Shown: positions 1 through 63,445, numbered from the stretch's first letter. The stretch: DNA of 63,445 nt from Pseudomonadota bacterium (GCA_023433655.1 JAEYUE010000123.1:1-63445); one strand, 5' to 3'. The notes: generated from the letters alone by a model not told the origin. Made by a program: numbers and translations.

Positions 1-753
1 TTCATGGGTGGGCGCAGTCCGATGAGCCTGGTGCAGGCCAACCGGGAAGTGCGCCTGTGGTGTCAAACGGAGGCCGGGATGCGCATTCACGGGACGACCA
101 AAGCTCAACCGCGCCGCCAGTTCGAAGCAGTCGAGAAACAGCGTCTGAAAGCCTTGCCGCAGACCCCTTATGACCTGGCGATCTGGAAAAAGGCCAAACT
201 GCACCGCGACTGCCACATCGTTTTCGCGGGATCCTACTACTCCGCCCCCTTCCGGCTGGTGGGACAAAGCCTGTGGGTGTGTGCTGGAGCCAGCCAGGTG
301 CGCTTGTCCAACGAAAAATATGAACTGGTGGCCACCCACGAACGGGCCAGCCAACCCGGCAGCCGCCAGACCCATCGCGATCACTATCCGCCCGAGAAGC
401 TGCCCGGGCTGGAACGCACCTGCGAAAGCTGTCTGGTGCAGGCAGCCGAACTTGGCCCGGCAGTCCAGCAGGTGATGGAACAGATCCTGGCCGACCCAGT
501 CCTGGACCGCATCCACCAGGCAGGCCGATTAGTGCGCCTGAGCGAAACGTATGGCCATCAACGCCTGAATGATGCCTGCTAGCGAGCGCTAGATTACGGC
601 GACGCGGCTTACAAAACGGAGAAGAACATCCTCAAACACCATCTGGACCAGCAAGAAGCGCCCATCCCGGTCCAGCTGGCCCCGGCGCTGACCTTTTCAC
701 GCCAGGCAGAGGAACTAGTGGGTGGCCTGGTCGAGGTGGAACGATGGAACTAA
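1..753 (+). pseudogene. istA: IS21 transposase IstA, C-terminal part with internal nonsense codon
   Basis: RIHGTT, KAKLHRDCHI, YYSAP motifs. TAG at 580-582 is followed in frame by RALDYGDAAYKTEKNIL...RWN to TAA 753, which overlaps the istB ATG. Confidence 0.85.
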
Positions 754-1517
754 AACCGCAGCTTTCCCACCAACTGCGCCAGCTGCGCATGTCGGGCGTA
801 ATGGAGACGTTGGAGGTGCGCAACCGCCAGGCGATTGACGGTCAATGGTCCTTCATGGAATTCCTGTCGCGACTGTTGGAGGATGAAACCGAGCGCCGCG
901 CCCAGAAGCAGCTCAGCATGCGCTTGCGGCGCAGCACGCTGAATGACACCAAAACCATTGAGGGCTTTGATTTCCAGTTCAACCCCAACCTCAACCGCCA
1001 GCAAATTCTGCAACTGGCCGCCGGTGACTACATCCGTCAGCACCGCAACTTGCTGATCTGCGGTCCGACCGGGGTGGGCAAAACCCATCTGGCGCAGGCC
1101 CTGGGCCAGGAGGCGGCGCGCCTGGGCTTCGATGTGCTGTTTGCCAGCGTCCAAAAGATGCTCCAGCAGTTGGGCGGCGGTCGCGCCGATGGTTCCTGGG
1201 AGCGCCGCATGGCAACCTACCTGCGCCCGGATCTCTTGATCCTGGATGACTTCGGTCTCAAACCGATCCAACCGCCCGGCCCGGAAGATCTGTCCGATGT
1301 GATTAACGAGCGCTACGAGCGCGGCAGCATTCTGCTCACCAGCAACCGCGCGCCCAACGAGTGGCCGGACCTGTTCCTCGACCCGCTCCTGGCCTCCGCT
1401 GGCCTGGACCGGTTGCTGGATCGTGCCGAGGTGGTCATCATCCGCGGCGCCAGTTACCGCGCGCAAGGCCGTTCTCGCCTGATGGAGGAGGTGCCGACCA
1501 CCCCAATACAACCTTAA
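744..1517 (+). CDS. istB: IS21 helper AAA+ ATPase IstB
   Basis: Walker A GPTGVGKT, Walker B LLILDDFG, LTSNR and LDRL motifs. Confidence 0.95.
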   Translation: MELKPQLSHQLRQLRMSGVMETLEVRNRQAIDGQWSFMEFLSRLLEDETERRAQKQLSMRLRRSTLNDTKTIEGFDFQFNPNLNRQQILQLAAGDYIRQHRNLLICGPTGVGKTHLAQALGQEAARLGFDVLFASVQKMLQQLGGGRADGSWERRMATYLRPDLLILDDFGLKPIQPPGPEDLSDVINERYERGSILLTSNRAPNEWPDLFLDPLLASAGLDRLLDRAEVVIIRGASYRAQGRSRLMEEVPTTPIQP

Positions 1518-1628
1518 CGATTTCCTCGATTTCTATTTATTCCCCCGCAAAAGTGGCGCAGTGTTGCCGAAGATGACTGGCACAGTGTGGGTGAAGATCG
1601 CTGGTACATTTACGTGTTGATATTGACA

Positions 1629-2416
1629 TCAGTCGAACATCTGCAAGTGATTATTACCGCCGGGCCACTGGAAGAACTGCCTTATGACCTGAGGCAGCAG
1701 TGGCATAAGATTTGCCTTTCATTGCATAAATACTTCCCCAACCTGGTATACCCGATTCTACAAAATCTTACACCGTATCAGATCAAAGCGCGGTCAAAGG
1801 TCCTACAGCCAATGGACTCGCTTGGCCGTCAGAAAACCATGGAATTCATGCTGCGATTGCTTTTCGATGCTGACCCGATGAAGCTCAGCCTGCCATACCA
1901 GTTGATCAGCTGGCTGATGGGCTACAGCCAGTCTTCCTCGCCCCTGCGCGATTTCCTGGTTGAGCGGTTGGTGAGGTATCTGTATTTCCTTCACTGGAAC
2001 CCGGCAGAAATCATCTCTGAACCGCAGACTTTTTCCGCCTTCCTATAGGTAAGGCACGATACCCCTCACTCTATATTGCCCTGACAGCCCGGACCAGTTC
2101 ATATTCCAAATCAACCACTGCAGGTGTCGCAATCGCAACACTGAAGCGCGCCAGCCTGGATTATTTGCTTATGCCAGATAACTCAATACCTCAAAAATTT
2201 TTGATGGAAATGAGAGCGACCCTCCCAGAGGATTATGCCGAGTTAGATGAATTTGGCAAAGACCGCGTCCTCAATCAACTTGCATTTGCGGCCCAACGCA
2301 GGTGGTTCTATGGTGGATTTCGGACAGGGTATCGCCGACATGATGCGCCGGAAAGGCTCGCTGACCGATTTCCGCAGCTTGCTGCGCCGTTTTGGCGATA
2401 CTCCGAACCGTTATGA
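1629..2416 (+). pseudogene. Fragmented hypothetical gene truncated by IS21
   Basis: Two consecutive protein-like ORFs (1587-2048, 2165-2416); the first starts inside the IS end. Family not recognised. Confidence 0.4.
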
Positions 2417-2741
2417 AAGCGGCACCATCGGTCGTTGAACGGATGTGGTTGATCGTCCGTACCTGACCATGCTAGCAGGCCTGCCTCCCATCGATCTGGC
2501 CCCTTTTGCGCAGCGCGGCAGTTCAATACCCAATAGGAATTATCTGCATAGGTTTGAACCCTTTATTATGGATATGTTTCTCTAGAAGCTGATGTGCATA
2601 TAAAATCATTAGATAAGATGGAAGATTTCAATCGTCCGCCACATCGAAAGCTACACCTTTTTAATTCATCTACATCGCATTCCACCCGATTAATGACGGG
2701 AAAGTTCAGGCCACCCATCTATCCTAACTGGGTGAAATTCT

Positions 2742-2795
2742 AAACTGAACCTGCGGGAATCCACAGGTTCAGTTTGAAGATAATTGATGTATATT
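2742..2795 (+). promoter_or_regulatory. Palindromic operator and -10-like box upstream of response regulator 1
   Basis: AAACTGAACCTG-CGGGAATCCA-CAGGTTCAGTTT (12-bp perfect arms), then GATGTATATT. The palindrome centre and the GATGTATATT box recur upstream of the paralog. Confidence 0.6.
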
Positions 2796-2869
2796 GTATT
2801 TTACCGGGGTCGCTTACTTGTTAGTAAGGCCGACTTTCTTTACAACCGAATAAAACGGGGGAGCGTTCG

Positions 2870-3523
2870 ATGGCCTGCATCAAAGTAATCATTGCGAATC
2901 GTCAGCCATTTATGTGCTCAGGAATTCGTTCCGTACTATCATCGCAACCAGATCTGCTCGTTGTTGGTGAGGCAAGAACAAAGCAGGATACCAAAAGAAT
3001 GTGCTTGGAACTTCAACCGAAAGTCCTGCTGCTCGATCATACACTGATAAAAAATGATTGCCATGTGCTGCTTCATTTCCTGAAAAAAGAAATCCCAGAA
3101 CTCGAAATTATCCTTTTGCTCGACCATATGCCAGAAGGTGAGCTGCCTGGCTATTTCACGTGCGGTGTTAAGGGCTGTCTGATGATAGATGAAGAAGTTG
3201 GACCCTTGATTCGCGCCGTTAATGCAGTAGCATATGGAGATACTTGGTTCAGTTCACCTATTCTTGACTCTCTTGTTAAAATGGCAAACTTACAGGCCAG
3301 GCTGGGAGAAAAGCAAAATAGCCACTCCCCGCTCAGTATTCGAGAGAAAGAGATCATGTACTACGTTGCAGCGGGGATGAGCAATCAGGAGATCGCACGA
3401 GAATTGTCCATTGCGGAACGAACTGTTCGCCACCATGTTGAACAAATAATGATCAAACTCGATGCCCCAAACCGAACGAAAGCAGTAGTGGTTGCACTAA
3501 GAAATGAATGGATCGCGATGTAA
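2870..3523 (+). CDS. NarL/LuxR-family response regulator (atypical receiver)
   Basis: REC-like N-terminus; LuxR HTH PLSIREKEIM...GMSNQEIA...TVRHHV...KL; GGGGGAG RBS. Confidence 0.92.
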   Translation: MACIKVIIANRQPFMCSGIRSVLSSQPDLLVVGEARTKQDTKRMCLELQPKVLLLDHTLIKNDCHVLLHFLKKEIPELEIILLLDHMPEGELPGYFTCGVKGCLMIDEEVGPLIRAVNAVAYGDTWFSSPILDSLVKMANLQARLGEKQNSHSPLSIREKEIMYYVAAGMSNQEIARELSIAERTVRHHVEQIMIKLDAPNRTKAVVVALRNEWIAM

Positions 3524-3702
3524 CTGTAAAATGCTATCTGTATGTCCACGTTCTCTGGCACACAGTTTCTGAAGATATCTGCCTATCCCTCTAACTATGA
3601 AGAAGTTGACTGCATCGTTAATATACACCAGACCATTGCCTTCCCTAGCTCAGTTCGATCAACAACTTTTCGCCGATGACGATCATACCAATTATTTACC
3701 TA

Positions 3703-4724
3703 ACGTCTGATGTGAAATGCACCTATGAAGCCGAAACGACTTCAAAGGTTTGTACATTAACACCGAAATCAACCCACAGCAAGTGCCGCAGCAGATGAGC
3801 GGTCATCTTGGTGATCACCCGCGTAGTCAAACCCAGGACGGTTTTTGCCAGCAGCCGCTCGATGTTCCGTCCGGTATCCTGGATTTCATGGAACACGCCT
3901 TCGATCCGTTCGCGGATCTTGCTCAGCCAGCGATCCAGGCCAGGGCTGTTCTGGTACTTCTGGTTGGTGCGGCGCGGCGTCCAGATCAGATTGTTCGTCT
4001 GATCAAAGATGCTGGTCTGCCATTTCAAGCCCAAAAAGCCTTTGTCGGCAAATAGATCGCAGTAGGAGAAATAGTCGATCACGGTTTCCGCAGCAGCACG
4101 CTCGTCGGTATTGGCTGGAACCAGATCATAGACCATCGGAATGCCGTTCAACGTGCTGACCGCTACCAGTTTGTAGCCAAAGTACTTCAGGTTGCGGCTT
4201 GCGCACTTGCCATAGTTGGCGTTTCCGGCAAAGTCACTGCGCCGTTTATCGCGTTTATAGCTCAATACCGGCACGTGTTTGGTATCGAGCAAGTACTGGC
4301 TGTGCAAATGCCAGCCTTTTTGCACGATCCAATACCGCCGCAGCTCCTCCACCAAGAGACGCAACGACCGGGCGCGGCGGTTGTACTGGCTTTGATCGAC
4401 CAGTTTGGGAAACAAGGCCAGATAGTTGGCGCGAATAAAGCCTACATACTGGGTTTCACTGGGAAAGGGAATGAATTCTTGCACCAACATCAACGTGATC
4501 ATCTCGCTGTCCGTAAATTCTGGCTTTGCGCCGGCTTTCCCGCGCAGCAGTTTGGTTCCTTCACGTTTGTACCAGTCATCTACCAGGACGAAAATGATGG
4601 TAAAAAGGTCAATCATGGATATACTTGTCATGGGAATGTACCTCGTGCTAGATTAGGTTCGCACCTTTAATCTTGAGGACATTCCCATTTTTCGTCAACC
4701 CACTTTCGATTTCACATCACACGT
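3703..4724 (-). mobile_element. IS982-family insertion sequence, intact
   Basis: 16-bp terminal IRs ACGT(C/G)TGATGTGAAAT (15/16 match); flanking direct repeat ACCTA (TACCTAA if ends are shifted by 1 bp). Confidence 0.88.
3723..4631 (-). CDS. IS982-family DDE transposase
   Basis: SQYNRR, YFGYKL, ADKGF, RERIEGVF motifs; 302 aa. Confidence 0.9.
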   Translation of the reverse strand: MTSISMIDLFTIIFVLVDDWYKREGTKLLRGKAGAKPEFTDSEMITLMLVQEFIPFPSETQYVGFIRANYLALFPKLVDQSQYNRRARSLRLLVEELRRYWIVQKGWHLHSQYLLDTKHVPVLSYKRDKRRSDFAGNANYGKCASRNLKYFGYKLVAVSTLNGIPMVYDLVPANTDERAAAETVIDYFSYCDLFADKGFLGLKWQTSIFDQTNNLIWTPRRTNQKYQNSPGLDRWLSKIRERIEGVFHEIQDTGRNIERLLAKTVLGLTTRVITKMTAHLLRHLLWVDFGVNVQTFEVVSAS

Positions 4725-5002
4725 ACCTAATAATTGGGGCATGTTTGCAAACTCATGGATTGGCAAGAATCTAGTTGATTTCCATGCAAAAGCATATCTT
4801 ATTAGACAACTCCGCCAATCATCGTTCACAAATCTGCAAAAAACGGAGCATGGCGAACACCTTAAACGGTCGATGCCGCACAGGTTAAACAGACCAAGTC
4901 GCACACCTTAAACGGTGCATGTCGCACACTTTGCCAGGGGGAAAGAAGCGCTGACAATCCCAAAATCGGGTATTCTGCCTCTTCCAAAACGAGGAGGAAG
5001 GT

Positions 5003-6529
5003 ATGCCCCAAGAGAGATTGTCCGTGAGAAAAATACGCGAAGTCATCCGATTGCATTTTGAGGCAGGATTATCCAACCGTGCCGCGGCGCGGGCATGCCG
5101 GGTTTCTAACAGCACGGTGGGCGAGTACCTGGAACGGGCCAGGCAAGCAGGCTTGCGCTGGCCGCTGCCGGAAGGGTTGAGTGACGCAGAACTCTACCGG
5201 CATTTATATCCAGAAGACAGCAAGGCCAAGCCAGAGAGCGACCGTCCCATGCCGGACTGGGAGGAGGTCCACCGCGAACTATCCAAGCGCGGGGTAACCC
5301 TGACGTTGCTGTGGCAGGAATACCGGGAAAAGCATCCCGATGGGTATGGGTTCACGCAATTCCGGTTCTATTATCAGCGCTGGAACAAGGCCCATACCAA
5401 TACCATGCGCCTGCCGCACAAGGCAGGTGAGGAAATGCAGGTAGATTACGCCGGGATGACGGTCGCCATCACCAATCCGGAGACGGGGGAAATCCGCCGA
5501 GCGGTGGTCTTTGTGGCAACGCTTCCCGCCAGCAGCTACACCTATGCGGAGATCCAGCCCTCCCAGGAGCTTCCGCACTGGCTGGGCGGGCATGTGCGCG
5601 CATTTCAGTTCTTTGGCGGCATTCCCCAAACCATCTGCCCGGACAACCTCAAGTCCGGTGTAAAAACTCCCAACCGCTACGAACCGGAACTCAATCCCAG
5701 CTACCAGGAACTGGCCGAGTATTACCATGTGGCGGTTCTGCCTGCCCGGGTGCGCAAACCGCGCGATAAAGCCCAGGTAGAAAACAGCGTCCAGAATGTG
5801 GAGCGCTGGGTACTGGCGCCCCTGCGCAATCGCACGTTCTTTAGTGTAGGAGAAGCTAACCGCGCCATTGCACCCCTGCTTCAGGCGCTCAACCAGAAGG
5901 AAATGCAGCACCTGGGGAAATCCAGAAAACAGGTATTCGAAGAACTGGATCAACCGGCGCTGCGACCGCTGCCCGAGCGTCCGTACGAATACGCGGCCTG
6001 GAAAACCGCCAAAGTCAATATCGACTACCATGTCGCGTTTGAGGGCCATTATTACAGCGTCCCCTTCGCCCTGGTACGGCAGGAGGTGCGCATCCGCGCC
6101 GCGGAAAATCTGGTCGCCATCTTCCACAACGGGCAGCAGGTGGCCGTCCACCCGCGCAGCCTGGCGCAAGGCCGTTTTTCCACCCGTTCCGAACACATGC
6201 CGCCCACGCACCAGTTCATGTCCGGCATGAACGAGGACTGGTTTCTACGCGAGGCGGGCAAAATCGGCCCGCACACCAGCGCCTATATCGCTGCTGTATT
6301 GAAATCTCGTCCGTTCCCGCAGCATGCCTATCGTTCCTGCCTGGGCATCCTGGATCTGGCGCGCCGGTACACGCACCCGCAACTAGAAACCGCCTGCCAG
6401 GTCTTGCTGGCAGCCCACCTGCTTTCCTACCGTGATCTCAAAAATGAACTCGAACGCCTGGCGGCGCAAACGCCAGAGCCTGTCCTGCCCGCGCATGAAA
6501 ACGTGCGCGGCCATTCGTACTACCAGTAA
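5003..6529 (+). CDS. istA: IS21 transposase IstA
   Basis: N-terminal HTH; DDE core MQVDYAG, PDNLKSGV, KPRDKAQVE; HENVRGHSYY terminus. Confidence 0.95.
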   Translation: MPQERLSVRKIREVIRLHFEAGLSNRAAARACRVSNSTVGEYLERARQAGLRWPLPEGLSDAELYRHLYPEDSKAKPESDRPMPDWEEVHRELSKRGVTLTLLWQEYREKHPDGYGFTQFRFYYQRWNKAHTNTMRLPHKAGEEMQVDYAGMTVAITNPETGEIRRAVVFVATLPASSYTYAEIQPSQELPHWLGGHVRAFQFFGGIPQTICPDNLKSGVKTPNRYEPELNPSYQELAEYYHVAVLPARVRKPRDKAQVENSVQNVERWVLAPLRNRTFFSVGEANRAIAPLLQALNQKEMQHLGKSRKQVFEELDQPALRPLPERPYEYAAWKTAKVNIDYHVAFEGHYYSVPFALVRQEVRIRAAENLVAIFHNGQQVAVHPRSLAQGRFSTRSEHMPPTHQFMSGMNEDWFLREAGKIGPHTSAYIAAVLKSRPFPQHAYRSCLGILDLARRYTHPQLETACQVLLAAHLLSYRDLKNELERLAAQTPEPVLPAHENVRGHSYYQ

Positions 6530-6539
6530 AGGAGACCCC

Positions 6540-7289
6540 ATGAGCCAACAAACCCTGGATGACCAACTGCACGAACTGCGCCTGTCCGCCTTTCGCACCG
6601 CCCTGCGCGAGCAGCAGGCCAACCCGCAATACACCGATCTGTCGTTTGAGGATCGTCTTTCGCTGCTGGTGGACGCCGAATGCAGCCAGCGCCGTGAGAA
6701 CCGCGTCAAACGCAACATCCGCGCCGCCGGTTTTCCCATGACCGCCGCTTTGGAAGATCTGGACTTCGCCCCCGCGCGCGGACTGGAACGCCGCTTTATC
6801 CTGGAGCTGGGGCAGTGCCACTGGATTGCCAGCCGCCAGAATATCTTGGTTTTTGGCCCGACCGGGAGTGGAAAATCGTTTCTGGCTTCCGCCTTTGGCG
6901 TTGCGGCCGCTCGTCTGGGTTTCACCGTGCGCTACCACCGCACTGCCCGCCTGCTGCACGCACTCACCCTTGCTCGCCAGGATGGTTCGCTCACCCCGTT
7001 GCTGCGTGCTTTGGCGAAAACCAACCTGTTGGTCCTGGACGATTGGATGCGTGATACCATTTCCGTCCAGAATGCACAGGACATCTTGGAGGTGCTGGAC
7101 GACCGCTTTGGGCACTCCGCCACCCTGATCGTTAGCCAGGTACCGGTGACCGACTGGCACCTGCGCATCCCAGACCCCACCCTGGCGGACGCAATCCTGG
7201 ACCGCCTGGTTCACAATGCCCAGCGGATCCATTTGGAGGGTGAATCCCAACGAAAATTACGATCCCAGCGCTCCATGCCGAACACTTGA
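6540..7289 (+). CDS. istB: IS21 helper ATPase IstB
   Basis: ATG 6540 after AGGAG; GPTGSGKS, LLVLDDW, DAILDRLVH. Confidence 0.95.
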   Translation: MSQQTLDDQLHELRLSAFRTALREQQANPQYTDLSFEDRLSLLVDAECSQRRENRVKRNIRAAGFPMTAALEDLDFAPARGLERRFILELGQCHWIASRQNILVFGPTGSGKSFLASAFGVAAARLGFTVRYHRTARLLHALTLARQDGSLTPLLRALAKTNLLVLDDWMRDTISVQNAQDILEVLDDRFGHSATLIVSQVPVTDWHLRIPDPTLADAILDRLVHNAQRIHLEGESQRKLRSQRSMPNT

Positions 7290-7390
7290 TGTAAAATCTT
7301 CTTGTCAGCGCTCTCACCCTTGCAAGTGTGCGGCATCCGCCGTTTAAGCTGTGCGCTTTCACCGAAATGCGCAGTATGCATTCATACGAT

Positions 7391-8713
7391 CTATTTACAG
7401 GTATCGAGCGAAATATCCCGACTTGCAATTACAAAATATACTGGCGAAGCATCCAGGAATGGCAAATCGATCCTCACCAGAGTCCCATCCTTGCGATCAA
7501 ACATCCAGTACTTCGCACCAGAATTGTCACTCTCTTGATAGGCTAAAAAGCCGACTCGATCAATATCTTTCAAGGGGAAAATTTTTTCAATATGATACCC
7601 GCCTTGTCCCTTCTTCGGGAAACTTTGCACCAATTCTCCGGTACGAACATCGTACCAGGCGATGAGGGTATTACTATACTGTCCCTGTCGGTCTTCCCCA
7701 TCGAGCAGTAGCAGAATCTGTCTACTGTCTCTTTGCCACCAGAAGGTCGACATTGAAGGTCCGTACAATGATCCAGGAAGTTGCATCCATTTCAGCGTGT
7801 AATCTTCCAAGTCTATCAACCCTATCTTCCCTAAACCCTGTTCCCGCCAGCTTATAAAAGCAATCCAGTTCCCATTCGGTGAAAACTGGATCTGACGGAT
7901 ATTCTGATCCCGAAATTCCTCACCAAAATGGGTAAGCTGTGTCGTTAATTGGGACTGTAGATCTAGTATTTGGATCTGGACAATCCCGTTTTCATCTCGA
8001 TCAGAAAAAGCGAGGTACCTGCTATCCGGTGACCATCCTGCACCCTGGTAACCTGATCCGCCCCGAGGGGTGAGGTTATTGGGTAACCCATTCTGGTCAT
8101 TGACCTGCATCAGTTCAAGGTAGAGGTTGCTCGAATCACGTTCATCGAAGCCATTATCACCGGACGGTCGCACGAAACTGATCCATTTTAAATCAGGGGA
8201 AGCGGATACATGAAACCGTCCCTCATACGGGTATTCCGAGTCAAAAAAGATTTCTCTGCGATTAACAACCTCCCACTGCATACTAACTGTATTTATCTGG
8301 ATGCCATTACCCTCAGGAAGCTTATTTTGGAAACCATAAAAGAAACAGGGGTCGAGTGAAAATGTGATATCCCCATACAGGTTATCCGTCTTACGCAGCG
8401 TTTCACCATATTCATTTACCAACCGAGTTCCCATCTCATTACGGTATGCGTTGATGATCAACTGGAAGGTATCCGAGGAGAAATGTACTGCCTCAGGGGT
8501 AACAGCGGGGGTTGCCGTAAGCGCAGTTGCTGTGATATTTGTGGTAATTTTGGAAGAAGTACCAGTATCGGTTTCTCCTGCAGTAGGAGTGAACTCTAAT
8601 GCTGGTTGTGTAAAAGGCACTCTGGTTGTATTATTCTGACTACAACCATATAGTAATAGGAAAAATGTCAGAATTAATGACAAGATATTTCTACTTAAGG
8701 CTTTTATCATCAT
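7391..8713 (-). CDS. TolB-like beta-propeller lipoprotein, candidate immunity protein for the upstream M23 toxin
   Basis: Lipobox LLYGC, T/P-rich linker, WSPD/FSPNG (PD40-type) repeats; ATG 8713 overlaps the toxin stop (ATGA). Confidence 0.75.
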   Translation of the reverse strand: MMIKALSRNILSLILTFFLLLYGCSQNNTTRVPFTQPALEFTPTAGETDTGTSSKITTNITATALTATPAVTPEAVHFSSDTFQLIINAYRNEMGTRLVNEYGETLRKTDNLYGDITFSLDPCFFYGFQNKLPEGNGIQINTVSMQWEVVNRREIFFDSEYPYEGRFHVSASPDLKWISFVRPSGDNGFDERDSSNLYLELMQVNDQNGLPNNLTPRGGSGYQGAGWSPDSRYLAFSDRDENGIVQIQILDLQSQLTTQLTHFGEEFRDQNIRQIQFSPNGNWIAFISWREQGLGKIGLIDLEDYTLKWMQLPGSLYGPSMSTFWWQRDSRQILLLLDGEDRQGQYSNTLIAWYDVRTGELVQSFPKKGQGGYHIEKIFPLKDIDRVGFLAYQESDNSGAKYWMFDRKDGTLVRIDLPFLDASPVYFVIASRDISLDTCK

Positions 8714-11700
8714 TGTTTTATCCATGATTTTGGATACCAACTATCATATCCCCCAAAAGCGGGTGAAATATTAAACCAAGTTGTGTTCAACTGGGACGGA
8801 TCTGAAAGCCAGTAGCCATTGCTATTATCTAATGTAGCAACGCCGTTTGTAATCAACACTCCACCTGGCCGTCGAACTTCAAAATGAAGATGAACATCTG
8901 ATGTACCTGTATTTCCCATATGCGCTACTGTATCACCTGCTGATACTGTGGATCCTACACTCAAGCCTGTAACAGGCTGATAAGTACTACCACTATCATA
9001 TGTTTCTGCCTGAATATGAAAATAAACTGCATAATATTTCCTGGAATCAATTGTATGTTCAATGATCATGGCATAACCAGGAGCAGTTCGAGTGCTATTC
9101 GCGATGATTCCAACAACTTTTCCATCCCCAACAGCCCATAATTGTGTTCCTTCTCTATTATAAATATCAACTCCTGCATGAGCACCAATCGGGCGGCCAG
9201 TTCCAGGATCTATGCTTTTCATCCATCCGATTTTCTCATCGTCGGATCCCTTTGGAACATCAGCATCTTTCTTGAAGGTATTGTGGTGTCCAAACTTTGT
9301 ACTCAACCTTCCACTTGTCGGTTGGTTTTTTAGTAGATATACTAGCATCCGCTGATCAGGATGCGTATAAGTAGTTCTTCTTGGGTCGCAACCTTCCATC
9401 GAATCCTCACATATATAATGTCCTGTTGGATCATTATACATAATTGGGTTATTTCGTGTATAGGCGTAGCGATCGTAGTCTAAGGGATTGTACGGGTCTG
9501 GTACAATATCATCAGGCGACAGGAACCGGTTAAGATAAGGAGAATAATACCGGGCATTATAGTCTATCAACCCAAATCCAGCCTCATTGCGTTGTCCGGT
9601 ATACCCACGGTCAGTAGGCACATCCACATCCGACCATCGTTCTTCGCCAAATGGATAGTACCGCACGTTGGAAACAATATCACCATTCGCCCGCACCGTC
9701 ATGGCATTTGATGAAAGATGATCCACCAGAGCGAAAGTTAAATCTTCGTTCCCGTCAGAATCACGCCGTTCAATAGCAGTTATTTCACCGAACGAGTGAT
9801 AGAACGTTTCGCTGGTGACTGAACCGATTTCCTCAGTGGTTGTACTCCAGCTTGCATTGCCTGTTCTGTCGACGACTTTAACACAGAGTTTGGGGTAAGC
9901 GGGGTATGCCACAAACTCCATCTTTTCCAAAAGTGCCAATGGATAAACATTGTCATCTATTGTGGCGATGTTGTCTGGATTAATGGCTGGATCACAAGGC
10001 GCCCCTGTTTTTACAAAGCGAACATTGTATTCTCTGATTCCAGAACCGCCCGCGTTATCGCTCGATTTCCAAGATGCAAAAAATATTGCACCGGGATGAT
10101 CTGGAAGATCAACTACAGGCGCGGAAGGCGCTTCGCTATCAACCAAAACTTTTACATTCCTAGTCGCAACATTATTAAAACCATCAGAAATTTGGAAAGC
10201 GTAGGTGGTTTGATCGGGTGGCGGCGGGAACGTGCTTGCGCCATACTCACAAACAAACGTCGTCGTTGTTGCGTTATCTGTGCGCGTTGCATCAAACGTA
10301 GCCGTTTTCCCAAATGCGACAGGGCAGGTTACAGATTTTGCTTTTACAATTCCGCCCGGAACAATGGACGTATTTAGATCATCATCAGCAACAGTTATGG
10401 TTGCTTTTATGCCGGAAGTTTTATCACTCACATAGAATGAATTAATGGCAGTGTCTGCGGCAACACCATTTTGTGCTTCCATGTGAAAGCTGTACATCGG
10501 GGGGGTGGTGTCTTTAATGAGTTTAATTTTCGGCGCAACATACTCATATCCTGTAGGAGCATCCCCCAACTTAATGTCTTTTTCTATGTTAGCTTGACTG
10601 CCTGTGATTGAATACGTTCTTTCTACTTGTGAAATTTTGTCGGGCGTTATAATCGTTGCGTTATAAGCCGCCGCGCCAAACATATCCGGGAATGTCAATT
10701 GACTAATGGAAGGGAATAGGGGCAATCCGGTGTCTCCTTGCCCCGTTTTGGCCTTAACCGTAATTGAGCCAGTTGAGTATGGGCCATATCCGATTACCCA
10801 ATCACCGCCGCTTTCGGAGTATGCCGCAACGCCAACCGCATCTGTTGTGACGATTTCGGTGATCACTGGGGTCGCTTTGAACCCACCATTGTAAATATAT
10901 TTAAATGTTTTTGGAGAGGACGGTGAATTTCCCGCTTGGTCGACCGGGTATATTGACAAACACCAAGACCCATTTTCTGTAACTGGTGAGGGTTTCCATG
11001 TCGCATAAGTGGGATCGACTGGATTGGGCTTGTAGTAATGGGTGAGAAATGTTGTTTGATCAGTTGTATAGTCGCTTTTTGTCCATTCTTTGGTCTGTTT
11101 AACTACAGCAGGACACGTCCCATCTGTGTTTGCTTTCAGCCAGTATATGTCGTACTGGGCAGTGGGATCAGATGATTTCGCCCATTTAAAGACTGGATCA
11201 TTGTAATTTGTGCCTTGAAAAGTGGGATCAAGGTTCGCGTCCGGGAAACGATTGAGACTATCTGTAATTTTGGCAGTAGACGGCAGGGTTGGATAGACTG
11301 TATCATAGATGTAGGTAAAAATTGCACCTTCAGTCGATGATTTATTCCCGTTTTTATCTATGGACTGGACAAATAAACGATATTGACCATTTGAAATTGA
11401 TGTCGCTCCTTCGGGAATTGGCCCTTCGATAGTAGTCGAAAGTGAAGAAGATGATTTAACTATGGTTGGGAAACTTTTCGTGATGTCGTCGTAATACCAT
11501 TGATATTCGTATTTTGAAAATCCAGAACTCGGTTCGGCATCAGAAAAGTCACTTAGGTATAGTAAATATAACTTTTTCTTTGTTGGGATGCCGCTCACTA
11601 TCTCAGACGGATTGACCGACTGAACTATTGGGCTATTGGGTTTTACAGTATCCACACTGACAGTGCGCGTTGTGAAATCCGCAGGTGTATTCCCGGCATA

Positions 11701-13158
11701 ATCTGTGGCTTTCGCTCTCACCGTAAAAACTTGATCTTCATCCACAGTAATGCTACAGCTAGAGATACCGACATTACTGCTACTACTACACTCATTTGAG
11801 TAAATTTCCCCAGAGTAATAGCGTGCATTAATTGCAATGGACTTAACACCACTGCCGCCGATATTATCACTGGCTTGAGCAACAATCGTATTGCCATTTT
11901 GAACAGTAATGCTGTTGATGGTAGGGGCTGTGCCATCTATTTTGACGCTTCCACAAGGAGTTATATTACTCCAGTTTCCAGCACGATCTAATGATCGGCA
12001 ATACAATGCGTCATTCTGAGTGGCTTTCAGTTTAGTGCTATTGTAAATGTGCCGGATGACACCGTTTTCGTTGAAATCCCAGTTCTTGTCATTTATTCCT
12101 GGGTCAGCAATATCAGCAAGATACCAATCCACCTGATTGTATGATCCGTAGGTGTGAAAAAGGCCGCTCCCACCTGTGTCTTCGCCGGAGATCGTTAGTG
12201 TATCCCCGTATTTGTTCCATCCACCATTCGGGCCAAGACCTGAAACAGATGTAACTGTAGGTAGAACGCTATCGTAGGCGGTATTAACAACCATGTAATA
12301 TGTCAACCCCGTTGGGTTGTAATAGGTTGTTTTTACCGGATTATTTGAATTCCAGACACTAAATGCAATTAGGTTATCTCCATAAAAGAAACCACTGCTG
12401 TCAATATCACCTAAATACCATCGGGTATCACCTGTTAGTGTTGTGCTATTGTTGGTAGACAGATTATCTTCTTTGCCGTTGATCCAGAGTTTGTAGGAAT
12501 TATCGGCCCAAATGTCAATTTTTGTGTTGTAAACGTATTGGCCTTTGGGGATGTATACTTTGCGCCGATGTAATTTGACGCTGTTCCCTGATTGATACTC
12601 GCTGAATAGAATGGCATCGCGTTCAGATGTATCAGCCCCGCCGTTTACAAAACAACCCCATTCATAAAAATCATCACTTAATCCTGGAATTTCATCATCA
12701 TTCCCTCTGTATAAGTCTTCAAGATAATCCCATAATCCTGGAAAATTTAGGTAATCTTTATAATCCCAATAACGAACCATCTCTCCAGGTAAAAACCCCG
12801 TCCACCCGCGAGAGGTTTTTTGATTGCCCCACCCATACGGGTTTTTTGTGGGATCGCTAGTATCATAATTGACATCAGAAAACCAGTTCGCGTAAGGCCC
12901 AGAAGTGGGGACGAAGTTGACATTGTCATGTGCAATAGCGGTATTCATAGATAAGACTCTGGCGGTGATTGGTGCATCATCAATCGCCAAGGTGCAATTA
13001 TCGGGGTCTTCAATGTTTACAATAATTCTTTTTGCGTGATTAGGCGTAGGCGTCTGAGCTTTGACAACATCCAAATTACCAAAAAGCATAGAAAAAATTA
13101 ATACCGAGTTGAGAACAATATTGAAAACCAGTTTAATTTTTCGGGAATATTTATTCAT
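8710..13158 (-). CDS. Secreted protein: Ig-like stalk + RHS-associated core + C-terminal M23 peptidase tip
   Basis: Signal peptide (VKA-Q); repeated D(T/G)xxP / DxAGN Ig-like units; core VDHLSS...YYPFG...GYTGQ...ARYY...RFLSPD...NNPIMYNDPTG; M23 motifs HAGVD and HLHFE. Confidence 0.88.
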   Translation of the reverse strand: MNKYSRKIKLVFNIVLNSVLIFSMLFGNLDVVKAQTPTPNHAKRIIVNIEDPDNCTLAIDDAPITARVLSMNTAIAHDNVNFVPTSGPYANWFSDVNYDTSDPTKNPYGWGNQKTSRGWTGFLPGEMVRYWDYKDYLNFPGLWDYLEDLYRGNDDEIPGLSDDFYEWGCFVNGGADTSERDAILFSEYQSGNSVKLHRRKVYIPKGQYVYNTKIDIWADNSYKLWINGKEDNLSTNNSTTLTGDTRWYLGDIDSSGFFYGDNLIAFSVWNSNNPVKTTYYNPTGLTYYMVVNTAYDSVLPTVTSVSGLGPNGGWNKYGDTLTISGEDTGGSGLFHTYGSYNQVDWYLADIADPGINDKNWDFNENGVIRHIYNSTKLKATQNDALYCRSLDRAGNWSNITPCGSVKIDGTAPTINSITVQNGNTIVAQASDNIGGSGVKSIAINARYYSGEIYSNECSSSSNVGISSCSITVDEDQVFTVRAKATDYAGNTPADFTTRTVSVDTVKPNSPIVQSVNPSEIVSGIPTKKKLYLLYLSDFSDAEPSSGFSKYEYQWYYDDITKSFPTIVKSSSSLSTTIEGPIPEGATSISNGQYRLFVQSIDKNGNKSSTEGAIFTYIYDTVYPTLPSTAKITDSLNRFPDANLDPTFQGTNYNDPVFKWAKSSDPTAQYDIYWLKANTDGTCPAVVKQTKEWTKSDYTTDQTTFLTHYYKPNPVDPTYATWKPSPVTENGSWCLSIYPVDQAGNSPSSPKTFKYIYNGGFKATPVITEIVTTDAVGVAAYSESGGDWVIGYGPYSTGSITVKAKTGQGDTGLPLFPSISQLTFPDMFGAAAYNATIITPDKISQVERTYSITGSQANIEKDIKLGDAPTGYEYVAPKIKLIKDTTPPMYSFHMEAQNGVAADTAINSFYVSDKTSGIKATITVADDDLNTSIVPGGIVKAKSVTCPVAFGKTATFDATRTDNATTTTFVCEYGASTFPPPPDQTTYAFQISDGFNNVATRNVKVLVDSEAPSAPVVDLPDHPGAIFFASWKSSDNAGGSGIREYNVRFVKTGAPCDPAINPDNIATIDDNVYPLALLEKMEFVAYPAYPKLCVKVVDRTGNASWSTTTEEIGSVTSETFYHSFGEITAIERRDSDGNEDLTFALVDHLSSNAMTVRANGDIVSNVRYYPFGEERWSDVDVPTDRGYTGQRNEAGFGLIDYNARYYSPYLNRFLSPDDIVPDPYNPLDYDRYAYTRNNPIMYNDPTGHYICEDSMEGCDPRRTTYTHPDQRMLVYLLKNQPTSGRLSTKFGHHNTFKKDADVPKGSDDEKIGWMKSIDPGTGRPIGAHAGVDIYNREGTQLWAVGDGKVVGIIANSTRTAPGYAMIIEHTIDSRKYYAVYFHIQAETYDSGSTYQPVTGLSVGSTVSAGDTVAHMGNTGTSDVHLHFEVRRPGGVLITNGVATLDNSNGYWLSDPSQLNTTWFNISPAFGGYDSWYPKSWIKQ

Positions 13159-13188
13159 GAGGATTTACCTTTTTAGGAAGATTGCTTT

Positions 13189-13232
13189 TTTGCGGAGGTT
13201 TTTCCCATGAAGTTTGGTCAAACCTCCGCAAA
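13189..13232. promoter_or_regulatory. Intergenic stem-loop between the two RHS half-genes
   Basis: TTTGCGGAGGTTT-N18-AAACCTCCGCAAA; followed by an A-run rather than a U-run on the coding strand. Confidence 0.6.
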
Positions 13233-13245
13233 GAATGCCGAGTTT

Positions 13246-16200
13246 CTAGTGTTTTTTGTCGTCCAGCGCCGTAGTAACGGGGGAAGAAACGCCAGTACCT
13301 GTTACTATTTGCTTTTCGTATGAGCCATTTAGGTAAACTGTTGTCACTTCGACAGACCGCCCTAAGGAATCTTTTATCCTCTCTACTCGCAGGATACGGT
13401 TTTCGCTCGCCCCATAGGTAAAGGTGACTTCATGATCATAGGAAGACGGAGATGGGAGTGTGGCGGGTGGTGCAGGGGGTTTACATTCAGCGTCCCCTTG
13501 ACTATGACCCTTATCGTTCCAATAGACCTTTTTTAGAAGATTATCAGCTGTCCATTCCTGGTGATACGTAACGCCATCTTCTGTGCGGCAGACCATATTA
13601 CCATTTTGGTCATAGGTATACTTTGTCCCATTCCCCGCTTCAATAACTGCGTGAGGTTTTGAATTATCGTATACGTAATCGAGGGTGAACGTCACCGCAC
13701 TTCCATCCTGTGTTAAGTTCTGCCGTCCAACGAAACGGCCTGACCAGGGAAAGGTTGATGCTTGCGGGTCTTCAGGATCGCCACCATAGATAAATTTTTG
13801 GTGGTAATTGGGGATATCGCCCATTGCATCAGCCCTTGCTGTTTTTAGACGGTTCATGGCATCGTAGGTGAAGATATGGGTCTGATTACCCCTGGCGGTT
13901 AGATCAGTCAGCTTGGTGATATTTCCACTCGCATCATATGCTTCATAGGTTAATTTGAATATATTTGCCCCATCAACTTTCTTGCCATATGCGATGGACA
14001 TCAATTTGCCGCCCAATATATCCGACCCCAGTGTTATCCCATCCACGACCTTAGACGCGTTTACATGATAAAAGCCCTTTGTTTGGAACAGGTTTTCAAA
14101 ACCAAAAGGTAAATATCGGTTGCGCCCATACTCATCAAACGCAGTATCTTGCCCGCCAATTATGTAATTACCAGTCGAGTCAGAAGATCGGTGAAGGGCG
14201 ATTGAGCGACCTTCATCATCCCGGATAATAGTGTTTATATGATTCATACCCGGATACGTAAGACTCTGAACTTGACCATCGAAGTAATAATCAAATTTCA
14301 TTTCAAAATTACCCATGCCCGGTTTCACATCATTGATAAGTTTCAGAGCATAATATTGGCTTGTGAGACGTCCGTGCATATCATAAGCCATATAAATAGA
14401 ACCAGCCGGGATTTTGACCGCTACAGTTTTACCATTTGGATATGTAAAGAATGAGGGAGAAACATCCGATGTTGTTGGGGGTGTATCATAAACATAGGAG
14501 AATGTGTTTTTAATATCCCCTGGATTTGTTGTTGGACAGGCACTTTCATCAACACCTGTCGTGCTGGCATCGTCAACCAAATCCGGGTGGTAAACGCCGA
14601 TAGTCCGTATTAACTCATCATAATAAGTACAAGTTTTCTGCCCATTCGCATCTTTTTGCTGAATTAGGTTGCCCATCACATCATAGGTGTACTCCCAAAG
14701 TCCCATATTCGGGTCATTCATGGTTTTCTTGCGCCCCATGAAATCGTAGGTGAAGGTGGTAGCATGGTTACTCGATGAAGTGTCGTTTGAACTCCACATG
14801 GGTCTAATTGCCGTTAAATTATTTTTTACATCATATTCATATCTTATTTCGGAAATCTGCGCCCCTGTATGCGCGAACCGTTTAACGATAGCCATTCGAC
14901 CGAAATTGTCTTTATAAGTCTTTTCAAAGTTTCCCGACGCATCTTTTGATGTTTCTACTGTATAAAGGTTATCATCCTCAATGTCAACATCGTAATCCTT
15001 TTCAACCCGGCTACCATTCGCCGCAACCACTGCAATTAATTGACCTGATGCATCATATACATTCCTACTGCTTGCCGGATTTTCACCAGGATGATCTGCT
15101 GGACGATCATAAGCGTTGCTCATGCCACTTGGAATATCATATGGGACTGATGTGCTTAGATTCCGCCCCAATTTGTCAAACGAAGAAAAGCTGATAATGT
15201 CGCGCCCGTTTATCGTTAATAAACCCGTGAAAACATCTACATCAGCAACAGATGAGATATATTTCCGCCCAAGCCCATCATAATAAGAGCGTGTTTCTGT
15301 GTACCGCCCTGTTCCAGCCGTATCAAACCACGATTTTATAGATATGTGCGGTGGGGTTACAGGATTTGTTGTTTGGTTGAAGTCGCTGTAGTTCGCTTCA
15401 TAGACGGGTTTTACTGTCAGAGATGGATCACCCAAATCTTGCTTTTTAATGAGTTTTGTTCGTCCGAAAGCATCATACTCGGCCTCAAGGATCGCACCGC
15501 GAAAATCTATTTCTTTGGTCGGTAGACCCAGATAGTAGCCATTTGATCCAGACAGATATCCAAGTGTGGTTCTCCAACCCTTTATCGCTGGCCCAGTCTC
15601 TTCCCAAGCGGCGACCGCATTTCCCATTGTGGAAATGTATCCCCAACGCTTTTCAACCGTCCCCTTTGTGGGTTGGAAAATAAGGGTATTCGTCCCTTCT
15701 TTGAGAAAAGTTTCATTTTTTATCTGATTCCCATATGCATCATACGTGGTGCGGGCATCAACATAAAGTGGATCAGCATAATTATTATTTCTAAACTCAA
15801 GTAAACGACGTGAAGCATAAGGGACACCTGACTGCGGCGTGCCAGGATTGTTATAGGTGCAGATTGAACTGCCGTTATAGATGGTGCATGAAGCGTCTAC
15901 GATATCGCTTGGTTGTGTATTGCAAGCAACAGTGTCACTACATTTGTATGTAATCGACGCGCCGGGAAGAGAAATTAGGTTGGTGATCGCCGTCCCATCT
16001 GTAGACTCGGATTGATTTGGTACGTAAATGGTTTCAACTTTCCTGTAAGCAGACCAAGTCTTCGGGTCATCAACATTTGCCCCTGCGTTGTAAACGCGAA
16101 TCAGAGTGCTTGTTTCGTTATTAAAACCGTCATATCCATTCTCGGTGTACATTCCCATGAAGTGATTAGACGTCTCAGCACCGTTTTTTCCGTAACCCCG

Positions 16201-19200
16201 AGATACTTCCCACTCTGGTCGCGTCCATGCCGATATTTGGTCAAGATAACATCCTGTCTGCTGGACGCCATATACATATGCTCTCGCACAGAACGTAGGC
16301 CAGTTTGGTAAATTTTTCACTTCAACTTTCTGTTGATTGTTAATCCAAGAAAGCAAAACTCCATTGCTGTCGTATGTTTTTACCTCTGCCACTTGCCCTA
16401 GCAGGTAATCTTGTTGATGGTATTTTGTTTCTACTCGGTTGCCCTTTTCAGCCCCTGTGAGGATTTCATTTGGTTTACCGTTGGCGGAATTAACTCCATC
16501 AAAGCTCAAGTTGGTAACTGTAACAACCGCGTGTCCCCAAAAATCGCTATTTATAGTGGTGAGGGAGTAATCATGCCCGTACAATCCGGCCTTTTCTGAA
16601 AGGCCATCAGGGTTTTGCGTATTTTTCGGTGAATTAACCCCCGGTTTTTCATACGAATATTTTGTCACGTATTTGTCCCCAAAAACCAAATCCTCTGTGA
16701 TCTGCATGAGAATACGGTAATGCGTGACAACCGGCACGGCCTTACATTCCTTCACATAGAGCCATTTCGTGGAAGTGTTCTTTAGTGTCAGAAAGGTGTT
16801 TTCTTGTGATCCTGCTCTCGGTTTGGCATCCGAGTGGATGAAAACCGTTGATGAGTAGTTGTCGTAACTGTGATATGCAGAAGCGGGGACGGAAACGGTT
16901 TCGCTTGTAAAGTTTGTGGTTGGCTGGCTCTGATCTGTTTCTGTTGTGATTTGATACGAGCCGCCGTCTTTTGCATTTACCGAGCAGGTGATATTGTATG
17001 CAGACCCCGGTTTATTTTCAACCGATCCAAGGTCGAATGTGCCACCCGCAGGGATGTGAAATTCTCCTGTTTTTAGGGTTTTCGCAGTTTTATCATCCCC
17101 TTTGGGTGCGGCATAGGGAAGGCCAGCGGGGGTACTTGGATCGAGATCTTCGTAAATAAATGTGACTACGCCGCCCTGACCATTATTGACCTGAGTTAAG
17201 TGCATGTGGTCGCGTCCATTTACTTTTGTTGTACCCCAGAGTGTTTGCTCACCATATTTAAAGGTGATGGGCGGTTGGCTGGCCTGGGCTTTTACACCAT
17301 ATTCCGTGATGCTTTCAAGAACCAGAGCCTTTCCTGTTGCTCCCGCTTTTTTCCATTCAAAGGTCGGGAATAAATTTGGCGTATTGGTCTGATCATTGTA
17401 ACCAAGCTGGTATTTATGGGTAATCACACCATCCGCGTAAACGACAATCGAATCGAGCTTCTTTGGCTCATACCGATATGTTGCGTTCTTTTGCGTATAC
17501 GTGTCACTAATATCTTTTCTATCGGAATAAATAAATTCTACTTTGTAATAATCGCCCGAATACTTTATTTCTTTCAGACGTAATGAAACGTCCATATTCC
17601 CTTCCAACGTTGCTCCATAGATATTTGAGAAAGTCTTGGGTATCCGGTCAAGATTGTCTATTTGCTCATACGTGAAGGTGATTACCTGCCCATTTGGGTA
17701 TTTCGTCTCGGTTAAGAACCATCCCCAAGGCTTATTGCGATAGGTATCGCCGGGTTCTAATGTATATGCCCGTCGATCAAAGGTAAACTGTGTCCCAACT
17801 TTATCCCAGACGACCCATTTATCATAATGGCATGGACTACCTTGGCTTGCGATGGTTGGACAGCCAGAATTGACAGGCGCGGTGGATGTGTTGGATGCGT
17901 CTAAAATGTATCTACGAATCTTCCAGAAATTCTGATTCATCGGCTGGTAGTCCATCCATTTTCCATCAGCCGCCTTGTTTACAGGAATCAATTGGGAGCT
18001 AAATCCACCGACCACCAGAGAGAATGTATCATCGACTTCGGAAATCTGGCTCTTTTGCGGATTGCGGAAAATCGAGCCGCCCGCATCCAGTGACCACCCG
18101 ATGCCAGTAATGCCGCCCTGCGAATTGATCTTTAACCCTTCAACCGACTGACTGCTGTAACTCAAACTAACAGAGGGAGCAACCCCTCCAGCGCCAGTTG
18201 GCACACTGATTGGGAAAGAGTAAGCCGCTGATCCGGTGAAACCAGATGTCTGTGCGGCATCCAGCGGTGGAGCAAGAAGTTTATCAAGGGAGTTCGTGTT
18301 GACACTAAACAAACTGAAATGGTTTGTTTTCGCCCGCAGGGTCAGTGTGGATTCGTCAAACCGCGTAATGAGGGGCATCCATTCATTGCGGGTTGTGTCA
18401 AAATAGGAAAGAACAAGTTGTGTCGCGTCAATGGGATAGAATGGGTCAAGGTACTTTGGATCAACAGGAACAATAAGTTCCGCTTCTCCATTGAGTTGGT
18501 GGATTTCAGTTGTGCCATCTGATGACTGAACGGCGATAATCTCATACATATCCTCAAATGGAGGAACGACTGTCATGTTATTGACTGTTACTGTTTGAGG
18601 ACTCCACACTGTAACATTAGCCGGTTCTGGTAATGCTGCCGGAGGAATGTTGACGGAAATTCCTCCGTTTGGATCAACCACTTCACCGCCGTCCGTGGAC
18701 GTGATCGGTTCTGTTCTTTTGGCGGTTAACTTAATAGGCATTGGCGAATGGATAATGGTTGTTCCATCCCGCAATTCAGCATAGATAACCGAATCCTGTG
18801 CAGTATCAGTTGTCATCAGTTGTAATGAGCCTGACGCCGCTGGGACAAGAATATCGAAGGTGTTGGCGGCGGAGTCGTAAATGCCATTCGCCGGAGTTTC
18901 CGGAGTAAAACCTGGAGGTAGAATAAAGCTTATCTTCCAGTTCGGTACTAGGGAAGGATTATATGGATCAGCATTAATCTGCCAATCGATTTCAACCAAT
19001 TCGCCAACTTTAAAATCGGGGGTAGCTGCTGATAGCGTTAGTTCGCAGTTACCAGCCGCGATACAAGAGGTCGCTGTAGGTGTAGATGTGGGAGTAGGTG
19101 TTTGCGTATTCGTGGGTGTAGGAGTAACCGTAGGTGTCGGTGTTGCGGTTTCCGGTGGCGTTATTGGGCTGATCTTCATCAAGATGACATCGGTTTTTGT

Positions 19201-28288: not shown

Positions 28289-31200
28289 ATGCAATCTCCC
28301 TTCCCTTCCTCCAACCCCTACGTGGGCCCGCGCGCTTTCGAACTAGGCGAGCAGCTCTATGGGCGTTCCGTCGAGACACGTGATCTGGTAAGCCTGTTGT
28401 GCGCTGAGCGCATCGTCCTGCTGCATTCGCCTTCGGGGGCCGGCAAGACCTCGCTCATACAGGCAGTACTCATCCCGCGCATGCGTGAGCGAAGGTTCTT
28501 TGTTCGGCCGCTGGCGCGCGTTAACCGTGAACCGACGCAGCCAATCGAAGCCGGGCATCTCAACCGCTATATATTCAGCGCGCTCAGCTCCTTCGAAAGC
28601 GCGCTGCCCCCGTCGGAGCAGATCCCTGAAGCAGAGCTGGCTGGGCTGACCCTGGCAGACTACAGGGAGCGGCGCCCCCGGCCGGCTGGCGCGAGCTTTG
28701 AATTGTTCATCTTCGACCAGTTCGAGGAAATTCTCACCCTCAACTCGGCCGACCCGGATGCCAAGACCGCCTTTTTCGCCCAACTGAGCCGTCTGCTGTA
28801 CAACGATACCTGTTGGGCGCTCTTCTCCATGCGTGAGGACTTCCTCGGCGCACTCGATCCTTACCTCAAATACATCCCCGACCGCCTCGGTACGAACTTC
28901 CGTCTGGATCTGCTGGGGCCTAAGGCCGCCGAACTGGCCTTGCAAATACCTGCGAAGGCCGCTGGCGTGGATTTTATAAATCCGGCGGTGCAGCGTCTGG
29001 TGAACGACCTGCGCCGGGTGCAGGTGCAGCTTCCTGATGGGCAGATGGAAGCCCGCCTGGGACCGTATGTTGAACCGGTGCAGCTCCAGGTGGTGGCTTA
29101 TCGCCTGTGGGAAAGTCTGAAGCCAGAAGATAAAACCATTGGACTGGACCATTTAACTGCGTTGGGCGATGTTGGCCAGGCGCTGGGGGATTACTATGCC
29201 CAGCGGGTAGCAGCAGTGGCCCAGGAATCGGGGGTTGGCGAGCGCGCCATCCGCGACTGGTTCGACCGCCGCCTTATCAATGAAGGCGGTATCCGCACGC
29301 CGGTACACCGCGGCCCGGAAACCAGCGCTGAGTTGGCCAATGCCGCGGTACACCGACTGGAAGACGCGCACCTTGTCCGCGCCGAGCAGCGCGGCGGGGC
29401 CATTTGGTACGAGCTTGCCCACGACCGTCTGATTGAGCCGGTGCAGAAAAACAATGCCGTCTGGTTCGCACAGAACCTCAGCTTGTTCCAGCGTCAGGCC
29501 GAGCTATGGAATATTCAGGGCCGCCCAGAGGGGTTGCTGCTCATCGGCAGGGAATTGGAACAGGTTGAGGGTTGGGTGAAAACCAACCCTGGTCTTTTTC
29601 CACACGAGCGCGATTTCCTAGAAGCCTGTCATCGTGCCCAAAAGCAGGTGGAACGCGAGCGCCGCCGCAATTGGCTGCTGCGCCTGCTAGCCATCTTGGC
29701 GAGTATCGCCGCACTGGCCGCTGCGGGCTTCGCTATACAAGCCAATGACTCAAATCATCAGGCGCAGGAACAGAAGGCCACCGCGCAAGCTGCAAGTACA
29801 CTGGCGATTGAGCAGCGCACGACTGCCGAAGAGTCTAGTCGTCTAGAAGCTCAACAGAGGGCCACGGCCGAAGAATCCAATCGTCTTGAGTCACAGCAAC
29901 GGGCTACAGCGCAATCTGCCAGTGCTCTAGCCTTGCAGCAGAGCAACAATGCGCGGATTAACCAGCTGGTTGCCCTAGCATCTATATACCAGACGCGTCA
30001 GCCTGATCTGTCTCTGCTCTTAAGTGTTGAGGGTTTTCTCAGGCGGGATGATTACCAGTCGCGCAATGGTCTTTATCAGAACCTTCAATCTACCCCGAAC
30101 CAATTGCTATCCTATTTAAAAGGTCACACAAATTCTGTGACAGAAGTAACTTTTTCACCGGATGGCAAGATTCTCGCCTCCAGTAGTCTTGATAATACGA
30201 TCATTTTGTGGAATGTGGCAACTCGCCAGGCGATGGGGCGGCCCCTCAAAGGACATACATTTTTTATTACAAGTCTCGCTTTCTCACCGGACGGACGTAT
30301 ATTGGCTTCTGGGTCATATGATAAAACCGTTCGGCTTTGGGATGTGTCCACACAACAAGAGATCGGGGAGCCAATCCAAGGAGATGCGCAAGGGACATAT
30401 GGGTTTTCCAGCTTAGTTTTCTCTCCAGACGGCAATATCCTCGCAGCAAGTAATCAAGACGACAAAACTATCCGATTATGGGACGTGACCACGCGCCAGC
30501 AAATTGGTGAACCACTCCAAGGCTATAAAGAAATGGTTTCGAGTTTAACCTTTTCGCCTGATGGGAAGTTCCTAATTTCTTACAGTAGTGATGGCTCGAT
30601 CCTTATATGGGATACTGTGACATGGCACGCTTCAAATGTCCTTCTCCAAAAACAGGACAATGGGTATTCAGAGGGACCATATAGCATCGTCTTCTCGCCA
30701 GATGGGAAAACTTTTGCAACCTCTAGTACGGGTAACATTTATATATGGGATTTACAGACTGGGCAACCGGTTGGTAAACCCCTTTACGGACACACCAATT
30801 ATATTAGAAGCTTTGTTTTCTCTACGGATGGCAAAACTATAGTTTCAAGTAGTGATGACAATACCATCCGCTTTTGGTCCGTTACGAAACGCCAGGAGCT
30901 TCGAGAGCCGCTTCAAGTACAATCTACCTCAGCAGAGACTCTTGATCTCTCTCCGAATGGGCATACTCTCGCTTCAGGTAGCAAAGATGGAATGGTTTAC
31001 TTGTGGGATACCACATTGCCAGACACAATCCAATCTGGTCAGCCGTTTTTCGGGAATTATTCAACGGTGCACAACGTAGTTTTCTCGCCTGATGGCAAGA
31101 TCCTTGTTTCAGGAAGTTATGATAATCTTATTCGTGTATGGGATGTAGCCACACGCCAACCCATTGGCGACCCGCTCCAGGGACAGGATCTCACCAAGAC

Positions 31201-32056
31201 AGTTAATGGCCTAGCTATTTCACCGGATAGTAAGATCTTGGCTTCCGGTAGTAGTGACTATACCATCAGATTATGGGACATTGTTACCCGGAAACCAATT
31301 GGAGATCTATTGCAGGGGCATACAGCCCCTATAAACACTTTAATGTTTTCACCAAATGGAAAAACCCTCGTATCCGGTAGTAATGATCATACGATCCGAT
31401 TATGGGATGTTAATACCCGCCAGCCCATCAGTGATCCACTCCAGGGGCACTCTAATTCTGTCCTTAGTTTAGCGTTCTCTCCGGATGGCAAGATCCTGGC
31501 TTCGGGCAGTTATGACGGAACAATTCGTTTATGGAATACAGCGAATTGGCAGCAGATCGGTGATCAAATTCATGAACCAACTGGTTCGGTCGATAGTATG
31601 GTCTTTTCACCGGATGGCAAGATTCTTGCCACAGGAAGTTACTACAATGCGATTATTTTCTGGGATGTGGCGACGCGTCAAATGATTGGCGAACCATTCC
31701 AGGGACAGGATTTCGCTAATACAGTTAATGGCTTGGCTTTTTCACCTGATGGGAAAATACTCGCTTCAGGCAGTAATAATGGAGATATCCGGTTATGGGA
31801 TGTCATGACGCGCCAGCCGATTGGTGAAACACTAGAAAAACAAGGCAATTCTGTATTCAGCCTTGCTTATTCGCCAGATGGAAAGATTATGGTTACTGGG
31901 GGAAATGATATTTTCATCCCTGCCTGGGATGTTGACCCCGCCTCCTGGACCGCAGGCGCCTGCCGCATCGCCAACCGCAACCTAACCCAGGCCGAGTGGC
32001 AGCAGTTCATCGGTCTCGATGAGCCCTACCGTAAGACTTGCACACATAATCCGTAG
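28289..32056 (+). CDS. nSTAND1-type NTPase with TM helix and C-terminal WD40 repeats
   Basis: NPYVGPRAF, SPSGAGKTSL, FDQFEE, ELAHD; hydrophobic LLAILASIAALAAAGFAI; ~14 FSPDG..LASGS..WD repeats. Confidence 0.9.
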   Translation: MQSPFPSSNPYVGPRAFELGEQLYGRSVETRDLVSLLCAERIVLLHSPSGAGKTSLIQAVLIPRMRERRFFVRPLARVNREPTQPIEAGHLNRYIFSALSSFESALPPSEQIPEAELAGLTLADYRERRPRPAGASFELFIFDQFEEILTLNSADPDAKTAFFAQLSRLLYNDTCWALFSMREDFLGALDPYLKYIPDRLGTNFRLDLLGPKAAELALQIPAKAAGVDFINPAVQRLVNDLRRVQVQLPDGQMEARLGPYVEPVQLQVVAYRLWESLKPEDKTIGLDHLTALGDVGQALGDYYAQRVAAVAQESGVGERAIRDWFDRRLINEGGIRTPVHRGPETSAELANAAVHRLEDAHLVRAEQRGGAIWYELAHDRLIEPVQKNNAVWFAQNLSLFQRQAELWNIQGRPEGLLLIGRELEQVEGWVKTNPGLFPHERDFLEACHRAQKQVERERRRNWLLRLLAILASIAALAAAGFAIQANDSNHQAQEQKATAQAASTLAIEQRTTAEESSRLEAQQRATAEESNRLESQQRATAQSASALALQQSNNARINQLVALASIYQTRQPDLSLLLSVEGFLRRDDYQSRNGLYQNLQSTPNQLLSYLKGHTNSVTEVTFSPDGKILASSSLDNTIILWNVATRQAMGRPLKGHTFFITSLAFSPDGRILASGSYDKTVRLWDVSTQQEIGEPIQGDAQGTYGFSSLVFSPDGNILAASNQDDKTIRLWDVTTRQQIGEPLQGYKEMVSSLTFSPDGKFLISYSSDGSILIWDTVTWHASNVLLQKQDNGYSEGPYSIVFSPDGKTFATSSTGNIYIWDLQTGQPVGKPLYGHTNYIRSFVFSTDGKTIVSSSDDNTIRFWSVTKRQELREPLQVQSTSAETLDLSPNGHTLASGSKDGMVYLWDTTLPDTIQSGQPFFGNYSTVHNVVFSPDGKILVSGSYDNLIRVWDVATRQPIGDPLQGQDLTKTVNGLAISPDSKILASGSSDYTIRLWDIVTRKPIGDLLQGHTAPINTLMFSPNGKTLVSGSNDHTIRLWDVNTRQPISDPLQGHSNSVLSLAFSPDGKILASGSYDGTIRLWNTANWQQIGDQIHEPTGSVDSMVFSPDGKILATGSYYNAIIFWDVATRQMIGEPFQGQDFANTVNGLAFSPDGKILASGSNNGDIRLWDVMTRQPIGETLEKQGNSVFSLAYSPDGKIMVTGGNDIFIPAWDVDPASWTAGACRIANRNLTQAEWQQFIGLDEPYRKTCTHNP

Positions 32057-32429
32057 CACTCGCTGACAATGGAGAATATTGTCTAGTGTGGCCTGGGAGG
32101 CGGTTCATTGGTGGCTATGGAGTGTTGGATTTCAAAAAGCCTCTTTTCCAAGCTGAGTTGGTTAGTGAATCTGATAGTTGAACAGTTCATCCTGCTCCCT
32201 TTTACCCCACTGAGCTTCATTTGACCAATGATATTTGCCAGCATTTTACAATTGATATGATAGTAACCGATTAGCATATATTAACCAATCTTGGTATGTA
32301 GCTAATTTATTAATGATGATCAACCATAAACATTTAACTACCGAAATTGTTTCTGCCATTGCTCACGGTCGCTTGTGCTAAACGCGAGCCAAAGTTTATC
32401 TTAAGCTGAAAGCCGAAAAAGGGAAATCT

Positions 32430-33872
32430 ATGACCGAAATACATGATAAACTGCTGGTTTTCAACGGTATAAATGGGGCCTCTGGGCGGTATTCCCTGCC
32501 GTCGATGACGCCAGAGCAATTCAGTGCCGGGATCCTGGGCACCCTACCGGATGAGGAAACGAAAGCCTTAAATGCATGGTTTGCGAACCGCAATGAGGCC
32601 AATTATGGCATGATCGAAGGCCATGATCCGTATAAGCTGCAAGAGTCTGGGTGGGGAATTGTCTTTCCGGCGAATACTAACCCTGCGGTTGTCGAAGCAC
32701 TGAAGCCGCTGACCAATTGGCGCAAGCAGCAGGCTGGGAAGTTATACAAAGAATACTCCGGCGGGATTACCGGTGTGCGACCTAATGATACCAAGAGTGC
32801 CTGGCTTGCGCGCCAGAACGTGCCATCCTTTGGCCCGGTGGACCCGGAGATCATCCCCTATTATATGCTGCTGGTCGGAAGCCCGGCGGAAATCGATTAC
32901 CGCTTCCAGTACCTGCTTGATGTGCAATATGCTGTCGGGCGCATTTACTTTGACACACCCGAGGAGTATGCGAACTATGCTCAGAGCGTGGTCGAAGTAG
33001 AAAAGAAGCAAATCCAGCTTCAGCGTAAGCTAGTGTTCTTTGGCACGGCGAACCCGGATGATGTCGCTACCGACCTGAGTGCCAACCAGTTGATCCTGCC
33101 TCTGGCAGAAATATTATCCAAGCAGAAACTTAAGGATCAGGATCTCTGGCAGATTCAGACAGTATTGAAGGATGAGGCGCTCAAACAGCGCCTGAGCGAT
33201 TTCATAGGGGGATTAGAGACTCCTGCGATTCTGCTCACCGCATCACACGGCATGTGTTTTCCAAGCGGCGATCCTCGCCAGTTCCGTCACCAAGGTGCGC
33301 TTCTCTGCCAGGATTGGCCCGGCCCACGCCAGTGGAAAGGCTCCATTCCGGAGACCTTTTATTTCTCTGCCGACGATCTGCCCCGCGATGCCAGGTTAGG
33401 TGGCAAAATTGCCTTCTTCTTCGCATGTTATGGTGCCGGCACCCCTCAGTATGACGAGTTTGCTAGGCAAGCTTTCAAAGGCCGGGGGGAGCAGATGGCG
33501 CCCTATCCCTTCTTATCACACCTGCCACAAAAAATGCTATCCCATCCCAACGGCGGCGCGCTGGCTGTGGTTGGCCATATCGAACGCGCTTGGACGTATT
33601 CCTTCGTTTGGGGTATGGGCCGTTCGCTGACTGCTTTTCAATCCGCACTCACATCGTTAATGGTCGGTGCACCCATCGGTCACGCTTTCCAAGTTTTCAA
33701 TGAGCGCTACGGGGAATTCTCCACCGATCTGACCCAGACGCTTGAGGATGCGCAGTGGATGCCAGTTGACCCACATGAGCTGGTCGGAAAGTGGACCGCC
33801 AATAACGATGCGAAGAACTACGTTGTTCTTGGTGATCCGGCAGTGCGCGTGATAATTTCCCCAAATACTTAG
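32430..33872 (+). CDS. Caspase-fold cysteine protease, gingipain/C25-like
   Basis: YYMLLVG, VGRI, ASHG (His), FACYG (Cys), GGALAVVG, YVVLGDPA; no signal peptide. Confidence 0.78.
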   Translation: MTEIHDKLLVFNGINGASGRYSLPSMTPEQFSAGILGTLPDEETKALNAWFANRNEANYGMIEGHDPYKLQESGWGIVFPANTNPAVVEALKPLTNWRKQQAGKLYKEYSGGITGVRPNDTKSAWLARQNVPSFGPVDPEIIPYYMLLVGSPAEIDYRFQYLLDVQYAVGRIYFDTPEEYANYAQSVVEVEKKQIQLQRKLVFFGTANPDDVATDLSANQLILPLAEILSKQKLKDQDLWQIQTVLKDEALKQRLSDFIGGLETPAILLTASHGMCFPSGDPRQFRHQGALLCQDWPGPRQWKGSIPETFYFSADDLPRDARLGGKIAFFFACYGAGTPQYDEFARQAFKGRGEQMAPYPFLSHLPQKMLSHPNGGALAVVGHIERAWTYSFVWGMGRSLTAFQSALTSLMVGAPIGHAFQVFNERYGEFSTDLTQTLEDAQWMPVDPHELVGKWTANNDAKNYVVLGDPAVRVIISPNT

Positions 33873-34112
33873 AAATTTGCCGGGGCATCAATGGCCTAGC
33901 CTTTCCCATTGAACTATCATTGCCCATACCAGGCAAAGATCCTGCTGCTGTCTCAGATACTGGCGCGGGCCGTAGATCGTTCCTTCTGTCGTAGGCAATA
34001 ATCCAAGTTATCTATAATCATGATTATTCAGAAAGCACACCTTTTTCAAGGAAACCTCGGTGGAGTTTAGGTTCATAATATGAAGATTATGTGAATACTA
34101 ACTACCCGGTAA

Positions 34113-35377
34113 TGACCTGACCCCCGAGAATCGGTCCAAAAGATAAGTGGAAAAGAAGGAAAAAAACCAGGTATCTTTAAGGGAAGAAAGGCAGGCAAAA
34201 TGGCAAAGAAAACATTCCGCGCAGAAGACATCATCAACAAACTGCGCGAAGCGGAAGTGCTGATCAGCTAGGGCAAGACCGTGGCAGAAGTCTGTAAATC
34301 GATCGGGGTGACGGATCAAACCTACTATCGCTGGAAGAAAGAATACGGTGGGATGCGGACGGACCAGGCCAGGCGGCTGAAAGAGCTGGAGCGCGAGAAC
34401 GGCCGGCTGCGCAAGGTAGTAGCCGATTTGAGTTTAGATATTGAAATTCTCAAGGAAGCCAACGCATTAAAATGACCAGCCCGGCAAAGCGGCGTGCATC
34501 AGTCGAACAGGTGCGAACAGTGTTCGGGGTGTCTGAGCGGCGCGCGTGCCGGGTGATTGGACAAACCAGATTGACGCAGCGTCGTCCGCCGGTGAAGCGG
34601 GATGATGAAGAACAGCTGCGCAAAGAGATCGTGCTGCTAGCCAGCCGGTTTGGACGGTAAGGTTACCGGCGCGTGACGGCGCTGCTGCGCAGCGCGGGTT
34701 GGCAGGTAAAACACAAGCGGGTCGAGCGTATTTGGCGCGCCGAAGGGCTGAAAGTGCCCAAAAAGCAGCCCAAACGAGGACGGCTGTGGTTCAATGACGG
34801 ATCGTGTGTACGCCTGCAAGCAGCGTACCCCATGCATGTCTGGAGCTATGACTTTGTGGCGGATCGCACGCATGACGGAAAAGCGTTCCGCACCTTGAAA
34901 CTCATCGATGAATTCACGCGCTAATGCCTCTAGATCCGTGTGGAACGCAATCTCAAAGGCGATGAGATGCAGGAGTGCTTGACCGAACTGTTCTGCCAGC
35001 GCGGTGTCACATCCTACATTCGTTCCGATAATGGTTCGGGATTCTGCAACGCGCAGATCCGCGCCTGGCTGAACGCGCTGGCGGTAAAACCGCTCTTTAT
35101 CGAGCCGGGCAGTCCCTTGGAGAATGACTCCATCGAGAGCTTCAATGGCAAGTTCCGCGATGAACTCTTGAACCGCGAAATCTTTTGCTCCTTGAAGGAG
35201 GCCCAAATTATTATCGAGCAGTGGCGAAAGGAGTACAATACGATCAGGCCGCACAGCGCCTTAGGCTATCGGCCCCCGCTCCCGAAGCGGTACTGCTGCC
35301 CGAACTGGCAGCTCCGCTGTTCCCTCCGGCTGTCGTCTCTACCACTTATTAATTGGACCAATCAATGGGACTGGTCA
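34113..35377 (+). mobile_element. IS3-family element, inactivated
   Basis: Imperfect IRs TGACC...GGTCCAA; orfA from 34200 with TAG at 34269; orfB (WSYDF, RSDNG, IESFNG) broken by stops at 34658 and 34922. Confidence 0.88.
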
Positions 35378-35547
35378 CAGGCGATTTTAGAGTTGATGAA
35401 TAGTAAGACATATCTGATGGGGGAAAAGATGAATCGAAAAACAGAACATCTACTATAATGGCTTATATATCCAGGTAATTTTTTCACCAGCAAATTTTCA
35501 TGTCATGTAAATCACATAAATGACTTATTACTTTATGGAGAAATAAA

Positions 35548-35954
35548 ATGGCAAAAAAACCAGCGGAACCAATATCACCATCAAGGGCAATATGCGCGCC
35601 GAACATGATGTGGTGATGGGAGATCAGTACAACACCATTCAAATAGGCAGCATCCAGTCTGCCTGTGAATTCGCCCAAACCCTAGAAAAAGTACAGACGC
35701 AAATCGCGGCTCTCAAGCAGTCGGGGGAACTCAGCCACCCTGTCAAAACGAATCTGGAGGCTGCCGAGACCAGAGTAGCAGCCGCGAAGGAAGAGGCATG
35801 CGCCCCACAGCCCGTTGGCGAAAGCATTAAGGCAACGTTAAGCGAAGCAAAAGAGTACATGCATCAGATCTCAAGCAGTCTCCAGTCCGCCGCGTCGCTC
35901 GGCACCACCCTTGGCGGGCTGGCCTTACTAGCGTTAAAAGTGTTTGGCGGATAA
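35548..35954 (+). pseudogene. Small helical protein with hydrophobic C-terminus, upstream of NACHT gene; 5' frameshift
   Basis: GGAG RBS and ATG 35548; the A7 run 35553-35559 needs A8 to join ORF 35592-35954. Confidence 0.6.
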
Positions 35955-35976
35955 CTTGTCATCCACGAAGGGGAGC

Positions 35977-38777
35977 ATGTCCGATTCCAATACCCTCAGA
36001 ACTAAAGGCGGGGTAACCTGCGCGGATTTCATCGGGCGCGATCAGCATAACATCCGATACGGTTTTGAACCGCAGGATGTCGAGCACATCATCGATCACG
36101 TGCTGGAATTGCTGCGTGTGGGAGGCGTGTTTCTGCCTGCTAATGACCATTTGGAAGCGCTGCGCATCGAGCATGACAGCCAGTCGCTTACCATCCAACC
36201 GGGTGCGGTGCGCCAGCTCTCCAGCATGGGCAGCGAGCGAGCTTACCTACTCTCCCTGACGATTGACCAGGAGTTTCAGCGCTGGGCCACTCGCTTTGTA
36301 CCCTTAGCCGGGCATATGGATATTCGCCAGGTGATTGAAGGCCTACCGATAGCCTTCACGGAACTTATCATACCTATCGGCGAAAGCTCGATGCAGGCCC
36401 AGCCAACCACTCGATCGCTAAAGGATATCACCGAGGCGATGCACAGCCACGGCGCTTTTGTCGTTCTTGGGGATCCAGGCGCGGGCAAGACCACCACGCT
36501 GCAGAAAATTGCCTTTGATGAAGCTAGAGACCGCCTGGAAAAGAAGCCCGGTCGGATTCCACTGTTTATCCGCCTCAGCCAGCAGGGAGAGCGCGACCCA
36601 TACAACTTTTTGCAGATGGAATGGGAGCGGCGAATCGGCACACCCTTTACCGAAGCCTTGCAAAATGGGCGCGTTTTAATTCTGGCTGATGGGCTAAACG
36701 AAATCCCTCGCGATCGGCGCGGGGAGCGCCTGTTGGCCTGGATGATGTTCGAGCAGCAGTACCGTGGGGCGAACCAAATGATTTTCAGCGGACGGGAAAA
36801 GGATTATGACAACCAGCTCAACCTGCCACGAGTGCTGGTGGAGCCGCTGGACGGACCGCGCATCGCGGAATTTTTAGAACGCCACCGCGCTGAGGGGCTT
36901 GCGGAACTGTTAAGTGACCCTGCTACTCGTCTGAACGAGCTGGCCAGAAACCCGCTCAACCTGTTCGTTATGGTGATGGTGTATCTGCAGGGAGGAAAAA
37001 ACCTGCAGATGTTGGCCAACCGGGGCCGCCTGTTTGAAGGGTTCACCGGCCACCTGCTAGGCCGCGAGCAGCTCTGGCACCCGGATAGTTTGAGCGTGGA
37101 CGCGAAGGTGAACCTGTTCTCCAGCCTGGCTTATGAGATGCAACACAAAGGCTCCGGCACGACCATTTCTCTGGAGGAGATTTTCCAGGCGCTTCCTTCA
37201 AAAGTTATGGTAATGGGCGAAGCCGTGCCGGTGGACGCGAACGAGCTACTGCGATTTGGACGAGGCGCGACGATCCTGGATCCGAGGATGCTGGAGGAAA
37301 TGCGCTTTTACCACCACCTCTTGCAGGAGTATTTCGCGGCGCGCGAGCTACTGCGGCGCTTCAACCACGGCGAGAATCTTTGCTCGCTGTGGAATGTGGA
37401 CTGCTCCGCCGAAGGAATGGCACCTGCTGAAGTGGGCGAATGGGATCCGCTGCCTGAACCGCCAGGCACGGGTTGGGAAGTGACCACTATCCTAGCCTGC
37501 GGGCTGAGCCGCGACCCAGCCCGGTTTGTGGAGGCTGTGCGCCAGGCCAATCCCGCTCTCGCCGGACGCTGCCTAGAAGAAGCTGGCTTGAGTGGCATCC
37601 AACCGCGGCGATTGGGCGGGCTTTCTATTGGCTTGCGGGTGGATCACGCCTTCCAACCGGTCTGGAAATCGATATGCGTCGATCTACATACACGGCTGTA
37701 TAACCACAGCACGCATCTGCGCGCCCGTTTGCAGGCTGGTGAAATCCTGGGTAAACTTGGTGACCCACGCTTTGAGCAACGGAAAATTAACGGCGTCTGT
37801 TTAATCCTGCCGGAAATGCGCCAGATCCCCGGCGGAACTTATATGGTTGGCAGCCGAGAGGATGATCCCTATTCGTTAGATAATGAGCGTCCGCAGTGTC
37901 CTGTGGAGCTGACAGCCTTTTCAATCGGGCGGTGGCCGGTGACCAACGCCGAGTATGCTTGCTTTATAGAAGCGGGCGGGTATCAAGAACCTTCCTTTTG
38001 GGAAGGTGACTTAGCCCAGCGTTGGCTGAAAGGAGAAGAGGTATCAGGCGGGCAGTTCCATACTTGGTTAAAGTTCTGGAAAGTTCTACAGTCCATGGGC
38101 GATAAAGTACGAGAGACTCTAGAGTCTATTGGAAGTTTTTCCCCAGATGATGTTATCTATTATGAAGACTTCGCGAAAATGAGTGAAGAGGAGGCGAAAG
38201 CCTCATTATGTCAGAGCCTTTCGATCAAATCCGTTACTTTCCCGCTTTCTGGGAAGACCGCCTCTACAACAATTCTTCCCAACCCAGCGTAGGCATCACT
38301 TGGTTTGAGGCGCGTGCTTACTGCGCTTGGCTGTCCGCGGTCACTGGGCGAATATACCGCCTGCCGTTTGAACTAGAATGGGAAGTGGCCGCACGAGGCC
38401 GGGATTCCCGGTTATATCCCTGGGGTAACGAATGGGATGCCGCACGCTGCAACAGCGTTGAAGGCCGGGTGATGAAAGCTACCTTGGTTGGCGTGTATGC
38501 TGCGGCTGGAGGAAAGGAACCAGTAGGCGTAGAGGACCAGGCGGGAAATGTTTGGGAATGGACGAGCAGCCTGTACCGACCGTACCCTTATGAAGCTTGC
38601 CAATGTGAAGACTTTAACCGATCAGAAGAGTGCTTGATCCGCGGCGGTTCGTGGAACTATAGTCAAAGGTATGCGCGTTGCGCCGTCAGAAATACGTGCG
38701 ACCCTGCCGAATTCGACAACAATGTTGGTTTTCGTCTATGCGCATTGGATATCAAGGATGGGAAATCTGTGCCGTAG
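35977..38777 (+). pseudogene. NACHT NTPase + FGE-sulfatase (SUMF1/CLec-fold) protein, frameshifted
   Basis: GDPGAGKTT, LADGLNE, NPL, FYHHLLQEYFAA; FGE motifs PVTNAEY, RLP..EWE.AARG, GNVWEW, RGGSW, VGFR; single-base frame change near 38231. Confidence 0.85.
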
Positions 38778-38917
38778 TTGGACCATTCGGCGGCGCCATG
38801 CTCCATATTGGCCCACCATCAATCCCCTTCCAGGTGATCTTATTTTTATCCGTCTTATCCATATTTACTCCCCCTAACCAAGTATTCCCTTACTAAAATG
38901 CAAAGTCAGTATTTTTC

Positions 38918-38946
38918 TTGTCTAGTTACCAGAAACCATGTAAAAT
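38918..38946 (+). promoter_or_regulatory. Sigma70-type promoter facing att-like site 1
   Basis: TTGTCT-N17-TAAAAT; an equivalent motif lies at the same distance before site 3. Confidence 0.5.
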
Positions 38947-39063
38947 CGAACGTAAGCAAGGTTGGATCCTTAAAAATCGCTTAAAACAGCCGTCAAATCG
39001 AGTAAGTTGCTGAGAATTTCGATCCCGCGATCATTCCCGCGATTTCAGGAATGCGTTTCTTCA

Positions 39064-39128
39064 AGATGGAGCGATGCCCGTCGCTCCCGCTAAAAACTCA
39101 CTCTAAAAATGAGTGAGTTTTTTGTTTT
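39064..39128 (+). repeat. att-like site 1 (tRNA 3'-end-like core) plus intrinsic terminator
   Basis: AGATGGAGCGATGCCCGTCGCTCCCGCT, 27/28 identical to 43495-43522; followed by AAAAACTCACTC-N7-GAGTGAGTTTTT and a T-run. Confidence 0.7.
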
Positions 39129-39160
39129 AACCGACCTTTTCATTCAGTTTATTGGTAGGT

Positions 39161-40344
39161 TTGATTACCGGACACTTTAAGAAATGACGATCGTCCAATC
39201 GGGTACACTCAAGTTCATCCTACCAGGGAAGAACGGAGTGAAGCGATGGACAATCGTCGTGTGTATCGTACCATTAGAATGGCGCTGAAACAACTGTTTC
39301 CCACTGAACCAAAAGGCAATTTTGCCCGCCGACTGACGACCTTGGCGGGGCTGGTGGCGGGGATTGTGCAAGCACGCAGTTGTCAACTGCCTGCGATTGC
39401 TCGGAAAACGCCTGATCCAACCAAATCCGACAGTCGGATCAAACGCTACAGCCGGTGGGTGCAGCATGAGCAGGTGGAGCAGGAAGCCTTTTACCTGCCG
39501 TTTGTGAGCGAGCTGTTGGCGCATCTGGCAGCCATCCGCGAACTGGTTTTTGTGATCGACGGGAGTGAGGTGGGACACGACTGCATCACCTTGATGATCA
39601 GCCTGATCTATGCCAAACGCGCCTTGCCTATCACCTGGTTGGTGGTCAAAGGTCGCAAAGGGCATCTTTCTGAGCAGGTGCATCTGAAGTTGCTCAACCA
39701 GCTTCATGCCATTTTGCCGGAAGGGGCCCGGATGGTCTTCCTGGGCGATGGCGAATTCGATGGCATCGCACTGCAAGCGGCGCTGCAACGCAAGGGTTGG
39801 CGCTACGTGTGCCGCACCGCCAAAAATGCCAAACTGTTTGAAGCAGGCCATCTGTTTTCGTTTCAGGATCTGTGCCTCCAAATCGATGACTTCATCAGTA
39901 TCCCGCAGGTTTGGTTTACGCAGGAAGGCTATGGACCCGTGACGGTGATTGCCACCTGGGAGCGTGGGTACGCCCACCCGTTGTACCTGGTCACCAACTT
40001 TGATCTGCCCCATGAAGCCTTGTACTGGTACAAAAAACGCTTCCAAATCGAAACCTTTTTCTCCGACCAGAAAAGTCGCGGCTTTTTCCTGCACAAAAGC
40101 CATCTATCCGATCCAACCCGCTTGAGCAACTTGATGATCGCCGCCTGCCTGGCCTATCTCTGGATCGTGTACTTGGGCTGCATTGCCGTTCGCGACCATT
40201 GGATCCCCATTATCCATCGCTCCGACCGCTGTGACTGGAGCTTGTTCCGCCTCGGTTTGGCGCTCCTGGATCACTTTCTCGACCAACTCTTGCCGCTTCC
40301 TGTCTCCTTCAACTTGTTGGAGAAAAATTGTGTCCGGTAATCAA
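39161..40344 (+). mobile_element. IS4-family insertion sequence, intact
   Basis: Perfect 15-bp IRs TTGATTACCGGACAC; 8-bp target duplication TGGTAGGT (39153-39160, 40345-40352). Confidence 0.92.
39246..40340 (+). CDS. IS4-family DDE transposase
   Basis: VIDGS, LGDGEF, YKKRFQIETFFSDQK (YREK-like). Confidence 0.9.
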   Translation: MDNRRVYRTIRMALKQLFPTEPKGNFARRLTTLAGLVAGIVQARSCQLPAIARKTPDPTKSDSRIKRYSRWVQHEQVEQEAFYLPFVSELLAHLAAIRELVFVIDGSEVGHDCITLMISLIYAKRALPITWLVVKGRKGHLSEQVHLKLLNQLHAILPEGARMVFLGDGEFDGIALQAALQRKGWRYVCRTAKNAKLFEAGHLFSFQDLCLQIDDFISIPQVWFTQEGYGPVTVIATWERGYAHPLYLVTNFDLPHEALYWYKKRFQIETFFSDQKSRGFFLHKSHLSDPTRLSNLMIAACLAYLWIVYLGCIAVRDHWIPIIHRSDRCDWSLFRLGLALLDHFLDQLLPLPVSFNLLEKNCVR

Positions 40345-40409
40345 TGGTAGGTTAGGAAGCGAAACACCCAGAAAACTTGTTCATCGAAGGAAAAACTTCT
40401 GTAGAGTGA

Positions 40410-40457
40410 AATTTACTTGCAGATGGGGCAATGATTGATATGAATCGTTGCTCCCGC
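40410..40457 (+). repeat. att-like site 2 (variant hairpin)
   Basis: AATTTACTTGCAGATGGGGC identical to 43484-43503; hairpin GGGGCAATGATT-GATATG-AATCGTTGCTCC. Confidence 0.6.
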
Positions 40458-40586
40458 GATCTACAATAATACAGAATTTTATCCTACAAGCCCTGAATTA
40501 TGAGCAACAGATCAACTCACGCGTATAGTTTGTTACCAAAACATATATCCTGATATCGTACATTTATGAATACCGTTGGTGTTTTC

Positions 40587-42311
40587 TTATAATTTTCGCA
40601 ATTCCGCCTGCAATGCTGGCCGGCGTGAATACGTGCTCTTTAATTCATCCAGGTAGGCCAGCCATTCTGCTTTTCGATCAATAGATATATAAGCCTGCTT
40701 CATCTTTGATAACCAACGACCAGCAATTGCGTAATACTTGCTTTGAGTTTTGTCAATTAAGGATTGCGCCTGTTTCTGGCAAGCCTGAATGACCCAATTC
40801 TGTCGGAAGGAAATCACCCCATCCACAACTTTCTCGATCAGGTTATACTGCCAGTCCCCGATGCGGTTGGCGACAGCAATGGCAGCATCCCATTCTTCTT
40901 CACTGAGATAGATATCTACGAGCGTATCCGCGAAACGATCCCCTTCAAACACACGCATCAATGTAGGCTTCATGATCTCCCAATCACTTTCGCTCAGCGT
41001 TTTAAGCGTTTGATAATGAACTAACGACGGCATGCTTTCGAACGCTGCCTGATAAGCTTTAAGTGCTTGTGCTCGCCTTCCTTGGGTTTCCTCGATCGGT
41101 CCTAGCCAAGAGCCCAGGCTGTGTTTACTTCCATCCAACACCAGCCCCTTTTCAGCCAGGCGCAGAGCATCCTCTAGGTGGCCGGTATCTCGCAGTTTTT
41201 TGGAAACCAACAACGCTTCCTCCGCCTGGGTCAGGTTTTTCCAGGCAATCGACACAGCTAGATCGTAGGCTCCCACTTCGATCTGCTTGAGTATGTAACG
41301 CAAATATTGGCCGGTTTCCAGGCACAGCTGAAGGAATTCCTCTAAACGACCTTGACGTTCCAGCACGTTCAATTCTGCTTCCGCCAGAATAGTATCACCA
41401 TGAACGAAAACTTCCGGGTGAATACCTTGGTCAACCGACCAGCCTCCTTCCAAAACCGTCATAATAACATCCAAGTCTTCAATACCGTAATTTGATAATT
41501 CGTTGACGATCGATTCCAACTCCTTTGTCAATCGGTTTCTTTCGGGTTTGCTCAGATCCGCGCTCAAGATCGCTTCAACAATGGGAAGAGCGAGTTCTTC
41601 AAGAAAATTGCCCAATTCGCCGTCCGAATCATCGAATTCTTCGTAGCTTCGGCTGACTTCTGTAAACAGAGCAGTCAAGATTACCAAAGCGCCATCAGCA
41701 TCGCCAGCATCTAAAAATGCATTGGCGGTATCACGAACATGCTGGAGCTGGCTAACCATTCCGCCCATCATCCAGTAGGCTTCGGAGCGGCGGTATCCAT
41801 TCAAGCTGTGCAAAATACTCTGGATTTGCCTGCGGTATTCTGTTTTGGAGACCTGTGTTTTTCTTTTGTCCCGAAATTGCGCTGGTTTGCCCTGCTTAGA
41901 AAGTTTTTGAGCCTTATTCAGCACCCAGAAATATAATTCAGGGTTCTCAGTTACCAGTTCATCAATCAGATGCACCAAAGTTTGCTTATCAAAGTCTGCG
42001 AGCAGATCATCAATCCGCTTCTGTTCGTTAAAAGCATCTGGATTATGGAGATAAGTGAGCACTAGGGCAATGATATGTTTGCATGCGCCGCCCCAATCAT
42101 AGGAACAAGTACAGGATGACTCTTGAATCCCGCCTTCGTCGATCTTCACGCGCACCTGATAAAAAGGCGCGCTGCTGCCCTCACATTTTCCGGTGATAAC
42201 CTTTTCATTGCGAAATGTATCATAAACAGCACTCGCCTGGAAAAGCTTGGATCCTCGGGCGTAACTTTCGGGTGAAGAAATCGACTTCAAGACAGCATCT
42301 GTAATATTCAC
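40587..42311 (-). CDS. SWIM zinc-finger protein
   Basis: SYARG, CTCSYDWGGACKHIIA, helical C-terminus ending RRPALQAEL. Confidence 0.88.
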   Translation of the reverse strand: MNITDAVLKSISSPESYARGSKLFQASAVYDTFRNEKVITGKCEGSSAPFYQVRVKIDEGGIQESSCTCSYDWGGACKHIIALVLTYLHNPDAFNEQKRIDDLLADFDKQTLVHLIDELVTENPELYFWVLNKAQKLSKQGKPAQFRDKRKTQVSKTEYRRQIQSILHSLNGYRRSEAYWMMGGMVSQLQHVRDTANAFLDAGDADGALVILTALFTEVSRSYEEFDDSDGELGNFLEELALPIVEAILSADLSKPERNRLTKELESIVNELSNYGIEDLDVIMTVLEGGWSVDQGIHPEVFVHGDTILAEAELNVLERQGRLEEFLQLCLETGQYLRYILKQIEVGAYDLAVSIAWKNLTQAEEALLVSKKLRDTGHLEDALRLAEKGLVLDGSKHSLGSWLGPIEETQGRRAQALKAYQAAFESMPSLVHYQTLKTLSESDWEIMKPTLMRVFEGDRFADTLVDIYLSEEEWDAAIAVANRIGDWQYNLIEKVVDGVISFRQNWVIQACQKQAQSLIDKTQSKYYAIAGRWLSKMKQAYISIDRKAEWLAYLDELKSTYSRRPALQAELRKL

Positions 42312-42483
42312 TGGCTATTCCTTTACATTGAGGTAATGGGTTGAAAGGGTAGCAACGGAAATTTGTATTGATCATCTAATAAGACTTCAATCCATTTATC
42401 AAAATGGATTGTAACACTCGTCCGTGTTATGTCCATCGTTTGTCCTCTCCGAAAAAAAGCGGGGAATTTGTCTCTCATTCGTT

Positions 42484-42513
42484 GTTTCCATTTTGGAAAC
42501 TCGATGATATAAT
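42484..42513 (+). promoter_or_regulatory. higBA promoter/operator, probably leaderless transcript
   Basis: Palindrome GTTTCCA-TTT-TGGAAAC; extended -10 TGATATAAT ending 6 nt before the ATG. Confidence 0.7.
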
Positions 42514-42519
42514 AGGATT

Positions 42520-42813
42520 ATGCGAGTCATCTCCGAAAAAGCCCTGCGCGAGTTCTGGAAAGTGCACCCAGATTCTGAGCAGGCTTTACGCACCTGGCTC
42601 GCTCTGGCCAACCGGGCCACCTGGCGCACGCCGGAGGATATCAAACGTGATTTCGCCTCGGCCAGTTTTTTGGCGAATAACCGGGTGGTGTTCAATATCC
42701 GTGGGAACAACTACCGCTTGGTGGTTTTAGTACTCTATCGACCGGGATACCTGTACATTCGGTTTATTGGCACGCATGCAGCGTATGATCGGATTGATGC
42801 GGAGACCGTGTAG
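42520..42813 (+). CDS. higB: HigB (RelE-like) mRNA interferase toxin
   Basis: MRVIS..LREFW, VVFNIRGNNYRL, FIGTHAAYD. Confidence 0.93.
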   Translation: MRVISEKALREFWKVHPDSEQALRTWLALANRATWRTPEDIKRDFASASFLANNRVVFNIRGNNYRLVVLVLYRPGYLYIRFIGTHAAYDRIDAETV

Positions 42814-42822
42814 GAGGTTATA

Positions 42823-43242
42823 ATGGCAGACATCCATCCTATTCGAGATAAGGCTGATTACGAACGGGCGCTCGCTGAAATCGACGCAATCATTCAGCAG
42901 AATCCAGACGGGAATACGCCGGATGCAGAACGGCTCGAACTGCTGTCACTGCTTGTTAGTGATTATGAATCGAAGCACAATCCCATTCAGCCACCCGATG
43001 ACCCGGTGGAAGTCATCCAGTTCTATATGGATCAGAAAGGGCTGAACCGCAAAGACATGGAGCAATACCTGGGGAATAAAGCCCGCGTTTCTGATATCCT
43101 GAATCGCCGGCGCTCACTTTCGCTTCCCATGATTCGAAGATTAAGTCATGGCCTGGGTATTCCTGCGGATTTACTGATTTCTCCAACCGTTCACAGCCAT
43201 CGCCAGGAAAAGGGTGGTGCTCGTGTTTACCCAATTCCATGA
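42823..43242 (+). CDS. higA: HigA HTH antitoxin
   Basis: DYERAL..I, DPVEVIQFYMDQKGL, RVSDILNRRR; downstream of toxin, GGAGG RBS. Confidence 0.92.
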   Translation: MADIHPIRDKADYERALAEIDAIIQQNPDGNTPDAERLELLSLLVSDYESKHNPIQPPDDPVEVIQFYMDQKGLNRKDMEQYLGNKARVSDILNRRRSLSLPMIRRLSHGLGIPADLLISPTVHSHRQEKGGARVYPIP

Positions 43243-43349
43243 GGGACAAGCAGACGAAATCAGAACCAGGCAGATTAACAACCCCAATCACCCTATCGAT
43301 ACCAGCGATTAAAATAGGCATTTATACCTAACAAATTCGTAAGTCTTTC

Positions 43350-43378
43350 TTGCTGTTTTACACAACCCGATGTAAAAT
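43350..43378 (+). promoter_or_regulatory. Sigma70-type promoter facing att-like site 3
   Basis: TTGCTG-N17-TAAAAT. Confidence 0.5.
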
Positions 43379-43483
43379 GACCCCAACAGGCAAGAAAAGC
43401 CCTTTAAAAAGCAAAATTCGCGCCCAAAAGCGCATTTCGACAGTCTTTCAAGTCTCTATCTAAGCAGAAAGTCTGTCCCCCGG

Positions 43484-43563
43484 AATTTACTTGCAGATGG
43501 GGCGATGCCCGTCGCTCCCGCTCGACACAAAAATCTGCTCAAAAGTGAGCAGATTTTTTGTTT
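43484..43563 (+). repeat. att-like site 3 plus intrinsic terminator
   Basis: GATGGGGCGATGCCCGTCGCTCCCGCT then AAAAATCTGCTCA-AAAG-TGAGCAGATTTTT and a T-run. Confidence 0.7.
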
Positions 43564-43947
43564 AAAGCCTCCTAAGCAACATTATATTGGGGAAAATATT
43601 ACTAAAACCCGCTATTTTTCTTGACAACTAATTCACAAACGACATAGCGGATTTTACCAACACAATAATAATCGATCCCGCGATTTTATAGTGTTGGTGA
43701 AGAATCAGATTAAAAGCTCTCACTCGGCCATGAACCGCTAGGGCAGCCTCCGCCCCTGCATAGCGCTGCGGCACAACCAGGTGTATAAGATGGTGACCTC
43801 ACGCGCGTCTGCAATTTTTCCATTGGTCGCTATAACAAGAGGCATCCCCCTTCAACTGTGGAGCTACCAATAAATTGGGGATCGTTTACATGGTTGCAAT
43901 AATGGCAGGTTTTTTGTAAAGGTATATTCCTTCCAATACTTAAACAA

Positions 43948-43994
43948 AAATTGGCGTATTCGCCAGTATACCAAACTGGCACATACGCCAATTT
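43948..43994. promoter_or_regulatory. Double palindromic operator upstream of the SBBP/RHS operon
   Basis: AAATTGGCGTATTCGCCAGT-ATACCAA-ACTGGCACATACGCCAATTT; two TGGC-N6-GCCA units. Confidence 0.6.
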
Positions 43995-44233
43995 CGGAAA
44001 ATAAATCAGGGTGTTATTCTAAAACTTAGAACACAACTATGTATTTCGGAAATATCCGCGACAAGCTAAATCCAAAAGATGCATCTTTGGCCAGATATTC
44101 CCCCTGTGCGCCCCAGATTACAAAGTTTGAAAAAATTTCTACCCAAAAGAGTTTTTCATTAATTGTAAGTACTTGGACTTACTTATAAAGCTCGTACCTC
44201 AGGCCATGATTTTGATCTCAAGGGAGCTCATAG

Positions 44234-47200
44234 ATGAAACATCTCCTTCCTATATTAGCTATCTTCATTCTCCTTTTTCAAAGTATCCTCACATTGGACG
44301 GGGGATATTTATCAACGAAAGTACAACAGGCCATCATTGACTCTAAGTTCGCCCCGTTTCTTGAGTACCCAAAGCAGGAAACTTCAGAAGAGCCAAATTT
44401 CGGACATCTTCCTGTTGCCTTTGTTCCAAATCGAGGTCAGGTTCAGGACAGCAGTGTAAGTTTTCAAGTCACGCACCTTACTGGTTCCACGTTCTTCAAA
44501 CCAGGTGAGTTCGAACTCATCGTACCAAACCAATCTGAACCAGAGATAGCTTCCTTTGACAATACTAAGGCAACGAAACAGAAGAAGGAACCATCGCGGT
44601 TACTTGTCCAGTACAAAAACTACAACAACAAGGCACTAGTACGTGGCATCAATCCACTACCGGGGAAAGCGAATTATTTTTATGGAAATGATTCCTCTCA
44701 ATGGTTCACAGATGTGGAGACATATCAGGGTATCCTTTATGAGGATCTATATCCAAACATAGATCTAGTAATTGGGGGAGGCGCAGGTTACATAAAGAGC
44801 TCCTTGATCATTGCTCCTGGTGCAGATCCCTCTCTAATTAACTGGAAGTACCGGGGGGCCCAAGACATAATCATAGATCAGCAGGGGAATTTACAAATAA
44901 CAGCTAAGTCTAAAGGTGATCCACAGTATTTTTTTGAAACTGCACCAATCGCATGGCAAACTGTCCACGGCGAGAACCTGTCGGTTCAGGTGGCTTACCA
45001 AATTGAAAATAACCAGCACATTTCATTTATTTTTCCCGAGGGCTACGATACAACGAAAGAGCTCATTATCGATCCCACATTAAAATGGGGTGCTTCTACG
45101 AAGAACATACCAGTAACTACTGAGGCGACATTAGAATGGGGCACTTACATAGGAAATAACGGCACGGATCAAGGCTTTGGGATTGATCATGACTCGGCCG
45201 GAAATGTTCTCGTAACCGGATATTCCTATTGCTGGTACTACCCACTTGTTGATCCGATCCAGGAACAAACAGGTGAGGAAGAAATTATCATTTCGAAGCT
45301 AGATCCCACTGGCTCTTATTTACTTTACAGCACTTGCCTGGGCGGTACCGGAACTGATAAAGCCAACAGCATTGCTTTAGATCAGCAGGATAACATAATC
45401 TTAGTTGGCGAAACCGATTCTTCAGACTTTCCTATCGTTTCTGGGATTTCCGCTTACGCTGGGGGGAACAAAGACGCCTTTGTGGTAAAGATCAATAGTA
45501 CTGGGAATGCGGTAACGTATAGCAGTTATATGGGCGGCAGCAACGAAGAAAGGGCGGCAAGTGTTGCTGTTGACCTTAATGGTTTCATCTACCTGGTAGG
45601 GGAAACAGGATCCAGTAACTTTCCAACGACAACAAATGCTTACGATCGAGTGTTTGGAGGCGGTACATGCGATGGAATCAAATGCAAAGATATCTTTGTT
45701 GCTAAATTTGACTCGTCATTATCTGATCTCAATTCGATTTTATACAGCACATACATTGGAGGCGCGAATAGAGTAGACAAAGGATATGATTTAGCACTTG
45801 ATCCAAACAACAATGTGTATATCACTGGATATACATTTACTCTTTCCGGTTTTCCTTTAGTAAACGCAGTTCAAGGATCAAATAACGGTGGCTCCGATGC
45901 TTTTATCATCAAAATGGATCTGAATCAAAGTGGTAACAACTCCATTCTGTTCAGCACATACTTTGGAGGAAGCAGCAACGATCGCGGGTATGGAATAGCG
46001 GTTGATGGATCCGGTAATGCATATCTAACCGGTTATACAGAATCATCGAACTTCCCAACAATGAATCCTTACCAAGCAGAACAGGGAGGTGGATGCAGTT
46101 CCGAATGTAGTGATGCTTACATTGCAAAGCTGAATACAACGACGAGTCAAATTGTCTACAGTTCATACCTCGGTGGGGCCGGTATCGATGAGGCCAATGA
46201 TGTGGTTGTTGACAGTAACGGAAGAGCCTATATAGCTGGCTTTACCAAATCGAGTAATTTTCCTGTGGTCAATCCTCTCTTCAGCCGCAGTATTGATGGG
46301 TGCAGTTCAGCGCCCTGTGCCGATGCCTTTATCACTGTCTTTGACCAAACTGGGGCATCGCTCGTGTTCAGCACGTATCTTGGTGGTAAAGGAGAAGATG
46401 TAGCCAAAGGGTTGGTCTTGGAGCCAGGAGGGAACCTTTTTGTTACAGGGTATTCTTTTTCAGACGATTTCCCAGTCTCGAGTGGTGCATATAACACAAC
46501 TAATCCAGAAAACAATCTAAAGTCGGATGTTTTTGTTGCAAAAATCAACTCAATTATCCCTACACCAACTCCAACGGTCACATCTTCATTTACAGACACA
46601 CCTGTTCCGCCTACGCCAACAAATACAGCAACAACAACGGAAACGCCAATTCAACCAACATTAACCTTTACAATCACGCCAACAGCTACTAATACACCTA
46701 CACCAACACCAACACAAGAACCTCTACTCGCTTGGACCGCTGAAAGCAACATAGAATTCGCGAATTTTGGGTGGTCTGTGAGTACGGCCGGCGACATCAA
46801 TGGGGATAGCTATGATGATGTTGTAATTGGCGCGCCTCACTATTCCAATGGTCAGACTAATGAAGGGGCAATCTATCTTTACTATGGATCAGAAGACGGG
46901 TTAGGCACAACCCCAGTAATCATTGAAAGTAATGAACCAGAATCTCTCTTTGGTTGGTCGGTCAGTACAGCTGGCGATGTGAACGGAGATGGATTTGACG
47001 ATTTGATAATTGGAGCGATTGGCTGTACCAGTCCAGAACAATGTGAGGGACGTGCTTACGTATTCTATGGAACTTCCGACGGGCTGAGTGCGACACCTGG
47101 CTGGTCAACGATGGGCGGCAAGGCACACTCCGCCTATGGATATACGGTGGGAAGTGCTGATAGTTACATTAAGTTGATCCACTTACGCTCTCGGATGTAT

Positions 47201-48136
47201 TCCCCCATCACCGGCCGTTTCCTCACCAGAGATACCTGGCAAGGCGATTATACCAGACCATTATCACTCAATAAATGGAATTATGTAAGCGGAAATCCTA
47301 TCAACCGGGTTGACCCTCTTGGATTATGGGAACTTGCCCCAGGTTTCAACTTATCTGAAGGTGGAATTTACGGGAAAGGCATTCTTGAGATGCAAGGATC
47401 TCCAATTCCATGCAAAGGAACTTGTATCGGCCCTGCTTCAACAGATATCTCGATCTTTGTACCTCCTGTTGTAAATGGAATGTTATACAACGATCAACAT
47501 TATGGAAGATATGGGTATACAGATGTCCGAATGATCAAGAAGTTGATAGAGTATGATGTAATTGAAAGGAATAACCTAACATCTTGCTACTTAGATGAAT
47601 TCATTATTCCTAAAAACACAAATGACTGGAAAGAAGTGTATCAGAAGATTGGTAAAAGTAATGCCTTTAGTCAGGGTGCCTTAGTAGACATAACAGTATC
47701 TATTGGAGTTGGAATGGGTTATGACTCAGGATATTCGCCAGTTGATATGACCTATAATTTGTTAGCTTACTACTCGAACAACGCTTCAATTGCTGCCCAG
47801 CTATTTGTAGCACAATCTAAGATGGAAAGAGAGAGATTGCAAATGGTAGAAATTTTTGATAACAATGAAAAAGCCGGCAGAGCCGAAGCAGGAGTGGGTG
47901 GTGTTGTTTTTGTGGCACAAGCATGGCAAGGTGTACAAACATTTAATAGTAGAGCTTTTGTAATAACTATAGAACAGCATCGACTTGTACCATCCTTATA
48001 CCGGGGTAGAATCGAGACAACGGCTGGTTTTTACGAAGTGAAATCTCATCGCCTATTAATTTCATCCTACTTCTTAAGCTTTGAGGGAGGAACATGGCGG
48101 GAGCAATTATTTAACCTGGCCGCGTCTAATCCGTAA
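44234..48136 (+). CDS. Chimeric ORF: secreted SBBP + FG-GAP protein (first 975 aa) fused in frame to element-borne RHS core and toxin tip (325 aa)
   Basis: Signal/TM, FVPNRGQ, SBBP repeats, TP linker, AGDINGD/AGDVNGD repeats; abrupt switch at ...VGSA|DSYIKLIHLRSRMY...RFLTRD...NPINRVDPLG. Confidence 0.88.
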   Translation: MKHLLPILAIFILLFQSILTLDGGYLSTKVQQAIIDSKFAPFLEYPKQETSEEPNFGHLPVAFVPNRGQVQDSSVSFQVTHLTGSTFFKPGEFELIVPNQSEPEIASFDNTKATKQKKEPSRLLVQYKNYNNKALVRGINPLPGKANYFYGNDSSQWFTDVETYQGILYEDLYPNIDLVIGGGAGYIKSSLIIAPGADPSLINWKYRGAQDIIIDQQGNLQITAKSKGDPQYFFETAPIAWQTVHGENLSVQVAYQIENNQHISFIFPEGYDTTKELIIDPTLKWGASTKNIPVTTEATLEWGTYIGNNGTDQGFGIDHDSAGNVLVTGYSYCWYYPLVDPIQEQTGEEEIIISKLDPTGSYLLYSTCLGGTGTDKANSIALDQQDNIILVGETDSSDFPIVSGISAYAGGNKDAFVVKINSTGNAVTYSSYMGGSNEERAASVAVDLNGFIYLVGETGSSNFPTTTNAYDRVFGGGTCDGIKCKDIFVAKFDSSLSDLNSILYSTYIGGANRVDKGYDLALDPNNNVYITGYTFTLSGFPLVNAVQGSNNGGSDAFIIKMDLNQSGNNSILFSTYFGGSSNDRGYGIAVDGSGNAYLTGYTESSNFPTMNPYQAEQGGGCSSECSDAYIAKLNTTTSQIVYSSYLGGAGIDEANDVVVDSNGRAYIAGFTKSSNFPVVNPLFSRSIDGCSSAPCADAFITVFDQTGASLVFSTYLGGKGEDVAKGLVLEPGGNLFVTGYSFSDDFPVSSGAYNTTNPENNLKSDVFVAKINSIIPTPTPTVTSSFTDTPVPPTPTNTATTTETPIQPTLTFTITPTATNTPTPTPTQEPLLAWTAESNIEFANFGWSVSTAGDINGDSYDDVVIGAPHYSNGQTNEGAIYLYYGSEDGLGTTPVIIESNEPESLFGWSVSTAGDVNGDGFDDLIIGAIGCTSPEQCEGRAYVFYGTSDGLSATPGWSTMGGKAHSAYGYTVGSADSYIKLIHLRSRMYSPITGRFLTRDTWQGDYTRPLSLNKWNYVSGNPINRVDPLGLWELAPGFNLSEGGIYGKGILEMQGSPIPCKGTCIGPASTDISIFVPPVVNGMLYNDQHYGRYGYTDVRMIKKLIEYDVIERNNLTSCYLDEFIIPKNTNDWKEVYQKIGKSNAFSQGALVDITVSIGVGMGYDSGYSPVDMTYNLLAYYSNNASIAAQLFVAQSKMERERLQMVEIFDNNEKAGRAEAGVGGVVFVAQAWQGVQTFNSRAFVITIEQHRLVPSLYRGRIETTAGFYEVKSHRLLISSYFLSFEGGTWREQLFNLAASNP

Positions 48137-48168
48137 GATATGACTTGAGTTGAGAGGAGTTGTAATTC

Positions 48169-48435
48169 ATGCCCACTCAGTTTCAGCAAATCTTGGATCA
48201 GATAGGTTTTGAGTTATTTTGTTTATGTATTCCAGGTCTTTTATTAGCTTTGGGAGGCATTCGAAACATTGTTCGGAGGAGTGCTATATCTGTTAGCAGG
48301 GATGGCCACTTTCGTTGGAAAAAGCCAGTATATTTAACAGGGAAAGACGCTGTTGAAGCAGGAGGCTGTACAGCATTATTAGGTATTGGATTGCTTTTGT
48401 TAGGGATTATTGCTATTATCGGAGATCTGCAATAG
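48169..48435 (+). CDS. Small two-TM protein, candidate immunity protein
   Basis: GAGGAG RBS; directly after the toxin tip; two hydrophobic helices; AT-rich. Confidence 0.7.
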   Translation: MPTQFQQILDQIGFELFCLCIPGLLLALGGIRNIVRRSAISVSRDGHFRWKKPVYLTGKDAVEAGGCTALLGIGLLLLGIIAIIGDLQ

Positions 48436-48598
48436 GTAATAGATCCTGTCCATATATTGAGTTAGAAGGCAATTTGTGACATAGTCAGACAAATAAATGA
48501 AAAGACGAGATGAACTGGAAAACCAGTTCCTCCCGCCTTTTCCATAGGCAACCTTAATTATACAACCCTGTTGGCTATAGGGATGCCCACAATTGTAC

Positions 48599-50095
48599 TC
48601 AGTCTGCGTTTGCCAGCACCTTAACATCGCTAATATCAAGCATCAGGAGCTTTACTTTTAGATGCTGAAGAAGATTAACCTGGTTCTCCGTGAGCGCGTC
48701 TTTCTGCATTGCTTCAAGGAGCGCCAGCGCCTCCCCGCACAAATCGGGCGTTCGACATCTTTCCGGCTCTTCCAGAGCTAGACGGCTCTCCACCTGCTCC
48801 ATCGCCTTGTAAAAGTCGGCTGCGACGGTTCCATCGTACAACCGGGCATAGTTGAGGGTGGTATCAATATGCTTGTGTCCAAGAATGGCCTGCACAGACA
48901 AAATCGGCGCACCAGCATTGAGTAACAGTGTCGCGCAGCTGTGACGTAATTGATGTGGAGTAATCTTAACACCGCATCGATCACCGTAGGTAATGAGTCG
49001 CTGCTGACAGTAGTGCGTGCTGAGCGGTTCATGGCGATAGACAAACAGGGTTTCGGGCAAGGAACGATCCGTTCCCCGCACCTGGCGGTAGGCTTGCAGG
49101 GCATCCACGACGGCCTGGCTGAGATAGACGAAGCGGTCTTTCAGCCCTTTCGACTGGTCGATTCGCACTTTGCGACGCTGCCAGTCGATGTCTGCCTCTT
49201 TCAGTCGCCGCACTTCACCTGTTCGCAGTCCGGCATGCAGCATGAGCAGGAACCAGGCTTTGTCCATGATCCCCATTCGCTGGATGTGCGCCTCAGGCGA
49301 TTGGGCTTCCTTCTGGATTTCTCCATAAACCATCCGAAGCTGCTCGGGCGGTGCGTCGCGTGGTATGCGCGTACCCTCGTTAAGCGGATCTACCAGCAGC
49401 ATCCGGGCACATATTGGAACTCCGGCCTCATCTTGGTAGTTGAGAAAGCCTTGCAAGCGGCGCAGCTCATTGTTGACGGTGATCGGGTTCCGTCCAGCGG
49501 TGAGCCGCGTCTCCAGGTAGTCGAACCAAAGCTTGGGGGTTATATCTTCCAGACTATTGAGCGGCGTGTGAATAGCCATCCAACGCAGCGAAGCGGTCAG
49601 GTGGCTGAGTAGTTCAAGTGTGGAGCGGTAGTGCTGGTCGGGACGCCAACTTTTGCGGCGAAAGGCCAGGTAATCACGCAGTTGCTCCACCAGCCAGATG
49701 GGGAGGTGCTGAGTGTAGTGATCCCAGTTTACATCCTGGCCGGTTTTGGGCTTGCGGCGGTCCAGGAACTGTGCCAGCTTCAGCAATCCCTTGTGATATT
49801 CCCGCCGCGTGTTTTCGTTGGGATACCGCTCTTCGAGATAGACTCGCACCCGCTCCAGGTCTGCAATCGGGTCAATCTTCTTGTAGGGCTTGTCCAAATA
49901 GCCTAGCGCCAAACGTGCGGAAACCCGGTAGGTGTTGCGCGCCGACTCGCTGTACCCGCCTTCTTTGAGCCACTGGTAAAAGCGCTGGAAGAAACTCCGA
50001 TTGACGGATGGCCATGCGCTCATGGGTTTGATGTTCGGGTCGGCAGGCGGGGTATCCTTAAAGTGGAATCTACGTATTCCTTTACTTTTGGTCAT
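48599..50095 (-). CDS. Tyrosine recombinase (long, two N-terminal SAM-like domains)
   Basis: ATG 50095 after GGAGG; GLRTGE, SKG, HQLRH, LGH, LNY catalytic set. Confidence 0.93.
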   Translation of the reverse strand: MTKSKGIRRFHFKDTPPADPNIKPMSAWPSVNRSFFQRFYQWLKEGGYSESARNTYRVSARLALGYLDKPYKKIDPIADLERVRVYLEERYPNENTRREYHKGLLKLAQFLDRRKPKTGQDVNWDHYTQHLPIWLVEQLRDYLAFRRKSWRPDQHYRSTLELLSHLTASLRWMAIHTPLNSLEDITPKLWFDYLETRLTAGRNPITVNNELRRLQGFLNYQDEAGVPICARMLLVDPLNEGTRIPRDAPPEQLRMVYGEIQKEAQSPEAHIQRMGIMDKAWFLLMLHAGLRTGEVRRLKEADIDWQRRKVRIDQSKGLKDRFVYLSQAVVDALQAYRQVRGTDRSLPETLFVYRHEPLSTHYCQQRLITYGDRCGVKITPHQLRHSCATLLLNAGAPILSVQAILGHKHIDTTLNYARLYDGTVAADFYKAMEQVESRLALEEPERCRTPDLCGEALALLEAMQKDALTENQVNLLQHLKVKLLMLDISDVKVLANAD

Positions 50096-50099
50096 CGTC

Positions 50100-50981
50100 T
50101 TATCCCTCCAGCGGTAGTTGGTCAACCAATTTCCGCATGGCTGCTTCATAATCGGCCTGCACCTGCGGGTCGGAGATGTTCAGGTAGATCTCGGTGGTGG
50201 CCAGTTGACGGTGTCCTAACAGCTTTTGAATGGTGGTTACCGGCATGCGTGCTTCGACCATCTGGCGGCCAAAGGTATGGCGGAACTGGTGGCAGGTCAG
50301 CCACAGCCCGGCTTCTCGGCAGTAGCGCGCCAGGCGATCTTGAATACCGGTCACAGTGAGCCGCTTGCCAAACCGGTTGAGGAACACCGCCGGGTCATGG
50401 CTCTCCGGACGGACGACCAGCCAGGTTTTCAGCGCGGAAAGTGCCTGCGGCGAGAGATACACCACGCGTTGCGCACTGCCTTTGCCATGCAGCCACAGTC
50501 GGGGGAGCAAGTTTTGCGCGGGCTGCAGGTACAGGTCGGGAAGTGATAGGTTGCGTACCTCGCCTACTCTCAGACCGCACCGAAGCATTAAGACGAACAT
50601 CGCCCGGTCACGCGGAGAATGAATCACGGCAAACAGCTTTTCGAGTGCGTCATCCTGCACGTCGCGGGGCAAACGGGTGCCAAGGCGGATAAAGTGCCGC
50701 CGGGGCAGCACCGGATTGGACGGGGCAGAGGGCGATTCGACCGCCAGGAAGTGATAGAACGAGCGCAGCGCGTTCAGGCGGCGGTTGATGGTGGTCGATG
50801 CGTGCTGTTCTCCCTGGCAGTGTTCGATGAAGCGGTCGATATCGCGCACGGTAATTTCGCCCGGTGTCTTGCCGGACCAGGTGAAGAACAGTTGTAGATC
50901 GCTGATGTAGTGAATCGGGGTGCTGGCGTGAGGCGCTTTGCGCCGCAGCCATTTCTGAAAGGACTCGATTTCTGGTAACAT
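50100..50981 (-). CDS. Tyrosine recombinase (XerC/D-sized)
   Basis: ATG 50981 after AGGAGG; GLRVGE, GKG, HQFRH, LGH, EIY catalytic set. Confidence 0.93.
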   Translation of the reverse strand: MLPEIESFQKWLRRKAPHASTPIHYISDLQLFFTWSGKTPGEITVRDIDRFIEHCQGEQHASTTINRRLNALRSFYHFLAVESPSAPSNPVLPRRHFIRLGTRLPRDVQDDALEKLFAVIHSPRDRAMFVLMLRCGLRVGEVRNLSLPDLYLQPAQNLLPRLWLHGKGSAQRVVYLSPQALSALKTWLVVRPESHDPAVFLNRFGKRLTVTGIQDRLARYCREAGLWLTCHQFRHTFGRQMVEARMPVTTIQKLLGHRQLATTEIYLNISDPQVQADYEAAMRKLVDQLPLEG

Positions 50982-51121
50982 GGAACTACCTCCTGGTGGT
51001 GGGGCGAAACGTTGTTCGCCATGAATGGATGACAGAAACTTGGCCGGTTTCCTTCTCCAGAATACCACCAGGAGCGTTTTTTTTACGGGCTTTTTTTACC
51101 CGCTTTGGAACTTAATGTAAT

Positions 51122-51982
51122 GGTGACGTCAATGGGGATGGCTTCGGAGACGTCTTCGTCGGTGCGCCCAACGATGGAAACAATTTCGAAGGGAAGGTCT
51201 ATGTCTATTATGGCGCATTGACGGGCGACGGCGGGCTTAGCGCTACGCCCAGTTGGTCTGCCAGTGGCGGTCAAAATAACGCTTACTTTGGTTTATCGGC
51301 CAGTTCCGCTGGAGATGTAAACGGCGATCAGATTGACGATCTAATTGTCGGCGCGCCGAATGCCAGCACCGATTTGGCCGGTGAAGGGAAAGCTCACATA
51401 TTTTTCGGACATTCGGGCGGGCTTTTGCAGACTGCATCCTGGACGGTTGAAGGCGATCAACTGGACGCGCACTTTGGCGAATCAGTCAGCGGCGTCGGAA
51501 ATCTCAATGGGGATGGGCAGATGGATGTCGTTGTTGGTGCCCCAGACTACGATGACGGCAGCACGGCAGATGCGGGAGCGGCATTTGTTTATTTTGGCGT
51601 TTCAGGCAGCGGCCCAACGGCGCAACCAGGTTGGAGCGAGCGGGGCAGCCAGGCAGGGATGAACTTTGGTATATCTGTCACCGGGGCAGGAGACGTAGAT
51701 AATGACATGTTGGCGGATCTTCTGATCGGAGCCAACCGCTATAGCAATAGAGAAGAACATGAAGGCAGGGTGCTCCTCCACTTTGGATCGGCAGGAGGAA
51801 TTGACCCGAACCGGAGCTGGGCGATGGAAGGGGGGCAGGCTTTCGCAAATCTGGGCTATGCCATTAGCAAAGTGTTTGTTATCCAACCGGGCAGCGCAGG
51901 AGCAATCTTATTTGCCGCTCCGCAGATGGATAACAATGAGGCCGACGAAGGCCTGGTATTCTTCTATTCGGGTTTGCACTAA
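51122..51982 (+). pseudogene. Displaced 3' part of the SBBP/FG-GAP gene
   Basis: Open from GDVNGDGFGDVFVGAP to TAA 51982; further FG-GAP repeats; in frame with 44234-47158. Confidence 0.88.
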
Positions 51983-51993
51983 GAGAGCGCATC

Positions 51994-54900
51994 ATGAAAA
52001 GGCTTGCAATCATCGTCTTCTGCACCATCCTACTCACCAGCCTGTTGCCCTTGACCGCTCATGCAACAGCAGCAAACCTTCTTCAAACCCCGGCCAACGA
52101 TGAAATCAGCGGGGCAACCAGCATAACAGCCAGTGACCAGGCATATCAGCAAGACACCACCAATGCCACAACTGCGGCGGATGATCCCATGCTGCCATGT
52201 GGCGGCGGAACGCCAGGCCAGCAGTCGAATACGGTATGGTTTCGCTATACTGCAAGCCAGACAGAAACGCTTGTTGTCGATACCATGGGCAGCTCGTATA
52301 ACACCGTGCTGGCCGTCTGGACGGGTACGATCGGCGCTTTAACGGCTACCGCCTGCAATGATGACGCGAACGGCTGGAACACCTCGGCGCTCTCCTTCCC
52401 GGCAGTAGCCGGACAGCAGTACCTTATCGAAATCGCCCAATTGGGCAATCCAGCAGGTGGGAACCTTTCGCTGCGCTTGCGCAACAGCAGCGCAATCACG
52501 CCGGTCACCATTCAGAGCGTAGACGAGGATGGCAATCAGATTTCGAGCGGAGGTCAGGGCTCTTCGATCTCCGCAAATGGTCGTCTCGCGTTTAGTTCCA
52601 CCGGCGAAGGGCTGCCCAATTTCACATCAAATGGCTACCAGCAGATTTTTGTGAAAGATTTGCAGTCTCGTGTTGTTAATCCAATTAGCATAAATAGTGA
52701 CGAAGATTTGGGCAACGGCGATAGTTATTCTCCTTCCATTTCTGGGGATGGACTGTTAATCGTCTTTGAAACCTCGGCAGACAATTTGGATCCGAACGAC
52801 ACGAACAACGACATAGACGTTTACATTCACGATACCAACACCGATGAAACAACGTGGATATCCGTTTCCTCAAATGGTTTGAGCAGTGGGCACAGTCCAG
52901 TGATCTCCGCGAACGGGAATTTTGTTGCCTTTGTTTCGTCCAAGGATTTGACGGGTAACGGAAGCTCCCCTTACGAGAATATCTACCTTTACAGTGTCAC
53001 GGATAAATCCCTAAAGTGTCTAAGCCTTTCCCCAGCCCTATTATCGGCGGACGGCAACAGCCGAATGCCTGTCATATCATCCGACGGTACATATGTTGCA
53101 TTTGCTTCGGATGCGACGAACCTAGTCACCGGTGACACGAACGAAAAGGGAGACATCTTTTTACGTCACACATCCGGTAACTGGACCAAGCGAGCCAGCC
53201 TGGCCGATAATGAAGCGGAGCCGGATTGTGACAGCGCCCTTCCGGCTGTCTCAGACGACGGACGATATGTTGCATTCGAATCCGGAGCCACAAACCTCAT
53301 ATCCGGTTTGACTATTTATGATTCCTCCATTTATGTTCGTGACCTGCACAATGAGACTACTTGGCGGGTCGCCGTGGACTTGCGTGAATTTAGCATCAAT
53401 TACCCATGGGTGGACAGTTTTGCTTTGTCTCCCGATGGCAAGCACCTGGTATTCGCTTACGAATACGAGGATTTCTCTGGTAATTACGAAAGCCGCATTT
53501 ACCGGCATAATATAGATAGTGGCAAGACGGATATCCTTACCCTCCCCTCTCCTGGGTTAGATATCTATCAGGCCGCTGACCATGATTACTATTATTCCTC
53601 TATCGCCCTTTCCGCGGATGGAAGGTGGGTAACTTTTACGGGCGATGCAAGCAATCTTGTGCCCAATGACACAAATGGGGAAGAGGATGACATCTACCTG
53701 ATCGATCTCTTCGAGCCGATGATTTACCCGGCCGATCATCGTGCGCAAGCAGCCCCGCTCAATTCGGCCAATTACCGCTACCGGATGGATGTGCGATCCG
53801 CTTCTCCCTCGCCGGATGACCCGGCCTACACATGTAACGGCGCGCCCGGTTCGCATTCGAACAACGTTTGGTTCCGCTACCAGCCGACAGCGAATACCAA
53901 TACCTATATCAATACGCTGGGCAGTGATTATGATACCCAGCTCTCCATCTGGAAAGAATCGGGGGGCAACTTGACCCTCGAGAAGTGTAACGACGATATA
54001 GATAGTTGGGAGGCAGAACAGTCTGCATTGCAACATACGGTAACCGCGGGGGAAACATATTTCATTGAGGTTAGCCAAAAAGGCAGCCCTGCGGGTGGCT
54101 GGCTGACAATTCAACTGCTTGAGGAAATGGGAGGGCAGACCTTCGCATTAACCGATGGTATCAACGGCCAGCAGCCAGATGATTACAGTGCGAGCTCTCG
54201 TCTTTCCGGTGATGGGCGCTTTATCGCTTTTGAATCCGGCGCAACCAATCTTATCGATAATGACACGAATGGGTTCTCGGACATTTTTGTGCGCGGTTGG
54301 GACATCGACGAGGACACCGGTGAGAAAGTTTGGGAAACGACGCGCGTCAGCGTCAGCGAGGATGGCAATGAGGCAGATGACAGCAGCGGCAATCCTGCAA
54401 TATCTGCTAATGGCCGGTATGTTGCTTATGCTTCTTGCGCGACCAATCTCACTAAGAATGACCCTATTACTGATAATGACGACTGCAAAGAGGATGAGGA
54501 CGGCCTCATTGGGATCTGGGACATTTTTGTGACCGGTTGGCATATTGACGAAATAACCAGTGAGAAAATCTGGAAAACGACCCGCGTAAGCGTTGGCATG
54601 AATGAAATTGAGGCAAACGGAAACAGTAGAAATCCTGCTATCTCTGCAGACGGACGCTACATTGCCTTTGAATCGAGCGCTACGAATTTAGTGCCAAACG
54701 ACACCAATGAGCAGGATGACATTTTTGTATACGACCGCGAGACAGGAGGTACCACGCGGGTAAACATCAACACGAACGGTGATCAGGCGATTACATATGG
54801 ATCATACAATCCGGCAATCTCTGCGGATGGCCGCTTTGTGGTTTTTGATTCTTATACAGCGAACTTAGCAGGCAATGATAACTACCGGAAAAATGATGTT

Positions 54901-57900
54901 TTCTTGCACGATCGCGCAACCGGCCAGACGACACTAGTCAGCGTTGCGCTAGGTGGGCGGCAGACCAATGGATACAGTATAAATCCGGAAATCTCCGCCA
55001 ATGGGCGTTATATCGCTTTCGAGTCCTCCGCCAGCAACCTGGTTGCAGGGGACACGAACAGTGACACAGATGTGTTTGTGCGCGATCAGGTCACCGGCGT
55101 GGTCACGCGGGTCAGCGTGGGGAGCAATGGTCTCGAGGCCAACGACTACTCTGGCTCCCCCATCTCTTTATCCACGGATGGCCGGTATGTAGCTTTTGAG
55201 TCCAGTGCATACAACTTTATTCCGGGTGATGTCAACGATTATGACGATCTGTTCGTTCATGATCGCCAATCCAACTCGACATCGATTGCCAGCATATCCG
55301 GCTATGGTATGCGCACCACCTATGGTACCTATGACGGCGAAATTTCGGCGGATGGCCGCTATGCGGCTTTCACAGCCTGGAATAGTGGCCTATTCCCGAA
55401 CCGCACCACAGAGAACAGTGAAGTATTCCTCCATGAGATACAGGCGGGAATCCAAGATACGCCGGAGAACGATAACTTTTCAAATGCCACAGTTATCCAG
55501 GAGCTGCCATTCCTGGATTACAAAAACACATTGGATGCAACGGAAGAAGCAAGTGACCCGGTGTTCGCGTGCGGTGGAACCGCGCAGTCCTGGCCCAAAA
55601 CCGTTTGGTACCAATATACGGCCCAAACAACAGGGTACATTGCCGTCGACACCCAATTAGGGACGGATTACGAAACCTTGATTTCTGTTTGGACTGGCAG
55701 CCAGGGCAGCCTCAATCAGGTCGGCTGCAGGGCCTTCTCCTCAGCTTCCGGCCAGCCGCGACTGGCCTTCTCCGTAACTGCCGGGCAAACCTACTCCATC
55801 CTGGTGGCCAAGAGCGGAGGAGAAAATGACGGCGGGTTCCTGGCGCTGCGCGCCGAAGAAACGGATGCGCTCGTTGTTAGCCGATTAGAAATCACGGCCC
55901 CAGAAACTACGGATCGATCCATGCCGTTCCAATTCACCGTGACAGCGTACGATGAGACTGGCCAGAAAGTAACCAACTACAACGGAACAGTAACGTTCAG
56001 CAGCTCCGATCCGCGCGCCACTCTGCCTGGCAACTATACGTTCTTGACGGGCAGCGGCGAATATCGTACCTCCGCAATCTTTGAGACGCAGGGAGACCAT
56101 TCGATCACGGTAACCGACGTCAATAATCCCAACCTGACAGACCAGGTGACAATTACGGTTAGTGGTAATTTGCACGTTGGGGCGGGCGATATTTTCTATG
56201 CAGACCACTACCGTTACAAGCTGAATGCGGCCCTGCCAGCAGGGGCAACGACACTGCCCATCTCGGCAGCTGGTGCACTTTACCCCAATGATGAAGTGCT
56301 TATCCTGAACCTTACCGGGCCAGATCGGGGTCTTTATGAAACCGCCGTTGTTTCAACGGTCGGGCAAGCTTCGGTCGAACTAACCGCTGCTCTATCGCAT
56401 GGTTTTGATGGGATCAACAACAAGGTAATCATCCAGCGCGTGCCCCACTACGAGAACGTTGAAGTTAATTCGGGCGGACTGATCACTGCGCACCCATGGG
56501 ATGGGCAGACTGGCGGCGTGCTGCTTTTGCATAGCGAAAACATTACCGTCCATAGTGGTGGAAAGATCAGCGCCTCCGAACAGGGCTATATCTACCTGGA
56601 TGAAGAAGCCGACTATGCCGCATCCTCTAAAAATGGCGGCGGGTATGGGGGCTATGGCGGCGGAAGCCTGGGAGGCATCCCCGATGGATCCGTGACCATG
56701 CCAACCCTGCTTGGCTCATGCGGCGCTGCGTTCGGCGAATGCGATGGTATCGGAGGCGGTTTCATCTGGTTGGTGACAACCAGTACCATCACCAACGATG
56801 GGGTGATCGAGGCCAACGGAGAATCGTATGGCTACTACTACGGCAGCTTCTATGCAGGCAGCGGCGGCAGCCTGTGGTTAGAGACCGTCTCGCTGCAAGG
56901 GAGCGGCTTAATTCAGGCGAGCGGTGGCGGCAGCGAAAACGCAGACAACAGTGCGGGTGGCAGTGGCGGCCGAATTTCCCTCACCTTTGCCACAAAAGAT
57001 CCCAATCTCAATATTGAAGCCTTTGGCGGCCTTGCGGCGGCGGACGGTGGCCCCGGTACGATCTTCCTGACAAACAGCATGGCGAATACCACGCATTTGA
57101 AAGTGGATAACAATGACCGAATTAGCCCGCCGGCCGGCCTGACCAACCTGACCCAGGCCCCAGAAAGCTTCACCTTTGACCAAATCGAGCTGGTTCGCGG
57201 CGCAACCCTCGAACTGGTAGATTCCAATGATTCGATTGTGCTCACGGAAACCAACATGACCGGCGATGAGACCGGGCAGTTGATTTACCACGGCGCACTG
57301 GATTACGCATTTCCCAAGACCTATGGGTTTGGCTTTTACGTTCCGCAAGAAGCGACGATTAACCTGCCAGAGAACTTCACGGTAACCGGTAGTGGTCTAA
57401 CAATTTACGGGGCGATCGGCAAACTGCAGGGCGTAACTATGCAAAACCTGACCATCGCGGCAGGCAGCCAGCGGGCGAGCACAATGCTTCTGTCTGCCAC
57501 AGGCCATACGGCAGACCAGCCAGCGGGAGTATATGAATTTGGCCAGGTCCTAGTGGACGCTAATCAACTGCTGGAGCTGGCAGGGGACCCACAAAACGGG
57601 AAGGGTGTAGAGATTCATGCTTCCAGCATGAGCGTGGCAGGGCACCTTTCAGCGGACGGATTAGGCTTTACGGTTGTACATAATGGTCCAGGTGGATCAC
57701 CTAATGAGATCTGCGGAGCTTCTCACGGTGGAAAAGGTGGCGGGGATTGTAGAGAGGACCCAACCGAGGACCCAACCTACGACCCGACCTACGGCTCAAG
57801 AGAGTGGCCAGTGACTCTGGGCAGCGCGGCCGGCACTGACAGCTCCGACTCAGCCAACGGCGGCGGAGCCATCTGGCTGGTGATCGACGAAGACCTTAAC

Positions 57901-60900
57901 ATAGCGAGTGATGGCACCCTGAACCCGGATGGCTCTCTTAATGGAACTATCAGTGCCAACGGGATGCTCGGATACGACAGCGGTGCCGGAGGTAGCATTC
58001 TGCTGGAAAGCGGTTCCATAACGGGCAACGGTTTTATTCAAGCAAAAGGCGGAGGCAATAAAAATTACTACGTTAGCGGCGGCGGTGGCGGTCGAATCGC
58101 GGTCTACGCCGGCCTGCTTTCCGATACCGTCCAGTTTGATTACTCAGGCGGCTTAGCCCGTTTTGAAAGTAACTGTGGTTACGGAGGCACCTTCTTCACC
58201 AACCTGGTAGACCTGGAGAACTCAACCGTAGTCGTTTCGCCTGCTCCTCCTGCCTCGCTGATGGTGACAGAGATGGCCACACTGACAATCACAGTACTCA
58301 ACACGGCTGGGAGCCCCATCGTGGACTGGCCGGTCGATATTGAGGTGGGAGATGGCGATGCCATCATTATCAACGGCCAAACCATCACTCGTGCTGACGG
58401 CTTCTATGCTATTGGGAGAACGAATTCCGATGGCCAGGTAACCGTTCAATTTACCGCGCAGAAATCTGGCACGCACACTATTCGGGCACGGGTCCGATAT
58501 GTTACCCTGGTCCAGGAGGGAACGATCACCTTTACACCTGGCAGTATGTCGATTGACCATTCGGACATTTACGCTGACCCCGATCAGGCCTATGCCGATG
58601 GCGTGGATTCTATCAACGTATACGCAGTTGCCCGGGATAAATACTACAATCCCGTGGAAGGGGTAGAAGTAGAGTTCCGTATGAACGCCGTAAGCCAGGC
58701 TCAAATGGCTCCACTCACCGCCACAACAGACAGCCTGGGGCGGGCAAATACCTATCTTATCAACAATACGAATGAAATGGTCACTGTATCTGCTTATTTG
58801 AATGGTGACTATCTTGACGCCAAGCGTGTCACCTTCAGCGGCCTTGATCTTAAACTATACTTGACCGGACCCACCTCTGTCTCGGCTGGAGGTACGGCCA
58901 CGTATGAAGCGCGGATCATTAATACATCGACATCGACGGCTGAGAATGTGTCCTTCACCCTGGTTCTTCCTGATGGCACAAGCCTTGCCCACCACGATGC
59001 TGGCAGTGCACCTATTCAAAACGGCAGCCAGTACGACTGGAGCCTGGGGACACTCGAGGGCCAGCGCATAAAGATCTTCCACTTTACCCTGTTACTTAAT
59101 CAAAATTTGCAGCCAAGTTCCACGCTCAATTTTTCAACCACTATCACCACCACAACAGGTGACACTAATCCTGATAATAACAGCGTAGCCAGGACCATCA
59201 CGGTGGCGCAGGATTATGACTATACCGCATCCATAAACCCACCGGATGCCATACTCCGCACGGGCGGCAGTGTTGACTATAAAATTAAACTATTCAACAC
59301 TGGATCCAAACAGGATACCTATACATTCTCTCAGACCGGACTGGATTCTTCCTGGGTGACTCTGAGCAAGAGCGAAACAGCCTTGCAGCCAGGCGGGCAA
59401 GATGGAATCATGCTAACGGTGCAGCCTTCCGGCTGCCCAGGCTCCGCGAATATCCCGTTCACCGTGTCAGTTCTTTCAGCGGGCGGGAACAAACTCTCCG
59501 AACTTGCGGGTACTTTGTCCATCAATCAAACGCCGGACATTAAGCTCGATACACCGGCAAATGGAGCGACAATGGGTTCACAATCCCAGGTGATCTCCTG
59601 GCGCTCGAACCCTGCCACTTCTGGAACGCTGTACGTTTACCCATCGGCCAACCCTGACCAGGTCCAGGCTTTTCCATTTCTGTCTGGAACCAAGCAATCG
59701 ATTCAGGTAGACAACCTGATCCGTAACACGCAGTATCAATGGTACCTCGAAGCGACGTCTGCCTGCGGATCCGTCACCACCGGCGCCCGGTCGTTTACGG
59801 TTGGCAACGGTCTGGTGTTCGCTAACCGCTCGCAGAACGTAGAGATCCAGCGGGATTACAACCAGCGGGTGAAGATCGCCATTCGTAACGATGACGATAA
59901 GCCGCACGACCTGACGGCCAATGTGTCGAATCCCTACGAAGACCTGATCGTCAACTTTGTCGACAGCGGCAGCACCGACCAGACGATTCGCCTGAACCCC
60001 GGTGAAGTACGCGAGATCGACCTGGCGTTTCACGCTCAGGACACAACGGAGCAGGACTACTCGCTCACCGTTCACCTTATCGCGGATAAGGACACCGACA
60101 ATCCGATTGAAGATAATGCTTTGCTGAATGTTCACATTCTGCAAGACAATGACTTCTCCATTGTAGAAGATACCGGCGCATATGATCCAGCCTACCTGGG
60201 CAAAACCTATGTAATCACCAACAACGGGACAACCATTACCGACCTATCGGTCACGGCGCTTGACCCTGAGACACAAGAGCCGGCCCAGGTATTCGTCAGC
60301 CCGTCTATCAACCATGCCCGCCTGGAACAAGGTGAGACGCTACGCTTTACAGTTTATCCGGTCTTTACCGCGGACAACGTCTCCACCTCGCAAGGCTCAA
60401 TGGGCAGCGGACCGCACCTGGCGACATTGGCATTGCAGTCTTCCGGTGATATCGACTACGAACTGCTTACCCAGGCCGCAGACCGCCTTGAACGCACTCG
60501 GGGCAAAGCGGTCTGTGGCGAGGGCAGGCAAATCTATCCGGTGGTCATTCACAATAAGATAATGACCTGTACCTCTAAGGATTGGTACTGCACTAACCGG
60601 CCATCCATCCAGGTTCCCCTAACCACGCCGCCGAACATCTTCCCAGCCGATATCAGCAGTGCCTGGCTGAAAGTAACCTTCGAGCCGCACGGAAATATAT
60701 TAGACCATGATGGCCAGGTTCTTCTGAATAATACGCCAGTAGGCGGTTTTAGCGACACTGTTCCGCATGGATCGTATTACTATAGTGTGCCACCCTCTGC
60801 GATAAACAGCAGCATTGCTGGCCCGGCACTCCAGACCACCACACTGAACACACAGCACCCGAACGACGGGCATTACATCTCCAGCTCGGAGATCAAGCTT

Positions 60901-63445: not shown

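Follow-up and report, generated by a model that had tools for sequence, protein, structure and literature searches.

A 3963-bp insert that interrupts an FG-GAP/SBBP gene at positions 47158-51120 very probably belongs to a widespread transposon family, seen mostly in Chloroflexota, whose small members carry a tyrosine-recombinase pair and have a fixed point in the core of rhs genes as their natural target. The insert lies in a window of 63,445 nt (the whole stretch of DNA analysed; Pseudomonadota bacterium, GCA_023433655.1 JAEYUE010000123.1) that belongs to a metagenome-assembled bin, 80% complete, with 351 contigs and 3.4% contamination.

Boundaries of the insert and the empty site

Features of the window:
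8710-13158, minus strand: second rhs gene; its canonical core site, near 9586 (target-site matrix), is unoccupied
44234-47157, plus strand: 5' part of the host gene (DUF7948, SBBP beta-propeller and FG-GAP repeats, by Pfam), amino acids 1-974 plus two bases; joins in frame to 51121-51982
47158-47163, plus strand: six carried bases, TGATAG, encoding (A)-D-S and setting the frame; outside the restored host gene
47164-47175, plus strand: left (recombinase-distal) 12-bp inverted repeat (IR), which also codes for the Y-I-K-L opening the RHS core half
47165-47326, plus strand: 54-aa second half of the RHS repeat-associated core, without a start codon and with DPLGL at its end (TIGR03696; aligns with 21 relatives)
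47327-48136, plus strand: variable C-terminal tip, 269 aa and stop, a presumed toxin
48169-48435, plus strand: 88-aa ORF with two hydrophobic segments, a presumed immunity gene
48599-50095, minus strand: large tyrosine recombinase, 498 aa
50100-50981, minus strand: XerC/D-like tyrosine recombinase of ordinary size, 293 aa
51109-51120, plus strand: right (recombinase-proximal) 12-bp IR, non-coding
51121-51982, plus strand: 3' part of the FG-GAP gene, opening with TGGTGA, the central hexamer that belongs to the target
51994-63444, plus strand: neighbouring rhs gene with 14 RHS-repeat stretches, DUF6531 and Big_1; its 3' end is off the contig

With the insert deleted in silico, the flanks form a 1261-aa ORF free of stops, which reads GYTVGSAGDVNGDGF at the junction, and both gene halves match FG-GAP. 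An earlier note on this DNA had removed the insert in this way and obtained a canonical FG-GAP repeat and an ORF of that length. The same boundaries appear in a 151-nt contig from a public run of another study, in which 47157 is joined to 51121 with 0 mismatches and exactly 3963 bp are skipped. This low-depth contig is the empty site; it could be an ancestral allele instead of an excision product. The insert measures 3957 + 6 bp. Its junctions read GTGC-TG-ATAG-IR on the left and IR-TG-GTGAC on the right, the sole bases in common at the ends being an ambiguous TG, and both the empty-site contig and the restored ORF show that no target duplication is present. The ends consist of a perfect 12-bp inverted repeat, TTACATTAAGTT at 47164-47175 and AACTTAATGTAA at 51109-51120, and thus repeat and junctions are found as the earlier note had read them. 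The repeat alone would be within chance, since the same 5.3 kb holds two further perfect inverted pairs of 12-13 nt; it is significant because of its position and its conservation in relatives.

Misassembly, the objection that the earlier note had raised against itself, would make the locus a chimeric contig joined at short repeats. The bin is indeed fragmented and partly contaminated, and the whole window was in no public run searched (best share 0.15). However, the empty-site contig exists, the flanks rejoin as a perfect repeat-protein ORF, and dozens of independent assemblies, some with long contigs of 0.7-4.4 Mb, show this architecture as well; we consider the probability of an artefact negligible. 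Perfect IRs around a recombinase-bearing segment within a gene would also fit a shufflon-like invertible segment, the flipping of which alternates the host C-terminus. Yet the flipped host frame reads Y-I-K-F-Q-S-G and then stops, after 7 codons, an empty site exists, and the same type of element is found in many different genes, so that inversion appears extremely unlikely.

The window element is single-copy in its 80%-complete genome and was not found in the 20 relatives of this genome that were searched, 12 of them of the same genus. The tip and the small ORF have a GC content of 0.36-0.41 vs 0.51-0.62 for the recombinases. Because no circular joint (IR-6 bp-IR) was seen in the public-run contigs compared with the window, and no run held the whole stretch, we infer the movement of the element from comparative anatomy and one empty-site contig.

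A recombinase pair and a start-less module with a presumed toxin

The two tyrosine recombinases, both on the minus strand and 4 nt apart, are intact as had been claimed: they match the Phage_integrase and XerC/D-like models, and R..HxxR..H..Y motifs are present in both. The family of the large recombinase comprises 687 matches, and its alignment shows no variation in R, HxxR, H and Y. The model matches of both proteins are generic XerC/D-like, all under the equivalog cutoffs; plasmid matches do not exceed 28% identity, and with TIGR02249, the integron-integrase model, both recombinases stay far below the cutoff of 265 bits, at 62.8 and 60.8.

On the opposite strand, the ORF at 47165-48136 (323 aa, without a start codon of its own) corresponds to positions 30-76 of 76 of TIGR03696 (Rhs_assc_core), with a score of 40.2 bits for the core half vs a cutoff of 32.5, and contains the motifs GRFLTRD and PINRVDPLGL. 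The start-less core half with both protease motifs described in the earlier note is therefore real, and so is its register with a coding left end (DSYIKL), the IR encoding Y-I-K-L. In the relatives L024 and L027 the core is likewise the second half of TIGR03696. The tip, put at about 270 aa in the note, is 269 aa long; it has no Pfam family and no fold match, and its 15 relatives among 1.84 billion representatives include several rhs C-terminal fragments with native cores. The small membrane gene noted next to it corresponds to the 88-aa ORF with its two hydrophobic stretches, which has 7 homologs (72-98% identity, all 87-88 aa) and lies directly 3' of the tip, at the same place as in relatives. 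From this position, the ORF after the tip is a candidate immunity gene.

A family with conserved ends and variable tips

Genome contigs yielded 309 candidate stretches, and 295 of these encode a relative of the large recombinase; 80 loci were kept, 69 of which carry Chloroflexota-lineage titles (hand count). Members of the family occur patchily in many Chloroflexota lineages and range from 3.5 to 7.4 kb. The earlier note had proposed to look for conserved ends in homologs of the recombinases, and exact ends TTACATTAA...TTAATGTAA, spaced 3-7 kb, occur in 24 of the 80 recombinase-homolog loci. The repeat is exactly 12 bp long, symmetry being down to 6-9 of 25 from position 13 on, and position 10 of the two ends covaries (G/G in 14, C/C in 9, discordant in 2 of 25).

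In 39 of the 80 loci, the far end encodes Y-I-(K/N)-L and runs straight into an RHS core half and a variable tip, with this cargo-type half on the strand opposite to the recombinases. Among the 41 other loci, 27 are too short to judge, which leaves 53 with enough sequence; the 14 of these 53 that have no cargo-type half comprise four distant integrases (at most 36% identity), five loci with degraded or host-type halves and five with none. The recombinase pair is found in 22 of 25 complete elements, where the order is also the same: tip, variable ORF, large recombinase, small recombinase. The complete elements have no third conserved gene like TnpC, Srap or Tfp, their other ORFs being the variable tip and the variable ORF. 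The latter, on the plus strand, varies from 66 to 461 aa and lies behind every intact tip.

Varied tips and following ORFs next to conserved recombinases, the second feature to be checked, are the rule in this family: in 210 pairs from 21 intact elements tip identity does not exceed 24% and tips are unalignable, with recombinases up to 92% identical. Indeed, L012 and L024 have recombinases that are 92% identical and core halves that are 91% identical, with tips at 18%; their DNA aligns over the recombinase module and the flanks but not over the tip and ORF. Only 3 of 22 tips have a Pfam match (Colicin_D, Amidase_6 and Peptidase_C39_2). Homologous recombination may be the route of tip exchange between elements.

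Insertion at a fixed point of rhs cores

Upstream of the element, 28 of 30 informative loci have the first half of an RHS core as the host frame, read in frame and interrupted at the same codon position. These upstream frames are long (2178 aa in L024, 2131 aa in L027 and 2148 aa in L036), and the L027 fusion ORF, 2417 aa, contains RHS repeats. When the left flank, minus the six carried bases, was joined to the right flank, an in-frame core of the form G-(Q/H)-6 or 7 aa-G-L was obtained for 12 of 16 rhs-inserted loci; in the remaining four, the spacer is longer (L036, L066), the locus is cut by the contig end (L016) or the frame is off by one base (L007). Of 59 informative loci, 26 have the host's own core half displaced to the far side of the small recombinase, and the other 33 show no such half; this does not apply to the window copy, because its target is not an rhs gene. 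The earlier note had postulated a site-specific element that normally inserts in rhs cores, in frame and with the old tip left downstream, and these counts support it: relatives do carry RHS cargo, and their frames are not random. An independent metagenome sample of the subfamily that includes the window element has 17 sites, of which 11 are RHS-type (regex), and one upstream frame is 3309 aa long.

The distal hexamer is conserved as nRAYAG in relatives, whereas the proximal hexamer varies with the target; the two are identical in only three loci (L019, L039 and L021). TGATAG in the window would thus have travelled from a previous site as the central, or 'footprint', hexamer. The reconstructed rhs targets bear only a weak resemblance to the 12-bp arms.

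These data also bear on passive capture, by which an ordinary integrase element took up, or inserted beside, an orphan rhs fragment, all tip exchange being due to homologous recombination and the recombinases being unconnected with rhs. The established model invokes homologous recombination with orphan modules (PMC2935791), for which the core half provides about 160 nt of homology, and near-identical elements with different tips need some recombination in any case. However, the IR itself encodes the first four cargo residues in 39 loci, the boundary in the window coincides exactly with the repeat and its adjoining 6 bp, inside a gene without rhs homology, and 28 of 30 loci share the codon position at which the rhs core is interrupted. 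We thus judge passive capture very unlikely.

A model for in-frame toxin fusion

The loci show that the recombinase-distal IR doubles as coding sequence for Y-I-K/N-L. With the six carried bases, it fuses, in frame, the first half of the host's RHS core (..Y-x-(Y/F)-T-G-(Q/H/E)-x-x-D-S) with the element-borne second half, behind which come the new tip and the following small gene. What the host itself had there, namely the second core half, its tip and the gene downstream, is shifted beyond the recombinases and becomes an orphan module. In the transposon model that we favour, the moving intermediate would be a circular form with the joint IR, 6 bp, IR. Strand exchange would take place at one edge of the 6-bp centre, and therefore the carried hexamer would end up distal and the target hexamer proximal, with nothing duplicated. 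Having neither start codon nor promoter, the toxin is predicted to be silent until in-frame integration.

We lean towards the view that these elements form an undescribed large class of 'gene-fusion transposons', in which one terminal repeat is dual-coded (recombinase site and RHS core codons) and a start-less, promoter-less toxin is armed only on in-frame rhs integration. They would supply the agent so far lacking in accounts of rhs C-terminal displacement and of orphan arrays, in Chloroflexota at least, and other families of polymorphic toxins may have comparable elements. A literature search found no published description of such an element, just as the earlier note had known of none.

Comparison with known systems

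The element matches Tn554/SE-type transposons (recombinases TnpA/TnpB and IntA/IntB) in geometry and polarity. In Tn554/SE, terminal IRs flank a 6-bp spacer in the circular intermediate; a 6-bp 'footprint' is carried at the recombinase-distal end, the target's 6 bp lie at the proximal end and no target duplication is made (PMC10214605). The present element has the same arrangement of carried and target hexamers, again with no duplication, as well as an adjacent recombinase pair (293 + 498 aa, 4 nt apart), and it is also target-specific and devoid of transfer genes. Tn554/SE elements use an accessory protein (TnpC, Srap or Tfp), carry resistance genes and reside in Firmicutes or Gammaproteobacteria (PMC10214605). 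In contrast, our element has no counterpart of TnpC/Srap or Tfp, its hosts are Chloroflexota, and its cargo is a start-less toxin module; moreover, its target is inside coding sequence, and one IR with the carried 6 bp is read as fusing codons.

Poole et al. (2011) reportedly dealt with rhs C-terminal displacement and orphan core-tip modules. In this process, a new core fragment and tip replace the old ones, which are left downstream, sometimes in strings, and a circular intermediate was postulated (Jackson et al. 2009, PMC2935791). An old core fragment and tip downstream of the new one are likewise seen in the relatives (the 26 informative loci above); here, however, the incoming module is within a recombinase-bearing element with defined ends, which can land in non-rhs DNA.

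In E. coli K-12, prophage e14 integrates within icd and supplies an in-frame 3' end, the original one being stranded on the far side (PMC13626634). Both are integrating elements inside a protein-coding gene that bring a replacement 3' end in frame. Yet e14, which is of phage type and has only one integrase, restores essentially the same protein, whereas here the functional C-terminal domain changes.

Integron cassettes hold promoter-less cargo that stays unexpressed until site-specific insertion places it behind a promoter already present, a feature our element would share. They have been named as a precedent (PMC2935791). Unlike them, the element has no attC or attI, its ends are 12-bp IRs, it encodes its own recombinases, and insertion produces a translational fusion, not only a transcriptional one. 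The 'rAID' clusters of Bacteroidales are recombinase-associated polyimmunity loci. In polyimmunity loci, Xer-like tyrosine recombinases adjoin cassettes related to polymorphic toxins (Zhang et al. 2012, PMC3482391); these loci, however, gather immunity genes and are not reported to join a toxin tip in frame to a delivery gene.

The window copy as a probable off-target insertion

The interrupted FG-GAP gene encodes ..S-A-Y-G-Y-T.., a look-alike of the left arm (..S-Y-G-Y-T-x-E..) found at the native site, and the window copy is, in the favoured model, an off-target insertion. The host part (DUF7948/SBBP/FG-GAP) has no RHS repeats upstream in frame, unlike the relatives. The real insertion site ranks 68 of 118,830 positions with a matrix from 14 rhs targets, and 42 of 118,894 with a left-arm matrix from 11 subfamily targets. 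According to the earlier note, the element had landed in frame in the gene upstream of an rhs; the in-frame position in the 1261-aa gene and the rhs at 51994-63444 are both present, but the frame is probably a by-product of the look-alike site, because only one of the three non-rhs insertions with family ends (window, L046 and L057) has a long in-frame upstream ORF. The window tip fusion is probably non-functional as a weapon, since the partner protein lacks an RHS shell.

These off-target copies help to weigh another possibility, a domesticated switch controlled by the host, whose recombinases would excise and re-integrate tip cassettes at its own rhs loci to change the toxin in a programmed way, with horizontal movement incidental. 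Several loci do show core-half arrays, extra recombinase remnants and recombinase-less cargo-type halves around one rhs gene, several diverged copies occur inside one assembled genome, and a start-less toxin is of use only at the host's rhs gene. Nevertheless, copies with the same ends lie in non-rhs DNA, the element is absent from the 20 relatives of the window genome that were searched, its GC is unlike that of the flanks, and the family is patchy over many Chloroflexota lineages; a host-controlled switch is therefore unlikely.

In the neighbouring rhs gene at 51994-63444, the native target is not visible because the contig stops before the core. A canonical rhs core site in the same window is left unoccupied: the site near 9586 (sequence ..GYTGQRNEAGFGLIDYNARYYSP..) has a matrix score of 46, the top of 118,830 positions.

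Structure and boundaries of the inserted element

The earlier note had described a mobile element that grafts an RHS core half and toxin tip in frame onto a host gene; our analysis confirmed this observation and supported its interpretation. The inserted copy and the related genes of the window are arranged as follows, all cargo lying between a recombinase-distal (left) and a recombinase-proximal (right) repeat:

44234-48136, + strand: fused ORF of 1300 aa, with DUF7948, SBBP beta-propeller and FG-GAP repeats at its start
47164-47175 and 51109-51120: perfect 12-bp inverted repeat
47327-48133, + strand: tip of 269 aa, no family
48169-48435, + strand: small ORF of 88 aa with two hydrophobic stretches
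48599-50095, - strand: large tyrosine recombinase of 498 aa, with R, HxxR, H and Y motifs
50100-50981, - strand: XerC/D-like tyrosine recombinase of 293 aa, with R, HxxR, H and Y motifs
51994-63444: RHS-repeat protein gene, next gene downstream, cut by the contig end with its core off the contig
13246-21435, - strand: ORF of 2729 aa, 47% identical over 304 residues to the SBBP/FG-GAP protein that the insert interrupts
8710-13158, - strand: rhs gene of 1482 aa following the 2729-aa ORF, with core and tip intact and an unoccupied core site near 9586

Taking out the 3963 bp restored a stop-free ORF of 1261 aa with the junction GYTVGSAGDVNGDGF, the FG-GAP frame being picked up again past the right repeat. 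Both recombinases, claimed to be intact, indeed are, and their genes are spaced by 4 nt. The start-less second half of the RHS core was also borne out: it begins after residue 975 of the fused ORF and matches positions 30-76 of the 76 of TIGR03696 with 40.2 bits (cutoff, 32.5 bits). GC content is 0.36-0.41 in the tip and small ORF, and 0.51-0.62 in the recombinases. The ends are perfect inverted repeats as reported; taken alone such a 12-bp repeat is unremarkable, because two more perfect inverted pairs of 12-13 nt occur in the same 5.3 kb.

The whole stretch was in no public sequencing run (best share of words, 0.15), and we therefore relied on contigs of four public runs matched to the window. 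In X3, a compost metagenome run from a different study, a contig of 151 nt joins position 47157 straight to 51121 and skips the 3963 bp with 0 mismatches (108 nt on the left side, 43 nt on the right). This single low-depth contig is an unoccupied site. It may represent the ancestral allele rather than an excision product; in either case it fixes the boundaries of the insert and argues against a chimeric assembly. Over the parts of the stretch covered by contigs of the four runs, a circle-type joint was not seen. X3 also contained contigs matching the small-ORF region (48149-48329) with 2-8 differences, and a related element or the occupied allele may coexist with the empty site in that sample.

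The element is present as a single copy in the window's genome: searching the 80%-complete assembly yielded neither a second copy nor another core half. Orthologs of the recombinase or of the FG-GAP gene were absent from all 20 relatives examined, 12 of them from the same genus. The design of the interrupted pair recurs in a further pair of genes at 8710-21435 on the - strand.

A family of related elements, mostly in Chloroflexota

The large recombinase had 687 matches in the protein collection. The best 120 are almost complete in length (about 480-510 aa), with 50% identity or more along most of the query. Single-protein peptide patterns retrieved no close relatives from genome contigs, whereas an alignment-based scan of one genome per species succeeded, giving 295 stretches that encode relatives, out of which 80 loci were kept. 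Viral contigs yielded no relative of the large recombinase. According to a hand count of record titles, 69 of the 80 loci belong to Chloroflexota lineages, Anaerolineae, Ardenticatenaceae and Thermoflexales among them. Five loci (L016, L035, L044, L069 and L077) come from bins labelled Caldisericales, Shapirobacteria, Microthrixaceae, Desulfobulbaceae and Acidobacteriota, respectively; these labels could mean that contigs were wrongly binned or that the family was transferred outside Chloroflexota.

In 24 of the 80 loci, the nine outer repeat bases recur in inverted orientation, as expected, at a distance of 3-7 kb. The repeat measures 12 bp exactly: its two copies agree at positions 10-12 in 22-23 of 25 elements, and at positions 13-16 in only 6-9. 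Either of two states occurs at position 10, changing jointly at both ends (G/G in 14 elements, C/C in 9, discordant in 2), the elements compared being related and hence not independent observations. Such covariation, together with the 12-bp limit, is the pattern that a pair of recombinase-binding arms would predict.

Among genome loci, L007:7591-15028 is the closest relative (62% identity). This element spans 7.4 kb and has about 3.5 kb of additional DNA separating the tip module from the recombinases. Where it meets the host rhs gene, the frame is off by one base next to a homopolymer, which could be a sequencing error or decay.

Conserved recombinases lie beside unrelated tips

The left end of the window copy had been read as coding and in register with the RHS core, and the same holds across the family: Y-I-(K/N)-(L/M) was read inward from the distal repeat in 21 of the 24 loci. 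These 21 frames run without a stop through ..SRWYDPxLGRFxxPD..NRYxYxxNNPxxxxDPTGH and then for 190-250 more residues; the remaining three loci are decayed (ORFs of 14, 54 and 7 aa). A core-half profile was run on all six frames of the 80 loci, and a half counted as cargo-type if its match started at model position 1, opposite in strand to the recombinases and no more than 7.5 kb away. It was detected in 39 loci, and 27 were too short to judge. No such half was found by this search in 14 loci despite at least 4 kb of sequence there: four have distant integrases (at most 36% identity), five have degraded or host-type halves and five have nothing.

Past the DPxG motif the tips could not be aligned, and only 3 of 22 had Pfam matches (Colicin_D, Amidase_6 and Peptidase_C39_2). 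Over the 210 pairs of 21 intact elements, tip identity reached 24% at most vs up to 92% for the recombinases. Every intact element has another ORF straight after its tip; these ORFs are 66-461 aa long and show no relationship from one element to the next. These results agree with the proposal that varied tips and following genes accompany conserved recombinases. The case is clearest for L012 vs L024, where recombinases are 92%, core halves 91% and tips 18% identical; at the DNA level the recombinase module and the flanks align, and the tip and following ORF do not.

In L008 and L010 the recombinases are intact, the toxin half is absent and a lipoprotein-like or membrane ORF occupies the cargo position downstream of the large recombinase; L010 keeps the displaced host half. 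Both look like elements minus the toxin, perhaps with an immunity gene retained.

Relatives enter rhs cores in frame at one point

That rhs cores are the normal target was supported by reading the upstream host frame at 31 loci with a recognisable distal end, 30 of which were informative (L026 is cut by the contig end). Apart from L046 and L057, all of the 30 (28 loci) have a host frame that closes with ..Y-x-(Y/F)-T-G-(Q/H)-x-x-D-S, or something very near it, where the element begins. The in-frame stretch upstream of the element can be long (2178 aa in L024, 2131 aa in L027, 2148 aa in L036), and the L027 fusion contains RHS repeats. Past the proximal repeat, the second half of the host core and its tip resume one base out of phase, for example ..DVEIGLYFYNARYYDPALGRFIQADTIVP..DPTGH... 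By profile, a displaced host half was found in 26 loci and not in 33, with 21 too short to judge. Joining the left flank, minus its six repeat-adjacent bases, to the right flank gave back a core that stays in frame, G-(Q/H)-6 or 7 residues-G-L, at 12 of the 16 loci with an rhs insertion. As to the other four, L036 and L066 keep the frame and have more residues in the spacer, the contig end truncates L016 and L007 is one base off.

Several loci contain strings of core halves and recombinase remnants, including cargo-type halves with the repeat and without recombinases. The latter are how element-delivered modules would turn into ordinary orphans. At L050, L018, L066, L071 and L049, three to five core halves stand in one orientation, host-type mixed with repeat-started ones, together with recombinase remnants; such arrays could record successive insertions.

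An exact 24-mer of the cargo end had no match in metagenome contigs, and a degenerate pattern for the window's own subfamily recovered 17 sites in 16 loci from them. An RHS-type upstream flank was recognised by regular expression at 11 of the 17 sites (FGYTGQQTDS in metagenome locus L111), one upstream frame is 3309 aa long, and four loci have full-length recombinase matches at 51-56% identity. The window's tip was in none of the 16 loci.

The FG-GAP gene as a look-alike target

The core half of the window element belongs to a subfamily with the consensus ..LRSRxYSPxTGRFLTxDxWQGDY..DPLGLW, whose native flanks read ..S-Y-G-(Y/F)-(T/A)-x-E-x-x-D-S. At an equal distance from the crossover, the FG-GAP gene reads ..S-A-Y-G-Y-T-V-G-S-A. 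With a matrix of 14 rhs targets, the real site ranked 68th of 118,830 positions once the element was taken out of the window, and 29th by the left arm alone; with a left-arm matrix of 11 subfamily targets it ranked 42nd of 118,894. Both the likeness of the flanks and these ranks argue that the FG-GAP site is a look-alike and not a random hit. The FG-GAP gene and the cargo probably have a common frame because the codons are shared with the native site. By its predicted score the site is a poor target all the same: the unoccupied canonical rhs core site near 9586, which belongs to another core clade, scores far higher. As the resulting fusion is without an RHS shell, it is expected to be of no use in delivery.

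A probable variant of a known transposition mode

The six bases adjacent to the distal repeat are conserved as nRAYAG (TGATAG in the window) and fall outside the restored host gene. The six bases adjacent to the proximal repeat differ by target and are part of the host gene. Only at three loci (L019, L039 and L021) are the two hexamers identical. With an arm on either side of a 6-bp centre, the ends may resemble an Xer dif site.

As described in PMC10214605, SE elements and relatives of Tn554 have a circular form in which the terminal inverted repeats surround a 6-bp spacer; the 6 bp of the target end up at the int-proximal end and the carried 6 bp at the int-distal end, with target duplication absent. 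The hexamers of our element have the same polarity, a likeness in reported behaviour (PMC10214605). This match suggests that the element would move as a circle closed by a joint of IR, 6 bp, IR, strand exchange probably occurring at one edge of the 6-bp centre. Unlike SE and Tn554, the element has no counterpart of TnpC, Srap or Tfp, its hosts are a new phylum for that class, its target lies within coding sequence, and its repeat and hexamer are read as codons. The machinery is thus probably a variant of a known transposition mode, whose range it widens in host phylum and in kind of target.

The outcome, C-terminal displacement, is likewise a known pattern. The model proposed in 2009 by Jackson et al. 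required a circular intermediate of unknown origin, and the same paper states that rhs was not known to have an integrase alongside it (PMC2935791). XerC/D recombinases were noted beside polyimmunity loci by Zhang et al. 2012 (PMC3482391), and e14 in icd offers an earlier case of a replacement gene end brought in by an element (PMC13626634). Searches over the main text of papers found no recombinase-borne, in-frame RHS tip described; supplementary tables, e.g. Additional File 1 of PMC3482391 on recombinases beside toxin loci, may contain such cases. A dedicated element that unites both, swapping toxins by in-frame fusion, therefore appears to be undescribed.

Ever since the first description of C-terminal displacement, it has been a question how rhs genes come by new toxin tips. 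The element family offers a concrete, testable agent: its ends are defined, it has two recombinases and a fixed target codon, it brings in a core half with tip and following gene, and it displaces the old module. In nature it also exemplifies a transposon end read as protein, so that insertion is a translational fusion by design, and the toxin would be silent in transit. These elements bear on the spread of polymorphic toxin arsenals among bacteria of soils, sediments and sludge, habitats rich in Chloroflexota.

The tip and small ORF of the window copy

The window tip had 15 relatives among 1.84 billion representatives. Several of these are on rhs C-terminal fragments with native cores (e.g. 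..FTGEQMDSYSGLLYLRTRY..), and the tip is therefore a genuine, unnamed RHS tip family. Its alignment consensus has the majority motif ..IQEH..RAIIET.. and no invariant columns. The tip matched no Pfam family and had no usable match in the protein atlas; a word-based search among longer proteins returned the window's own protein only. The structure model was of moderate quality (pLDDT 64, pTM 0.65) and matched no solved structure (best E 0.27, TM 0.11).

The 88-aa ORF has seven homologs at 72-98% identity and is, by its position, a putative immunity protein. Between this ORF and the convergent large recombinase gene lies a hairpin (48512-48529; 7-bp stem, 4-nt loop), which may act as a two-way terminator.
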